This document shows, in pieces, positions 1-30,838 of a DNA stretch of 30,838 nucleotides. Numbering within the stretch: position 1 is the stretch's first letter; every line of letters starts with the position of its first letter. The stretch lies in IMG/VR virus record IMGVR_UViG_2917413769_000005; one strand, written 5' to 3'. This DNA is from a virus (taxonomy: Duplodnaviria; Heunggongvirae; Uroviricota; Caudoviricetes). The notes below the pieces were generated by a model. The model was not told the origin of the DNA and did not search any database. It saw nothing but the letters and a program-made list of their open reading frames with translations. The position numbers were made by a program, and so were the translations under genes.

Positions 1-384
1 TCACTCATCAGCGCCGCACTTATCTCTGTAGCTAGAAGGTACTGGCTCGCTAAATCGGGTATAGATTTTTTTATCTGTTACATAGTATGAAACGCCAGCT
101 GAAAATATACCTTTGGGTTTCATGCTGATTTTCATGATGAATGGAGAAAATCCTTCATAGGCTCCGAAGCCATTTTTTCCATTGATCTGGCCGCATACGT
201 AGCCAACAGTAGCGCCTTCCGATGATTGCTCAGTCTGAACAAATCTTAAATATCTAAATTTAACGCTATCTGGATCCCTAACGTCAGTTGCTATTTCCTT
301 CTTACCTAATTCAACTGCTTTTTCTGCGCTTGGCTTGCATCCAACGAGAGAAACCAAAGCCAGTATTAACAACACCTTTTTCAT
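1..384 (-). CDS. small secreted lipoprotein of unknown function (moron-like or flanking gene)
   Basis: 127-aa ORF. The N-terminus MKKVLLILALVSLVGC is a type II signal peptide with an L-V-G-C lipobox. The region is visibly more AT-rich than the phage backbone. SD-like GGGATAGGGA lies upstream of the ATG. Confidence 0.7.
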   Translation of the reverse strand: MKKVLLILALVSLVGCKPSAEKAVELGKKEIATDVRDPDSVKFRYLRFVQTEQSSEGATVGYVCGQINGKNGFGAYEGFSPFIMKISMKPKGIFSAGVSYYVTDKKIYTRFSEPVPSSYRDKCGADE

Positions 385-402
385 ATCCCTATCCCATCAT
401 CG

Positions 403-430
403 CTATTAATATGCTGACCGATGTTATCAA
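403..430 (-). promoter_or_regulatory. candidate sigma70 promoter for the lipoprotein gene
   Basis: Minus strand reads TTGATA (425-430), a 16-nt spacer, then TAATAG (403-408), about 20 nt upstream of the ATG at 384. Confidence 0.4.
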
Positions 431-467
431 AGATATTTTCTCTGGAGAAAGCGTTTTACTTGAAGTT

Positions 468-496
468 GCCCCCGCACTGAATGGATTTACGGGGGC
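468..496. other. GC-rich hairpin downstream of ogr (weak terminator candidate)
   Basis: GCCCCCG (468-474) pairs with CGGGGGC (490-496) around a 15-nt loop. There is no convincing U-tract on the minus strand and only GCTTT on the plus strand. Confidence 0.3.
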
Positions 497-509
497 GCTT
501 TGACTATGG

Positions 510-758
510 TCAGAGAGCCAGATTAAGCTGGTCTCTGCCGTAATGTGATGCCGGGAAGGCATCGCGGGGGATGAAGTCAGGCGGTAGCGATGCAACACCT
601 GCGCGTTTTGTTACTTCCCTTTCCACACTGTTAAGCGTGGTGAATGACCGGCTACATTCCAGATTCTGACACTGGTGATATTGCCGGATTGTCATATCGG
701 TTATTTTACGGCTGGTACGTGTGCGGGCCATAGCGCCGCAAAATGGACATCTGAACAT
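510..758 (-). CDS. ogr: Ogr/Delta-family zinc-finger late transcription activator
   Basis: MFRCPFCGAMARTRTSRKITDMTIRQYHQCQNLECSRSF matches the P2 Ogr C-x2-C...C-x4-C zinc-finger pattern (P2: MFHCPLCQHAAHARTSRYITD...YHQCQNVNCSATF). Start placed at the ATG at 758, preceded by GGGGAG. The ORF-track start at 791 is probably too long. Confidence 0.9.
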   Translation of the reverse strand: MFRCPFCGAMARTRTSRKITDMTIRQYHQCQNLECSRSFTTLNSVEREVTKRAGVASLPPDFIPRDAFPASHYGRDQLNLAL

Positions 759-797
759 AATGATGGCTCCCCTGTGGGAGTTGAACTCCATTTCATT

Positions 798-1934
798 TTA
801 TTCAGTTTCCGCGATCCAGTCAGGTATTTTCGCTTCCAGCTCCAGCCGGGTGGTAAAACCGCTGTCGTCTATGACGTGCTCAGCACGCGCAATGATCCAA
901 TCCTGATTATCTATTTCATCCTTAAAACCACTTACCGTGACGTGCATTTCCGGGTAAAGCTCAGCGCGGCCACGCGCCAGGGTGATCGAAAACTCTGCTG
1001 CGCCACGCTGAAGCTGTTGCCACTTTGCCGCCGCCGCACGTTTCGCCGCCTCTTCATTCTGGTAGGTTTTGCGCAGCACATAAACGTTACCGTCTGCGCC
1101 CTCCATGTAATCGCCCTCGCGGCTGCTGCTCTTCTCTTTTTTGGGCTTTGCAGGTTTGCGGCGCTTAACGCTGACCTTTTTCTTTTTGCCAAAATTCAGA
1201 TCCAGCCAGTAAGCCCGGACGCCGGTATAGGCATCCCGATCGGCAATACGAAAGCGATGCCGGTCGCCACTTGTGCGATCAATACTGGCAGAGGGGAGCG
1301 CCTTCCCGTCAGCGGTCACACCACCACCCGGCAGGATAAACAGCAGACTGCCGTTCTTGACGGTGGCAATTGCGCCCAGCATGTCCGCCATGCGAGTAAG
1401 GAATGACATATCGCTTTCCTGCGTCTGGTCGGCGTGATCAATCTCAATATCTATGAGCATTTCACTGATCTGCGCCTTCAGTCCGTAGCGGTGCGCTATT
1501 GCCGACACAACTCGCTCAACGGTCACGTCATGCCATGAGACTTCGCGCTTTACGTTGAATTCTTCACGAAAATCAGCGCTGCGGGCAGTAACGCCAATGG
1601 TATCTGCCGGGCCTTCGTGGGAAACCTCGTCAACCGTGTACAGCCCCTTGTAAATCAGCGGTTCACCCAGCCAGCCAAATGATACGGCAAGCTCAGCCCC
1701 GCGCGGCGGCAGTGCAACCATACCGTCACTGTCATCAATGGAAATAGATAGCTGATCAGCATCAAAGCCCCTGTTGTCCGTCAGTGACAACGACATGATC
1801 CGATCATCAAGCTGCGTCAGTACCTTGCCGCCCATCGTAATGTTGAATCCCGGACTTTTTACCGCTTCGGTCAGTGAATCGTTATAACTGCTGACTGCGT
1901 CGTTAAGTGATTTGGTCAGGTCTGTAAGTGCCAT
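798..1934 (-). CDS. D: tail protein gpD (late control D family)
   Basis: 378 aa. LSLTDNRGFDADQLSISIDDSDG, ARSADFR...SWHD, QESDMSFLTR, a lysine-rich KKKKVSVKRRKPAKPKKEK stretch and GFTTRLELE are collinear with P2 gpD. SD AAGGGGGA lies before the ATG. Confidence 0.9.
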   Translation of the reverse strand: MALTDLTKSLNDAVSSYNDSLTEAVKSPGFNITMGGKVLTQLDDRIMSLSLTDNRGFDADQLSISIDDSDGMVALPPRGAELAVSFGWLGEPLIYKGLYTVDEVSHEGPADTIGVTARSADFREEFNVKREVSWHDVTVERVVSAIAHRYGLKAQISEMLIDIEIDHADQTQESDMSFLTRMADMLGAIATVKNGSLLFILPGGGVTADGKALPSASIDRTSGDRHRFRIADRDAYTGVRAYWLDLNFGKKKKVSVKRRKPAKPKKEKSSSREGDYMEGADGNVYVLRKTYQNEEAAKRAAAAKWQQLQRGAAEFSITLARGRAELYPEMHVTVSGFKDEIDNQDWIIARAEHVIDDSGFTTRLELEAKIPDWIAETE

Positions 1935-1987
1935 GCTTTCCCCCTTCTTCCGGCGAAGGATCCCACGCGCGCGGGAGATACCAAATC

Positions 1988-2060
1988 GGTTTTTGTTGTC
2001 ACCGTCCTGCCAGACCCGTAATAGCGTGAGTGGCGGTCAAACATGGGGGATTATCACTGC
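1988..2060 (+). promoter_or_regulatory. candidate Ogr-dependent late promoter for FI-FII-E-T-U (PF-like), possibly shared with divergent D/ogr
   Basis: GGTTTTTGTTGTCACCGTCCTGCCAGACC (1988-2016) contains TGT-N12-AGA (1997-2014). This is one mismatch from the P2/P4 late-promoter box TGT-N12-ACA. The -10-like GATTAT at 2049-2054 puts the box centre near -55. A near-identical box occurs at 18035-18062. Confidence 0.5.
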
Positions 2061-2087
2061 GAACTCAATAACGTAATGGTGGAAACT

Positions 2088-3269
2088 ATGGCGGAAGATC
2101 GCTTTCATGGTGCCCGCATCCGGGAGAATACCGACCTTGTGGCGGCTATCAATGACATTGAATCGAATGTCATTGGGGTCGTCGCCGTGGCGGATGATGC
2201 CGATGCGGAAGCCTTTCCCCTGAATACCCCCGTGTTAGTGACGCGGGTTAACAACGTGCTGGGTAAGGCGGGTAAAACCGGCTCCCTGTACAAAACGCTT
2301 AAGGCCATCGCTGACCAGACCAGCCCGAAGGTGATCGTTGTGCGCGTGGCAGCAGCTACGGAAGAGGAAGGCGGTAAAACGCAGGCACAGCTTATCATGG
2401 GCGGCACGGCAGAAGACGGCAGCTATACCGGCATGTACGCATTCCTGACGGCAGAACAGAAGGTCGGCTATCGTCCGCGCATTCTGGCTGTGCCGGGATA
2501 CGACACGGAAGAAGTGACCTCCGCGTTGTGCGTCATTGCGCAAAACCTGCGCGCGTTTGTCTATGCCAGTTGTTACGGCTGTAAGACGATGGCGGAAGCC
2601 ATCACCTATCGCGCAACCTTCGCCTACCGCGAACTTATGCTTATCTGGCCTGATTTCATCGCCTATAACCCGCTGACCGGAGAAAACGAAACCTTCCCGG
2701 CCCCGGCGTATGCCTGCGGCCTGCGTGCGCTGATTGACAACAATCAGGGCTGGCATAAATCGCTTTCCAACGTATCAGTCAACAACGTGCTGGGTATTTC
2801 TCAGGATGTTTTCTGGTCGCTTCAGGCAGAAGACAGCGACGCGAACGAACTGAACAACAAGGAGATCACGACGCTCATCAAGCGTAACGGATTCCGGTTC
2901 TGGGGAAACCGCGTCACGGATACCAAAGATTACATCTTTGAGGTTTATACCCGTACCGCCCAGATTCTGGCTGACAGCATTGCGGAAGCGCAGTTTGAGG
3001 CCATTGACGAACCGCTTACCCCAGCGAACGTCAAGGACGTGGTGAGCGGTATCAGCGGGAAACTCAGCTCGCTGGTGACGCAGGGGCGGCTAATCGGCGC
3101 TGAATGCTGGTTTGATATCCTGGATAACCCGACAACCGGGCTTCGACAGGGTCAGGTGCGCATTCGCTATAAATATACGCCGGTTCCGCCGATGGAGGAT
3201 CTGACGATGTACCAGACCTTCACCGATGAATACTTTGAATCGGCGTTCTCTTCGCTGGGAGGTGCATAA
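2088..3269 (+). CDS. FI: contractile tail sheath protein gpFI
   Basis: DADAEAFPLNTPVL, RPRILAVPGYDT, LRAFVYASCYGCKT, QGWHKSLSNVSVNNVLGIS, GFRFWGNR and YKYTPVPPMEDLT track P2 FI. Start chosen at MAEDRFHGARI (GGTGGA SD); the ORF-track start at 2043 looks too far upstream. Confidence 0.9.
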   Translation: MAEDRFHGARIRENTDLVAAINDIESNVIGVVAVADDADAEAFPLNTPVLVTRVNNVLGKAGKTGSLYKTLKAIADQTSPKVIVVRVAAATEEEGGKTQAQLIMGGTAEDGSYTGMYAFLTAEQKVGYRPRILAVPGYDTEEVTSALCVIAQNLRAFVYASCYGCKTMAEAITYRATFAYRELMLIWPDFIAYNPLTGENETFPAPAYACGLRALIDNNQGWHKSLSNVSVNNVLGISQDVFWSLQAEDSDANELNNKEITTLIKRNGFRFWGNRVTDTKDYIFEVYTRTAQILADSIAEAQFEAIDEPLTPANVKDVVSGISGKLSSLVTQGRLIGAECWFDILDNPTTGLRQGQVRIRYKYTPVPPMEDLTMYQTFTDEYFESAFSSLGGA

Positions 3270-3785
3270 ATGGCGGTTCCCCACAAACTGCGCCTGTTCA
3301 CCTGCTTTGTGAACGGCAGCAACTGCATCGGCAAAGTCTCTTCCGTGACGCTGCCAAAGCTGACACGTAAAACGGAAGACTTTCAGGGCGGCGGGATGAT
3401 TGGATCCGCTGCGGTGGATCTCGGTCTGGACAGTGGCGCGCTGGATACCACGATGGTGGTTGGCGGTCTGGTTCAGTCGCTTCTGCTGAACTACTGCGGC
3501 GATATCGACGAGACCCGCTTCCGCTTCGCCGGCGAGTATTACACCGATGGTGAAAGCCTGCTGGTTGAGGTCGAACTGCGCGGCCGCATCACCGAAATGG
3601 ACGGCGGTGAAAGCAAGCAGGGAGAAGACACCTCCGTCAGCTACACGATGAAGAACACCTACTACAAGCTCACCATCGACGATAAGCCGTTGTTTGAGTT
3701 TGATCTGCTGAACTTCATCTACAAGAAAGACGGCAAGAATATCTACCCTGACCGCATTACGTCTGCGCTGGGAATGGGTAACTGA
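3270..3785 (+). CDS. FII: tail tube protein gpFII
   Basis: MAVPHKLRLFTCFVNG...VTLPKLTRKTEDFQGGGM...VDLGLD...GESKQGEDTS closely parallels P2 FII. The ATG directly follows the FI TAA. Confidence 0.9.
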   Translation: MAVPHKLRLFTCFVNGSNCIGKVSSVTLPKLTRKTEDFQGGGMIGSAAVDLGLDSGALDTTMVVGGLVQSLLLNYCGDIDETRFRFAGEYYTDGESLLVEVELRGRITEMDGGESKQGEDTSVSYTMKNTYYKLTIDDKPLFEFDLLNFIYKKDGKNIYPDRITSALGMGN

Positions 3786-3833
3786 TTAACCTGATAAGTG
3801 GCGGCACACCCGTGCCGCCCGGAGTATTCAACA

Positions 3834-4151
3834 ATGAGCAAAAAAAACGATAACGCCATTACGCTGGCAAAACCCGTTGTTCGCGGCGATGAGAAAATTA
3901 CTCAGGTAACGATCACTGATGAGATCAAACAGGCTGGTTCCCTGCGCGGGCTGAAGCTGGTTAACGTGATGAATATGGATGTGGATTCAGTAGCGATATT
4001 GCTGACCCGCGTCACGTCACCGCGCCTCAAACAAACCGAGATCAACGAAATGGATACCCGTGATTTTGTCAGCCTGTCAGAAGCGCTCGTCCCTTTTTTG
4101 ACGCCTGCGGGGTCTGGAGCATCGAACGAGGCGGAGACGGAGAATCAGTAA
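3834..4151 (+). CDS. E: tail assembly chaperone gpE
   Basis: MSKKNDNAITLAKPVVRGDEKITQVTI..., with GGAG 10 nt upstream of the ATG at 3834. It holds the P2 gpE position between the tube and tape-measure genes. Confidence 0.85.
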   Translation: MSKKNDNAITLAKPVVRGDEKITQVTITDEIKQAGSLRGLKLVNVMNMDVDSVAILLTRVTSPRLKQTEINEMDTRDFVSLSEALVPFLTPAGSGASNEAETENQ

Positions 4152-4312
4152 CACTCCTGCGGTTCGACCTGATCGACGATCTGGTCGCTGATATCGCGGT
4201 TGTTTTCAACTGGCCGCCCTCTGAAGTCTTCACGATGGAACTGGGCGAAGTCATAGCCTGGCGTGAGCGGGCGGCTGTCCGAAGTGGAGCCAGTGACAGT
4301 GAAAAGCCTTAA
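3834..4312 (+). CDS. E': gpE+E' tail assembly chaperone made by programmed -1 frameshift
   Basis: Slippery TTTTTTG at 4094-4100 in the E frame. My hand translation of the -1 frame from 4100 gives DACGVWSIERGGDGESVTLLRFDLIDDLVADIAVVFNWPPSEVFTMELGEVIAWRERAAVRSG...KP, stopping at TAA 4310-4312. This is a typical E' extension overlapping the start of T. Confidence 0.75.
4094..4100 (+). promoter_or_regulatory. -1 ribosomal frameshift slippery heptamer (E/E')
   Basis: T6G heptamer, the same sequence as recalled for the P2 E/E' site, positioned near the end of E. Confidence 0.75.
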
Positions 4313-6797
4313 TATCCGCGTCGCGTTCAGCGCGATCGATAAACTTACCCGCCCGGTCAATGCCGCCCGCCAGAGTGCGGGCGGTTTGTCTGAATCCCTC
4401 AAAAAAACGCAATCCAGCATTAAAGATCTGGACAGCCAGTCCCGCACGTTCAACCGTCTGCGCGACAGCGTACAAAAGACCTCTCGCAAAATTGACGAAG
4501 CCAGCCGGACGCTTGAAGGGCTGAATCAGGCGCAGCGGGAAGGTACACAGCTTACAGACAAGCAAAAAGCACATATGGCAGCACTGGCCGCAAAGCTGGA
4601 GCGCCTTAACTCTGCACGCACGCAGGAAATGGTTAAGCTGCGTGCTGCCTCACAGGCGCTGCGCAGCCACGGCGTTTCACTGGTCGGCAGTGATCGCACC
4701 ATTCAGAGCGCGATACGTCGAACCGAACAGTACAACCAGACGCTGGAGCGGGAACGGCGACAGCTTGCCGCTGTCACACAGGCACGGGCGCGCTATGACC
4801 AGATGCAGCAAACAGCGGGTAAACTTCGCGGCGGTGGCACGATGGCCGTTGCCGGGGCCACTGCTGCCGGTTACGCAGCGGGACGCTTCTTATCCCCCGC
4901 TGTTGGGTTTGACCGGGAAATGTCCCGCGTGCAGGCGCTGACCCGTATAGATAAAAGCTCAACAGACTTTTCAGCACTTCGTGAACAGGCCAAAAAGCTG
5001 GGCGCTGAAACGCAGTTCACCACGACTGACGCCGCCAGCGGGCAGGCGTTTCTCGCTATGGCCGGTTTCACTCCGCAGGCCATTCAGGCAGCACTGCCCG
5101 GCGTGCTCAATATGGCACTGGCCGGTGGCATGGATTTAGGTGAAAGCGCCGATATCAGCTCAAACATCCTGTCTCAGTTCCGCCTCGATCCCAAAGAAAT
5201 GGATCGCGTCAGTGACGTATTAACTGGCGCGTTCACACGTACCAACACCGATCTGCAAAATATCGGTGAGGCTATGAAGTACGCCGGGACAGGTCTTTCC
5301 AATCTTGGCGTCAGTGTTGAACAGACAACAGCCATGATCGGCGTGATGGCAAACGTTGGCCTGCGCGGGAGTATCGCCGGGACAGGATTACAGGCCGCGT
5401 TTTCACGCCTTGCCGCGCCAACCGGCAGGGCAAAAACCGCTCTCAAAGAACTGGGAGTAGACGTTGCTGATGCCACGGGGAAAATGCGCCCTGCTGAAGA
5501 GGTTCTCACTGAACTCTATAAAAAGATCAGCAAGTACGGCGATACCGACAAGCTCTCTTTCTTTAAAGATATCGCCGGTGAAGAGGCGTCAAAGTCATTG
5601 CAGGCACTGGTTATGTCAGCCGGGAGCGGCGAACTTCAAAAGCTGCTGGAAGCACTGAAAAACGCCAAAGGTGAGGCACAGAAAGCCGCCAAAATAATGG
5701 CGGATAACCTTGATGGCGATCTCAAGAATCTGGACAGCGCATGGGAAGGGTTTCGCATCCAGATTAACGATCTCGTCGATAACCAGCTTCGCGCCCTGAC
5801 TCAGGGGCTGAGTGATGTTGTGGGGAATATGACGCAGTGGGCGAAGGAGAATCCGAAGCTCGCTCAATCCCTGCTGGTTGTCGGCGGCAGCATTCTGGCA
5901 CTGACCGCCGCCATTGGCGGCACATCGCTGGCGATCGGCCTGCTGATGGGGCCACTGGCTAAACTCCAGTTAGGTTTTACCCTATTGACAGGGGGCGCAA
6001 CCGGAACAATCTCCGCCCTACGAACGCTCGGAACAGCTTCCGGCCCGGCAATGGCAAGTGTGCGCGGTTGGGGGCCTGTTCTCACATCAATGCTTAGTAA
6101 GCTGCGAGGCATATCGATCATCACGCCCGGCATTCGTGCCGGTCTTATGGGTGCGTTTCTTTCCCCAGGGGCTGCATTAGGATCTCTGTTCAAAAACATC
6201 GGAATGCTCGCTCTTCGCCTGACAGGCTTTACGACCATATGGAGCATTATCACGACCTCAGTATCTGTACTGGGTGCAGCGCTCTCACTTCTACTTAGTC
6301 CGATTGGTCTGATAGCGGCGGCTTTTATCGCTGCCGGATTGCTAATCTGGAGATTCTGGGAGCCGATAAGAGCCTTTTTCACCGGTTTTTTCAGCGGAGT
6401 TATGCAGCAACTGGCACCTTTCCGTGATGCCTTTTTCCCTTTGACGCTGGCCTTCTCAGCAATAGCCAAAGTCGTTGGTGAAGTCTGGGACTGGTTTGTA
6501 AAACTCTTATCACCTGTGGAAAGTAGCCGTGAATCCCTTGATAAATGCGCATCAGCAGGGGAAACATTCGGTAAAGTCCTGGGTAGCGCCCTTCAGTTGC
6601 TGCTATTACCTCTGACAACCCTCATGGAAGGCATTGGCTGGGTACTGGAAAAACTCGGCCTTATCCCTTCTGGTCTGGAAGCTGCACGCCTGAAAGCTGA
6701 AAGCCTTAAAAAAGACCCTGTTATGTGGGAGTGGGATCCGCAGCAGAAAAAAAATGGTGCAAAAGGGATGGAACTGGTCGCCAGTCTCATCAGGTAA
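4263..6797 (+). CDS. T: tail tape measure protein gpT, N-terminal about 5/6 (reading frame ends just after an A8 run)
   Basis: 844-aa ORF with coiled-coil N-terminal repeats and a central TMP core (AETQFTTTDAASGQAFLAMAGF, MKYAGTGLSNLGV, IGVMANVGLRGSIAGTGL). A long hydrophobic Gly/Ala/Leu-rich segment follows. The true start is uncertain: GTG 4263, or GTG 4299 preceded by GGAG. Confidence 0.85.
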   Translation: MSGRLSEVEPVTVKSLNIRVAFSAIDKLTRPVNAARQSAGGLSESLKKTQSSIKDLDSQSRTFNRLRDSVQKTSRKIDEASRTLEGLNQAQREGTQLTDKQKAHMAALAAKLERLNSARTQEMVKLRAASQALRSHGVSLVGSDRTIQSAIRRTEQYNQTLERERRQLAAVTQARARYDQMQQTAGKLRGGGTMAVAGATAAGYAAGRFLSPAVGFDREMSRVQALTRIDKSSTDFSALREQAKKLGAETQFTTTDAASGQAFLAMAGFTPQAIQAALPGVLNMALAGGMDLGESADISSNILSQFRLDPKEMDRVSDVLTGAFTRTNTDLQNIGEAMKYAGTGLSNLGVSVEQTTAMIGVMANVGLRGSIAGTGLQAAFSRLAAPTGRAKTALKELGVDVADATGKMRPAEEVLTELYKKISKYGDTDKLSFFKDIAGEEASKSLQALVMSAGSGELQKLLEALKNAKGEAQKAAKIMADNLDGDLKNLDSAWEGFRIQINDLVDNQLRALTQGLSDVVGNMTQWAKENPKLAQSLLVVGGSILALTAAIGGTSLAIGLLMGPLAKLQLGFTLLTGGATGTISALRTLGTASGPAMASVRGWGPVLTSMLSKLRGISIITPGIRAGLMGAFLSPGAALGSLFKNIGMLALRLTGFTTIWSIITTSVSVLGAALSLLLSPIGLIAAAFIAAGLLIWRFWEPIRAFFTGFFSGVMQQLAPFRDAFFPLTLAFSAIAKVVGEVWDWFVKLLSPVESSRESLDKCASAGETFGKVLGSALQLLLLPLTTLMEGIGWVLEKLGLIPSGLEAARLKAESLKKDPVMWEWDPQQKKNGAKGMELVASLIR

Positions 6798-7281
6798 AAA
6801 CAATAACGGGAATACACCCCCGCCCGGAACGCCGCAACCCACATCACCGCTGACCGGCGATAACGGCACTATGCGTCGATTGCAGAACATCGACAGCAAC
6901 ACCAAAGCGACAGCCGACAACACGAAGAAGATCGGCCCCGGCGATATTGTATTTAAAAACCTGCCGCGTGCTCTGGCCGTTCGTGGGGAATGGAAAGAAT
7001 CGCAGCTGGCCAGCACGGTCAGGAACAACGGGTTAAGCGCACGCCCCGCAGTGGTGGCGGCATCGCTTCCCGTAAAACAGGCGGAACTTCCGCCAGTCAG
7101 CCGCAGCGCCAACAATATACCGGTTGCCACTGGCGGCTTTACGGGAGAAATCCACGTACACCTGCACGGCGTTGACCGGCAGGACGCGCGCGAAATTGGC
7201 CGCATTGCTGCCGACGCGGTGAATGCCGAAATTGCCCGCCTTGCGCGGCTTAATCGCGGCAGTTTCAAAGACAGAGATTAA
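6754..7281 (+). CDS. T: tape measure protein C-terminal segment, in the +1 frame relative to 4263-6797
   Basis: 175-aa ORF starting inside the A8 run. GDIVFKNLPRALAVRG...GEIHVHLHG...RLNRGSFKDRD looks like the usual C-terminus of P2-type tape-measure proteins. Removing one A from 6747-6754 fuses the two ORFs. Confidence 0.7.
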   Translation: MVQKGWNWSPVSSGKNNNGNTPPPGTPQPTSPLTGDNGTMRRLQNIDSNTKATADNTKKIGPGDIVFKNLPRALAVRGEWKESQLASTVRNNGLSARPAVVAASLPVKQAELPPVSRSANNIPVATGGFTGEIHVHLHGVDRQDAREIGRIAADAVNAEIARLARLNRGSFKDRD

Positions 7282-7295
7282 GGGGAGGCAACATT

Positions 7296-7784
7296 ATGAT
7301 GATGATATATGGGATGTTCGTTTTTGAACTGAAGACGCTGCCTTACCAGCAACTGCGCCACTCGCTGAACTGGCGTCATGTGAAGAATGATCGCATCAAC
7401 CGATCGGCAAAATGGCAGTACATCGGCGCAGGTGAGACGCAGATCAACCTTGATGGAGTGCTCTACCCTGAAATTACAGGCGGAGACGTATCTCTTACCG
7501 TGCTGGCAACGCAGGCATACACTGGGCGTCCGTGGCCTTTAATCAGCGGCGCGGGGCAGATTTACGGGATGTATGTGCTGACCGGACTACAGGCCACGCA
7601 TACGGAATTTGACCGCTACGGAAAGGCGAAAAAAATAGAGTTTTCGATCAGCTTCCAGCGCTGCGATGAAGACCTGCGCGAACGCCTGCAAGCGTCGTCT
7701 GTTGGCGATCTGCTTTCAGGGCTGAAGGATAAAGCCACGTCCGCCTATAATTCTGCCAGTAGTACGCTGTCGGGCCTGTTCTGA
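7296..7784 (+). CDS. U: tail protein gpU
   Basis: MMMIYGMFVFELKTLPYQQLRHSLNWRH...GVLYPEITGG resembles P2 gpU. A strong SD (AAGGGGAGG) lies upstream. Confidence 0.85.
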   Translation: MMMIYGMFVFELKTLPYQQLRHSLNWRHVKNDRINRSAKWQYIGAGETQINLDGVLYPEITGGDVSLTVLATQAYTGRPWPLISGAGQIYGMYVLTGLQATHTEFDRYGKAKKIEFSISFQRCDEDLRERLQASSVGDLLSGLKDKATSAYNSASSTLSGLF

Positions 7785-7801
7785 CTGCACCCCATAAAAC
7801 T

Positions 7802-7822
7802 AAAGCGGGCTTTGCCCGCTTT
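7802..7822. terminator. bidirectional rho-independent terminator between convergent U and G
   Basis: AAAGCGGGC (7802-7810), a TTT loop, then GCCCGCTTT (7814-7822). T-runs follow the stem on both strands (TTTATCTT on the plus strand, TTTAGTTTTAT on the minus strand). Confidence 0.8.
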
Positions 7823-7936
7823 ATCTTCCGGAACACACCGCCATAACTGACTGTGCTACAGCACCGTTAAAAATGACTGTACTCGATACGCACGGCCAGC
7901 ACGGTTATAACCGGCCATACGTGCCGGAATGAAAAC

Positions 7937-8533
7937 TTATTCCGGCTTATCCGGCCAGATGATATCCGGCGCTTTTGACGTGTCCACCGCCTGCACGGCT
8001 TTGATGTAGTGCATCCAGACGATCAGGCTAGTTTTATCTTCATCGCTGATAATGCCTAACTGTAGCTCCGTCTGCCAGAGACTGATCGTTGCCTGACCCC
8101 CACTCAATAACGCTGTTTTCTGTTGCTCTGCCGCTTCCACGTCCGCCGCGTGCTGCGCTTTGGTATCCGTCACCCACTCGCTACCGTTCCACGTATCGTA
8201 TGGCGTAGACGGTGCCAGCGTAGTGGTTTTTTCCGGATAATCACCCGGCGCAGTAATGGAAACCTCTTCACCTGTTTCAGTGCTGTATACCGTTTCGCCA
8301 CGATGATCAGCAACGTATTCCCACGCTTTCAAATCGGCTGTCCGGCAAATAGCCGAACCGGCTTTAGCCTCGCCCGGGGCGTCAGTACAGGAATTTGCGG
8401 GAAGACCTACTCCTATAGCCAAATACTCAACTGATGAAGAAAGGTATTCTCGCGTCTCGCCCTCGTAGTTAAACACTGTGATTTCACCTGCCACCGTGGC
8501 AATAAGTTCACTGTTTAATTTTGCCTGCGTCAT
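7937..8533 (-). CDS. G: tail fibre assembly protein (gpG/Tfa family)
   Basis: 198 aa. It sits immediately downstream of the fibre gene with an overlapping ATGA junction. The C-terminal ...QTELQLGIISDEDKTSLIVWMHYIKAVQAVD... is typical of Tfa chaperones. Confidence 0.8.
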   Translation of the reverse strand: MTQAKLNSELIATVAGEITVFNYEGETREYLSSSVEYLAIGVGLPANSCTDAPGEAKAGSAICRTADLKAWEYVADHRGETVYSTETGEEVSITAPGDYPEKTTTLAPSTPYDTWNGSEWVTDTKAQHAADVEAAEQQKTALLSGGQATISLWQTELQLGIISDEDKTSLIVWMHYIKAVQAVDTSKAPDIIWPDKPE

Positions 8534-9555
8534 TATGCGGCCCTCACAATGTAGTTAAACGCGACGTTACGTGGGCGTGTTTCCGCGCCGCCAGTATTGC
8601 CAACCCGGCCTTTTGTATGCAACGTAGGTGAAGCAATCAAAGTTCCGGGCGCTGCCGCGTCAATCCCTCGCCCTTGCACGTATGTTGATTTAACGATTAC
8701 CCCGATATCCCATTCATCCGTAGTATCGTAACCTTCATTTGCCACGATAATATGTCGGTGCTTTTCCAGCATTCCCAATTCTGTACTTAACAAACCCCGA
8801 CCAGAGTTGACACCGCGCCCATCATCCCAGCCCCGCAAAAATTCGCCTCGCAGATCTGGCAATTTGCCAGTTGAGTAAACTTTTGCCAGCTTCGGATATT
8901 TTGCTGTATCAAATGTTGCGCCGTTACACTTTAACCACCCCTCTGGAGGCGTTGCCTGCGGCCACGGAAGCGGAAAGCCCACAGGGATATATTTATCAAT
9001 ATCCGCTGTTTTGAGATATTGGGGGTGCGGGTCAGCGGCGGCAAGATGTGCGGCCAGTTGCTGATCCACATATGCCTTCACTTCAATAACGGCATCATCA
9101 ACATATTTACGGGTTGCCAGCACCACGGACGGATCGATTTTCAGCGTTACCGCCTCGGTACTGCTGACGATCAGGATTACGCGAATGACCTGCACGCGCC
9201 CGCTGCCTTCCTGCAACTGCGGTTTGTAGGTCTCAGCACAGTTGGCAACCGCAATCATATCGCCGTCTTTATCAAACAGGCCGATCTCACGGATCCACCA
9301 CCCGCCCACGTCTTCAGGTATAACCTGTTCCGCAATAATCTGATTGGTGTTTACGGGATCGATAGTCAGCATGTTCAGTTGCGCGCGGCGCAGCTCATGC
9401 GTCAGCGCGGTTTGTGCCGGGTTCGGTGTCGGCAGCACACCATTGCCATCACCCACGGCCATCTGGGTGATCTCAACCTTCGCACCCAATGCCGTGGCGT
9501 TTGCCAGCTTTGCCGCCCCGATGTTGGTTAACAGGGCAAAATATTTAGTCGCCAC
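8533..9555 (-). CDS. H: tail fibre protein gpH (short form with C-terminal tail-collar-like domain)
   Basis: The N-terminus (V)ATKYFALLTNIGAAKLANATALG...MAVGDGNG...WWIREIGLFDKDGDMIAVANCAETYKPQLQEGSG matches the conserved P2 H N-terminal domain. The C-terminus LPDLRGEFLRGWDDGRG...NVAFNYIVRA looks like a phage tail collar domain. Start taken as GTG 9555, overlapping the I stop. Confidence 0.8.
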   Translation of the reverse strand: MATKYFALLTNIGAAKLANATALGAKVEITQMAVGDGNGVLPTPNPAQTALTHELRRAQLNMLTIDPVNTNQIIAEQVIPEDVGGWWIREIGLFDKDGDMIAVANCAETYKPQLQEGSGRVQVIRVILIVSSTEAVTLKIDPSVVLATRKYVDDAVIEVKAYVDQQLAAHLAAADPHPQYLKTADIDKYIPVGFPLPWPQATPPEGWLKCNGATFDTAKYPKLAKVYSTGKLPDLRGEFLRGWDDGRGVNSGRGLLSTELGMLEKHRHIIVANEGYDTTDEWDIGVIVKSTYVQGRGIDAAAPGTLIASPTLHTKGRVGNTGGAETRPRNVAFNYIVRAA

Positions 9556-10159
9556 TTGCGATCTCCACGGTATCAATTAAATGGACTGCCGCGCCGGTGT
9601 AGTCACCACCGCCCACGGATATGGTTTCCGGAAAATAAGGGTAAACGGTCAGCGTATCGCCGATATAACATCCCGCCCCGACTTCGATATACCCCTGCGA
9701 CTGAAGCGAAAGGGACAGGCCAGTCAGGTGGCGACTTCTCGGCTTTGCATCGTCAATAAGGCGCTCAAGCTCAAGATAGGTTTCCTCCGTAATCCCCTGT
9801 TCCTGAATACCGATTTCAAGCTTGAATGTTCCCGGTTCTTCGCCGCTTTGCCACCACTCGATCACGCGCAGCAGAAAGCCGAAAGGTTCAACGACGCGGC
9901 GCAAAGCGGAAATGGTGCCCTTCTGACGGTGAACCAGCCAGGAAGCTTTAATCACCTGCCGTTTAGTCTGTTCTGACCAGTTCTTATCCCAGCGGTCAAC
10001 AGACAGCGCCCAGGCGAGATAAGGCAGAAGATCAGCCGGACATTCGTCCGGGTTCCACAGCTTGCGCAGGTCAACAGGAATATCGGTAAGCCGTTCCGTC
10101 ACCTTCTCCGTACTGCGCATAAAACCGCTGGCCGAAGGCGGCAGCATGTTGTTATTCAT
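9545..10159 (-). CDS. I: baseplate/tail fibre attachment protein gpI
   Basis: LWNPDECPADLLPYLAWALSVDRWD...KGTISALRRVVEPFGF...PGTFKLEIG...DAKPRSRHL is collinear with P2 gpI. The ATG at 10159 overlaps the J stop (ATGAATAA). Confidence 0.85.
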   Translation of the reverse strand: MNNNMLPPSASGFMRSTEKVTERLTDIPVDLRKLWNPDECPADLLPYLAWALSVDRWDKNWSEQTKRQVIKASWLVHRQKGTISALRRVVEPFGFLLRVIEWWQSGEEPGTFKLEIGIQEQGITEETYLELERLIDDAKPRSRHLTGLSLSLQSQGYIEVGAGCYIGDTLTVYPYFPETISVGGGDYTGAAVHLIDTVEIASGD

Positions 10160-11048
10160 CGGTGCCCCCAGTCTCGATCGTGAAGGACTCACACCGCGCC
10201 GCCTGCGTATCGGCGATCACAATATCGCTGGCAGGCTCCAGCAGTTCTACCCTCTGCACGCCCTGAACATGCAGCGCCGCCATAATGGCTGAGCGGGCAA
10301 CGTCACGGCCAATCTTGCCCTGCTGATTCAGCCAGGACTGAAGCGCGTCCTGCGCGGCGGTATGGATTGGTTCAGACTCCGGGCCGGGGTAGAAATACAG
10401 CAGCGCATTGATCTGATAATTCACTATCTCCGCTGCCTGAACGGTCAGACGATCGGCAACGGGGCGCTTATCGTCAGCAGACAGCGCTTTATCCACCGTC
10501 GCCAGCAATTCCGCACTGGCAGTGCCGTCGCCTTCGGTGGACAGCACAGAGACCACCACCACGGCAGGCGACGGGCTGATCGCTTTGGCGTCCGCCACTT
10601 TGCCGCTGGCACTTTTGGCAAAATATTCATATGCGCCAGTTGGCCCCGCCACGCTTAGCCCTTCAAACGCAGCCTGCGCCCGCAAACGCAGTGCGGTATC
10701 ACTTTCCGTTACCGCGTCAGTAGTTGCCGTCTCCGGGTTGATGATCAGGCGTTCGGTGTTCAGGTTGCCCGCGAGATTATCAAGATCGGACGATACGGCA
10801 TGGCTCAACATGCACGCCGCCGCGCCATCATTAATCCGCTGCCTGAGCATCATTTCACGGTAGGCAACCACCTGGGCGATCACGTTCAGCGGTTCGGATT
10901 CCAGCTCCAGCGCGGCGGCAACAGAAACCTGCTGTTCCTGCGGGAATGCCGCCAGCATGACGGCTTTGACCTCGCTGAGAATGACTTCAAAGTCCAGCAC
11001 TTCGATAATTTGCGGCTGCGGTAGCTGCGATAAATCAACTGTTGCCAT
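10152..11048 (-). CDS. J: baseplate wedge protein gpJ
   Basis: MATVDLSQLPQPQIIEVLDFEVIL...AFEGLSVAGPTGAYEY...RPVADRLTVQAAEIVNYQINALLYFYPGPESEPI...HVQGVQRVEL resembles P2 gpJ. AGGAG lies 8 nt upstream of the ATG at 11048. Confidence 0.9.
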   Translation of the reverse strand: MATVDLSQLPQPQIIEVLDFEVILSEVKAVMLAAFPQEQQVSVAAALELESEPLNVIAQVVAYREMMLRQRINDGAAACMLSHAVSSDLDNLAGNLNTERLIINPETATTDAVTESDTALRLRAQAAFEGLSVAGPTGAYEYFAKSASGKVADAKAISPSPAVVVVSVLSTEGDGTASAELLATVDKALSADDKRPVADRLTVQAAEIVNYQINALLYFYPGPESEPIHTAAQDALQSWLNQQGKIGRDVARSAIMAALHVQGVQRVELLEPASDIVIADTQAARCESFTIETGGTDE

Positions 11049-11403
11049 TGCTGCCACTCCTGAGCGTCAGCGCACTGCCTGCCGTCTGCATGGTTTCGGT
11101 GATAATGCCGACCAGTTCAGCGGTGACAACGCCATCCTTTGAATAACTGATATTGATGCCGTTCAGGGCAATACGCGGCTCCCACATCGTCAGGGCGATC
11201 ACCGCCGCACTCATACATTGCAGGCGCGTCACTTCGTTTTGCGGTTCATCCAGCAGATCGGGGATCATGCTGCCATAATCCCGCCGCATCACCCGGCTTG
11301 CCAGCGGCGTGGTCAGTATGTCGCGCACTGAATTCCACAGCTGATCGGTATCGGTAAGCTGGCCCGTGCCGTCCGGGTTCATGCCAATATAGCGGACTGT
11401 CAT
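11035..11403 (-). CDS. W: baseplate wedge protein gpW (GPW/gp25 family)
   Basis: MTVRYIGMN...ILTTPLASRVMRRDYGS...WEPRI resembles P2 gpW. Confidence 0.9.
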   Translation of the reverse strand: MTVRYIGMNPDGTGQLTDTDQLWNSVRDILTTPLASRVMRRDYGSMIPDLLDEPQNEVTRLQCMSAAVIALTMWEPRIALNGINISYSKDGVVTAELVGIITETMQTAGSALTLRSGSNGNS

Positions 11404-11981
11404 TTCGGCCCCCCGGTGTTGCTGCTGCCACCCTGCACACCACTATGTACGTGCGAATGAACCGTCACCCCGTTAGACGTAAGCGATCCGCCAGAATGGG
11501 TAACATTGCCCTTCATCGTGCCGCCCTCCGACAGTTCGAACGTCCGCGCTTTCAGATGGTCGGTACATTCTACAATCGGTGTTTCAAGCGTGACGCTGGC
11601 AGAGGCTTTGATATGTGCTGTCTTCATGCCCTGCGCTTCCAGCGCGCTGGCTTCTGCGTCATAGCGGAAAGAGGCTCCGTCTGGCGCTGTCAGCACAATC
11701 TCTTTCAGGCTGCTGCCCGGCGCAGGGTTGTCACTGCTGTAGAGACTGCCGATAATGACCGCTGTTTCAGGGTTGCCACCGATACAGCCCAGCCAGACCT
11801 GCTCACCCACGGAAGGCGGCACCCAGATACTGAATGCTCCGGCGCGCGTGGTGTTCCAGCGCAGCCAGTCGGTCTGAAGCTCGCCGCTTTGCACGCGCAC
11901 GCGCCAGCTCTCTTCATCAACAGCAATAACGACGCCGACGCGGAGGATATTTTCCAGCAGGCGGATCAGTTCAGCGCTCAT
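11400..11981 (-). CDS. V: baseplate central spike protein gpV
   Basis: RVQSGELQTDWLRW...WVPPSVGEQV...GSLYSSDNPAP...HSHVHSGVQGGSSNTGGP is collinear with P2 gpV. Confidence 0.9.
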   Translation of the reverse strand: MSAELIRLLENILRVGVVIAVDEESWRVRVQSGELQTDWLRWNTTRAGAFSIWVPPSVGEQVWLGCIGGNPETAVIIGSLYSSDNPAPGSSLKEIVLTAPDGASFRYDAEASALEAQGMKTAHIKASASVTLETPIVECTDHLKARTFELSEGGTMKGNVTHSGGSLTSNGVTVHSHVHSGVQGGSSNTGGPK

Positions 11982-12616
11982 CGTGCGGCACTCCCCAGGC
12001 TGTTAACCACCTGTTCCGTAATCATCCGCTCATCGCCAGCGGTAAAGCCCAGCAGCTCACGCACCGGATATTTAGCAAAGGCACCCGGCCCGACCTGATC
12101 GCGCTGGCCGTACTGGTGCACACGCGCAATGCGTGCCACCACACCGTCATAACCCACGGAAGTGCCGCCAGCATCAGCGCGCATTTTGAGAAAGCGATAG
12201 CTGCGCAGCCTCTGAAACATCGGCACTTTCTTTGCGGTGCTGCGGCGCACTGAGCGTGTATTGATCTCGATGTAACGCTCAATGTCGCTGCGGTAAAAGG
12301 TGCGAATATCGTTGCGCTCTTCGTCAAAGCCGGTAATGGTTCGCCCGTATTTTCCCCGGCCACCGTGCCAGTTTTTGAGGCGGCGGATCTCGCCCTGCCA
12401 GACAAACACAATGCCCTGTTGAGAACGTAGCACCCGGCGACGGCGGGCAGGATATGGCGAGCCTTCCGGGTTTTGCTGGGCTTTAATGCGCTGTTGCTGG
12501 CTCTTTCGCAGTGCCTGACCAACCGCGCGGGCGGTGCGAATACGTCCGGCCTGAGAGGTGCCCGCCAGTATGTCGCTGAAGACCTGATCCAGCTCACGGA
12601 AGAGATCGTTACTCAT
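11978..12616 (-). CDS. S: tail completion / virion morphogenesis protein gpS (long variant, 212 aa)
   Basis: QQQRIKAQQNPEGSPYPARR ... ARVHQYGQRDQV...YPVRELLGFTAGDERMI matches the gpS family pattern. ATGA-type overlaps occur with both R and V. Confidence 0.8.
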   Translation of the reverse strand: MSNDLFRELDQVFSDILAGTSQAGRIRTARAVGQALRKSQQQRIKAQQNPEGSPYPARRRRVLRSQQGIVFVWQGEIRRLKNWHGGRGKYGRTITGFDEERNDIRTFYRSDIERYIEINTRSVRRSTAKKVPMFQRLRSYRFLKMRADAGGTSVGYDGVVARIARVHQYGQRDQVGPGAFAKYPVRELLGFTAGDERMITEQVVNSLGSAAR

Positions 12617-13079
12617 GGGCGTCAGCCTCCCATGTCACATCCTCAAAGATGGCGCTCCAGTCACCGTCCGCTGACGGGATGCGCGGCTTAGGCTCCGGCA
12701 AATGTTCCGCGCGCGGAATGCCGTTTGCATCCAGAGTGACCTTCACGCGCTCGCGCAGCGGCATTTCAAAAAGAATGTCGGCGGTATCGTCGTTGTTGAT
12801 AAGGGTCGTAAATTTAATGTCCCGGTTTTTCTCAGGGTTCAGCAGCAGATCGGGCTGGTTGTGCCAGAGCCATGCCATTAACGGCAACGTGAAATCATCA
12901 ATATCACCGGCAAAATTCATCACAAACAGCACCAGGGTATAACGGTACATAAACGATGGTGTTTCGCCGGTCGTCTCGATGTTCCCTTCTTCCACAAAAA
13001 CGGTGAAGGCTTCAGGGTTGGCCCTGCACCATTTGTTAGCGCTGGTCAGGGTCTCGCGGAGTGAATCAGCTTTTAACAT
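12609..13079 (-). CDS. R: tail completion protein gpR
   Basis: MLKADSLRETLTSA...NPEAFTVFVEEGNI...MAWLWHNQPDLL parallels P2 gpR (MLKPDSLRRALTDA...NPDMLRIFVDNGSI...LAWLRENQPDI). Confidence 0.85.
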   Translation of the reverse strand: MLKADSLRETLTSANKWCRANPEAFTVFVEEGNIETTGETPSFMYRYTLVLFVMNFAGDIDDFTLPLMAWLWHNQPDLLLNPEKNRDIKFTTLINNDDTADILFEMPLRERVKVTLDANGIPRAEHLPEPKPRIPSADGDWSAIFEDVTWEADAHE

Positions 13080-13083
13080 GGCG

Positions 13084-13614
13084 CTACCTCTTAGGCGGAG
13101 TCGCTATTGAACCGTATGCGGCTTCACAGGCCAGCCCTCTGGCTCTTGCCTCATCAGCCTCTCTTGCCAGCTCTCCCGCTCGCTCGTCAGCGCGGCGGAA
13201 CAGGTCGGCGAGCAATACGGCTCCGCTGGTTTCTGTCTCGCCTCTGCCGGTAGTACCGGCACCGCAGGCGCGTTCACGTTCTTCCAGTTGCTTAGCGAGT
13301 TTATCGGCCCTGTCGTGCAGCCCACGAGAAGCAGCACGGGCACGATCGGCATCAGCCTGGACGCCAGCAAGCTGCTGGCGGGCTTGTTTTCTGATCTCAT
13401 CAACTTCCCCCTGTCGGCGTTGTTCTTCTTCCCTGGCCTCTACCTGACGCTTAGCCAGTTCTGTAGCATCGTCAGCATCACGCTGTTTCCATTTCAGCGC
13501 CCAGGCCGTATTAGCCTGACGGGTGCCGTGCCATGAACCAGAAAAGAACGCGCCCCCCAGAATTAGCGCAACCAGAAGGACGCGCCAGTGTGACCTGAAC
13601 CATGCCGGAATCAT
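13084..13614 (-). CDS. i-spanin (Rz/LysB-like)
   Basis: Start MIPAWFRSHWRVLLVALILGGAFFSG gives an N-terminal TM anchor, followed by a charged coiled-coil periplasmic domain. The ATGA overlaps the endolysin stop. It is the last gene of the lysis cassette. Confidence 0.75.
   Translation of the reverse strand: MIPAWFRSHWRVLLVALILGGAFFSGSWHGTRQANTAWALKWKQRDADDATELAKRQVEAREEEQRRQGEVDEIRKQARQQLAGVQADADRARAASRGLHDRADKLAKQLEERERACGAGTTGRGETETSGAVLLADLFRRADERAGELAREADEARARGLACEAAYGSIATPPKR
13104..13403 (-). CDS. o-spanin (Rz1/LysC-like outer-membrane lipoprotein) embedded in the i-spanin gene
   Basis: Alternate-frame ORF wholly inside 13084-13614. ...MPIVPVLLLVGCTTGP has an L-V-G-C lipobox followed by a Pro-rich short mature peptide. 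The start is either 13403 or the internal ATG at 13352. Confidence 0.65.
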   Translation of the reverse strand: MMRSENKPASSLLASRLMPIVPVLLLVGCTTGPINSLSNWKNVNAPAVPVLPAEARQKPAEPYCSPTCSAALTSERESWQERLMRQEPEGWPVKPHTVQ

Positions 13615-14000
13615 GCAGGGTAAACCGCATAAGGTAGCTGGAAGTGCGGCCCATCTTTCAGGGTCTTCCAGTCGCCGCCCCATTCAACGGGAATATTCAG
13701 CTCTTTGCCTGCCTGTTTGAAGGCGTCGGAAATCTGCTGGTAATATTTCCAGTCCCATGAGCCTGCCGGAGTGGGGTACGCAAACACATCCACCGCATGG
13801 CCTGAAATATGCCTGCTGTTCATCGTCTGGCTTTTCCCCTCAGCAACAAGCTGTTTTTGCCGCTCAACAGAGCGCAACCCTTCGGTGATACCAAAATCGA
13901 CGGCTGAAATCTGAAGGGCACGACGGACGATTTTCACAAGGTCAGCGTTAACACCTTTCAGGTTATTTTCACTTCTCTGACTGAATTTAAATTCACTCAT
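13611..14000 (-). CDS. endolysin, peptidase M15 (L-alanyl-D-glutamate / VanY-like) family
   Basis: MSEFKFSQRSENNLKGV...SRHISGHAVDV...WGGDW...DGPHFQL shows the H-x(6)-D ... H zinc-peptidase pattern of M15 endolysins. Start at the ATG at 14000 (GGGGAG/AAGGAA SD), overlapping the holin stop. Confidence 0.8.
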   Translation of the reverse strand: MSEFKFSQRSENNLKGVNADLVKIVRRALQISAVDFGITEGLRSVERQKQLVAEGKSQTMNSRHISGHAVDVFAYPTPAGSWDWKYYQQISDAFKQAGKELNIPVEWGGDWKTLKDGPHFQLPYAVYPA

Positions 14001-14322
14001 TTCCTTTCGCTCCCCCGATACGGGTTTCAATAAAGCCGGTCACTTTGTTGCGTACCTTGTCAGCCCCCATAAATCCGATTGACGCACCCACGAAGGTGAC
14101 GGCATTGGATGGCAGGCCCAGATATTCAAGCGATCCGGCAACCGCCAGCGTGACAATCCCGCAGACCAGTGAACCGGTGGCGGTTTTCAGCATTGACTGG
14201 CCGTCATACAGACTCATCAGCGCCGATATGCTCAACGCTGCACCTGCCGCGTAGAGCGTCGGCAGATATGTAGCAATCCATTTCATTGTTTGTTCCAGCA
14301 TCCCCGTAGGTACGTCGCTCAT
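13993..14322 (-). CDS. holin, lambda S-like (class I)
   Basis: GLPSNAVTFVGASIGFMGADKVRNKVTGF aligns by eye with lambda S [29 protein letters not shown]. It has multiple hydrophobic segments and several N-terminal Met codons (M1, M8, M13). Confidence 0.75.
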   Translation of the reverse strand: MSDVPTGMLEQTMKWIATYLPTLYAAGAALSISALMSLYDGQSMLKTATGSLVCGIVTLAVAGSLEYLGLPSNAVTFVGASIGFMGADKVRNKVTGFIETRIGGAKGNE

Positions 14323-14331
14323 GGCAACCTC

Positions 14332-14532
14332 TCAATCCCAAAGCTGCACCATCTCCCGCTGCGCTTTGCTCGCGATTTCCGGCAGTTCAATCTCCTGACC
14401 GGCATCAAGAAAAACCTGCTGGCTCAGTCCGGGATTGGCAGATAACACTTTTTCGGTCACGCCCTGGGTGGTGCCGTAGTGACGCCAGCAAAGCAAATCC
14501 ACCGTATCCCCCTGCAATGCCTTCACTTTCAT
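14332..14532 (-). CDS. X: tail protein gpX (LysM-like)
   Basis: MKVKALQGDTVDLLCWRHYGTTQGVTEKVLSANPGL...VQLWD parallels P2 gpX (MKTFALQGDTLDAICVRYYGRTEGVVETVLAANPGL...). The ATG at 14532 overlaps the L stop; the ORF-track start at 14538 is a TTG. Confidence 0.85.
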   Translation of the reverse strand: MKVKALQGDTVDLLCWRHYGTTQGVTEKVLSANPGLSQQVFLDAGQEIELPEIASKAQREMVQLWD

Positions 14533-15056
14533 CAGCAAAGCTCCGCATAGAGGCGCGGCGTGTCGCGAATGTCGGCAATACTCCAGCGGGCATCCCGCCA
14601 GAGATCATCCCGTTGCAGGTCAAGCGCGGCGGCGTCTTTGTCGCCTTTAGCCGTGGTATCGACATCGCGATAACCTTCAAGTACCAGCGCCCTGGCAATC
14701 GAATAAACCGCACGCAGGAAGCGGTAGACCTTCACGTTTTCACCATTGATCATCAGCTTTTCCATCTCACCTGATGGCAGGGCTGAAGGCACATCTTCCA
14801 GAGTCTGAAAACCTGCTTTGAGCTGACAGGCGCGCCAGTCCAGCAACTGCGAGGTGACATGGGCGACCGCTTCCGTGGTGACGTGCATCAGCCTGGACGT
14901 GGTGATACCACCTGTGATGCGCGCGGCCAGACGGAGATCGGCGAGTTTAATCACCGGCCAGAAGTCCCCGGCACTGACGGTGGTATCACCATCATCAACA
15001 TCTGGGGTATCGCTGTCGGCAGGCAACACGCGCTTATTAGCCACAAGGCTGCTCAT
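14532..15056 (-). CDS. L: head completion/stabilisation protein gpL
   Basis: AGFQTLEDVP...VKVYRFLRAVYSIARALVLEGYRDVDTTAKGDKDA...DDLWRDARWSIADI resembles P2 gpL. Start at the ATG at 15056, preceded by GGGAGA. Confidence 0.85.
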   Translation of the reverse strand: MSSLVANKRVLPADSDTPDVDDGDTTVSAGDFWPVIKLADLRLAARITGGITTSRLMHVTTEAVAHVTSQLLDWRACQLKAGFQTLEDVPSALPSGEMEKLMINGENVKVYRFLRAVYSIARALVLEGYRDVDTTAKGDKDAAALDLQRDDLWRDARWSIADIRDTPRLYAELC

Positions 15057-15075
15057 GCACTTATCTCCCATAAAT

Positions 15076-15135
15076 CAGGCGGTGGGCGGGTGGTTAAAAG
15101 ACCGTAAACGGGCAGATATCCACCCGCGCCGCCTG
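15076..15135 (-). other. large GC-rich stem-loop in the M-L intergenic spacer
   Basis: CAGGCGGTGGGCGGGTGG (15076-15093) pairs with CCACCCGCGCCGCCTG (15120-15135). That gives about 16 bp with a 2-nt bulge and a 26-nt loop, lying just upstream of the L ribosome-binding site. Confidence 0.5.
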
Positions 15136-15154
15136 TCGGACGGGGCCGAAGTCG

Positions 15155-16018
15155 TTAATTCTTTTTCTGGCTGGCAGGCTTGCGTTTTATCGCTTTGCCT
15201 GTTGCCGTCTTAGTCGTGGTTTTACGCGCCGTCGCTTTACCTGCTGCGCTGGCGGTGGTGGTCTTTTCAGGAACAGGCTCTGCAGTACCGTCAGTTTTGT
15301 CGGTGCTGGCCGTATCTCCTTCACCCGTGCCGCTATCCGCAGACAGCTTCTTAACTTCACGGGCAAGCGTGGCAATCTCTTTTTTCACCCCGGCGTTGGG
15401 GTTGCGCGTAAGCGCCTCACGGAACAGCGCCAGCGCTTCCACTTTGGTCGTGATATCAGTCGCACCGCGGCGGGCAAGTGCACGGGCCTTGCACAACTTG
15501 GCGCGCACCACATCCGGCATATCACTGTCGGCGACAATTCCCGCCACTTCGTCAAGCACTGCGATACCGGACGACAAATCAGCGTCGGCATCAGCAGCCG
15601 CGAGCGTCAACAGTGGCTTGCTCATTTCTTCGGTCAGGAAGGTCGCTGCCGTGCGGTTGAAGTTATCCGGCAACGTCAGCCCGTGGCGTACTACATAGCG
15701 CCCCAGCCTCAACGCAAGCGCATAGTCACGACAGTCAATCGCCCAGACCATCAGCCTGGTAATGACTTCATCCTGCCGCCCGCTGTCGCCGTCGAGCGTG
15801 CCTTCAATCCATCCCTCATATTCAGGCAGCATGGATTTTTTCATTTCGGCTTTGGTTTCTTCGGACTGCACGCCGCTGAGGCGGGACAAGTCCATACGCA
15901 GGCGATGCAGAATTTGCTCATGCGCGGTGCGCTGGATATCGGATTCTTCATCCGCCTGGCCCCGGCGTTCTGCCATGACCTTCTGAAAATGTCGTTGTGC
16001 CGGTGTTAACATCGTCAC
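15155..16018 (-). CDS. M: terminase small (DNA-recognition) subunit gpM
   Basis: (MT)MLTPAQRHFQKV...MPDVVRAKL...NAGVKKEI plus a basic C-terminal tail, parallel to P2 gpM (MTSPAQRHMMRV...MPDEVRAKL...QAGVKKEI). The start could instead be the ATG at 16012. Confidence 0.85.
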   Translation of the reverse strand: MTMLTPAQRHFQKVMAERRGQADEESDIQRTAHEQILHRLRMDLSRLSGVQSEETKAEMKKSMLPEYEGWIEGTLDGDSGRQDEVITRLMVWAIDCRDYALALRLGRYVVRHGLTLPDNFNRTAATFLTEEMSKPLLTLAAADADADLSSGIAVLDEVAGIVADSDMPDVVRAKLCKARALARRGATDITTKVEALALFREALTRNPNAGVKKEIATLAREVKKLSADSGTGEGDTASTDKTDGTAEPVPEKTTTASAAGKATARKTTTKTATGKAIKRKPASQKKN

Positions 16019-16031
16019 TTCTCCCCGTCAT

Positions 16032-16050
16032 GGCGGGGCAATGCCCCGCC
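16032..16050 (-). other. stem-loop immediately after the capsid gene
   Basis: GGCGGGGCA / TGCCCCGCC perfect 9-nt inverted repeat between the N stop (16058) and the M start. No U-tract is present, so it is more likely an mRNA-stabilising or attenuating hairpin than a full terminator. Confidence 0.45.
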
Positions 16051-16057
16051 GCTTCTG

Positions 16058-17107
16058 TCACTCGCCTGCCGGTTCGGCCTGGGCGAACTGAATGCCGTCA
16101 ATGAACGCAACATTGCCGTAGTCTTCAATGACGAAGTCATCGTTTGAAGATTGATACGTTGCGACACGGTTGTATTCCGGCTCTTCTTTGATCGTCCGGC
16201 GCAGACCGCCACGCTGGTAGTACACCGACAGGTTTTTGAACGGCGTGATCAGCACGCCATTTACCGGGAAGTAAGGCGCGATAAAGGTCGGCATATTGCC
16301 TACGCGCTCCTGCGCGACAATCAACTGACCGGCCAGCATTTCGGTATTCGGGTTGGTCTGGCTTAAGGCGTTGATGGCTGAGAAATTGCTGCTCGTCAGC
16401 AGGTCGCCCGCCAGAATCACCACGTTATCCGGGTTACGTTTGTGCCATTCATCCATCAGGCTGTTTTTGGCGTCGTACACCGCAGCGCCAATGTTGCCGT
16501 AGGTGCCTTTTGCGACAACCTTGTTATCTTCATCGCGCGAGGTGATCGTCACATTGGAAATGACGCGGTGCGGCGCTTCCTGGCGGATCTTTTCCAGCCA
16601 GCCAATGCCACAGTCCTGCAACAGCGGGTTAGCGGCACGGTCAGACGGATCGCTGTACTTAACGCCGTTAAAGCCAATCATGATGCGGTCAAGCGACATC
16701 TGGCGGGCCATTGCCTTGCTGATCAGCGGCTGGAACTCCGGCATATGCGCCCACGCATCAAGCTGTTCATAACTGATGCCGTAGTCATAGTTGACCTTGC
16801 GACACATGTAGTCGAACGGCTCCATTGAATGATTTGAGCCAGGGTTGCGACGACTGGTGACGCTGTTGTTTACGCCAGCCATCGGGCCTTTACTGCCGAT
16901 CAGGACTTTCTGGCCGATCTGCTGGTTGACGCCAAACACGTTAATTTTGCTCAGGAAGGAATCATTCTCCTGTGCGGCCTGCTCCAGGCGCTGCTGACGC
17001 GTCGGGTCTACAGCGAATTTTGCAGCAATAGCGGCGGTGGAAACGCCGTTGAGCTGTGCCTGCCGGGCGATGTACTGATCAAATAGCTGGCGGGTATTGT
17101 TATCCAT
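16058..17107 (-). CDS. N: major capsid protein gpN
   Basis: 349 aa in the P2 N position between the scaffold and small terminase genes. Sequence features such as FAVDPTRQQRLE...NPGSNHSMEPFDYMCRKVNYD are consistent with the P2 capsid family. Confidence 0.85.
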   Translation of the reverse strand: MDNNTRQLFDQYIARQAQLNGVSTAAIAAKFAVDPTRQQRLEQAAQENDSFLSKINVFGVNQQIGQKVLIGSKGPMAGVNNSVTSRRNPGSNHSMEPFDYMCRKVNYDYGISYEQLDAWAHMPEFQPLISKAMARQMSLDRIMIGFNGVKYSDPSDRAANPLLQDCGIGWLEKIRQEAPHRVISNVTITSRDEDNKVVAKGTYGNIGAAVYDAKNSLMDEWHKRNPDNVVILAGDLLTSSNFSAINALSQTNPNTEMLAGQLIVAQERVGNMPTFIAPYFPVNGVLITPFKNLSVYYQRGGLRRTIKEEPEYNRVATYQSSNDDFVIEDYGNVAFIDGIQFAQAEPAGE

Positions 17108-17130
17108 GTTCTCTGCTCTCTTTGTGAATA

Positions 17131-17967
17131 TCAGTAATCAGCCAGTTGCGCGTTAGCGCCACCGCTCGCGGGTTCCCGCTGGCTGAAATTGGCGTCTGTG
17201 CTTCCCAGCTTGCTGGTCAGCGCGGCAAGATCGGAGGTCAGCTTCTGGATGGCCTGGCTGTCCTGTTCGCGAGCGCGGCTCAGGTCGTTGAAGCTGTCCA
17301 GCAGATCGGCATGGGATTGGGCGACGTTCTCCACGGCGTCACGCACCTGGCTGAACTGCTCACCGTCAGATTTACGGCCTTTGCCGATAATCCCCATGAC
17401 GCGCCCGAACCACTGTTTACCTTCATCGCTGCGCTGCTCAGCCAGTTCGATAATTTCTGCCTCAATGGCATCGGTGAACAGCGGGGCTTCGCCCTGCTGA
17501 TTGTTGAATGACATAACCTGCTGACGCTGCTGCGCGGCAAATTTCAGGCGCTCGGTGCCGAGGCTTGCCGGGGTATCGGTCATCGCCAGCCCCATCACAT
17601 ACGCCTTGCCGTTAAGCGCAAACTGCGGGTGCAGTTCAATGCTGGAGTAAATTTTCTTGCCTTCATCCGTCAGCTTCTTCATGCGCTCAGAAGGTTCAAT
17701 TTCGGCGTAAAGCGCGGTGCGTCCGGCGAGCGGGCCTTCGCTGATATCTTCAGCACTCAGCGCCGTCACATCCCCCATAGCGCCGAAATCACTGCCGGGG
17801 AAAGGCGAAAGATAGTGCTCCACGTTGACGCGTGCGCCGTACACGTCCGGGCTGTAGTTTGCTGCTGCATCACGAAGGTGCTCAGGGCGAATCTCACGCC
17901 CGTCAACGGTGGCACCGGAGACAGCAACGCGGAATTTCTTACGGGCTGGTTTAGCTGCGCTAGCCAT
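17131..17967 (-). CDS. O: capsid scaffolding protein gpO
   Basis: MASAAKPARKKFRVAVSGATVDGREI...YGARVNVEH...GLAMTDTPASLGTERLKF parallels P2 gpO (MAKKVSKFFRIGVEGDTCDGRVI...YGCRINLEH...GLAVTDDPASLGTEYLEF). Start moved to the ATG at 17967. Confidence 0.85.
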   Translation of the reverse strand: MASAAKPARKKFRVAVSGATVDGREIRPEHLRDAAANYSPDVYGARVNVEHYLSPFPGSDFGAMGDVTALSAEDISEGPLAGRTALYAEIEPSERMKKLTDEGKKIYSSIELHPQFALNGKAYVMGLAMTDTPASLGTERLKFAAQQRQQVMSFNNQQGEAPLFTDAIEAEIIELAEQRSDEGKQWFGRVMGIIGKGRKSDGEQFSQVRDAVENVAQSHADLLDSFNDLSRAREQDSQAIQKLTSDLAALTSKLGSTDANFSQREPASGGANAQLADY

Positions 17968-18034
17968 GTCGATAATCCTGTTGAGTGGTTTCTGTACGGC
18001 CATGATGGCAGAGCGTAACTTGCTGTCTCAACGA

Positions 18035-18108
18035 GGTTTTGTTGTCGGAGGAGGGCCAGACCATAAAGGGGGCGATAGCGGGATCGCGCGCGGGGTAATC
18101 TTCACTCC
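18035..18108 (+). promoter_or_regulatory. candidate Ogr-dependent late promoter for P-Q (PP-like), possibly shared with divergent O operon
   Basis: GGTTTTGTTGTCGGAGGAGGGCCAGACC (18035-18062) contains TGT-N12-AGA (18043-18060). The -10-like TAATCT at 18096-18101 puts the box centre near -56. It is near-identical to the box at 1988-2016. Confidence 0.5.
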
Positions 18109-18126
18109 ATAAACGGTGGAGGGCAG

Positions 18127-19857
18127 ATGATACAGGACGCTTTTGTACGTCAGAGGGCAAAACAACTTTACTGGCAGGGCTACCCGCCAGCGGAGATCGC
18201 ACGCCTGATGGGGATTAATCAGAACACAATTTACGCCTGGAAGAAACGCGATGAATGGGATGAAACGCCACCCGTCCAGCGCGTCAGCCAGTCTATGGAT
18301 GCCCGCCTCATCCAGCTTACGGACAAAAAAGACAAGACCGGGGGAGATTTCAAGGAGATTGACCTGCTGACCCGGCAACTGAAAAAGCTGTCTGACGGAC
18401 AACCGGCAGGGGCTGGCACGGGCAAAAAGCCGCGCAAGCGCAAGCTGAAAAATCACTTCACCGAAGAACAGATCGTCGCGCTGCGGGAGAAAATACTTGA
18501 TTCGCTTTCGTGGCATCAACGCGGATGGTATGAGCAACGCCACCACCGAAACCGCATGATACTGAAGTCCCGCCAGATTGGCGCAACCTGGTACTTTGCA
18601 CGCGAGGCGTTGCTTGATGCGCTGCGCGACGATGTGAAATACCCGTACCAGCGCAACCAGATATTTTTGTCTGCATCCCGCCGACAGGCGCACCAGTTCA
18701 GGGGATTCATTCAGAAGATGGCGGAAGAGGTGGACGTTGAGCTTAAGGGCGGTGACAAAATCGTACTGAGTAACGGCGCAGAACTGCATTTCCTCGGCAC
18801 GTCCGCTGCAACGGCGCAGTCATATACGGGCAACCTGAAGTTTGACGAATTCTTCTGGGTCAGCAACTTCACCAACCTGCGAAAGGTTGCGGGGGCGATG
18901 GCAACGCTGAAGGGGCTGACACGTACTTACTTTTCCACACCGTCAGGCGAGACCCATGAGGCTTACCCGTTCTGGACGGGCGATCGCTGGAATGAGAAAC
19001 GCCCGAAGGCACAGCGCAAAGCGTTTGATGTGGGCTGGAAAACGCTGAACAGCGGCCTGCTATGCCCGGATAAAACCTGGCGTCAGATTGTCACCCTGAA
19101 GGATGTGATAGACCACGGCTGGGAGTATACCGATCTTGAAGAAATTCAGGATGAAAACAGTGAGGATGAATTCCGCAACCTGTACATGTGCGAGTTCGTG
19201 CGCGATGGCGAGTCAGCCTTCAACCTTAACGCCCTGATTGGCTGCGGGGCAGATGGTTACGACGAATGGCCGGACTGGAAACCTTTTGCGTCCAGGCCGA
19301 TGGGTAACCGCCCGGTGTGGATAGGTTATGACGCCAACGGCAGCAGCGGCAACGGTGACAGCGGCGCGATTTGCGTTGTGGTGCCGCCACTGGTGCCGGG
19401 CGGTAAATTCCGCACGGTGGAAACGGAACAGGTGCGCGGCCTTGAATTTGAAGAGCAGGCGAAAGTTATCGAAAACTTCACCTTCAAATACAACGTGCAG
19501 CATGTCGGCATCGACGTGACGGGCGGTAACGGTGAGGCCGTTTACCAGATAGTGAAGAAGTTCTTCCCGATGGCAATGCCCTACACCATGTCAATGACGT
19601 CAAAGCGCGCCCTGGTGCTGAAAATGCTACAGCTGATCCGCGCCGGTCGCTGGGAATATGATCGCAGTGAGCGCGCCCTGATCAACGCCTTTAACTCTGT
19701 TCGCAAGGTAAAGACGCCTGGCGGATTCATCACCTATGACACTGACCGCTCGCGCGGCGTCAGCCACGGTGATTTAGCCTGGGCGAATATGCTCGCCATT
19801 ATTAACGAACCGCTGGGCCAGGAGAGTGGCAGCGGCGGGTTTGCTATGGAGTTCTGA
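18127..19857 (+). CDS. P: terminase large (ATPase/nuclease) subunit gpP
   Basis: 576 aa. The N-terminal QRAKQLYWQGYPPAEIARLMG...AWKKRDEWDE HTH-like segment is followed by ILKSRQIGATWYFAREAL (Walker-A-like region), as in P2 gpP. GGAGGG SD lies upstream. Confidence 0.9.
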   Translation: MIQDAFVRQRAKQLYWQGYPPAEIARLMGINQNTIYAWKKRDEWDETPPVQRVSQSMDARLIQLTDKKDKTGGDFKEIDLLTRQLKKLSDGQPAGAGTGKKPRKRKLKNHFTEEQIVALREKILDSLSWHQRGWYEQRHHRNRMILKSRQIGATWYFAREALLDALRDDVKYPYQRNQIFLSASRRQAHQFRGFIQKMAEEVDVELKGGDKIVLSNGAELHFLGTSAATAQSYTGNLKFDEFFWVSNFTNLRKVAGAMATLKGLTRTYFSTPSGETHEAYPFWTGDRWNEKRPKAQRKAFDVGWKTLNSGLLCPDKTWRQIVTLKDVIDHGWEYTDLEEIQDENSEDEFRNLYMCEFVRDGESAFNLNALIGCGADGYDEWPDWKPFASRPMGNRPVWIGYDANGSSGNGDSGAICVVVPPLVPGGKFRTVETEQVRGLEFEEQAKVIENFTFKYNVQHVGIDVTGGNGEAVYQIVKKFFPMAMPYTMSMTSKRALVLKMLQLIRAGRWEYDRSERALINAFNSVRKVKTPGGFITYDTDRSRGVSHGDLAWANMLAIINEPLGQESGSGGFAMEF

Positions 19858-20915
19858 TGAAGAAGCGCACCTACAAAAACAAACACACCGCCAGCAGTGG
19901 CAGTGCCGGACAGCCTGATATCTCTGACGCGCTCAGAAGCGATCCGGCGCTCAGCGCCTTCACGTTTGACGGGCCATATTCGGTAACAGACGGCTATGAT
20001 CTGCTGGACAGCATGTGCTGCGTCGATAACGGCCGGTACTACGAGACGCCAATAGACTGGAAGGGGTTAACCCGTGCGTTCGCACAGTCCCCACTGCATC
20101 AGTCGGCGCTTTACTTCAAACGCAATGTGCTGACCGGGTGCTATATCCCTCATCCGTTACTCTCGCGGCAGGCCTTCTCTGCGTTTGCGCTGGACTGGTT
20201 TGTCTTCGGCAATGCCTATCTTGAGCGTCGGTCTAATCGCCTGGGAGAGCCGCTAAAACTTAAGCATGTTCCGGCGCTGAACACGCGACGGGGAAGCGAT
20301 CTTGATACCTACTGGTTTATCCGGCAGTGGAAAGATGAATATGAGTTCAAGGCGGGCGAGGTCTGCCACATCATGAACCCGGACATTCATCAGGAAATCT
20401 ACGGTATGCCGGAATACATGGGGGCGCTTCTGTCCGCCAGCCTGTCACATTCCGCCGATAAATTCCGCAAACTCTATTACGACAACGGCTCCCATGCCGG
20501 ATGCATTCTCTATGTCGGTTCGGAGAAGGTGGATCAGGAAAGCATAAAGGTGGTGCAAAAAACGCTGTCACAGGCCAGAGGGAAAGGCTCCTTCAAAAAC
20601 GTGCTGATCCACGCGCCGGGTGGCGGCAAAGACGGCGTGCAACTGTTGCCGTTCAGCCAGATATCGGCAAAGGATGAGTTTCTTAACATCAAATCAGCAA
20701 CGCGCAACGATTTGCGCGACGCTCACCGCATCCCGCCGCAACTGATGGGCGCAATGCCGGAAGGCAACGGATCGCTCGGTGATGTTGAGAAGGCTGCGCG
20801 TGTCTTCGCCATCAACGAAATGTTGCCCGTGATGGAAGCAATGAAGGGCGTCAATGACTGGCTCGGTCAGGAAGTGATCCGCTTTAATCCCTACGCTCTA
20901 CTCAAAGACGAGTGA
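19857..20915 (+). CDS. Q: portal protein gpQ
   Basis: 352 aa, translationally coupled to P (TGATGA). It is in the P2 Q position next to the cos region, and its length and composition are consistent with the P2 portal family. Confidence 0.85.
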   Translation: MKKRTYKNKHTASSGSAGQPDISDALRSDPALSAFTFDGPYSVTDGYDLLDSMCCVDNGRYYETPIDWKGLTRAFAQSPLHQSALYFKRNVLTGCYIPHPLLSRQAFSAFALDWFVFGNAYLERRSNRLGEPLKLKHVPALNTRRGSDLDTYWFIRQWKDEYEFKAGEVCHIMNPDIHQEIYGMPEYMGALLSASLSHSADKFRKLYYDNGSHAGCILYVGSEKVDQESIKVVQKTLSQARGKGSFKNVLIHAPGGGKDGVQLLPFSQISAKDEFLNIKSATRNDLRDAHRIPPQLMGAMPEGNGSLGDVEKAARVFAINEMLPVMEAMKGVNDWLGQEVIRFNPYALLKDE

Positions 20916-20925
20916 CCCGCCCCAC

Positions 20926-20960
20926 CCGCCGCACATCCTGCGGCGGTTCTCCTTCAGTTA
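20926..20960 (+). terminator. rho-independent terminator after Q
   Basis: CCGCCGCA (20926-20933), a CATCC loop, then TGCGGCGG (20939-20946), followed by a T-rich TTCTCCTTCAGTTATTTTC tail. Confidence 0.6.
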
Positions 20961-21167
20961 TTTTCAATTCCCGTATGACCGGCCACCACCTGAGCACCAC
21001 TCAGCACAACCTTAACCCCCCTCACTCAGAGCGCATTAGCGCCACTCTGGCAGGCGCAATCTGCATTTTACCCCGAACACATCCAGAAGTGAGAAAAACG
21101 CGCGGAGAAGGCGAAAAAGGCCGGAGAATGGCAATTAAAGGCATCACCTCCCGACCCTCCGTCGCGT

Positions 21168-21186
21168 GGGCTGTTCCCCCGTCACC
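21168..21186. other. candidate cos cohesive-end sequence
   Basis: The reverse complement GGTGACGGGGGAACAGCCC resembles the recalled P2 19-nt cohesive end GGCGAGGCGGGGAAAGCAC (about 13/19 ungapped). It lies about 255 nt past the Q stop, similar to the P2 cos-Q distance. This rests on memory only and was not searched. Confidence 0.35.
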
Positions 21187-21282
21187 TGCGCGCGACATTT
21201 GCTTCGTTTTTTGTGCATTTCCCGATCTGGGGGCAGACCGCGCCACCACAGGGCGGAAAGGTCATAAACAGCATCAAAAAAA

Positions 21283-21309
21283 TTGTGCAAATTTGTGCAC
21301 TATTGTGCG
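21283..21309. repeat. three helically phased TTGTGC(A/G) direct repeats near cos
   Basis: TTGTGCA at 21283 and 21293 and TTGTGCG at 21303, spaced exactly 10 bp apart. A fourth TTGTGCA lies at 21211-21217. Confidence 0.6.
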
Positions 21310-21366
21310 ACAGAGAAAGAAGGCCCGGAGGGAAGAAAAGCCGCCTTTAAAAGACAGCTTCTCATG

Positions 21367-21750
21367 TCAGTGGGGATTGATGGATAGTCGGCGCAAAACA
21401 GCAGCAACATCGCCACTGCTTAATGAACCCGTCGCTGCGGATACGGTCAGTTCTTCCAGTTCATTACCTTCATCACGGATATCAATACCATTGCGCTTTA
21501 AAAAAGCCATCGCAACGAAAAAGGCGGTTCGCTTATTGCCGTCATTGAAGATATGACCACGCGAAATGGCGACGAGATACATCGCAGCGAGTTCGTGAAT
21601 ATCCTCAACGCCTTCATAGTAAAGCTGGTTCTGAACACGATAAATGATCGCCTCTGCTCTTCCCGGTTCTGGCATCCCCTGAACGCCGGGCAAAGCTGCA
21701 AGCAGACGATCATGAAACGCTATCACCTCCTGAGCGCTGATCCATTTCAT
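21367..21750 (-). CDS. doc: Doc toxin (Fic-fold kinase, death-on-curing family)
   Basis: 127 aa with HIFNDGNKRTAF, matching the Doc variant of the Fic motif H-x-F-x-[DE]-[AG]-N-K-R. It is coupled to the upstream antitoxin gene by an ATGA overlap. Confidence 0.85.
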   Translation of the reverse strand: MKWISAQEVIAFHDRLLAALPGVQGMPEPGRAEAIIYRVQNQLYYEGVEDIHELAAMYLVAISRGHIFNDGNKRTAFFVAMAFLKRNGIDIRDEGNELEELTVSAATGSLSSGDVAAVLRRLSINPH

Positions 21751-21968
21751 CTGTCAGCCAGCGCCTTAATGGTACGACCGTGTCGCCCCATAATTTCAGC
21801 AAATTCAGCATCCAGTTTTGCTTCCTGCCACGCATTGAAATCATCCCGGCTGATAAGCACAGCGGCAGAGCCATCGCGGCGGGTAATTTCTACAGGCTCG
21901 CCAGCCGTAGCCGCCTCCATTACCTCAGCAATATTTTGCCGGGCCTGAGATGTGGTATAGGTTCGCAT
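21747..21968 (-). CDS. phd: Phd/YefM-family antitoxin
   Basis: MRTYTTSQARQNIAEVMEAATAGEPVEITRRDGSAAVLISRDDF... is a typical Phd/YefM N-terminal fold signature. AGGAGG SD lies 6 nt upstream of the ATG at 21968; the ORF-track start at 21989 is too long. Confidence 0.85.
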   Translation of the reverse strand: MRTYTTSQARQNIAEVMEAATAGEPVEITRRDGSAAVLISRDDFNAWQEAKLDAEFAEIMGRHGRTIKALADR

Positions 21969-21977
21969 ATAACCTCC

Positions 21978-22006
21978 TTTGATGTACATATTAAATGTAC
22001 ATCAAA
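21978..22006. promoter_or_regulatory. palindromic operator overlapping the phd-doc promoter
   Basis: Perfect 12-bp inverted repeat TTTGATGTACAT (21978-21989), ATTAA spacer, ATGTACATCAAA (21995-22006). Each arm holds a TGTACA core. On the minus strand it overlaps a TAATAT -10 with TTGTAC/TTGCTT -35 candidates. Confidence 0.65.
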
Positions 22007-22054
22007 AACGTACAACAAGCAACGCTATCACCTGAGCCAGACCTATTTGCATTA

Positions 22055-22073
22055 AGCGCCACGTTGTGGCGCT
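22055..22073. other. perfect 8-bp hairpin (AGCGCCAC-GTT-GTGGCGCT)
   Basis: Read directly from the sequence. It lies between the zinc-ribbon ORF and the phd promoter, and no clear U-tract is present on either strand. Confidence 0.5.
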
Positions 22074-22102
22074 AGCGGACTCTTTGCCGCCCGCGCCCGC
22101 AG

Positions 22103-22146
22103 AATCGTTATAACCTGCGCAACAAGTTGCGAAGGCTATAACGATT
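22103..22146. other. long imperfect hairpin (about 21 bp, 2 mismatches)
   Basis: AATCGTTATAACCTGCGCAAC (22103-22123) pairs with GTTGCGAAGGCTATAACGATT (22126-22146). It lies about 50 nt downstream of the early-operon last ORF (stop at 22196). Confidence 0.5.
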
Positions 22147-22195
22147 GCCATTTGATTCTTTTCCAGTGGTCTTACACACCTGAGATAAACCCATC

Positions 22196-22705
22196 TCAGA
22201 AAACTGGATTAATTTTGCGGTGGTAGAGCACTTCCCACAGAAGCGATATCAACTCTTCCTGCCTGATATCCACGGCTTCACTGGCGTCATATTTAGCCAT
22301 CAGCTCATTGATTCGCTCAACAGACAATGGCCCTGCGGAATTTACCGCTGATCGGGAAGATGGGAGACAGCTTTCTTCAGGCGGATGCTCTTCACGCCAT
22401 TTCTTTGCCGCCCTCTCATTCATCAACTGCCATTCGGGATATCGGTTAAATAGCTCACGCTCGGTACTGGTTCGCGCATCATGGCCTTCATCTGCCAGCC
22501 GCGCTGGTTCTGGCTCGCAGCTTTCAGACAAAGCAATATCGTCGGGAGCGTCAAACGGTTTTAACCCCTTGCAGGTGCAGCAAATGCGATCATTAAAATA
22601 ATACTTTTCCTTGTAGTGCAGCTCGTTACCACACTTACGGCATCGCTTAATTTTGTTACTGATGAAATCAATTACTTCCTGCTCTCGCTGTTCTTCGTCA
22701 AACAT
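22196..22705 (-). CDS. hypothetical zinc-ribbon protein (169 aa) in the old/tin-equivalent accessory slot
   Basis: MFDEEQREQEVIDFISNKIKRCRKCGNELHYKEKYYFNDRICCTCKG has a C-x2-C...C-C-x-C ribbon, followed by an acidic/charged 120-aa region. The start at 22705 overlaps the last 34 nt of gpA. I recognise no family for it. Confidence 0.6.
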   Translation of the reverse strand: MFDEEQREQEVIDFISNKIKRCRKCGNELHYKEKYYFNDRICCTCKGLKPFDAPDDIALSESCEPEPARLADEGHDARTSTERELFNRYPEWQLMNERAAKKWREEHPPEESCLPSSRSAVNSAGPLSVERINELMAKYDASEAVDIRQEELISLLWEVLYHRKINPVF

Positions 22706-25281
22706 ACGCGCTGCCCCTGATTCCTGGTGCCAAACAACCTGTCCCACGCAGCCGGATCAGCTTTTTTCAACATTTCCGCATAGCTGCCAACGGGATCATG
22801 CCTGATATCTCTGCTGTCAACATTATGACTTAGCTTCATATGCTGCCACAAATCGGCAGTCTTACGGTCAGCTCCGTTATCTTTTCTGCGCCTCAGCTCT
22901 CCGCTGCTGGTTGCGGAGACAATAAAGCCATCAATTCGCAAACGCTCACCGCGTAGCAATAACGTTAACTGACCTGTGCTCAGTTCTATGCCTATAGATT
23001 TGGCAAAATCATCCAGTGCCGCAATGCGATCGACTGATACAGGAACTGGCCCGGTAACAGCAGGCATATCCCTTTCCTGCTGCCTCAATTCCTGAGCAAC
23101 TTTTAGATAGCTCTCGGCCCTGGCCTGCTCAATATCATCACAATCTGATGCCGTAATGGCATTAGCCAGCGCCTCAAACTCATCAGCAGGTGATTTTTGC
23201 CGTTCCGGTTTGTAGTTTCTGATGCTTTCGTTGAGCCTTTTTTTCTGCTCGTGGGTCATTTGACCAATTTCATACTGTTCAGGCTCAACTGGTGGCGAAT
23301 TTTCACCCTCTGAATTTGTATGTTTTTTGACCTCAGTACAGTTATTGACACGAGTCCTAGAGGGCGCGGACGCGCCCCGAAGGTCAAAATCAAAGTCAAC
23401 GGCCTGCCCGGAGTCGTCTAAAACTTCCGGTTTCTTACGCACAATGCGGTAGGTATGCAGGCGGGTTTCAATTGGTGGGATGTGAACGGCCGGCATCATC
23501 AGACCTTTGATAAGATCCAGATACTCGCCGTAATCATTTGGTTCGTCTTTCTGCTGGTACCAAATGCGCAACGGCAGATCACGGCGGGCAACCAACGCCC
23601 CGCCTTGCAATTGGGTGTATTGCTGCCAGTCGCCAGCATCCGCAGCACGGTGCAGCTCAGCAAATAGCGGGTTTATCTTGTCGGCCTGTTCCTGATTGCG
23701 GAACCGGCGCAGCTCACGCCAGACAGATACCGGCGCGCCGCCCAGAAACTGAAACTGACGGATGCCCCAGCAAGATGCCCAGGCGGTTGCATGTTTTGAA
23801 GTTTCTTTCAGCGGCCTGCCGCTCTCGTCGTCGGTTTCACCGTCGAGCGCGTAGCCGTCAATATTCTTACTGATGTACTTCACCACATAGCCGGTGGCGC
23901 TGCCGATTTCATGATCGATCGGCTTCATATCAAAACGCGGTTGGTTGCCGTGTTTGCCCTGCAACTCTTCCGCATCCTCGCGGGTTGCGTAGTCTTCCAT
24001 CACTTCCAGCAGCTCGGCAGAATGTTCCGGCAGGGAGAACAGCAGGCCGTGCCAGTGCGGCGTACCATCGTGATGAGACTCAGCCACCCGCAAACCAAAA
24101 ACAGGGATTTCACGGCGGGCCAGCTCAGCGCGGATCTGTTGCCATACCCGGTTAAGATAACGCTGCGTGGCTCTTGGGCTGGCACCGTTCCATTTGGCAT
24201 TACGATGACCGAATACGGTATATGCGTGGTATTTGGATGGCGCTGTCAGGGTAAAAAACTGTCCCGCGTATCCGCTTTCGGTGGCGACTTTCTCAAAACC
24301 ACCAATGCGGGTCATGAGTTCAACGCGGCGTAATGCTGGATTAGAAATGCTCTTATCGATCTGCTCAATAAGCGAAATACGCTCTTTGGTGTCCTGGTCT
24401 TCCAGCTCAAGGCGAGCCATGATCGCGCGGCTGCGTTTGCGCCTGGCATCCCACTCATCAACGTGGTGCTTACTGCAATAAGGCGCAGCGCCCCGCTTCA
24501 CATCACCAAAGGCGATATGCAGGTGCTCACGCCAGCGCGCCGCGTACTTTTTCAGGTTACGATGCCAATAGCGATCATCCAGCATCTTACTGATGCCAGT
24601 AGTAGCCTCATCAATAAACAGCGTTCCCCGGCAATACTTTGCCCAGCTCGGAGGCGTCAGGAAGAAAAGCCGCGCGAGGATAGCCGCTTCGGTGTAAAGG
24701 TATCCGGCATATTTGCGATCACTCTGAGTCTCTACCGTTTCGTGAACTTCGCTCAGCACAGACCGCATATAGATAGCAATATCCTGCGCCAGCAGCTCAA
24801 CATCTTCCGGCGTGAAATCCGGCAGGCGGTTAAAGCGCTCAACCAATCCGTGAAGAGTGTGAAACGTGTGGTAAAGCGGGTTTACCCCTTTGAATGCTGT
24901 ATCAGCCTGAGATTTAGCCTCATCGGTCACCGCAATAGCGTATTGCTCATTCACCATGTTGATGGGCGGGAGATCCCTGCGAATAATATCGCGTAGCGCC
25001 AGACGGGCGATGTGCCTGCCCTTCATGGTGTGAATGCTGTCAATACGGGAAGCCAGACGCAGGCGAATAAAGCGAGGTAGCGGCGCAAGGGTAACTTTCA
25101 CCCACGCCAAAAACTCCTGTTCTTGACCCAGCTCGACTAGATCAACAACGGGAGTCTTATCAACACAAATGGCAGCTTTCGGCTTCTGCCATTCGTAAGC
25201 GTACCGGGTGGCGTCTGGTGCGCTACCCGGATACGGAGGGGGCGGCGTTGGAGCGCCACGCCCACTGGCTGCGGTGGTCAT
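22672..25281 (-). CDS. A: replication initiation endonuclease gpA (rolling-circle initiator)
   Basis: 869 aa. FFTLTAPSKYHAY, the HUH-type ESHHDGTPHWHGLLF and the tyrosine motif GYVVKYISKNIDG match the P2 gpA family. The ATGA overlaps the upstream methyltransferase gene. Confidence 0.9.
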   Translation of the reverse strand: MTTAASGRGAPTPPPPYPGSAPDATRYAYEWQKPKAAICVDKTPVVDLVELGQEQEFLAWVKVTLAPLPRFIRLRLASRIDSIHTMKGRHIARLALRDIIRRDLPPINMVNEQYAIAVTDEAKSQADTAFKGVNPLYHTFHTLHGLVERFNRLPDFTPEDVELLAQDIAIYMRSVLSEVHETVETQSDRKYAGYLYTEAAILARLFFLTPPSWAKYCRGTLFIDEATTGISKMLDDRYWHRNLKKYAARWREHLHIAFGDVKRGAAPYCSKHHVDEWDARRKRSRAIMARLELEDQDTKERISLIEQIDKSISNPALRRVELMTRIGGFEKVATESGYAGQFFTLTAPSKYHAYTVFGHRNAKWNGASPRATQRYLNRVWQQIRAELARREIPVFGLRVAESHHDGTPHWHGLLFSLPEHSAELLEVMEDYATREDAEELQGKHGNQPRFDMKPIDHEIGSATGYVVKYISKNIDGYALDGETDDESGRPLKETSKHATAWASCWGIRQFQFLGGAPVSVWRELRRFRNQEQADKINPLFAELHRAADAGDWQQYTQLQGGALVARRDLPLRIWYQQKDEPNDYGEYLDLIKGLMMPAVHIPPIETRLHTYRIVRKKPEVLDDSGQAVDFDFDLRGASAPSRTRVNNCTEVKKHTNSEGENSPPVEPEQYEIGQMTHEQKKRLNESIRNYKPERQKSPADEFEALANAITASDCDDIEQARAESYLKVAQELRQQERDMPAVTGPVPVSVDRIAALDDFAKSIGIELSTGQLTLLLRGERLRIDGFIVSATSSGELRRRKDNGADRKTADLWQHMKLSHNVDSRDIRHDPVGSYAEMLKKADPAAWDRLFGTRNQGQRVCLTKNSESRK

Positions 25282-26297
25282 TTCACCGCATCCATGTAAG
25301 CACTTATGAAGGTTGCTGCGACTTCCGCGCAGATGGCATTTCCGTAGGCGCGCAACTGGCCCACTCTTCCGGCAACCCCATTAACCAGCGGCTTAAGTCC
25401 TGGTTTAACTGGCCTCCACTTTCCATCATGGCAGAAGAGCCAGTCAGCATCTTGCCAGAAGCCGTTAACCTGATGGGGCCAATCATTTTTGATTGCTGGG
25501 TCAGACTGCTGCCCGTCATCGCCGGAGTGATCCCCCTCCCGCCCCTGGTTCCGTCCGATGCACTCGGAGTTGTCCAACCGGATAACTGTGCTGTCACATC
25601 CAGCCGATCCGTTGACAGCTTCCCGTTGCGAATCCTCCCTCCCTGATACCCCCCTTTCCCATCCGTTGCTGTTGGAGTATTCCACCCCGCTAGGCAGGCA
25701 AAATCTTGCAGATTCGACTGCCTGCCCGCCATCATTCTGGCTATAACTTTCAATGGATCCTGATACGCGTTTTTGACGTTGCTCGCGTTCGGAGTGGGCC
25801 ACCCAGAAGAGGCGCTGTCTTATATGCGGGGCACCGAAGCCCGCAGCGCAAAGATCGAGAGCTGTTGCGGCGTAGCCCGTTCCTTCCAAGTCAGTCTGTA
25901 CAATGTCGAACCAACCGAGGCCGTCCTTGCTTGCAACCTGCTCACCAAAGACAGTCTCAGGGCGGCACTGCTCAATGAGATAGTGGAAATGGGGCCAAAG
26001 GTGCCGCTCGTCAGTAACCCCTGCTCTTTTGCCTGACTGGCTGAAAGGTTGGCACGGGCAAGAGCCTGTCCAGATAGGGCGATCGTCCGCCCATCCAGCC
26101 CGGCGCAGGGCGTAAGACCAGACGCCGATCCCTGCAAAGAAATGGCATTGAGTGAATCCGTTAAGGTCATTTGGTGTTACTTCCTCAATAGAACGGGTGT
26201 CAACAACGCCCGGCGCTATGTGCCCAGCGTCAATAAGATTGCGCAGCCATTGAGCCGCAAAGGGATCGATCTCGTTGTAATAAGCCGTCACAATCAC
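25278..26297 (-). CDS. orphan DNA (cytosine-5) methyltransferase
   Basis: FFAGIG (motif I), SCPCQPFSQSGK (IV), VFGEQV (VI, ENV variant), GAPHIRQRLFWV (VIII) and LRAYGNAICAEVA (X) are present. No adjacent restriction gene was seen. See the finding on its second reading frame. Confidence 0.85.
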   Translation of the reverse strand: MIVTAYYNEIDPFAAQWLRNLIDAGHIAPGVVDTRSIEEVTPNDLNGFTQCHFFAGIGVWSYALRRAGWADDRPIWTGSCPCQPFSQSGKRAGVTDERHLWPHFHYLIEQCRPETVFGEQVASKDGLGWFDIVQTDLEGTGYAATALDLCAAGFGAPHIRQRLFWVAHSEREQRQKRVSGSIESYSQNDGGQAVESARFCLPSGVEYSNSNGWERGVSGREDSQREAVNGSAGCDSTVIRLDNSECIGRNQGREGDHSGDDGQQSDPAIKNDWPHQVNGFWQDADWLFCHDGKWRPVKPGLKPLVNGVAGRVGQLRAYGNAICAEVAATFISAYMDAVK

Positions 26298-27184
26298 GCC
26301 CCCTCAGCACACTGCCCGCAGCTCTCACAGTTCCCGCAACCACCTGCCGGGCATCCCTCAACGATGCCCAAAGTGCCGATCACCTCTTTGGCCTTCTGGC
26401 GGTTGCTGGCGTCAGTGCTAACAGAGCGCTGCACGTCGATTTCATGCAGGCGGAAACGGTGGTAAATCTCGCGGGTGGTTTCGGTGTCACTGTTGGAAAT
26501 GACAACCGGCGCGCCATATTTGCGGTTCACTTCCAGCAGCTCCGCCGCTAACTGGCGGTGGTGCTTCTCGGTGAATGGCTCGGTGTGGTATTGGGTGAAA
26601 TTGGCGGTTTCGCTGGCAGGCAGGTACGGGGGATCGCAGTAGATGGCTTCATCCGTTCCAACCATCACTTTGAGGGTGTTTTGAAACGAGCTGCACAGAA
26701 AAATAGCTTTGGTGTCGTTGGCCTTCTCAGCAAACTGGCGGATCTCCGCCTCCGGGAAGTAAGGCGCGCTTTTGTGCTGACCAAACGGGACGTTATAACC
26801 ACCGCTCTGGTTGTAACGCACCACGCCGTTGTAGCCGTGGCGGTTGAGGTACAGAAACAGAGCCGCGCGGGCCACATCAAGCAAGCCTTTTGTACCGTTG
26901 AAAATGCGGCGGTTCTGTAAGTATTCCTCTTTGGAATTGCCGGTCGCAAAGAGCGGGCGGGCAAGATCAATCACCAGCTCAGGATTGCTTTTTACCTCAC
27001 GATAAAGGCGGATCAGATCTGGGTTGATATCCGCAAGAATGTACCGGCGATAATCGGTATTGAGGAACACGGAAGCGCCGCCAACAAAAGGCTCAACGAG
27101 GCAACCAGCCTTTGGTAAATGCGGCAGTAATTCAGGCATCACGCGGCTTTTGCCACCGGGCCATTTGAGTAGAGATCGAATCAT
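26294..27184 (-). CDS. dam: DNA adenine methyltransferase (Dam, GATC-type family) with Cys-rich C-terminal tail
   Basis: LKWPGGKSRVMPELLPHLP, EPFVGGASVFLN and IYCDPPYLP (DPPY catalytic motif) match Dam. AGGAGA SD lies upstream. About 20 extra C-terminal residues read GCPAGGCGNCESCGQCAEGA. Confidence 0.9.
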   Translation of the reverse strand: MIRSLLKWPGGKSRVMPELLPHLPKAGCLVEPFVGGASVFLNTDYRRYILADINPDLIRLYREVKSNPELVIDLARPLFATGNSKEEYLQNRRIFNGTKGLLDVARAALFLYLNRHGYNGVVRYNQSGGYNVPFGQHKSAPYFPEAEIRQFAEKANDTKAIFLCSSFQNTLKVMVGTDEAIYCDPPYLPASETANFTQYHTEPFTEKHHRQLAAELLEVNRKYGAPVVISNSDTETTREIYHRFRLHEIDVQRSVSTDASNRQKAKEVIGTLGIVEGCPAGGCGNCESCGQCAEGA

Positions 27185-27253
27185 CTTGCTTTCTCCTGGG
27201 TGCAGGAAGCCCGGCGCGGTGATGCGCCTGACTACTGGTTAATCATTCAGTGG

Positions 27254-27646
27254 TTAATTGACTGCGCCATCCGGCGCGAGTGGTGGTGATTCGCGTAACG
27301 CCTGAATTTCAAGGCGTGGCGCAGCGTGATCGGGAAACTCCCACGGCAACGCCGCAGCAAGCTCGGCAAGGCGCTTAATGCCTAACATCAGGCTCACTTT
27401 GTCCTGAGAGCTGAACTGTTCAAAAGGCATAGTGAGATGGGAATGAGTCAGCGACGGCAGATCTTTAAACCGCTGCGCAGCTTCGTTTGCCAGCAGGATG
27501 ATCACCTTTTTCTGAGTCTCGCCCAGGCGATTGAAACGGCTCGCCGTGTCATTGGTGCGGGAAACTGAAATGCTCGACTGCAAACGGGCGCGCTGTTCAA
27601 GGAACATCTGACGCCCGGATACTGGTTTCTCTTGTCCGATATTCAT
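27254..27646 (-). CDS. hypothetical early-operon protein (130 aa)
   Basis: MNIGQEKPVSGRQMFLEQRARLQ... with GGGGGA upstream of the ATG at 27646. Same strand as, and contiguous with, dam. No family recognised. Confidence 0.55.
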   Translation of the reverse strand: MNIGQEKPVSGRQMFLEQRARLQSSISVSRTNDTASRFNRLGETQKKVIILLANEAAQRFKDLPSLTHSHLTMPFEQFSSQDKVSLMLGIKRLAELAAALPWEFPDHAAPRLEIQALRESPPLAPDGAVN

Positions 27647-27816
27647 AATCCTATCCCCCATCACTGCCACTTATCAGGCGCACCACTCGCAAGTAATGCC
27701 TCGGATAAGAGCCGGGTTTTAGCCATGCCCGGCGCATGGTTTTGTGGTAATTTCGTGATGCCGCCTTCCAGCAAGAAGCGAGCGGCACAACTACTACCCA
27801 CCCAAAAGGAGACACC

Positions 27817-28104
27817 GTGTCTAACGATAAAAAGCCAGATACACAGGGAGCATTTAACAAGCTGATTTCTACGCTTACTCAAGCCAATGAAATGACCAGG
27901 TATCAGACGAATGCCGTTTCATTACTTGCTGTAGCGATGTTTAATGCCTTAACTCCTGAGCAACAGGAAAAAGTCTTGTCTACTCTGGAATCGACGGCTG
28001 CTCTTTCAAATTCTCCATCTGCAATTGCAGGTGTTTCATCAGAAATTCACGCTGAACTTGCGCTTCTTCTCCCTGCTTTTGCAAAGCGTCGCAAACTCTC
28101 TTAA
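27817..28104 (+). CDS. possible plus-strand small ORF (95 aa) antisense to the early operon
   Basis: GTG start with AAGGAG 6 nt upstream. The first 60 or so residues look protein-like (…NALTPEQQEKVLSTLES…). The last 125 nt are antisense to the 3' end of ORF 27980-28342. Confidence 0.3.
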   Translation: MSNDKKPDTQGAFNKLISTLTQANEMTRYQTNAVSLLAVAMFNALTPEQQEKVLSTLESTAALSNSPSAIAGVSSEIHAELALLLPAFAKRRKLS

Positions 28105-28342
28105 TCAATGATTCGATTTGTGCACCGATCTCAGTAATGGAATCGGTGCTTTCCGTTGTATTTGGGTCGCAAACTTCAATGTGATGTTCTTCGAACCATT
28201 TAGTTACCGCACGCCCATCAGCCGCGCGATAATGAATGTAATAATGGTTGCCGCTTGCTATGTATTTAGCGCAAGCCTCAACGGTGCCTTTCTCGCCGCT
28301 GGCTTTAATTGATACTTGCTGCCCTAAGTCGAACTTAAACAT
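27980..28342 (-). CDS. hypothetical early-operon protein (120 aa)
   Basis: MFKFDLGQQVSIKASGEKGTVEACAKYIASGNHYYIHYRAADGR... forms a compact N-terminal domain, followed by a coiled-coil-like C-terminus. AT-rich region. Confidence 0.6.
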   Translation of the reverse strand: MFKFDLGQQVSIKASGEKGTVEACAKYIASGNHYYIHYRAADGRAVTKWFEEHHIEVCDPNTTESTDSITEIGAQIESLIKRVCDALQKQGEEAQVQREFLMKHLQLQMENLKEQPSIPE

Positions 28343-28428
28343 AATTAACCCCGTTATTTAGGTGAGTGAATGCACATCACTTAATAAAGTGATGACAGGC
28401 AGAAAAAGTTTTATCAGTTACTTAATTA

Positions 28429-28656
28429 CTAAAGCAGTTTTCTAAATAATCTTGCTAAGGCACTAAATAAGCCTTTGTTTATCTTCTTCGTATAAACAAA
28501 AGGCTTACTCATACCTTTAATAAAGCGCACCTTATTTGGTTCCGGTTTAAAGAAACGCCCGTCCGGGCATTCAATCCAGCCGCGTGTATTGCGGTAATGC
28601 GTGACCTGGCAACCGTGCTTTAACAGGCTGGCAAGTGATGGGGCGTTATCGTTCAT
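28429..28656 (-). CDS. hypothetical early-operon protein (75 aa)
   Basis: ATG-initiated ORF on the operon strand, MNDNAPSLASLLKHGCQVTHYRNTRGWIECPDGRFF... No family recognised. Confidence 0.5.
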   Translation of the reverse strand: MNDNAPSLASLLKHGCQVTHYRNTRGWIECPDGRFFKPEPNKVRFIKGMSKPFVYTKKINKGLFSALARLFRKLL

Positions 28657-28668
28657 ATTGTGTACCTG

Positions 28669-28842
28669 CTACAGTTGCCTACGGGCTTTTAGTTCAACTT
28701 CTTCACGGCGGGTTTTATATTCAGCAAGTGCCTTAGCTCTTTGCTGCTTTACTTTTCTACTCCGCAGTCGGATTAAAAATTGAATTAAATACAACGCAAG
28801 AACAGCAAAGAGAGAAAGCCCGATAACCATTTCAGTTTTCAT
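28669..28842 (-). CDS. small single-pass membrane protein (57 aa)
   Basis: MKTEMVIGLSLFAVLALYLIQFLI forms a TM helix, followed by the basic RLRSRKVKQQRAKALAEYKTRREE. The start overlaps the upstream ORF stop. Confidence 0.5.
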   Translation of the reverse strand: MKTEMVIGLSLFAVLALYLIQFLIRLRSRKVKQQRAKALAEYKTRREEVELKARRQL

Positions 28843-29092
28843 AACCTTTACCACCATTCAGCCGTTCAATAGTTCGCATTGCTTCAGCTAAGGCAAAATC
28901 ACGCCCATAATAATTATCAATACCGCCGTTATCATCCCGCTTATTTATCAAATACGAATTGCTTCGATTAAAAGCATTGCGTGATGATTTGCGGATAGTG
29001 AAGCCGTTAAAGACATAAACGTTTTTGCTTACCTGAACCAATCCCGGAATGCTTCCGGCATGTGACCCATGCTGTGAATAGCGCTTTTTCAT
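28832..29092 (-). CDS. hypothetical early-operon protein (86 aa)
   Basis: MKKRYSQHGSHAGSIPG...; the ATG at 29092 lies 2 nt after the cox stop. This is the position of P2 orf78-like genes. Confidence 0.5.
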   Translation of the reverse strand: MKKRYSQHGSHAGSIPGLVQVSKNVYVFNGFTIRKSSRNAFNRSNSYLINKRDDNGGIDNYYGRDFALAEAMRTIERLNGGKGYEN

Positions 29093-29094
29093 AA

Positions 29095-29376
29095 TCAAAG
29101 CCCAATCCACAGTAACCAGGCATCGCGCTGCTCTTTCGGACGATTGAAATAAGCGTCACGCATCGCACGGTTGAATTCAGGGATGTAGATCCAGTTCTCT
29201 GAGCGGTTCGTCAGAGACTCAGGATTCTTCATCTGAACCACCGGCAGCTTGCCGTCACGAACCATATCGCCAACCGCATTGGCGGTTTTACCGATCATTT
29301 CGGCAAATTTTGGGGCAGGCACCGCATCCACCGGATGGCGTAATTCAATGTAGCCCTCTGGGTATTTCTCTTTCAT
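29095..29376 (-). CDS. cox: Cox (excisionase / Pc repressor / directionality factor)
   Basis: FAEMIGKTANAVGDMVRDGKLPVVQM...WIYIPEFN...RPKEQRDAWLLWIGL parallels P2 Cox (FAKLIGKSTGAVRRMIDKGKLPVIDM...WVYLPAWN...RPKEIRDGWLMWLGL). Confidence 0.9.
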   Translation of the reverse strand: MKEKYPEGYIELRHPVDAVPAPKFAEMIGKTANAVGDMVRDGKLPVVQMKNPESLTNRSENWIYIPEFNRAMRDAYFNRPKEQRDAWLLWIGL

Positions 29377-29448
29377 GTGTAATAATCCCCTTTGTTGTTC
29401 AGCCGCTTCTAGCTGGCTGTAGCTGCTTCTGGCGGATGTTTTAATGAG

Positions 29449-29501
29449 TCAGATATGACCCATCGAAAATGAGGATAGATCAGATATGACAAACTCGTCA
29501 A
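29449..29501. promoter_or_regulatory. immunity switch: candidate Pe promoter and direct-repeat operators
   Basis: Direct repeat TCAGATATGAC at 29449-29459 and 29480-29490. On the minus strand, TTGACG (29496-29501) and TATCCT (29472-29477) with an 18-nt spacer form a Pe-like promoter whose -10 is flanked by the repeats. P2 C operators flank the Pe -10 in the same way. Confidence 0.45.
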
Positions 29502-29791
29502 GCTTGGGCGAAAAAATTCGCCTGATTAGAGAGGCTGAGGGAGTAACAAGGACACAACTAGCTGAAATGCTGGAAATTCCTTATCCATCCATCACAAACT
29601 ATGAAATGAAAGGAATACAAGTTACTGAAAAGTTTATGGTTAGCTTCACAAACCACCCAAGATTTCAGAAATACACACTTTGGCTAATGACTGGCAAAAC
29701 TGCACCATCTGCGGGGCAGGTATCCCCGCCTCTCTCCCCTGATGGGCCAGGAAAAACAATGTCACGCCGATCAGGCCTCAAGGCTGGCTAA
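29486..29791 (+). CDS. C: immunity repressor C (HTH)
   Basis: EKIRLIREAEGVTRTQLAEMLEIPYPSITNYE...PRFQKYTLWLMTGKTAPSAGQVSP parallels P2 C (EKIVLMRKSEYLSRQQLADLTGVPYGTLSYYE...PQFTKYTLWFMTNQIAPESGQIAP). Confidence 0.9.
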   Translation: MTNSSSLGEKIRLIREAEGVTRTQLAEMLEIPYPSITNYEMKGIQVTEKFMVSFTNHPRFQKYTLWLMTGKTAPSAGQVSPPLSPDGPGKTMSRRSGLKAG

Positions 29792-29805
29792 AAATCTGGT
29801 TTTTC

Positions 29806-29830
29806 TATGCGCTAGAACAAAAAGCGCATA
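29806..29830 (+). other. hairpin between C and int
   Basis: TATGCGCT (29806-29813), a 9-nt loop, then AGCGCATA (29823-29830). No U-tract is present. It may be an attenuator or processing structure in the C-int transcript. Confidence 0.4.
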
Positions 29831-29857
29831 ACGACAACCTCACTGGAGGGCTTCGCT

Positions 29858-30838
29858 ATGTCGATTAAGAAGCTCGAAGGTGGTCAATATGAAGTAGACG
29901 TGTACCCGCGTGGGCGTAATGGAAAACGCATCCGCAGGCGCTTCGATAAGAAGCAAGAGGCAGTACTTTTTGAGCGGTATGTTGTAGTCAATGCCGACAA
30001 AAAAGAATGGTTAGGCGCGAGCGTAGATCGCCGCACCTTAAGCGAGTTGTTAGATACCTGGTGGTTGCTGTACGGACAAACGCTGGAAAATGGTGAGATT
30101 GAAAAACGGCACCTGAGCAAAACAATCAGGGCGCTGGGAGATCCAGCAGTAAACCGTTTAAGCAAACGTACGATAGCGCAACACCGTAGCCAGCGGCTGG
30201 ATGATGGGATCAGCTCCGCCACAATCAACCGTGATATGTATCGGCTATCAGGTATGTTCAGCGCGCTGATCAAACTGGATGAGTTCAGGAAGGAAAACCC
30301 CTGTAAGGGGCTGGAGCCACTGAAAGAAACGCCGCCAGCCATGACCTATCTCACAAAATCAGAGATCGGCAAATTGCTGGATACCCTGACAGGGGATGAT
30401 CGACGCGTAGCGCTGCTATGTCTCAGTACGGGTGCTCGCTGGGGCGAAGGAAGTACGTTACGGGGAGAGCAGGTTAATCACGGGCGTGTGACGTTCCTCA
30501 AAACCAAAAACGGGAAAAAGCGAACGGTTCCGATATCGGAAGATCTGGAGAAAGAGATCAAGACCAGCGACACAGGGCCACTGTTCAAAGTTGATTATGA
30601 AAACTTCTGCGAACGGCTCAAAAAGGTTAAGCCCGATCTTCCACGTGGTCAGGCTACGCATGTGCTTCGGCACACGTTCGCAAGTTGGTTCATGATGAAT
30701 GGGGGGAATATTATTGCGTTACAGCAGATTCTGGGGCACGCCAGCATACAGCAGACAATGGTTTATGCACACCTGGCCCCTGATTATCTGAAGCACGCAG
30801 TAACGTTAAACCCACTTGGTGGAGGGCTGACGATTTGA
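29858..30838 (+). CDS. int: tyrosine recombinase / phage integrase
   Basis: 326 aa. ARWGE (Arg I region), HVLRHTFAS (H-x-x-R box) and GHASIQQTMVYAHL (catalytic Tyr) are present. GGAGGG SD lies upstream. It is downstream of C, as in P2. Confidence 0.9.
   Translation: MSIKKLEGGQYEVDVYPRGRNGKRIRRRFDKKQEAVLFERYVVVNADKKEWLGASVDRRTLSELLDTWWLLYGQTLENGEIEKRHLSKTIRALGDPAVNRLSKRTIAQHRSQRLDDGISSATINRDMYRLSGMFSALIKLDEFRKENPCKGLEPLKETPPAMTYLTKSEIGKLLDTLTGDDRRVALLCLSTGARWGEGSTLRGEQVNHGRVTFLKTKNGKKRTVPISEDLEKEIKTSDTGPLFKVDYENFCERLKKVKPDLPRGQATHVLRHTFASWFMMNGGNIIALQQILGHASIQQTMVYAHLAPDYLKHAVTLNPLGGGLTI

Follow-up and report, generated by a model that had tools for sequence, protein, structure and literature searches.

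The frameshift that splits the tail tape-measure gene gpT of this prophage is most probably an artefact of the Ion Torrent draft assembly from which the record derives rather than a trait of the phage, and we put the probability of this explanation at about 0.88. It is the most likely one because a second assembly of the host strain, Escherichia sp. E1130, and the close relatives of the prophage have seven A residues (A7) instead of eight (A8) at the point of the frame break and one intact gene. In the following, the window means the whole stretch of 30,838 nucleotides that was analysed.

Structure of the interrupted tape-measure gene

The gene lies between the chaperone pair gpE/E' and gpU, which is the position expected for a P2-like tape measure. 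Its product is matched by PF10145 (PhageMin_Tail, E=2e-53) and, over residues 1-992 of the repaired protein, by PHROG 28 ('tail length tape measure protein', E=8.5e-179). In the window, gpT appears as two open reading frames (4299/4263..6797 and 6754..7281) that are split at a run of eight A residues (AAAAAAAA, 6747-6754). The upstream frame 4263..6797, which encodes 844 amino acids from the first GTG, meets a stop at 6795-6797 because the extra A shifts the gpT frame; its C-terminal end reads ...WDPQQKKNGAKGMELVASLIR, and the last 14 residues before the stop (NGAKGMELVASLIR) are out of frame. The downstream frame continues in the +1 phase for 175 codons, the last A of the run being the A of its ATG, and contains the segments GDIVFKNLP, GEIHVHLHG and RLNRGSFKDRD.

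If one A is removed, a single open frame of 1005 amino acids from the GTG at 4263 results. Translated from 4299 to 7281, with the GTG at 4299 taken as the gpT start as annotated in relatives, the repaired gene is identical to WP_138211388.1 in 993/993 residues, and this 993-aa tape-measure protein is itself on record for strain E1130. The initial annotation was accurate with regard to the A8 run, the stop, the +1 frame reaching to 7281 and a single extra A as the cause of the split, and its order of a tape-measure gene followed by gpU agrees with PF10145, PHROG 28 and PF06995. The distance between gpT and gpU, given there as 15 nt, has to be corrected to 14 nt (7282-7295), as the ATG of gpU is located at 7296.

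The A8 run itself is statistically unremarkable, and only the frame break in the PDIL-derived record deserves attention; two A8 runs and five homopolymers of length 7 were counted in the window. All other genes of the prophage are of normal length, i.e. there is no further sign of decay.

Table 1. Features of the tail operon and of the discordant sites (positions in the window)
Feature	Position	Strand	Remarks
Sheath	2043..3269		
Tube	3270..3785		
Tail assembly chaperone gpE	3834..4151	+	
E+E'	3834..4312	+	-1 frameshift product of gpE, 159 aa
Slippery heptamer of gpE/E+E'	4094-4100	+	TTTTTTG
gpT, whole tail tape-measure gene	4299..7281	+	P2-like, Peduoviridae, Novemvirus-like; interrupted by one extra A
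gpT, 5' part as recorded	4299..6797	+	832 aa from GTG 4299, 844 aa from GTG 4263
A8 homopolymer, frame-break site	6747..6754	+	A7 in VATL, Logan SRR6148301 and 11 related loci
gpT, 3' part	6754..7281	+	+1 frame, 175 codons; not an independent gene
gpU tail protein	7296..7784	+	PF06995 Phage_P2_GpU, E=3.7e-39
A5/A4 discordant site	21094..21098	+	Non-coding, after portal gene; A5 in window and Logan, A4 in VATL

Comparison of the E1130 assemblies

Over positions 1-17281 the window is 100% identical to contig PDIL01000022.1 (assembly GCA_004745435.1) of Escherichia sp. E1130. This draft (PDIL00000000, SRX3260321) was obtained from single-end Ion Torrent reads of 35-400 nt at 50x with MIRA and SPAdes (PMC6639607). 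Indels in homopolymers are the dominant error of Ion Torrent, the accuracy drops with the length of the run, and such errors cause frameshifts in assemblies (PMC3623719). In long homopolymers under-calls are commoner than over-calls (Bragg et al. 2013, PMC3623719).

A second E1130 assembly (GCA_005781065.1, contig VATL01000001.1) spans all 30,838 bases of the window without a single substitution and differs from it at two sites only, each of them having one A fewer in VATL. One is the run in gpT at 6747-6754, which is A8 in the window and A7 in VATL, and the other is located at 21094-21098. In addition, the Logan assembly of SRR6148301 has A7 at 6747-6754 and no substitutions, together with a private CC>C at 5333. 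We infer that SRR6148301 is a run of strain E1130, since the exact gpA protein of the prophage is on record on three contigs only, namely those of PDIL, VATL and SRR6148301. There is one record of the exact 175-aa ORF, a 'hypothetical protein' of Escherichia sp. E1130 (WP_240782964.1). Each of the three assemblies has one homopolymer-length call of its own, as would be expected if these calls are noise. However, not every long run is miscounted on the platform, as the three assemblies agree on the second A8 of the window (3840-3847).

The discordant site at 21094-21098 is flanked by the portal gene and a Fic/Doc toxin gene. Complete E. coli genomes and phage phiT5282H show 92-96% conservation over this stretch, and as a control the site was judged by this DNA conservation in place of coding evidence. 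A 214-aa ORF (20912..21556) was considered as a coding witness and rejected, since neither Pfam nor PHROGs matched it, the oppositely oriented Fic/Doc gene overlaps it and it looks spurious. All independent references (5/5, i.e. four complete E. coli genomes and phiT5282H) have A4. The window is therefore the outlier at both discordant sites, with one extra A each, and VATL matches the independent sequences. That the Logan assembly shares the A5 suggests that the error is present in the reads and fits SRR6148301 being the Ion Torrent run of E1130. On the other hand, A5 could be a real strain difference, the DNA being non-coding at this site.

The frame break in gpT most likely came about as follows. 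On Ion Torrent the length of a homopolymer is derived from signal amplitude and is often miscounted. The PDIL consensus would have gained one extra A, which would have shifted the frame, created the stop at 6795-6797 and made the last 175 codons of gpT look like an ORF of their own. The DNA of E1130 itself most likely has A7, so that the real prophage would encode one intact tape measure of 993 aa, with CAG AAA AAA ATG GTG (Q K K M V) at the junction. The case resembles the homopolymer-length errors of the Ion Torrent or 454 type that give false frameshifts in bacterial drafts (Bragg et al. 2013) in that it consists of a single-base length change in a long A run of an Ion Torrent assembly, is not reproduced in other assemblies of the strain and is accompanied only by assembly differences that also concern homopolymer length. 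It is unlike them in its direction, as an over-call is the rarer event for long runs in Bragg et al. Given the bias towards under-calls it is conceivable that a true A8 was read as A7 by two assemblers, and VATL is not independent if it was reassembled from the same Ion Torrent reads. We gave less weight to A7 as an under-call artefact, since the control site points to over-calling in the window and not to under-calling in VATL.

The junction in related prophages

Among the phages on record, Enterobacter phage phiT5282H (Peduoviridae, Novemvirus) comes closest; it shows 92% nucleotide identity over most of gpT and has the same operon as the window (FI, FII, E/E', T, U). Its tape measure is one ORF of 988 aa, compared to 993 aa in the repaired gpT of the window, and ends 14 nt before gpU; the arrangement recurs in an E. 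coli prophage, likewise with a single tape-measure ORF of 988 aa. At approximately 6300-6820, however, the gpT of the window carries a mosaic segment different from that of phiT5282H, and both the WEWDPQQKKMV motif and the A tract belong to this segment of the window. As arbiters between A7 and A8, phiT5282H and the E. coli prophages were rejected, because they have the other junction allele and the alignment consists of gap blocks only. In a look-up the terminase protein of the prophage, which is widespread, led to unrelated hosts only; the remaining part of the prophage in the other assemblies was reached through the strain-specific gpA.

A search with the hypothetical junction peptide that results from fusion by A7 found proteins of Enterobacter hormaechei, Symbiopectobacterium and Citrobacter in which ...PVMWEWDPQQKKMV... 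is read without interruption. In species-representative genomes a scan yielded 27 loci, 13 of which have the junction motif of the window. In 11 of these 13 loci the tract is A7 and the frame is open, reading WEWDPQQKKMV; they originate from Izhakiella australiensis, Erwinia psidii, Serratia (2 genomes) and three Symbiopectobacterium genomes, with three copies each in S. purcellii and Symbiopectobacterium sp. RP. In Citrobacter youngae the tract is AAAAAG followed by ATG, and gpT is in frame. In Ca. Symbiopectobacterium endolongispinus it is A5, which amounts to a -2 frameshift at the same tract; this is a pseudogene-rich symbiont genome, and its relatives also have broken copies.

This locus is the exception among the 13 that share the junction allele; the other 12, like VATL, have an uninterrupted gpT. 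The A5 is the one off-length at the tract among the related loci, compared to A7 in 11. Given A7 and an open frame in the relatives, A7 with one continuous gene is the state that is both ancestral and functional.

Alternative explanations

The initial annotation had put forward a defective prophage, a homopolymer error of sequencing or assembly and a slippage-prone tract without ranking them, and only the homopolymer error is supported by the evidence. By its own reasoning the case reduces to a simple error if the true genome has A7, which is borne out at the level of assemblies, since VATL and Logan have A7 and the source assembly was made on Ion Torrent, and the proposed comparison of run length in related prophages gave A7 with an open frame in 11 loci. 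In contrast, the orthologues encode one protein and not two separate ones, as had been considered possible, and the view that this site decides whether the prophage makes infectious particles found no support.

That the E1130 prophage really gained an A through strand slippage (A7 to A8), whether fixed or confined to a fraction of the sequenced culture, is improbable in our view, even though A7 runs are natural hot spots of slippage and the under-call bias could make A7 the artefact if the three assemblies share reads. Indels evidently occur at this tract or at least get recorded there, as the A5 of Ca. S. endolongispinus leads to the same wrong frame. However, two of the three assemblies have A7, the exact 175-aa ORF is confined to one contig, and the prophage is otherwise completely intact with no substitutions between the assemblies. 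Moreover, at the other discordant site it is VATL that equals the independent references, while the window again has one A more. If A8 were real, the tape measure would be cut after residue 818, the C-terminal 175 residues would be lost and tails would not be built, so that E1130 would carry a recently inactivated prophage of the ordinary defective type with a single lesion. A more far-reaching version, in which the A7 tract is a recurrent slippage hot spot, A8 in part of the E1130 population and A5 in Ca. S. endolongispinus are both real and the tract acts as a reversible on/off switch or as a preferred first lesion for tails, is very unlikely.

The remaining alternatives take the split as functional, and the orthologues speak against both. 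The real programmed frameshift of the tail operon is that of gpE/E+E' at TTTTTTG; in P2, gpE/gpE+E' reportedly arise by a programmed -1 frameshift, and in the other assemblies the two chaperone ORFs receive PF10109 and PF06528 assignments. The gpT tract resembles this site in being a homopolymeric slippery tract that adjoins it in the same operon. At gpE/E+E', however, the two frames overlap and are conserved in relatives, being offset in every one of them and giving two conserved products, whereas the A tract of gpT is in frame wherever the gene of a relative is intact and therefore neither acts nor qualifies as a recoding site. That transcriptional slippage or +1/-2 ribosomal frameshifting at this tract sets the ratio of truncated to full-length tape measure has thus next to no probability, as recoding needs offset frames in the orthologues. 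It is true that A-runs of such length can support low-level RNA polymerase slippage and that 11 of the 12 intact loci with the junction allele have A7 despite 4-25% nucleotide divergence. AAA AAA is however simply the preferred Lys-Lys coding in enterobacteria, Citrobacter youngae still reads through with AAAAAG ATG, and the junction allele of phiT5282H and the E. coli prophages is wholly devoid of the tract. Nucleotide conservation of the tract beyond Lys-Lys coding was not found, with AAAAAG in Citrobacter and other alleles lacking the tract, and the 80 nt on its 3' side (6755-6834), which were inspected for a stimulatory RNA structure, fold no better than shuffled sequences (z=-0.52). In addition, the 14-residue tail of the 0 frame has no match in the intact relatives. 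Two separate genes, i.e. a shorter tape measure and an independently initiated tail protein of 175 aa, are hardly conceivable either, and this reading was discarded on the basis of the orthologue comparison, all relatives with an intact gene having a single ORF. The 175-aa ORF does have an NCBI annotation, as hypothetical protein WP_240782964.1, and some PHROGs of 'unknown function' match it; those in question (PHROGs 17114, 5431 and 38463) all span the junction on the intact protein. The ATG of this ORF lies inside the A run and is not preceded by a Shine-Dalgarno sequence, and the 175-aa sequence is known from one contig only.

The E1130 prophage is best treated as probably intact, and the platform and other assemblies should be checked before a homopolymer frameshift in a draft is given a biological meaning. 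The 175-aa RefSeq entry WP_240782964.1 is a fragment of the tape measure WP_138211388.1.

Homopolymer-length calls in the three assemblies

A further run in the window, located at 21094-21098, was called differently among the assemblies when these were compared. It is an A5 run in the window record and in the Logan assembly of SRR6148301 and an A4 run in VATL01000001.1, the second assembly of strain E1130, as well as in four complete E. coli genomes and in the Enterobacter phage phiT5282H, and it is probably a second over-call of one A in the window record. The additional A opens an ORF of 214 aa (20912..21556), for which no family match was found and which looks spurious.

The Logan assembly in turn carries a private CC>C deletion, equivalent to window position 5333, which splits the tape-measure gene at a site other than that in the window, into parts of 345 aa and 648 aa; with this deletion, the window record, VATL and Logan each have one private homopolymer-length call. 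The window's other A8 run is the same in all three of them, so that not every long run is miscounted by the platform.

Tape-measure genes in related prophages

The tape-measure gene contains a mosaic segment at approximately 6300-6820. There the window diverges from the phiT5282H/E. coli allele and carries a module, shared by Izhakiella, Erwinia, Serratia, Symbiopectobacterium and Citrobacter prophages, that includes the motif WEWDPQQKKMV. The prophage of Izhakiella australiensis D4N98 (NZ_MRUL01000003.1) shows 96% nucleotide identity over 5 kb of the tail operon (window 3027-8000) and 99% identity to the window in the junction peptide. Its host genome belongs to the Erwiniaceae. For hosts of different families, this is an unusually close match.

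Disrupted tape-measure genes were also found in two genomes of Candidatus Symbiopectobacterium (loci L038 and L040), and their lesions fit either assembly error or the decay of prophages in symbionts restricted to their hosts.

The PHROG families 17114, 5431 and 38463, all three of 'unknown function', match tape-measure proteins in the C-terminal part only (window 6754-7281), and on the intact protein they extend across the junction, i.e. the A-run that splits the gene in the window. Tape-measure fragments are the probable source of these families, and one such fragment is WP_240782964.1, which bears the annotation 'hypothetical protein'.

Gene organization

The programmed frameshift region of the tail chaperones lies directly 5' of the tape-measure gene and overlaps its start, the two products being E with 105 aa and E+E' with 159 aa. 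A comparison of the orientation of window 798-7784 with that of 7937-18003 revealed that the FI-FII-E-T-U block is on the strand opposite to gpD/ogr (798..1934 and upstream) and likewise opposite to the fibre, baseplate and head genes. The block is thus presumably inverted relative to the P2 map, and phiT5282H has the same strand arrangement as the window.

Coordinates of the features discussed
Feature	Position	Remarks
Other A8 run of the window	3840-3847	In frame, start of gpE (MSKKND)
Tail chaperone pair gpE/gpE+E'	3834-4312	Conserved programmed -1 frameshift
Slippery TTTTTTG of gpE/gpE+E'	4094-4100	
A5/A4 site	21094-21098	Non-coding DNA after portal gene
Phd antitoxin and Fic/Doc toxin pair	21367-21970	Cargo, beside portal gene
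Dcm-type (339 aa) and Dam-type (296 aa) DNA methyltransferases	25278-27184	Cargo
Integrase	29858..30838	Right end of window, cut by window end
L038 lesion	3702-3760	A5 (-2), same A tract as window junction
L040 lesions	3440-4060	Frameshift and in-frame stop; carries other allele

The two methyltransferase genes adjoin each other upstream of the gpA replication gene. The prophage insertion is flanked by fieF/pfkA to one side and cpxP/cpxRA to the other, as seen at the window ends and in the loci L003 (1-5700) and L041 (1-5424).

Follow-up and report, generated by a model that had tools for sequence, protein, structure and literature searches.

A cysteine-tailed Dam and a cytosine methyltransferase gene conserved in two reading frames upstream of a phage gpA gene

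The window (the whole stretch of 30,838 nucleotides analyzed here) carries three genes head to tail on its minus strand: dam (27184-26294), a C5-methyltransferase gene (26297-25278; dcm), and gpA (25281-22672). Within dcm lies a second conserved reading frame (26170..25304), which the initial annotation had not noticed and which is in the +1 frame relative to the annotated one. We refer to the annotated frame as alpha and to the +1 frame as beta. The features of the locus are as follows:

26294..27184, minus strand: dam, a Dam-family N6-adenine DNA methyltransferase of 296 aa, with a core at residues 1-270
26297..26374, minus strand: C-terminal tail of Dam, TLGIVEGCPAGGCGNCESCGQCAEGA, residues 271-296, with the cysteine cluster C278-C292 at 26353..26309
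26300..26305, minus strand: Shine-Dalgarno-like GAGGGG for the dcm alpha start, made by Dam codons E294-G295
25278..26297, minus strand: dcm alpha, the catalytic chain of a C5-cytosine methyltransferase, 339 aa, GTG start, PF00145
25461..25784, minus strand: alpha linker, residues 172-279, of low complexity and variable length, predicted to be disordered
25820..26170, minus strand: N-terminal part of beta, from an ATG at 26170 through 116 codons to a premature TAA at 25822-25820; ...LSASQAKEQGLLTSGT...SRLQARTASVGSTLYRLTWKERATP...ALRASVPRI-stop
25304..25819, minus strand: C-terminal part of beta, with three GW(P/N/T)TP modules and then a conserved C-module; stop at 25306-25304
22672..25281, minus strand: gpA replication initiator, 869 aa (PF05840, E=3e-100), joined to the dcm alpha stop by an ATGA overlap

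The initial annotation had described ATGA overlaps throughout. Read from the sequence, the dcm/gpA junction is indeed ATGA, and SEN5 has an identical 4-nt overlap, but dam and dcm meet at GCG-TGA/GTG and so overlap by GTGA, with the GTG start at 26297. A further GTG lies nearby at 26291, and the region spanning the dam 3′ end and the dcm start reads GCT GAG GGG GCG TGA TTG TGA. The locus appears to form the distal part of a P2-like prophage's early operon, in which two orphan DNA methyltransferases would be translationally coupled to the replication initiator. The proposed coupling of two methyltransferase genes to gpA in an early operon was borne out, with matching arrangements in the annotated phages SEN4/SEN5 and SW3/SW5/SI7. 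The proposed lack of a restriction partner also held among the unassigned ORFs of the window that were tested, none of which gave a nuclease-like Pfam or PADLOC match.

Dam matches its family along its full length. TIGR00571 scored 267.9 bits (cutoff 114.85) over residues 3-269, and PF02086 scored 217 bits (cutoff 22; E=5e-64) over residues 8-254. The catalytic DPPY motif is present in the translation as IYCDPPYLP, and the top PADLOC model was "orphan methyltransferase" (E=4e-96). By sequence, Dam is a Dam-family enzyme of the GATC type, with GATC as its predicted specificity.

The five cysteines initially reported at the Dam C terminus are present in the translation (C278, C283, C286, C289, and C292), with the pattern C-x4-C-x2-C-x2-C-x2-C. 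Cysteine accounts for 5 of the 26 tail residues versus 3 of the 270 core residues (binomial P ~9e-6). The tail had been thought to extend about 20 residues beyond the usual Dam end; the figure is nearer 14 relative to E. coli Dam, which has about 12 residues more after ...DELLA. Four or more cysteines follow the core (after EVIG) in 91 of the 120 closest Dam clusters; of the 120, 59 have an acidic and hydrophobic ending, and 71 carry CxxC-x6-10-CxxC, often as CPDCG, instead of the window pattern; the GCx4CxxC of the window occurs in 10. The window tail, here termed type B, is shared with P0022, P0024, P0025, P0027, P0044, P0076, and P0088 and is also found in L092-L099, L104, and L109. Longer type B tails continue ...C(L/M/V)GIADDSEMEAL: those of L099 and L104 read ...CGQC(M/V)GIADDSEMEAL and those of L095 and L109 ...CESSRECLGIADDSEMEAL, where the window halts at ...CGQCAEGA directly before dcm. 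The overlap with the dcm start accounts for the last four codons (AEGA), because the dcm Shine-Dalgarno sequence GAGG lies within them, but not for the rest of the tail. To judge from the protein ends only, the Dams of L093 and L096, which end ...TEEA, would fit a Shine-Dalgarno sequence rich in purines at this position. In viral relatives, cysteine-rich tails occur mostly where no dcm follows; this distribution and the 91 cysteine-rich clusters argue against the tail being a mere by-product of the gene overlap. Since the type of tail does not depend on whether dcm is present, an interaction of the tail with the downstream methyltransferase, also suggested initially, is unlikely.

Comparison of orthologues, the check initially proposed for tail conservation, gave a divided answer: a cysteine-rich tail is common in the family but variable among near-identical Dams, which counts in part against the tail being functional. 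Dams 94-100% identical over the best-matching segment have tails that are full-length, cut to 1-2 cysteines, of another type, or missing. One cysteine is lost in L096 and L097, the tails of L098 and L101-L105 are cut down to 1-2 cysteines, and those of L107, L118, L119, and L153 have none; the Dam cores of all these relatives are 86-100% identical (best-matching segment). The losses in the close relatives L096, L097, and L101-L105 suggest that constraint on the type B tail is weak. All five cysteines are kept in L092, L093, and the window.

We propose that prophage Dams carry a recurrent C-terminal module that is exchangeable between them, and that the window has a shortened copy of it. In full, the module would consist of a cluster of four or more cysteines, often as two CxxC knuckles, followed by a linker, an acidic peptide, and a hydrophobic last residue. 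We infer that the cysteine cluster binds a metal ion (zinc being the likeliest) and that the module, when complete, could serve as a docking appendage with no part in catalysis; because it is swapped like a cassette, a recruitment or regulatory role is suggested. The window would keep the cysteine cluster only, its last four codons existing as carriers of the dcm ribosome-binding site. Somewhat less probably than not, the window tail is instead a functionless remnant of a longer tail that was cut by recombination of the dcm module, and is kept only for the ribosome-binding site in its 3′ end. The longer type B tails that go on where the window stops, and the loss of cysteines from tails behind highly similar cores, are what such a remnant would predict, but the five cysteines persist here and in L092 and L093, and a cysteine-rich tail is the majority state of the Dam family. 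No paper describing a cysteine-rich C-terminal extension of Dam was found in the literature searched, and the tail is a common, uncharacterized appendage of prophage Dams.

The initial assignment of the second gene as a Dcm-type methyltransferase was correct as to the C5 class but incomplete, since the gene is conserved in two frames and its beta frame is broken in the window. Alpha matched phrog_363 (E=1e-92) and, over residues 76-175 only, PF00145 (E=4e-14); its profile aligned with M.HhaI over residues 75-168 (E=1e-12) and, in hhalign, with a HaeIII-family profile (Prob 96%, E=5e-9), and C5-methyltransferases were the top Foldseek matches of its model. The motifs follow the order II/III, I-like, IV (PCQ), VI (GEQV), VIII (RQR), disordered linker, and motif X-like GNAI. 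Motifs IV, VI, and VIII are visible as SCPCQPFS, FGEQV, and HIRQRLF. The candidate for motif I is FFAGIGVWS at residues 53-61, after the II/III-like NEID and DTRSI, and its alignment to motif I of M.HhaI is sub-threshold. AlphaFold2 (AF2) modeled residues 1-171 with a pLDDT of mostly 80-94, apart from the PCQ loop (around residues 81-100), where it falls to 46-63, and residues 280-339 with a pLDDT of mostly 64-91. AYGNAI and a confidently predicted terminal helix (residues 321-338) would constitute motif X. Between motifs VIII and X, neither a folded target recognition domain (TRD) or small domain nor a motif IX was found in the AF2 model (pLDDT 23-28), and none of the family models (Pfam, PADLOC, and the M.HhaI profile) aligns past about residue 181. 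The linker that occupies this interval is predicted to be disordered and ranges from ~25 to ~300 residues in relatives. A conserved segment, R-P-V-E-P-G..PL..G, precedes GNAI and could be alpha's own equivalent of motif IX.

Beta matched phrog_31772 (E=2e-53), and a tblastn search with a 149-aa piece of its C-terminal part matched 218 phage records. The match in N15 has 64% identity (E=5e-47) and lies in a frame that differs from that of the annotated gp58. Beta has no Pfam, NCBIfam, PADLOC, or PDB match, and beta/alpha hybrids gave no Pfam match either. In hhalign, the top local alignment to M.HhaI placed a beta segment on motif IX but was not significant (E=0.24); motif IX was again top, and again not significant, against an 80-sequence HhaI-family profile (E=0.15), and nothing was found against the HaeIII-family profile. 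The predicted fold of beta alone is poor (pLDDT 47.7, from a 107-sequence alignment), consistent with the need for a partner.

The beta frame is open for 235-617 codons in 79 of 79 intact viral loci, an 80th being cut by a contig end. Across these 79 loci, alpha identity is 46-70% and GC content is 0.44-0.67, and the +1 stops lie only within roughly the first 40-60 codons. As a control, 43 long ORFs were taken from elsewhere in these loci. Their +1 frames had 0.031 stops per codon, the longest open stretch had a median length of 92 codons, and just one ORF had a +1 stretch open for at least 235 codons; in 63 canonical HaeIII-like methyltransferase genes, the open +1 stretch was at most 93 codons. 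Block-wise mean pairwise identity was computed for 73 unique genes. Over motifs I-IV, alpha identity is far above beta identity, whereas over the linker beta (0.17-0.58) exceeds alpha (0.12-0.34). Two segments are conserved in both frames: motifs VI-VIII, where identity is 0.59-0.68 in beta and 0.57-0.86 in alpha, and the C-module, where it is 0.74-0.86 in beta and 0.70-0.86 in alpha. Conservation at alpha wobble sites is 0.56-0.69 before the overlap, 0.70-0.93 within it, and 0.47-0.67 past the beta stop. Beta is a selected coding frame, and both frames are under selection.

The beta family comprises 20,008 cluster representatives with consistent N termini. The beta ATG keeps a set of fixed spacings from a conserved motif, and a Shine-Dalgarno-like sequence accompanies 29 of 48 such starts, with AGGAG in some cases built from the rare alpha codons AGG-AGC. 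Each beta carries from 1 to ~10 GWPTP modules, which appear to be shuffled between relatives. Beta was never seen without alpha: all phage and plasmid tblastn matches lie under methyltransferase genes, and two long beta versions checked at the DNA level both accompany alpha. The two-frame gene also occurs in Paenibacillus, cyanobacterial, and Acidobacteria phages, and in the Paenibacillus phage locus L162 the beta frame is open at a GC content of 0.45. Both frames are annotated in a few cases (K1ind3, PhiXhv-28, K1H, and Arcticfreeze). The GenBank label of the K1ind3 beta ORF, "Mte8-like protein," might be a trace of a match to M.EcoHK31I.

In the window, a C-to-A change is silent in alpha (ATC to ATA) and creates a stop at beta codon 117 (TCA to TAA). 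This TAA is missing from all intact viral relatives and from the closest relatives (L092, L093, L096, and the Hafnia locus L244), and may be an error of sequencing. Provided that it is real, the cytosine methylase probably works poorly or not at all here: one substitution leaves beta with little more than its N-terminal module, so C5 methylation has probably been lost or weakened in this prophage, with Dam intact. Standard annotation would never flag a mutation of this kind, as it is silent in the annotated frame.

We suggest the following model, which we regard as reasonably probable as a whole: a Dam with an exchangeable tail module beside a two-chain alpha/beta enzyme whose beta chain is truncated here. 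The dcm gene would be dual-coding, with alpha in frame 0 and beta in the +1 frame. Alpha would provide the catalytic large domain and the motif X helix, with a ~108-residue disordered linker in the usual position of the TRD. Beta would be started independently at its internal ATG and, when uninterrupted, would be a protein of ~290 residues. It would begin with a helix-hairpin module, continue with GWPTP-x-A-x-D modules in variable number, and close with a segment containing ...RLTASG...; this last looks like the end of the TRD plus motif IX in canonical C5-methyltransferases, a likeness that is not significant. We infer that the two chains form a single enzyme, as those of M.EcoHK31I do, in which beta is the small or recognition domain. 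In this prophage, beta would be cut after its N-terminal module.

Three other explanations of the second frame were weighed against the alpha/beta model. Beta may be a true overprinted gene for an independent phage protein (e.g., an anti-defense or regulatory protein) rather than a methyltransferase subunit. Its lack of significant similarity to database entries, the non-significant likeness to motif IX, and the conserved segment that alpha itself retains before motif X would all fit such a protein, and a GWPTP copy number of 1 to ~10 with a shuffled look is expected of a fast-evolving interaction protein. Yet beta is never separated from alpha and is not predicted to fold alone, alpha is predicted to be disordered exactly at the TRD position, where beta is best conserved, and the only characterized gene of such architecture, that of M.EcoHK31I, encodes a two-chain methyltransferase. 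We consider an independent protein unlikely. A single canonical methyltransferase made by two programmed frameshifts, reading frame 0 through motif VIII, +1 for GWPTP, TRD, and motif IX, and frame 0 again for motif X, would place the motifs in the canonical order I-VIII, TRD (..TL..), IX, X, and the first GWPTP does coincide with the end of motif VIII (FWVA). However, alpha stays open in every locus through 25-300 linker codons that are otherwise unconstrained, its segment over the beta C-module is itself conserved (identity, 0.70-0.86), beta is already open 50-100 codons before any site at which a shift is plausible, and the beta start codons are conserved together with their Shine-Dalgarno-like sequences. 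On reading the translations by eye, neither a conserved slippery site nor an in-frame stop was noticed, and the two chains of M.EcoHK31I are separate polypeptides (PMC2836561). Programmed frameshifting is in our judgment very improbable.

Conservation of the +1 frame as an untranslated by-product of codon bias, GC content, or RNA structure seems to us scarcely credible. Long open stretches in alternative frames are common in genes of high GC content, and 1 of the 43 control ORFs does reach the length seen in dcm, but the frame is open in every intact locus across the whole range of GC content, L162 included. Moreover, indels come in units set by the beta frame (the GWPTP modules), beta is the better conserved frame in the linker, and the N termini agree across 20,008 representatives.

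For the alpha/beta model, a wider claim may be put forward tentatively: tens of thousands of phage and prophage genes annotated as "DNA cytosine methyltransferase" may be obligate two-gene loci, in which beta, at 250-490 codons overlapping nearly all of the catalytic gene, is a modular recognition subunit and the GWPTP modules are exchangeable target-recognition units. If so, orphan phage methylases would gain variable or multiple specificities through 1 to ~10 such modules, and the gene pair would be among the longest and most widespread conserved same-strand overlapping pairs in prokaryotic viruses. The beta family is currently invisible to Pfam, NCBIfam, and PGAP, its members being missed or called "hypothetical" and hidden under the methyltransferase annotation; if beta is needed for activity, methylome predictions, REBASE-style specificity calls, and enzyme cloning would fail or mislead. 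Over roughly 90 codons both frames are selected, and elsewhere each in turn "pays" for the other, which makes these loci a large natural data set on the building and upkeep of overlapping genes.

Several known systems resemble parts of this locus. The Dam core matches the family of orphan Dams of P2-like and temperate phages (TIGR00571/PF02086) over its full length, and dam lies upstream of gpA in the early operon, as do the orphan Dam genes of SEN4/SEN5, SW3, and phiT5282H; the Dam family models, in contrast, end at about residue 270, without the cysteine-rich extension of the window. In the multispecific C5-methyltransferases of Bacillus phages, recognition modules are arrayed in tandem, in varying number, from motif VIII to motif IX. 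Those of SPbeta, phi3T, and rho11s, studied by Trautner and colleagues, are reportedly orphan enzymes used against host restriction. They are like the present genes in being orphan phage C5-methyltransferases with variable tandem modules, the GWPTP modules being only putative TRDs, but are single polypeptides encoded in one frame. M.AquI (Karreman & de Waard 1990) is said to be a C5-methyltransferase split into consecutive ORFs with a short overlap, its alpha chain holding motifs I-VIII and its beta chain IX-X. As proposed here, the activity is shared by two polypeptides and the variable region is where the enzyme is divided; unlike in M.AquI, beta is nested within alpha and alpha keeps motif X.

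The closest parallel in gene architecture, the level at which the comparison was made, is M.EcoHK31I (Lee, Kam & Shaw 1995, NAR 23:103; Fung et al. 2006; both through PMC2836561). This two-polypeptide C5-methyltransferase requires for its activity a beta chain that is encoded within alpha in another frame. There, alpha holds the catalytic motifs and motif X, beta (176 aa) holds a motif IX-like segment and requires its N-terminal part for association with alpha, and the TRD is reported in alpha rather than beta (PMC2836561). Likewise, beta of the window (26170..25304) is nested in alpha (26297..25278) in the +1 frame, and alpha has motifs IV-VIII (significant), a weak motif I, and motif X; the conserved helix-hairpin module may be the counterpart of the N-terminal part of the M.EcoHK31I beta chain. 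Against the 176 aa given for that chain, beta here is 246-490 aa and spans nearly the whole of alpha. Here the variable modules, which are TRD-like, belong to beta, and the equivalent region of alpha is predicted to be disordered, whereas the M.EcoHK31I TRD is reported in alpha. Finally, genes of the window type are orphan and phage-borne, whereas M.EcoHK31I belongs to a restriction-modification pair.

Family profiles and ORF reading identified three genes arranged head to tail on the minus strand and, within the second of them, two pieces of a further frame:

27184..26294, minus strand: dam, adenine methylase, 296 aa (PF02086, E = 5e-64; TIGR00571, 267.9 bits against a cutoff of 114.85)
26297..25278, minus strand: dcm, C5-cytosine methyltransferase, 339 aa (PF00145, E = 4e-14, residues 76-175 only)
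25281..22672, minus strand: gpA, replication initiator, 869 aa (PF05840, E = 3e-100)
26170..25820 and 25753..25304, minus strand: pieces of a +1-frame ORF inside dcm, from the ORF list

The initial annotation described both junctions as ATGA overlaps. Sequence reading confirmed ATGA between dcm and gpA, whereas the dam/dcm junction is a GTGA overlap (GCG TGA TTG TGA), with a GTG start at 26297 and a further GTG nearby at 26291. A Cox-like gene, an XRE-type repressor, an integrase, and gpD were also identified, and the neighborhood is that of a P2-like prophage; by size and order, the remaining ORFs resemble the standard set of P2 tail, capsid, terminase, and portal genes. The dam-dcm-A order is common to the annotated P2-like phages SEN4/SEN5 and SW3/SW5/SI7, so the coupling of orphan Dam and C5-methyltransferase genes to gpA is real but mostly ordinary. 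None of the unassigned ORFs that were searched gave a nuclease-like match, which supports, short of proof, the claim that the methylases have no restriction partner. When phage genomes were searched with the nucleotide sequence of the region, a single match emerged, 304 nt in Bordetella phage PHB09, indicating that the region has no close annotated relatives.

The gpA N terminus (25281..25150) is Pro/Gly rich, opening MTTAASGRGAPTPPPPYPGSAPD, and the Pfam GPA match begins no earlier than residue 160; P2 gpA, at ~760 aa, is shorter than this 869-aa protein. Between gpA and the presumed portal gene, so labeled from size and position only, lie overlapping plus-strand ORFs of 214 and 131 aa (20912..21556 and 21553..21948), neither of which matched Pfam or PADLOC. 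In P2-like phages, this site holds cargo that varies (old and tin, for example), and the pair may be an uncharacterized accessory or defense cassette.

Beyond the conserved ...KAKEVIG, Dam continues as TLGIVEGCPAGGCGNCESCGQCAEGA. The five-cysteine tail noted initially is present, with 5 Cys in 26 residues; the core has 3 Cys in 270 residues (P about 9e-6). We scored the residues after EVIG in the 120 closest Dam clusters (56 to 96% identity). At least four Cys were found in 91 clusters and none in 13; CxxC-x6-10-CxxC, typically VCEGCGRAGGGCCPDCGP, occurred in 71, and the GCx4CxxC pattern of the window in 10. CPDCG is a rubredoxin-type knuckle. In 59 of 120, the tail ends in an acidic stretch and a hydrophobic residue (...DDLEAF, ...DEDAF, ...ESEENPIPL). 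Ends of this kind, missing from the window Dam, occur on many long tails (...YWESEENPIPL, ...FVDEDAF, ...DDLEAF), as in Dam relatives P0006, P0008, P0010, and P0031 and viral loci L114, L115, L121, and L122; they resemble the C-terminal tip of SSB (DDDIPF), a docking site for numerous proteins of replication and repair.

The alignment with Dam orthologs that had been proposed as a check thus found a common feature, but one that is swapped, shortened, or absent on closely similar proteins. Across 67 viral Dam loci with readable tails, cores 86 to 100% identical over the best-matching segment bear a full tail of the window's type (type B, ...CESSRECLGIADDSEMEAL), a type A tail, stubs with one or two Cys (GCPAGGCE*, GCPASGGE*), or none (TLGTHAES*). 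On these sequences, the tail is a cassette. A dcm gene lies downstream in only about 20 of the 67 loci, and tail type is independent of its presence; hence, the tail is not the by-product of gene overlap that the initial annotation had considered, nor is it likely to be an adaptor for the neighboring methylase, the other role suggested there. This does not hold for the last four codons (AEGA), which encode GAGGGG, the dcm Shine-Dalgarno sequence, and stand in place of ...GIADDSEMEAL, which continues in viral loci L099 and L104. Loss of one Cys in L096 and L097 points to weak constraint on the window's tail type. We propose that this tail is an abbreviated version of an accessory module that would bind metal, probably zinc, and in its full form would display an acidic C-terminal peptide. 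It is a short form of an appendage that is common, uncharacterized, and evidently dispensable, on which a literature search returned nothing beyond annotation labels.

The main content of the region lies inside dcm, where a second protein-coding frame (beta) is nested at +1 within the methylase frame (alpha). The 149-aa piece matched 218 phage records by tblastn, including N15 (64% identity, E = 5e-47), where the match is out of frame with annotated gene 58. When nine diverse homologs were translated (the window, SW3, SEN5, N15, Pseudomonas Haboob, Burkholderia BcepC6B, Xanthomonas PhiXhv-28, Klebsiella LASTA, and Edwardsiella PVN06), all nine showed an open, conserved +1 frame along most of the gene and a +2 frame riddled with stops. 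We then used 80 viral loci (methylase-frame identity 46 to 70%, GC 0.44 to 0.67), one of them cut by a contig end. All 79 intact loci had a stop-to-stop +1 stretch of 235 to 617 codons, with +1 stops confined to roughly the first 40 to 60 codons. As controls, we took 43 additional long ORFs from these loci: they contained 0.031 +1 stops per codon, their longest open stretch had a median of 92 codons, and only one reached at least 235. In canonical HaeIII-like phage methylase genes (n = 63), the maximum was 93 open +1 codons.

Clustered at 50% identity, the beta family has 20,008 representatives at E <= 1e-3 (7,881 at E <= 1e-30), and beta also occurs in Paenibacillus larvae phages, one cyanophage, and one Acidobacteria phage. 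Searches of Pfam, NCBIfam, PADLOC, and PDB sequences gave no meaningful match. Both frames are annotated in a few GenBank records: K1ind3 (ORF30/ORF29, "Mte8-like protein"), PhiXhv-28, K1H, and Arcticfreeze. The label "putative Mte8-like protein" is attached to beta at L161 (K1ind3, GU196281; 913-1710) and L163 (Salmonella phage W5_chr3; 913-1842), in the latter as the sole annotated frame; the name may have come from a methylase-subunit entry in a database. Literature searches on the overlapping ORF, "WPTP," and "Mte8" returned annotation labels only and no analysis of the overlap.

To compare selection on the two frames, 73 unique genes were aligned on beta and re-read in alpha.

Mean pairwise amino acid identity per 10-codon block in the two frames
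Motifs I-IV: alpha 0.65-0.91; beta 0.29-0.59
Motifs VI-VIII (beta LASRLQA..GSTLYKLTWK..LRASVRRTS): alpha 0.57-0.86; beta 0.59-0.68
Motif VIII to C-terminal block: alpha 0.12-0.34; beta 0.17-0.58
GWPTP blocks within that interval: alpha 0.26-0.34; beta 0.53-0.58
C-terminal block (alpha NGFW..DGKWRPVEPG..RVGRLRAY): alpha 0.70-0.86; beta 0.74-0.86
Past the beta stop: alpha 0.68; beta 0.45

Where a single frame is under selection, identity in the other falls to about half, which argues that two segments, totaling ~90 codons, are constrained in both. Conservation at alpha wobble positions was 0.56 to 0.69 upstream, 0.70 to 0.93 in the overlap, and 0.47 to 0.67 past the beta stop. These alignments indicate that both frames are under selection. 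GC in the linker was 0.75 at beta position 3 versus 0.59 to 0.60 elsewhere, which agrees weakly with beta as the primary frame there.

In an AF2 model of alpha (121 sequences), the catalytic domain was confident, with most of residues 1-171 at pLDDT 80 to 94 and a dip to 46 to 63 around residues 81-100; residues 172-279 were predicted disordered (pLDDT 23 to 28), and residues 280-339 formed a hairpin and terminal helix, mostly at 64 to 91. The best Foldseek PDB matches were C5-methyltransferases (8yf3, M.HhaI, M.HaeIII, DNMT1, and 3g7u; 166 to 200 columns), and sequence profiles covered only motifs IV-VIII. The predicted disorder, with profiles ending at motif VIII, indicates that alpha has the large domain and a motif X helix and lacks a folded recognition domain. 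In proteobacterial alpha chains (window 26297..25785, residues 1-171), a motif II-like YNEID and III-like VDxRSIxDV precede a I-like FFAGIGVWS..AGW just upstream of PCQ; by hhalign, the FFAGIG segment is an insertion weakly resembling motif I. Motif order thus appears permuted in these chains and is canonical in Paenibacillus phage alpha. We rejected the idea that alpha borrows an absent motif I from the Dam tail, since FFAGIG is present in alpha itself and tails are found where dcm is not.

Beta has three parts: an N-terminal module, GWPTP-x-A-x-D-... modules (one to about ten, of several recurring types), and a C-module. AF2 gave the N-terminal module as a helix and hairpin (pLDDT 60 to 68); the beta homolog P0122 alone, with a 107-sequence alignment, was poorly modeled (pLDDT 47.7, pTM 0.22). 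Long versions reach 488 aa (P0189, L009 4001-5467) and 385 aa (P0165); in these, alpha stays open through 200 to 300 codons of "xMADTD" repeats, which are GWPTP read one base earlier. Alpha linker length grows in step with GWPTP module number, and the module types (for example, ...TTRDHKGGYEGGRIRDGKISTD..., ...SASDGTRGGTGIT..MTGSSLTQ..., and ...MAGTPAQNGN..AGNTDSS...) are combined differently in P0189, P0172, P0147, and P0165. The beta ATG lies 42, 46, 52, 54, or 56 codons ahead of a conserved LSAxQAK motif. In one start class, the rare AGG-AGC codons of alpha "RS" spell AGGAG 9 nt upstream of this ATG, and these codons appear chosen to build the beta ribosome-binding site. The AGG AGC class (L013, L020, L029, L035, L040, and L048) encodes a conserved alpha Arg-Ser (DERSI) about 20 nt upstream of the ATG.

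The window beta is stopped at codon 117 by TAA (25822-25820), where L092, L093, and L096 (about 90% nucleotide identity) and Hafnia alvei, the closest alpha homolog (87%), read ...R(T/I)S(D/G).... In place of ATC in Hafnia, the window has ATA, which is silent in alpha (Ile) and turns TCA into TAA in beta. This stop cuts the putative docking module off from the proposed recognition region and its motif IX-like segment. Should beta be needed, the cytosine methylase of this prophage has likely lost all or part of its activity; alternatively, the TAA is a sequencing error. The Hafnia gene (L244, OZ061315.1, 3001-4020, versus 25278..26297) is almost identical to the window in the middle and C-terminal alpha/beta but differs in the N-terminal third, and is housed in a non-P2 prophage beside SSB and DUF551 genes. 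This patchy identity in differing prophages indicates that unrelated prophages exchange the methylase module in mosaic fashion.

The recognition-domain gap in alpha coincides exactly with the beta modules. By eye, the beta segment RLTASG... resembles M.HhaI ITLSAYG...KLHPRECARVMGYPDSY, and the same segment was the top hhalign alignment to M.HhaI (E = 0.24) and to an 80-sequence HhaI-family profile (E = 0.15), neither significant. Profile-profile comparison of beta with the HaeIII family gave no match. Whether the beta C-module linked to alpha motif X suits PF00145 better than the native alpha C terminus was also examined, but none of 10 constructs matched, which makes the comparison uninformative. 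With moderate confidence, we propose that alpha and beta assemble as a heterodimeric methylase, beta supplying the small or recognition domain. That beta is an unrelated overprinted protein merely sharing DNA with the methylase gene is the more serious competitor, though improbable. A single methylase made by double frameshifting is very unlikely; a Shine-Dalgarno-like sequence precedes 29 of 48 beta starts. A nucleotide-level artefact behind the +1-frame conservation is scarcely credible.

The heterodimer reading has a characterized counterpart. As described in PMC2836561, M.EcoHK31I consists of alpha and beta chains whose association is needed for activity (citing Lee et al. 1995 and Fung et al. 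2006); alpha carries motifs I-VIII, X, and the TRD, beta carries motif IX, and the N-terminal 42 or so residues of beta are needed for association. Compared by this published description, the nested phage genes match the M.EcoHK31I architecture. Widespread in phage orphan methylases and the noteworthy content of this region, the nested beta gene is a variant, large and unannotated, on the M.EcoHK31I design.

Follow-up and report, generated by a model that had tools for sequence, protein, structure and literature searches.

What is encoded by a long second reading frame that runs, on the same strand, through a gene annotated as a single DNA cytosine methyltransferase? This question is raised by a locus in the window, i.e., the whole stretch of 30,838 nucleotides of prophage DNA analysed here. 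Its annotated C5-methyltransferase gene (alpha, frame A; 25278-26297) contains wholly within it, on the same strand and in another frame, a second gene-like frame (beta, frame B; 25304-26170), and the same arrangement is present in 83 relatives. We think that the locus encodes a C5-cytosine methyltransferase formed by two polypeptides, both of them translated from a single mRNA in overlapping frames, and we give this reading a probability of roughly 0.8.

Two nested frames on one strand

Alpha lies between a Dam-type methyltransferase gene (26294-27184) and a P2 gpA-type replication gene (22672-25281), with overlapping stop and start codons, and no gene for a cognate restriction endonuclease adjoins it. 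The hallmarks of C5-methyltransferases are present in alpha as PCQPFS (motif IV), FGEQV (motif VI) and PHIRQRLFW (motif VIII), and the strings of motifs I, IV, VI and VIII and of a putative motif X were all located, in agreement with the initial annotation. In a Pfam search PF00145 covers only alpha residues 76-175 (E 4e-14), and in a PDB sequence search residues 73-171 of M.HhaI match alpha with an E value of 2.6e-13. Further on, G319, N320 and A321 of the YGNAI string are invariant in the alpha alignment; no HMM or PDB alignment reaches that point.

The limits that the initial annotation had set for frame B (its ATG, its final TAA, the single internal TAA and the upstream GAGGAAG) are all confirmed and are collected in Table 1. 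Re-reading the sequence also returned, at the positions reported, the three G-W-x-T-P-x-A-[ST]-[DN] units of beta (25778-25804, 25661-25687 and 25553-25579) and the 11-residue core at 25361-25393; in frame A the nucleotides of the three units do read WVAHSEREQ, GVEYSNSNG and RLDNSECIG. Third-position GC is similar in both frames (0.57 vs 0.62), as had been noticed. A survey of the modules that carry these units found 1-8 of them in tandem per beta protein, each of 30-45 aa.

Table 1. Features of the alpha and beta frames in the window
Feature	Position	Strand	Remarks
Alpha gene, annotated C5-methyltransferase, 339 aa	25278..26297	(-)	From the ORF list
Alpha start codon	GTG 26297, alternatively GTG 26291	(-)	GTG 26291 as in relatives beginning MTAYYNE
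Alpha motif FFAGIG	26124-26141	(-)
Alpha motif PCQPFS	26040-26057	(-)
Alpha motif FGEQV	25935-25949	(-)
Alpha motif PHIRQRLFW	25803-25829	(-)
Alpha motif YGNAI	25332-25346	(-)
Alpha catalytic core, residues 1-166	25800..26297	(-)	Motifs I, IV, VI, VIII
Alpha spacer, residues 168-277 (HSEREQ...WPHQV)	25467..25796	(-)	Stop-free, modelled as disordered, sequence unconstrained
Alpha C-terminal element, NGFW..DWLFCHDGKWRPVKPG..RVGQLRAYGNAI..	25281..25466	(-)	Putative motif X including YGNAI; invariant columns in the alpha alignment
Beta ORF, +1 frame	ATG 26170 to TAA 25304-25306	(-)	One internal TAA at 25820-25822
Shine-Dalgarno-like GAGGAAG for beta	26180-26186	(-)	Nine nt 5' of the ATG
Beta 5' part, 116 codons	25823..26170	(-)	ATG 26170 to the codon preceding the premature stop
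Beta helix and beta-hairpin element (LQARTASVGSTLYRLTWKERATPQQLSIFALRASVPRI)	25823..25936	(-)	Dual-coded with alpha motifs VI-VIII
Premature TAA in beta	25820..25822	(-)	Ser codon TCA in relatives; alpha ATC to ATA, Ile kept
Beta putative recognition module 1 (GWPTPNASN...DFACLA)	25688..25804	(-)	Frame B is the selected frame
Beta putative recognition module 2 (GWNTPTATDGKGGYQGGRIRNGKLSTDRLDVTAQLS)	25580..25687	(-)	Same module recurrent in many beta proteins
Beta putative recognition module 3 (GWTTPSASDGTRGGRGITPAMTGSSLTQQSKMIGPI)	25472..25579	(-)	Frame B is the selected frame
Beta C-terminal element, 37 residues, motif-IX-like	25361..25471	(-)	Fully dual-coded with alpha NGFW...GRVG
CAG (Gln) in beta, LNP to LNQ	25400..25402	(-)	Every other beta has Pro; alpha CCA vs CCC, Pro kept
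Beta stop TAA	25304..25306	(-)	9 codons ahead of the alpha stop

The openness of the +1 frame exceeds by far what chance would give. It forms a single open stretch of 242-361 codons (median 86% of the gene) in 83 of 84 loci, whereas synonymous-codon shuffles that keep protein A give about 4.8 stops in this frame; the +2 frame of the 84 loci has about 18 stops. The excess extends to both frames. Across the variable region, between motifs VIII and IX, frame A has no stop in 71 loci vs 4.0-5.1 expected per locus, with 514 stops in frame C, and the 5' part of frame B has a single stop in the same number of loci, the window's own, vs 1.56 expected per locus. Because the loci are phylogenetically related, these per-locus probabilities do not multiply.

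Start signals for beta are conserved as well. A Shine-Dalgarno sequence and ATG at alpha codon 42 or 38 are present in 55/71 loci: 39 have them at codon 42, with the same Shine-Dalgarno sequence as the window, and 16 have GAAAGGAG and an ATG at codon 38. The alpha/beta layout is retained in Kagunavirus and in Rhodobacter, Burkholderia, Vibrio and EBPR phages, and beta accompanies alpha in every lineage examined.

Beta is a very large family and is almost never annotated. A beta profile matches 19,982 cluster representatives (7,874 with E<=1e-30), and a search of 50,697 annotated phage records found the alpha/beta family in 218. Beta proteins form PHROG families of their own, which are labelled DNA methyltransferase. 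The blastn matches that cross genus borders come from the beta C-terminal stretch (25361..25471).

Selection along the gene and damage in this copy

Along the gene, the constrained frame alternates. Pooled dN/dS for frame A is 0.04 in the region ahead of beta; for frames A and B it is 0.19 and 1.16 in the core, 0.93 and 0.27 in the variable region, and 0.49 and 0.51 in the end region, values that are confounded as estimates in overlapping frames and unambiguous in their direction. The comparison of individual pairs gives the same picture: in the early core omega A is lower than omega B in all 1,793 of 1,793 pairs (0.13 and 1.49), and in the variable region omega B is lower than omega A in 780 of 780 (0.12 and 2.74). 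The free positions of the variable region are the third positions of frame B. Thus, in motifs I-VIII the constraint is on alpha only, and in the variable region it is on beta only, with alpha merely kept free of stops.

The position profile places the hand-over at about alpha codon 121, up to which (through codon ~120) only frame A is constrained; the beta leader, its first ~80 codons, is unconstrained. Over the beta helix and hairpin (25823..25936) the A3/B2 diversity drops to 0.15-0.30, and G87, S88, T89, W95, K96, P101, R110 and S112 of this element are invariant in the beta alignment. In the last ~37 shared codons all three codon positions are conserved (diversity 0.07-0.3), and Q261, L262, P264, W269 and L270 of the beta C-terminal element are invariant, P264 with the exception of the window. 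From this pattern we take beta to be a real, conserved nested gene under purifying selection, with its own Shine-Dalgarno sequence and ATG. For 25472-25804 the data refute the suggestion that frame B is a fossil kept by constraint on frame A, since amino-acid constraint there lies on frame B and is absent from frame A.

In the window, however, beta is damaged. Among the 84 loci it is the sole copy in which frame B is interrupted; the other 83 are open at 25820, and none of them has the TAA. The changes in the window were read against the copy of Hafnia alvei (L085), from which the block holding the LNQ differs at only four positions. Judged against its relatives, the TAA is a derived nonsense change that is silent in alpha. 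The second change, at 25401 (A in the window, C in Hafnia), replaces the otherwise invariant P264. With a nonsense codon and a substitution at an invariant proline in beta, this prophage copy is probably inactive or impaired as a methyltransferase, even though the annotated ORF is intact. The initial annotation had offered, as one option, an overprinted gene possibly now broken by one stop, and this is the option that the data favour, given the start signals, the purifying selection in the variable region and the derived, alpha-silent TAA.

An error of assembly or sequencing, with beta intact in the real phage, would also account for the internal TAA. The window differs there from the Hafnia copy by a single base and all the other copies are open at that site, both of which speak for an error. 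The public record of the genome carries an identical gene sequence, which is weak support for the stop because that record is possibly the same assembly. A further point is the LNQ in place of the invariant LNP, a second and independent change nearby that damages beta and is silent in alpha. We consider an error rather improbable.

A proposed two-polypeptide enzyme and its alternatives

Predicted structures agree with the division seen in selection. In the AF2 model of alpha, residues 1-170 reach pLDDT values of 80-94, residues 172-290 stay at about 25 without secondary structure, and the C-terminal helix of the putative motif X (324-338) returns to 76-90. Foldseek matches the alpha model to M.HaeIII and M.HhaI (prob 1.0) and to DNMT1 over ~170 columns, the confident part of the model corresponding to the large domain of M.HhaI and M.HaeIII. 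A folded target recognition domain (TRD) and a motif IX between motifs VIII and X are absent from the alpha chain, according to the model and to an omega A of ~0.9-2.7 there. An IX-like string, RPVKPG..PLVNG, is also found in alpha, in the same register. Beta modelled alone is of low confidence (mean pLDDT 54, and below 40 for residues 1-65); higher values, 72-79, are reached by a helix (residues 66-85) and a hairpin (residues 92-112).

When the two translations were searched separately, as had been envisaged, frame B matched more than 4,818 predicted proteins, but none of its matches in Pfam, NCBIfam or PDB sequences was meaningful, by single sequence or by profile (chance glyoxalase matches, E ~0.02); for the beta model, which is of low confidence, Foldseek returned no match among PDB folds. 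The beta end has the invariant pattern Q-L-x-P....W-L-M-G-x-P..W, with no statistical match to PF00145 or PDB, and we take this pattern to resemble motif IX of M.HhaI (RKLHPRECARVMGYPDSY). The names motif IX for the beta end and TRD for the beta modules are therefore putative, coming from position, pattern and analogy.

In the enzyme that we propose, alpha would provide the catalytic large domain with motifs I-VIII, followed by a spacer of about 110-120 residues, in which only freedom from stops would matter, and by a conserved C-terminal element finishing in motif X. Beta would be initiated at its own Shine-Dalgarno sequence and ATG within alpha, at about codon 42, and would consist of a disposable leader, the helix and hairpin, a variable number of W-P-T-P-x-A-x-D modules of 30-45 residues at the position of the target recognition domain, and the motif-IX-like end (GGQLNP..S.WLMG.P..W). 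Together, these beta elements would be the counterpart of the small domain of a monomeric C5-methyltransferase, and beta appears to encode the DNA-recognition half of the enzyme. We infer that beta is translated, that alpha and beta assemble, that beta sets the sequence specificity and that activity needs both chains, as in M.EcoHK31I.

Beta might instead be a genuine overprinted protein working outside the methyltransferase, e.g., a regulator or an anti-defence factor, with alpha alone as the enzyme. The lack of detectable homology of beta to known TRDs, Pfam, NCBIfam or PDB entries, and the weak model of isolated beta, are what one would expect from such a protein. However, the whole variable region of alpha is unconstrained and disordered, and therefore alpha alone is without a recognition domain. 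Moreover, beta ends in a motif-IX-like signature, it always lies exactly at the small-domain coding position, it co-occurs with alpha in every lineage examined, and the M.EcoHK31I precedent points to a methyltransferase role. In our opinion, a role of beta outside the enzyme is quite improbable.

Another reading is a programmed +1 frameshift after motif VIII, perhaps with a return before motif X, which would yield a single chain or isoforms; recoding of this kind had been put forward in the initial annotation. Many database proteins do fuse an alpha core with the TRD/IX part of beta, and a Klebsiella lineage carries a slippery tract of G7-G13 within module 1. Nevertheless, the fusion junctions are heterogeneous and no conserved shift site was found. 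Of ten fused sequences read, two lack motif VIII, and in every one the chain terminates in frame B before alpha motif X is reached; most of the fused entries listed are one sequence on one contig. In the DNA examined, the fusions are caused by a G10 tract or a simple indel, the Pseudomonas fusion being a plain 1-nt indel. In the window there is no homopolymer run, and thus no phase-variable tract, beyond G6. Furthermore, both frames are open beyond the need of a shifting ribosome: frame A through the variable region, and frame B over the ~120 codons that lie upstream, where it has a Shine-Dalgarno sequence and an ATG of its own. A chimeric query matched many full-coverage proteins, which raised the idea of a conserved single-chain ancestor or isoform; the idea was rejected on the same grounds of differing junctions and loss of motif VIII or X. 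Judged by their sequences, the database proteins that join both frames are sporadic frameshift variants, and we find programmed shifting very hard to credit. Database entries with WPTP repeats and LNP..WLMG endings, which the initial annotation had placed in C-terminal halves of some phage methyltransferase-like proteins, are beta ORFs or alpha-beta frameshift fusions.

That frame B is a non-functional shadow of frame-A constraint and codon usage has next to no chance, for even if frame A explains frame-B conservation in the motif I-VIII core (omega B 1.2-1.5), the reversed omegas in every variable-region pair, the free third positions of frame B, the stops expected from shuffles that keep protein A and the conserved start signals of beta all speak against it.

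Known systems and consequences for annotation

A search of the literature for a two-subunit or overlapping-gene account of this phage family found none. There is one documented precedent for a nested, two-chain C5-methyltransferase, M.EcoHK31I (E. coli HK31, YGGCCR), which has the same nested layout as our locus. Its beta lies inside the alpha gene in the other frame, and the chains must associate for methyltransferase activity (PMC2836561); the N-terminal part of its beta is dispensable (PMC2836561; PMC3404938), which parallels the unconstrained beta leader described here. The small domain of C5-methyltransferases comprises the variable region and motif IX (PMC3404938). The predicted TRD of M.EcoHK31I was placed in alpha (PMC2836561, PMC3404938), whereas in the present family selection on the variable region acts through the beta frame only, modelling agrees in assigning the whole region to beta, and the alpha counterpart is a spacer. 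The two systems also differ in context and size, M.EcoHK31I being half of a restriction-modification pair with a beta of 176 aa, and ours an orphan prophage gene between dam and a P2-type replication gene, with betas of about 230-490 aa and a variable number of modules.

M.AquI is a natural C5-methyltransferase split in the variable region into two assembling polypeptides (PMC3404938). In our locus, by contrast, motif X stays on alpha and DNA of ~290 codons is common to both genes. The adjacent genes of M.AquI are consecutive and are not known to overlap. In phage lambda, Rz and Rz1 are nested genes (PMC9409062). As proposed for our locus, one gene lies wholly within another in a different frame and the products serve the same process. 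Rz1 is short, about 60 codons, whereas the overlap here covers about 250-360 codons and the constrained frame alternates along the gene.

The Bacillus phages SPR, phi3T and rho11s, studied in the Trautner laboratory, reportedly encode multispecific C5-methyltransferases with tandem, exchangeable recognition units of ~40-50 aa. By description, these units look similar to the 1-8 beta modules and their cassette-like exchange, although each of those enzymes is a single chain from one frame and ours would use two. As a tentative extension, which we would sooner bet against, the W-P-T-P modules may be independent, exchangeable recognition cassettes of multispecific enzymes, one module per target. 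Phages might then re-programme protective methylation by cassette swaps and, in some lineages, by a poly-G on/off switch of the alpha/beta layout, all of it in a frame that annotation pipelines pass over. Among the long same-strand overlapping genes of prokaryotic viruses, the family might then be one of the largest sets. A block of 98-100% identity is common to the P2-like prophage of the window and an unrelated Hafnia prophage, which suggests cassette swapping. Single-linkage clustering was tried for defining module types and was dropped because the common W-P-T-P anchor merges most modules into one group.

These results concern a methyltransferase family that is very common in phages and prophages and is annotated as one protein. 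They mean that the middle third of that protein is a meaningless spacer, and that the part most likely to read the DNA sequence is encoded by an overlapping gene that is not annotated. REBASE-style inference of specificity from the annotated variable region would use the wrong frame, and in structure databases the models of this protein show a disordered segment that has no explanation. Because a +1 indel gives a long chimeric ORF, frameshifted copies are taken for intact "DNA cytosine methyltransferase" entries. It would likewise be misleading to clone the annotated ORF with silent recoding, or to call inactivation from alpha alone. The locus offers an unusually clean and testable same-strand overlap of ~290 codons, with constraint alternating between the frames along the gene and true dual coding in about 37 codons.

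In phage K1ind2, beta is named 'Mte8-like protein' in GenBank, a name for which we found no functional literature and which appears to have been taken over from a frameshift-fused P. putida entry (P0467) matched by BLAST.

The two frames of the methyltransferase gene

The gene for the C5-methyltransferase (alpha, frame A) is located in a P2-like prophage (record GCA_005781065.1), with a Dam-type methylase on one side and a P2 gpA-type replication gene on the other. The alpha start overlaps the stop of the upstream Dam-type methylase in GTGA (26294–26297) and its stop overlaps the start of the downstream replication gene in ATGA (25278–25281), an arrangement suggesting that dam, alpha and A are translationally coupled. 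The true alpha start may be GTG 26291 rather than 26297, giving MTAYY as in relatives. The initial annotation had described a second frame inside this gene (beta, frame B), and it was correct: when the sequence was re-read, the positions it had given held for all three G-W-x-T-P-x-A-[ST]-[DN] units, for the C-terminal 11-residue string of frame B and for what frame A reads over those bases. A Pfam search recognised no domain in the translation of frame B, and the PF00145 match in frame A covers residues 76–175 only.

Features of the overlapping frames in the window
Feature	Position	Strand	Remark
Alpha, annotated methyltransferase ORF	26297 to 25278	minus	339 aa
Beta, +1 frame	ATG 26170 to TAA 25304	minus	GAGGAAG nine nt upstream of ATG
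Internal TAA, the single one in frame B	25820–25822	minus	

Two minor observations concern the locus itself. Alpha residues 1–46 (26160–26297; AYYNEIDP..AAQWLRNLI) give about 45 residues ahead of the FxGxG-like FFAGIG; this stretch shows high conservation and a confident model, yet the Pfam, TIGR00675 and PDB alignments begin at residues 37–76, and the N-terminal motif order may differ from that of canonical C5-methyltransferases. Antisense to the gene, plus-strand ORFs of 87–142 codons (25218–25646, 25706–25978, 25773–26036 and 26049–26465) showed no sign of being genes and are probably a side effect of stop-poor, doubly constrained sequence.

Open frames, initiation and fused proteins

Eighty related loci from viral contigs were compared together with those of Salmonella phage SEN5, an E. 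coli prophage and phage N15. Of the 84 loci, 83 have a +1 frame that is one unbroken stretch of 242–361 codons, with a median coverage of 86% of the gene; about 4.8 stops are expected when the synonymous codons of frame A are shuffled, and the +2 frame has about 18. The proposal of an overprinted gene that is now broken by one stop is upheld, the TAA being peculiar to the window. In none of 71 loci is the variable region (132 codons on average) interrupted in frame A, where 4.0–5.1 stops per locus are expected with frame-B codons shuffled, and the third frame has 514 in total; in the core of these loci, the only frame-B stop is that of the window, against an expectation of 1.56 per locus. The beta ATG lies at alpha codon 42 behind GAGGAAG or AAGGAAG in 39 loci and at codon 38 behind GAAAGGAG in 16; the remaining lineages start beta between codons 22 and 32, and phage N15 does so later, at codon 94, behind GGGAGG. 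Openness of both frames where the sequence is free, together with these start signals, fits two separately initiated polypeptides.

Beta residues 1–78 (25937–26170) evolve free of amino-acid constraint and are disordered in the model, yet remain open from a conserved Shine-Dalgarno sequence and ATG. Most lineages initiate far upstream, and N15 about 50 codons later.

Recoding of alpha into frame B had been considered as well. Proteins joining both frames do exist, as many cover fully a chimeric query made of the alpha core and the beta TRD/IX, some of them under RefSeq names. However, a frame-changing ribosome would need neither kind of openness, yet both frames are kept open, and the frame junction falls in a different place in each fused protein read, so that recoding is not supported. 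A conserved single-chain form was rejected too: all ten fused proteins read end in the beta frame, before motif X of alpha, two of them lack motif VIII, and the fused entries listed are mostly one sequence on one contig each. They are frameshift variants, accepted by gene callers because both frames are open.

In one Klebsiella prophage lineage the junction is a G10 tract in module 1 (L092:2044–2053 and L093:2044–2053, two assemblies), where the alpha frame upstream continues as the beta frame downstream, leaving the alpha C-terminus with motif X in the third frame. Among 31 viral contigs (L095–L125), this tract has the length G8 in 24, G9 in five, and G7 and G11 in one each; G8 and G11 give the normal alpha/beta layout, and protein variants imply G13. 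Such length differences may reflect a phase-variable methyltransferase or, in part, homopolymer sequencing error. The Pseudomonas fusion is a simple indel. Frameshift chimeras are present among public "DNA cytosine methyltransferase" entries (P0459, L094:1501–2412; P0402, L093; P0467; P0480; P0482); a RefSeq MULTISPECIES Pseudomonas protein is one of them, as is the P. putida "MTE8-ECOLI homolog" Q9Z406. They carry no pseudogene flag because both frames are open.

More than 4,818 predicted proteins, 246–488 aa long and all lacking a Pfam domain, match the translation of frame B. An exhaustive search with a profile built from 54 of these proteins matched 19,982 cluster representatives, 7,874 at E ≤ 1e-30. 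By tblastn, 218 phage records carry frame B beneath a gene annotated as a cytosine methylase, with hosts including Escherichia, Klebsiella, Salmonella, Rhodobacter, Burkholderia, Xanthomonas, Pseudomonas and Vibrio, and the +1 relationship is kept in all six distant phages read directly.

Alternating constraint and module exchange

Selection was estimated by pairwise Nei-Gojobori counts on ungapped alignments of 71 distinct genes.

dN/dS along the gene in the two frames
Region	Frame A	Frame B
Before frame-B start	0.04	not relevant
Motif I–VIII core	0.19	1.16
Variable region, motifs VIII to IX	0.93	0.27
Last shared stretch	0.49	0.51

The third frame exceeds 1.4 in all regions. Omega is higher in frame B than in frame A in all 1,793 pairs for the early core and lower in all 780 pairs for the variable region (medians 0.12 vs 2.74), values that do not support a fossil frame preserved by constraint on the other. 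In the column-wise diversity, the third position of frame A is the only free one as far as about codon 120 of alpha. Both frames come under constraint from codon 121 (A, VASKDGLGWFDIVQTDLE...AAGFGAPHIRQR; B, LQAKT...GSTLYKLTWK...LRAS), in the modules the frame-B third position is free, and in the last ~37 shared codons (frame A, NGFW.DADWLFCRDGKWRPVEPG.FPLA.G..RVG) all three positions are conserved; downstream, constraint is on frame A only (LRAYGNAI...). This triple-constrained stretch explains the 70–80% nucleotide identity found by blastn between phages of very different hosts. The dual-coded end (25361–25471) holds a motif-IX-like string in both frames in the same register (alpha, RPVKPGLKPLVNGVAGRV), with Pro and Gly shared via CCC(G) and GGGG runs, and the pair might be a trace of the overlap's origin.

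Beta proteins share a variable leader, a helix-hairpin element, one to eight modules, mostly of 30–45 residues and opening with W-P-T-P-x-A-x-D, and a fixed end; the same modules reappear in differing combinations. The three-module block of the window (25398–25817) is 98–100% identical to that of a Hafnia alvei gene in a different prophage context with DUF551 and integrase (L085:1975–2400), while the flanks of the two genes are only 65–88% identical. Such a block in divergent flanks suggests that the recognition region was recently exchanged as a cassette.

A putative two-chain enzyme and its copy in the window

In C5-methyltransferases, the large domain comprises motifs I–VIII together with X; the small domain is made up of the variable region and motif IX (PMC3404938), a split that the proposed alpha/beta arrangement matches exactly. 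M.EcoHK31I has a beta chain encoded wholly within the alpha gene in another frame; its alpha chain carries motifs I–VIII, X and a predicted TRD, its beta chain carries motif IX, activity needs association of both, and the first 42 beta residues are dispensable in vitro (PMC2836561, PMC3404938). Compared with this published description, the variable region here is on beta instead of alpha. We think that, with a probability of roughly 80%, the gene encodes a nested methyltransferase of alpha and beta chains like M.EcoHK31I, in which beta carries the recognition region.

An AlphaFold2 model of alpha from a 46-sequence alignment has a confident core (residues 1–170, pLDDT 80–94), a middle segment of 120 residues without secondary structure (pLDDT ~25), a weakly modelled C-terminal hairpin region and a confident terminal helix with motif X (pLDDT 76–90). 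M.HaeIII, M.HhaI and DNMT1 align by fold to the confident part over ~170 columns; by sequence, M.HhaI residues 73–171 align to it. Beta alone is weakly modelled (mean pLDDT 54), with residues 1–65 disordered, a helix (66–85) and hairpin (92–112) at pLDDT 72–79, partly ordered modules and a motif-IX-like end of low confidence, and this model had no fold match in the PDB. Such weakness would be expected of a subunit folding against its partner and DNA, although it proves nothing.

Existing annotation covers the family in part. PHROGs assigns beta to phrog_1008 and phrog_31772, both "DNA methyltransferase", and alpha to the separate phrog_363; NCBIfam and Pfam hold no beta model. Both overlapping ORFs are annotated in GenBank for phages K1ind1 (L086:702–1631, 790–1587) and K1ind2 (L087:702–1526, 790–1482), beta being named "Mte8-like protein" or a second "DNA methyltransferase", and for Burkholderia phage vB_PL1 (L089:991–1758) the beta-frame ORF alone is annotated, as a hypothetical protein, with no alpha. 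No paper presenting the phage enzymes as two-subunit, or their genes as overlapping, was found in our literature search. The family is of interest for its size, for how cleanly constraint alternates and for its consequences in annotation and in predicting specificity.

At 25821 the window has A where the Hafnia gene has C, turning beta TCA (Ser) into TAA, with Ile unchanged in alpha (ATC to ATA); this difference could conceivably be a sequencing error. A second A for C, at 25401, changes the invariant beta LNP into LNQ and keeps Pro in alpha. Past the TAA, the in-frame restart codons TTG 25753, ATG 25735 and ATG 25732 have no Shine-Dalgarno sequence ahead of them. Because of these features, beta is most probably non-functional in the window, and should it be needed, as it is in M.EcoHK31I, the methyltransferase of this prophage would be inactive despite its intact annotated ORF.
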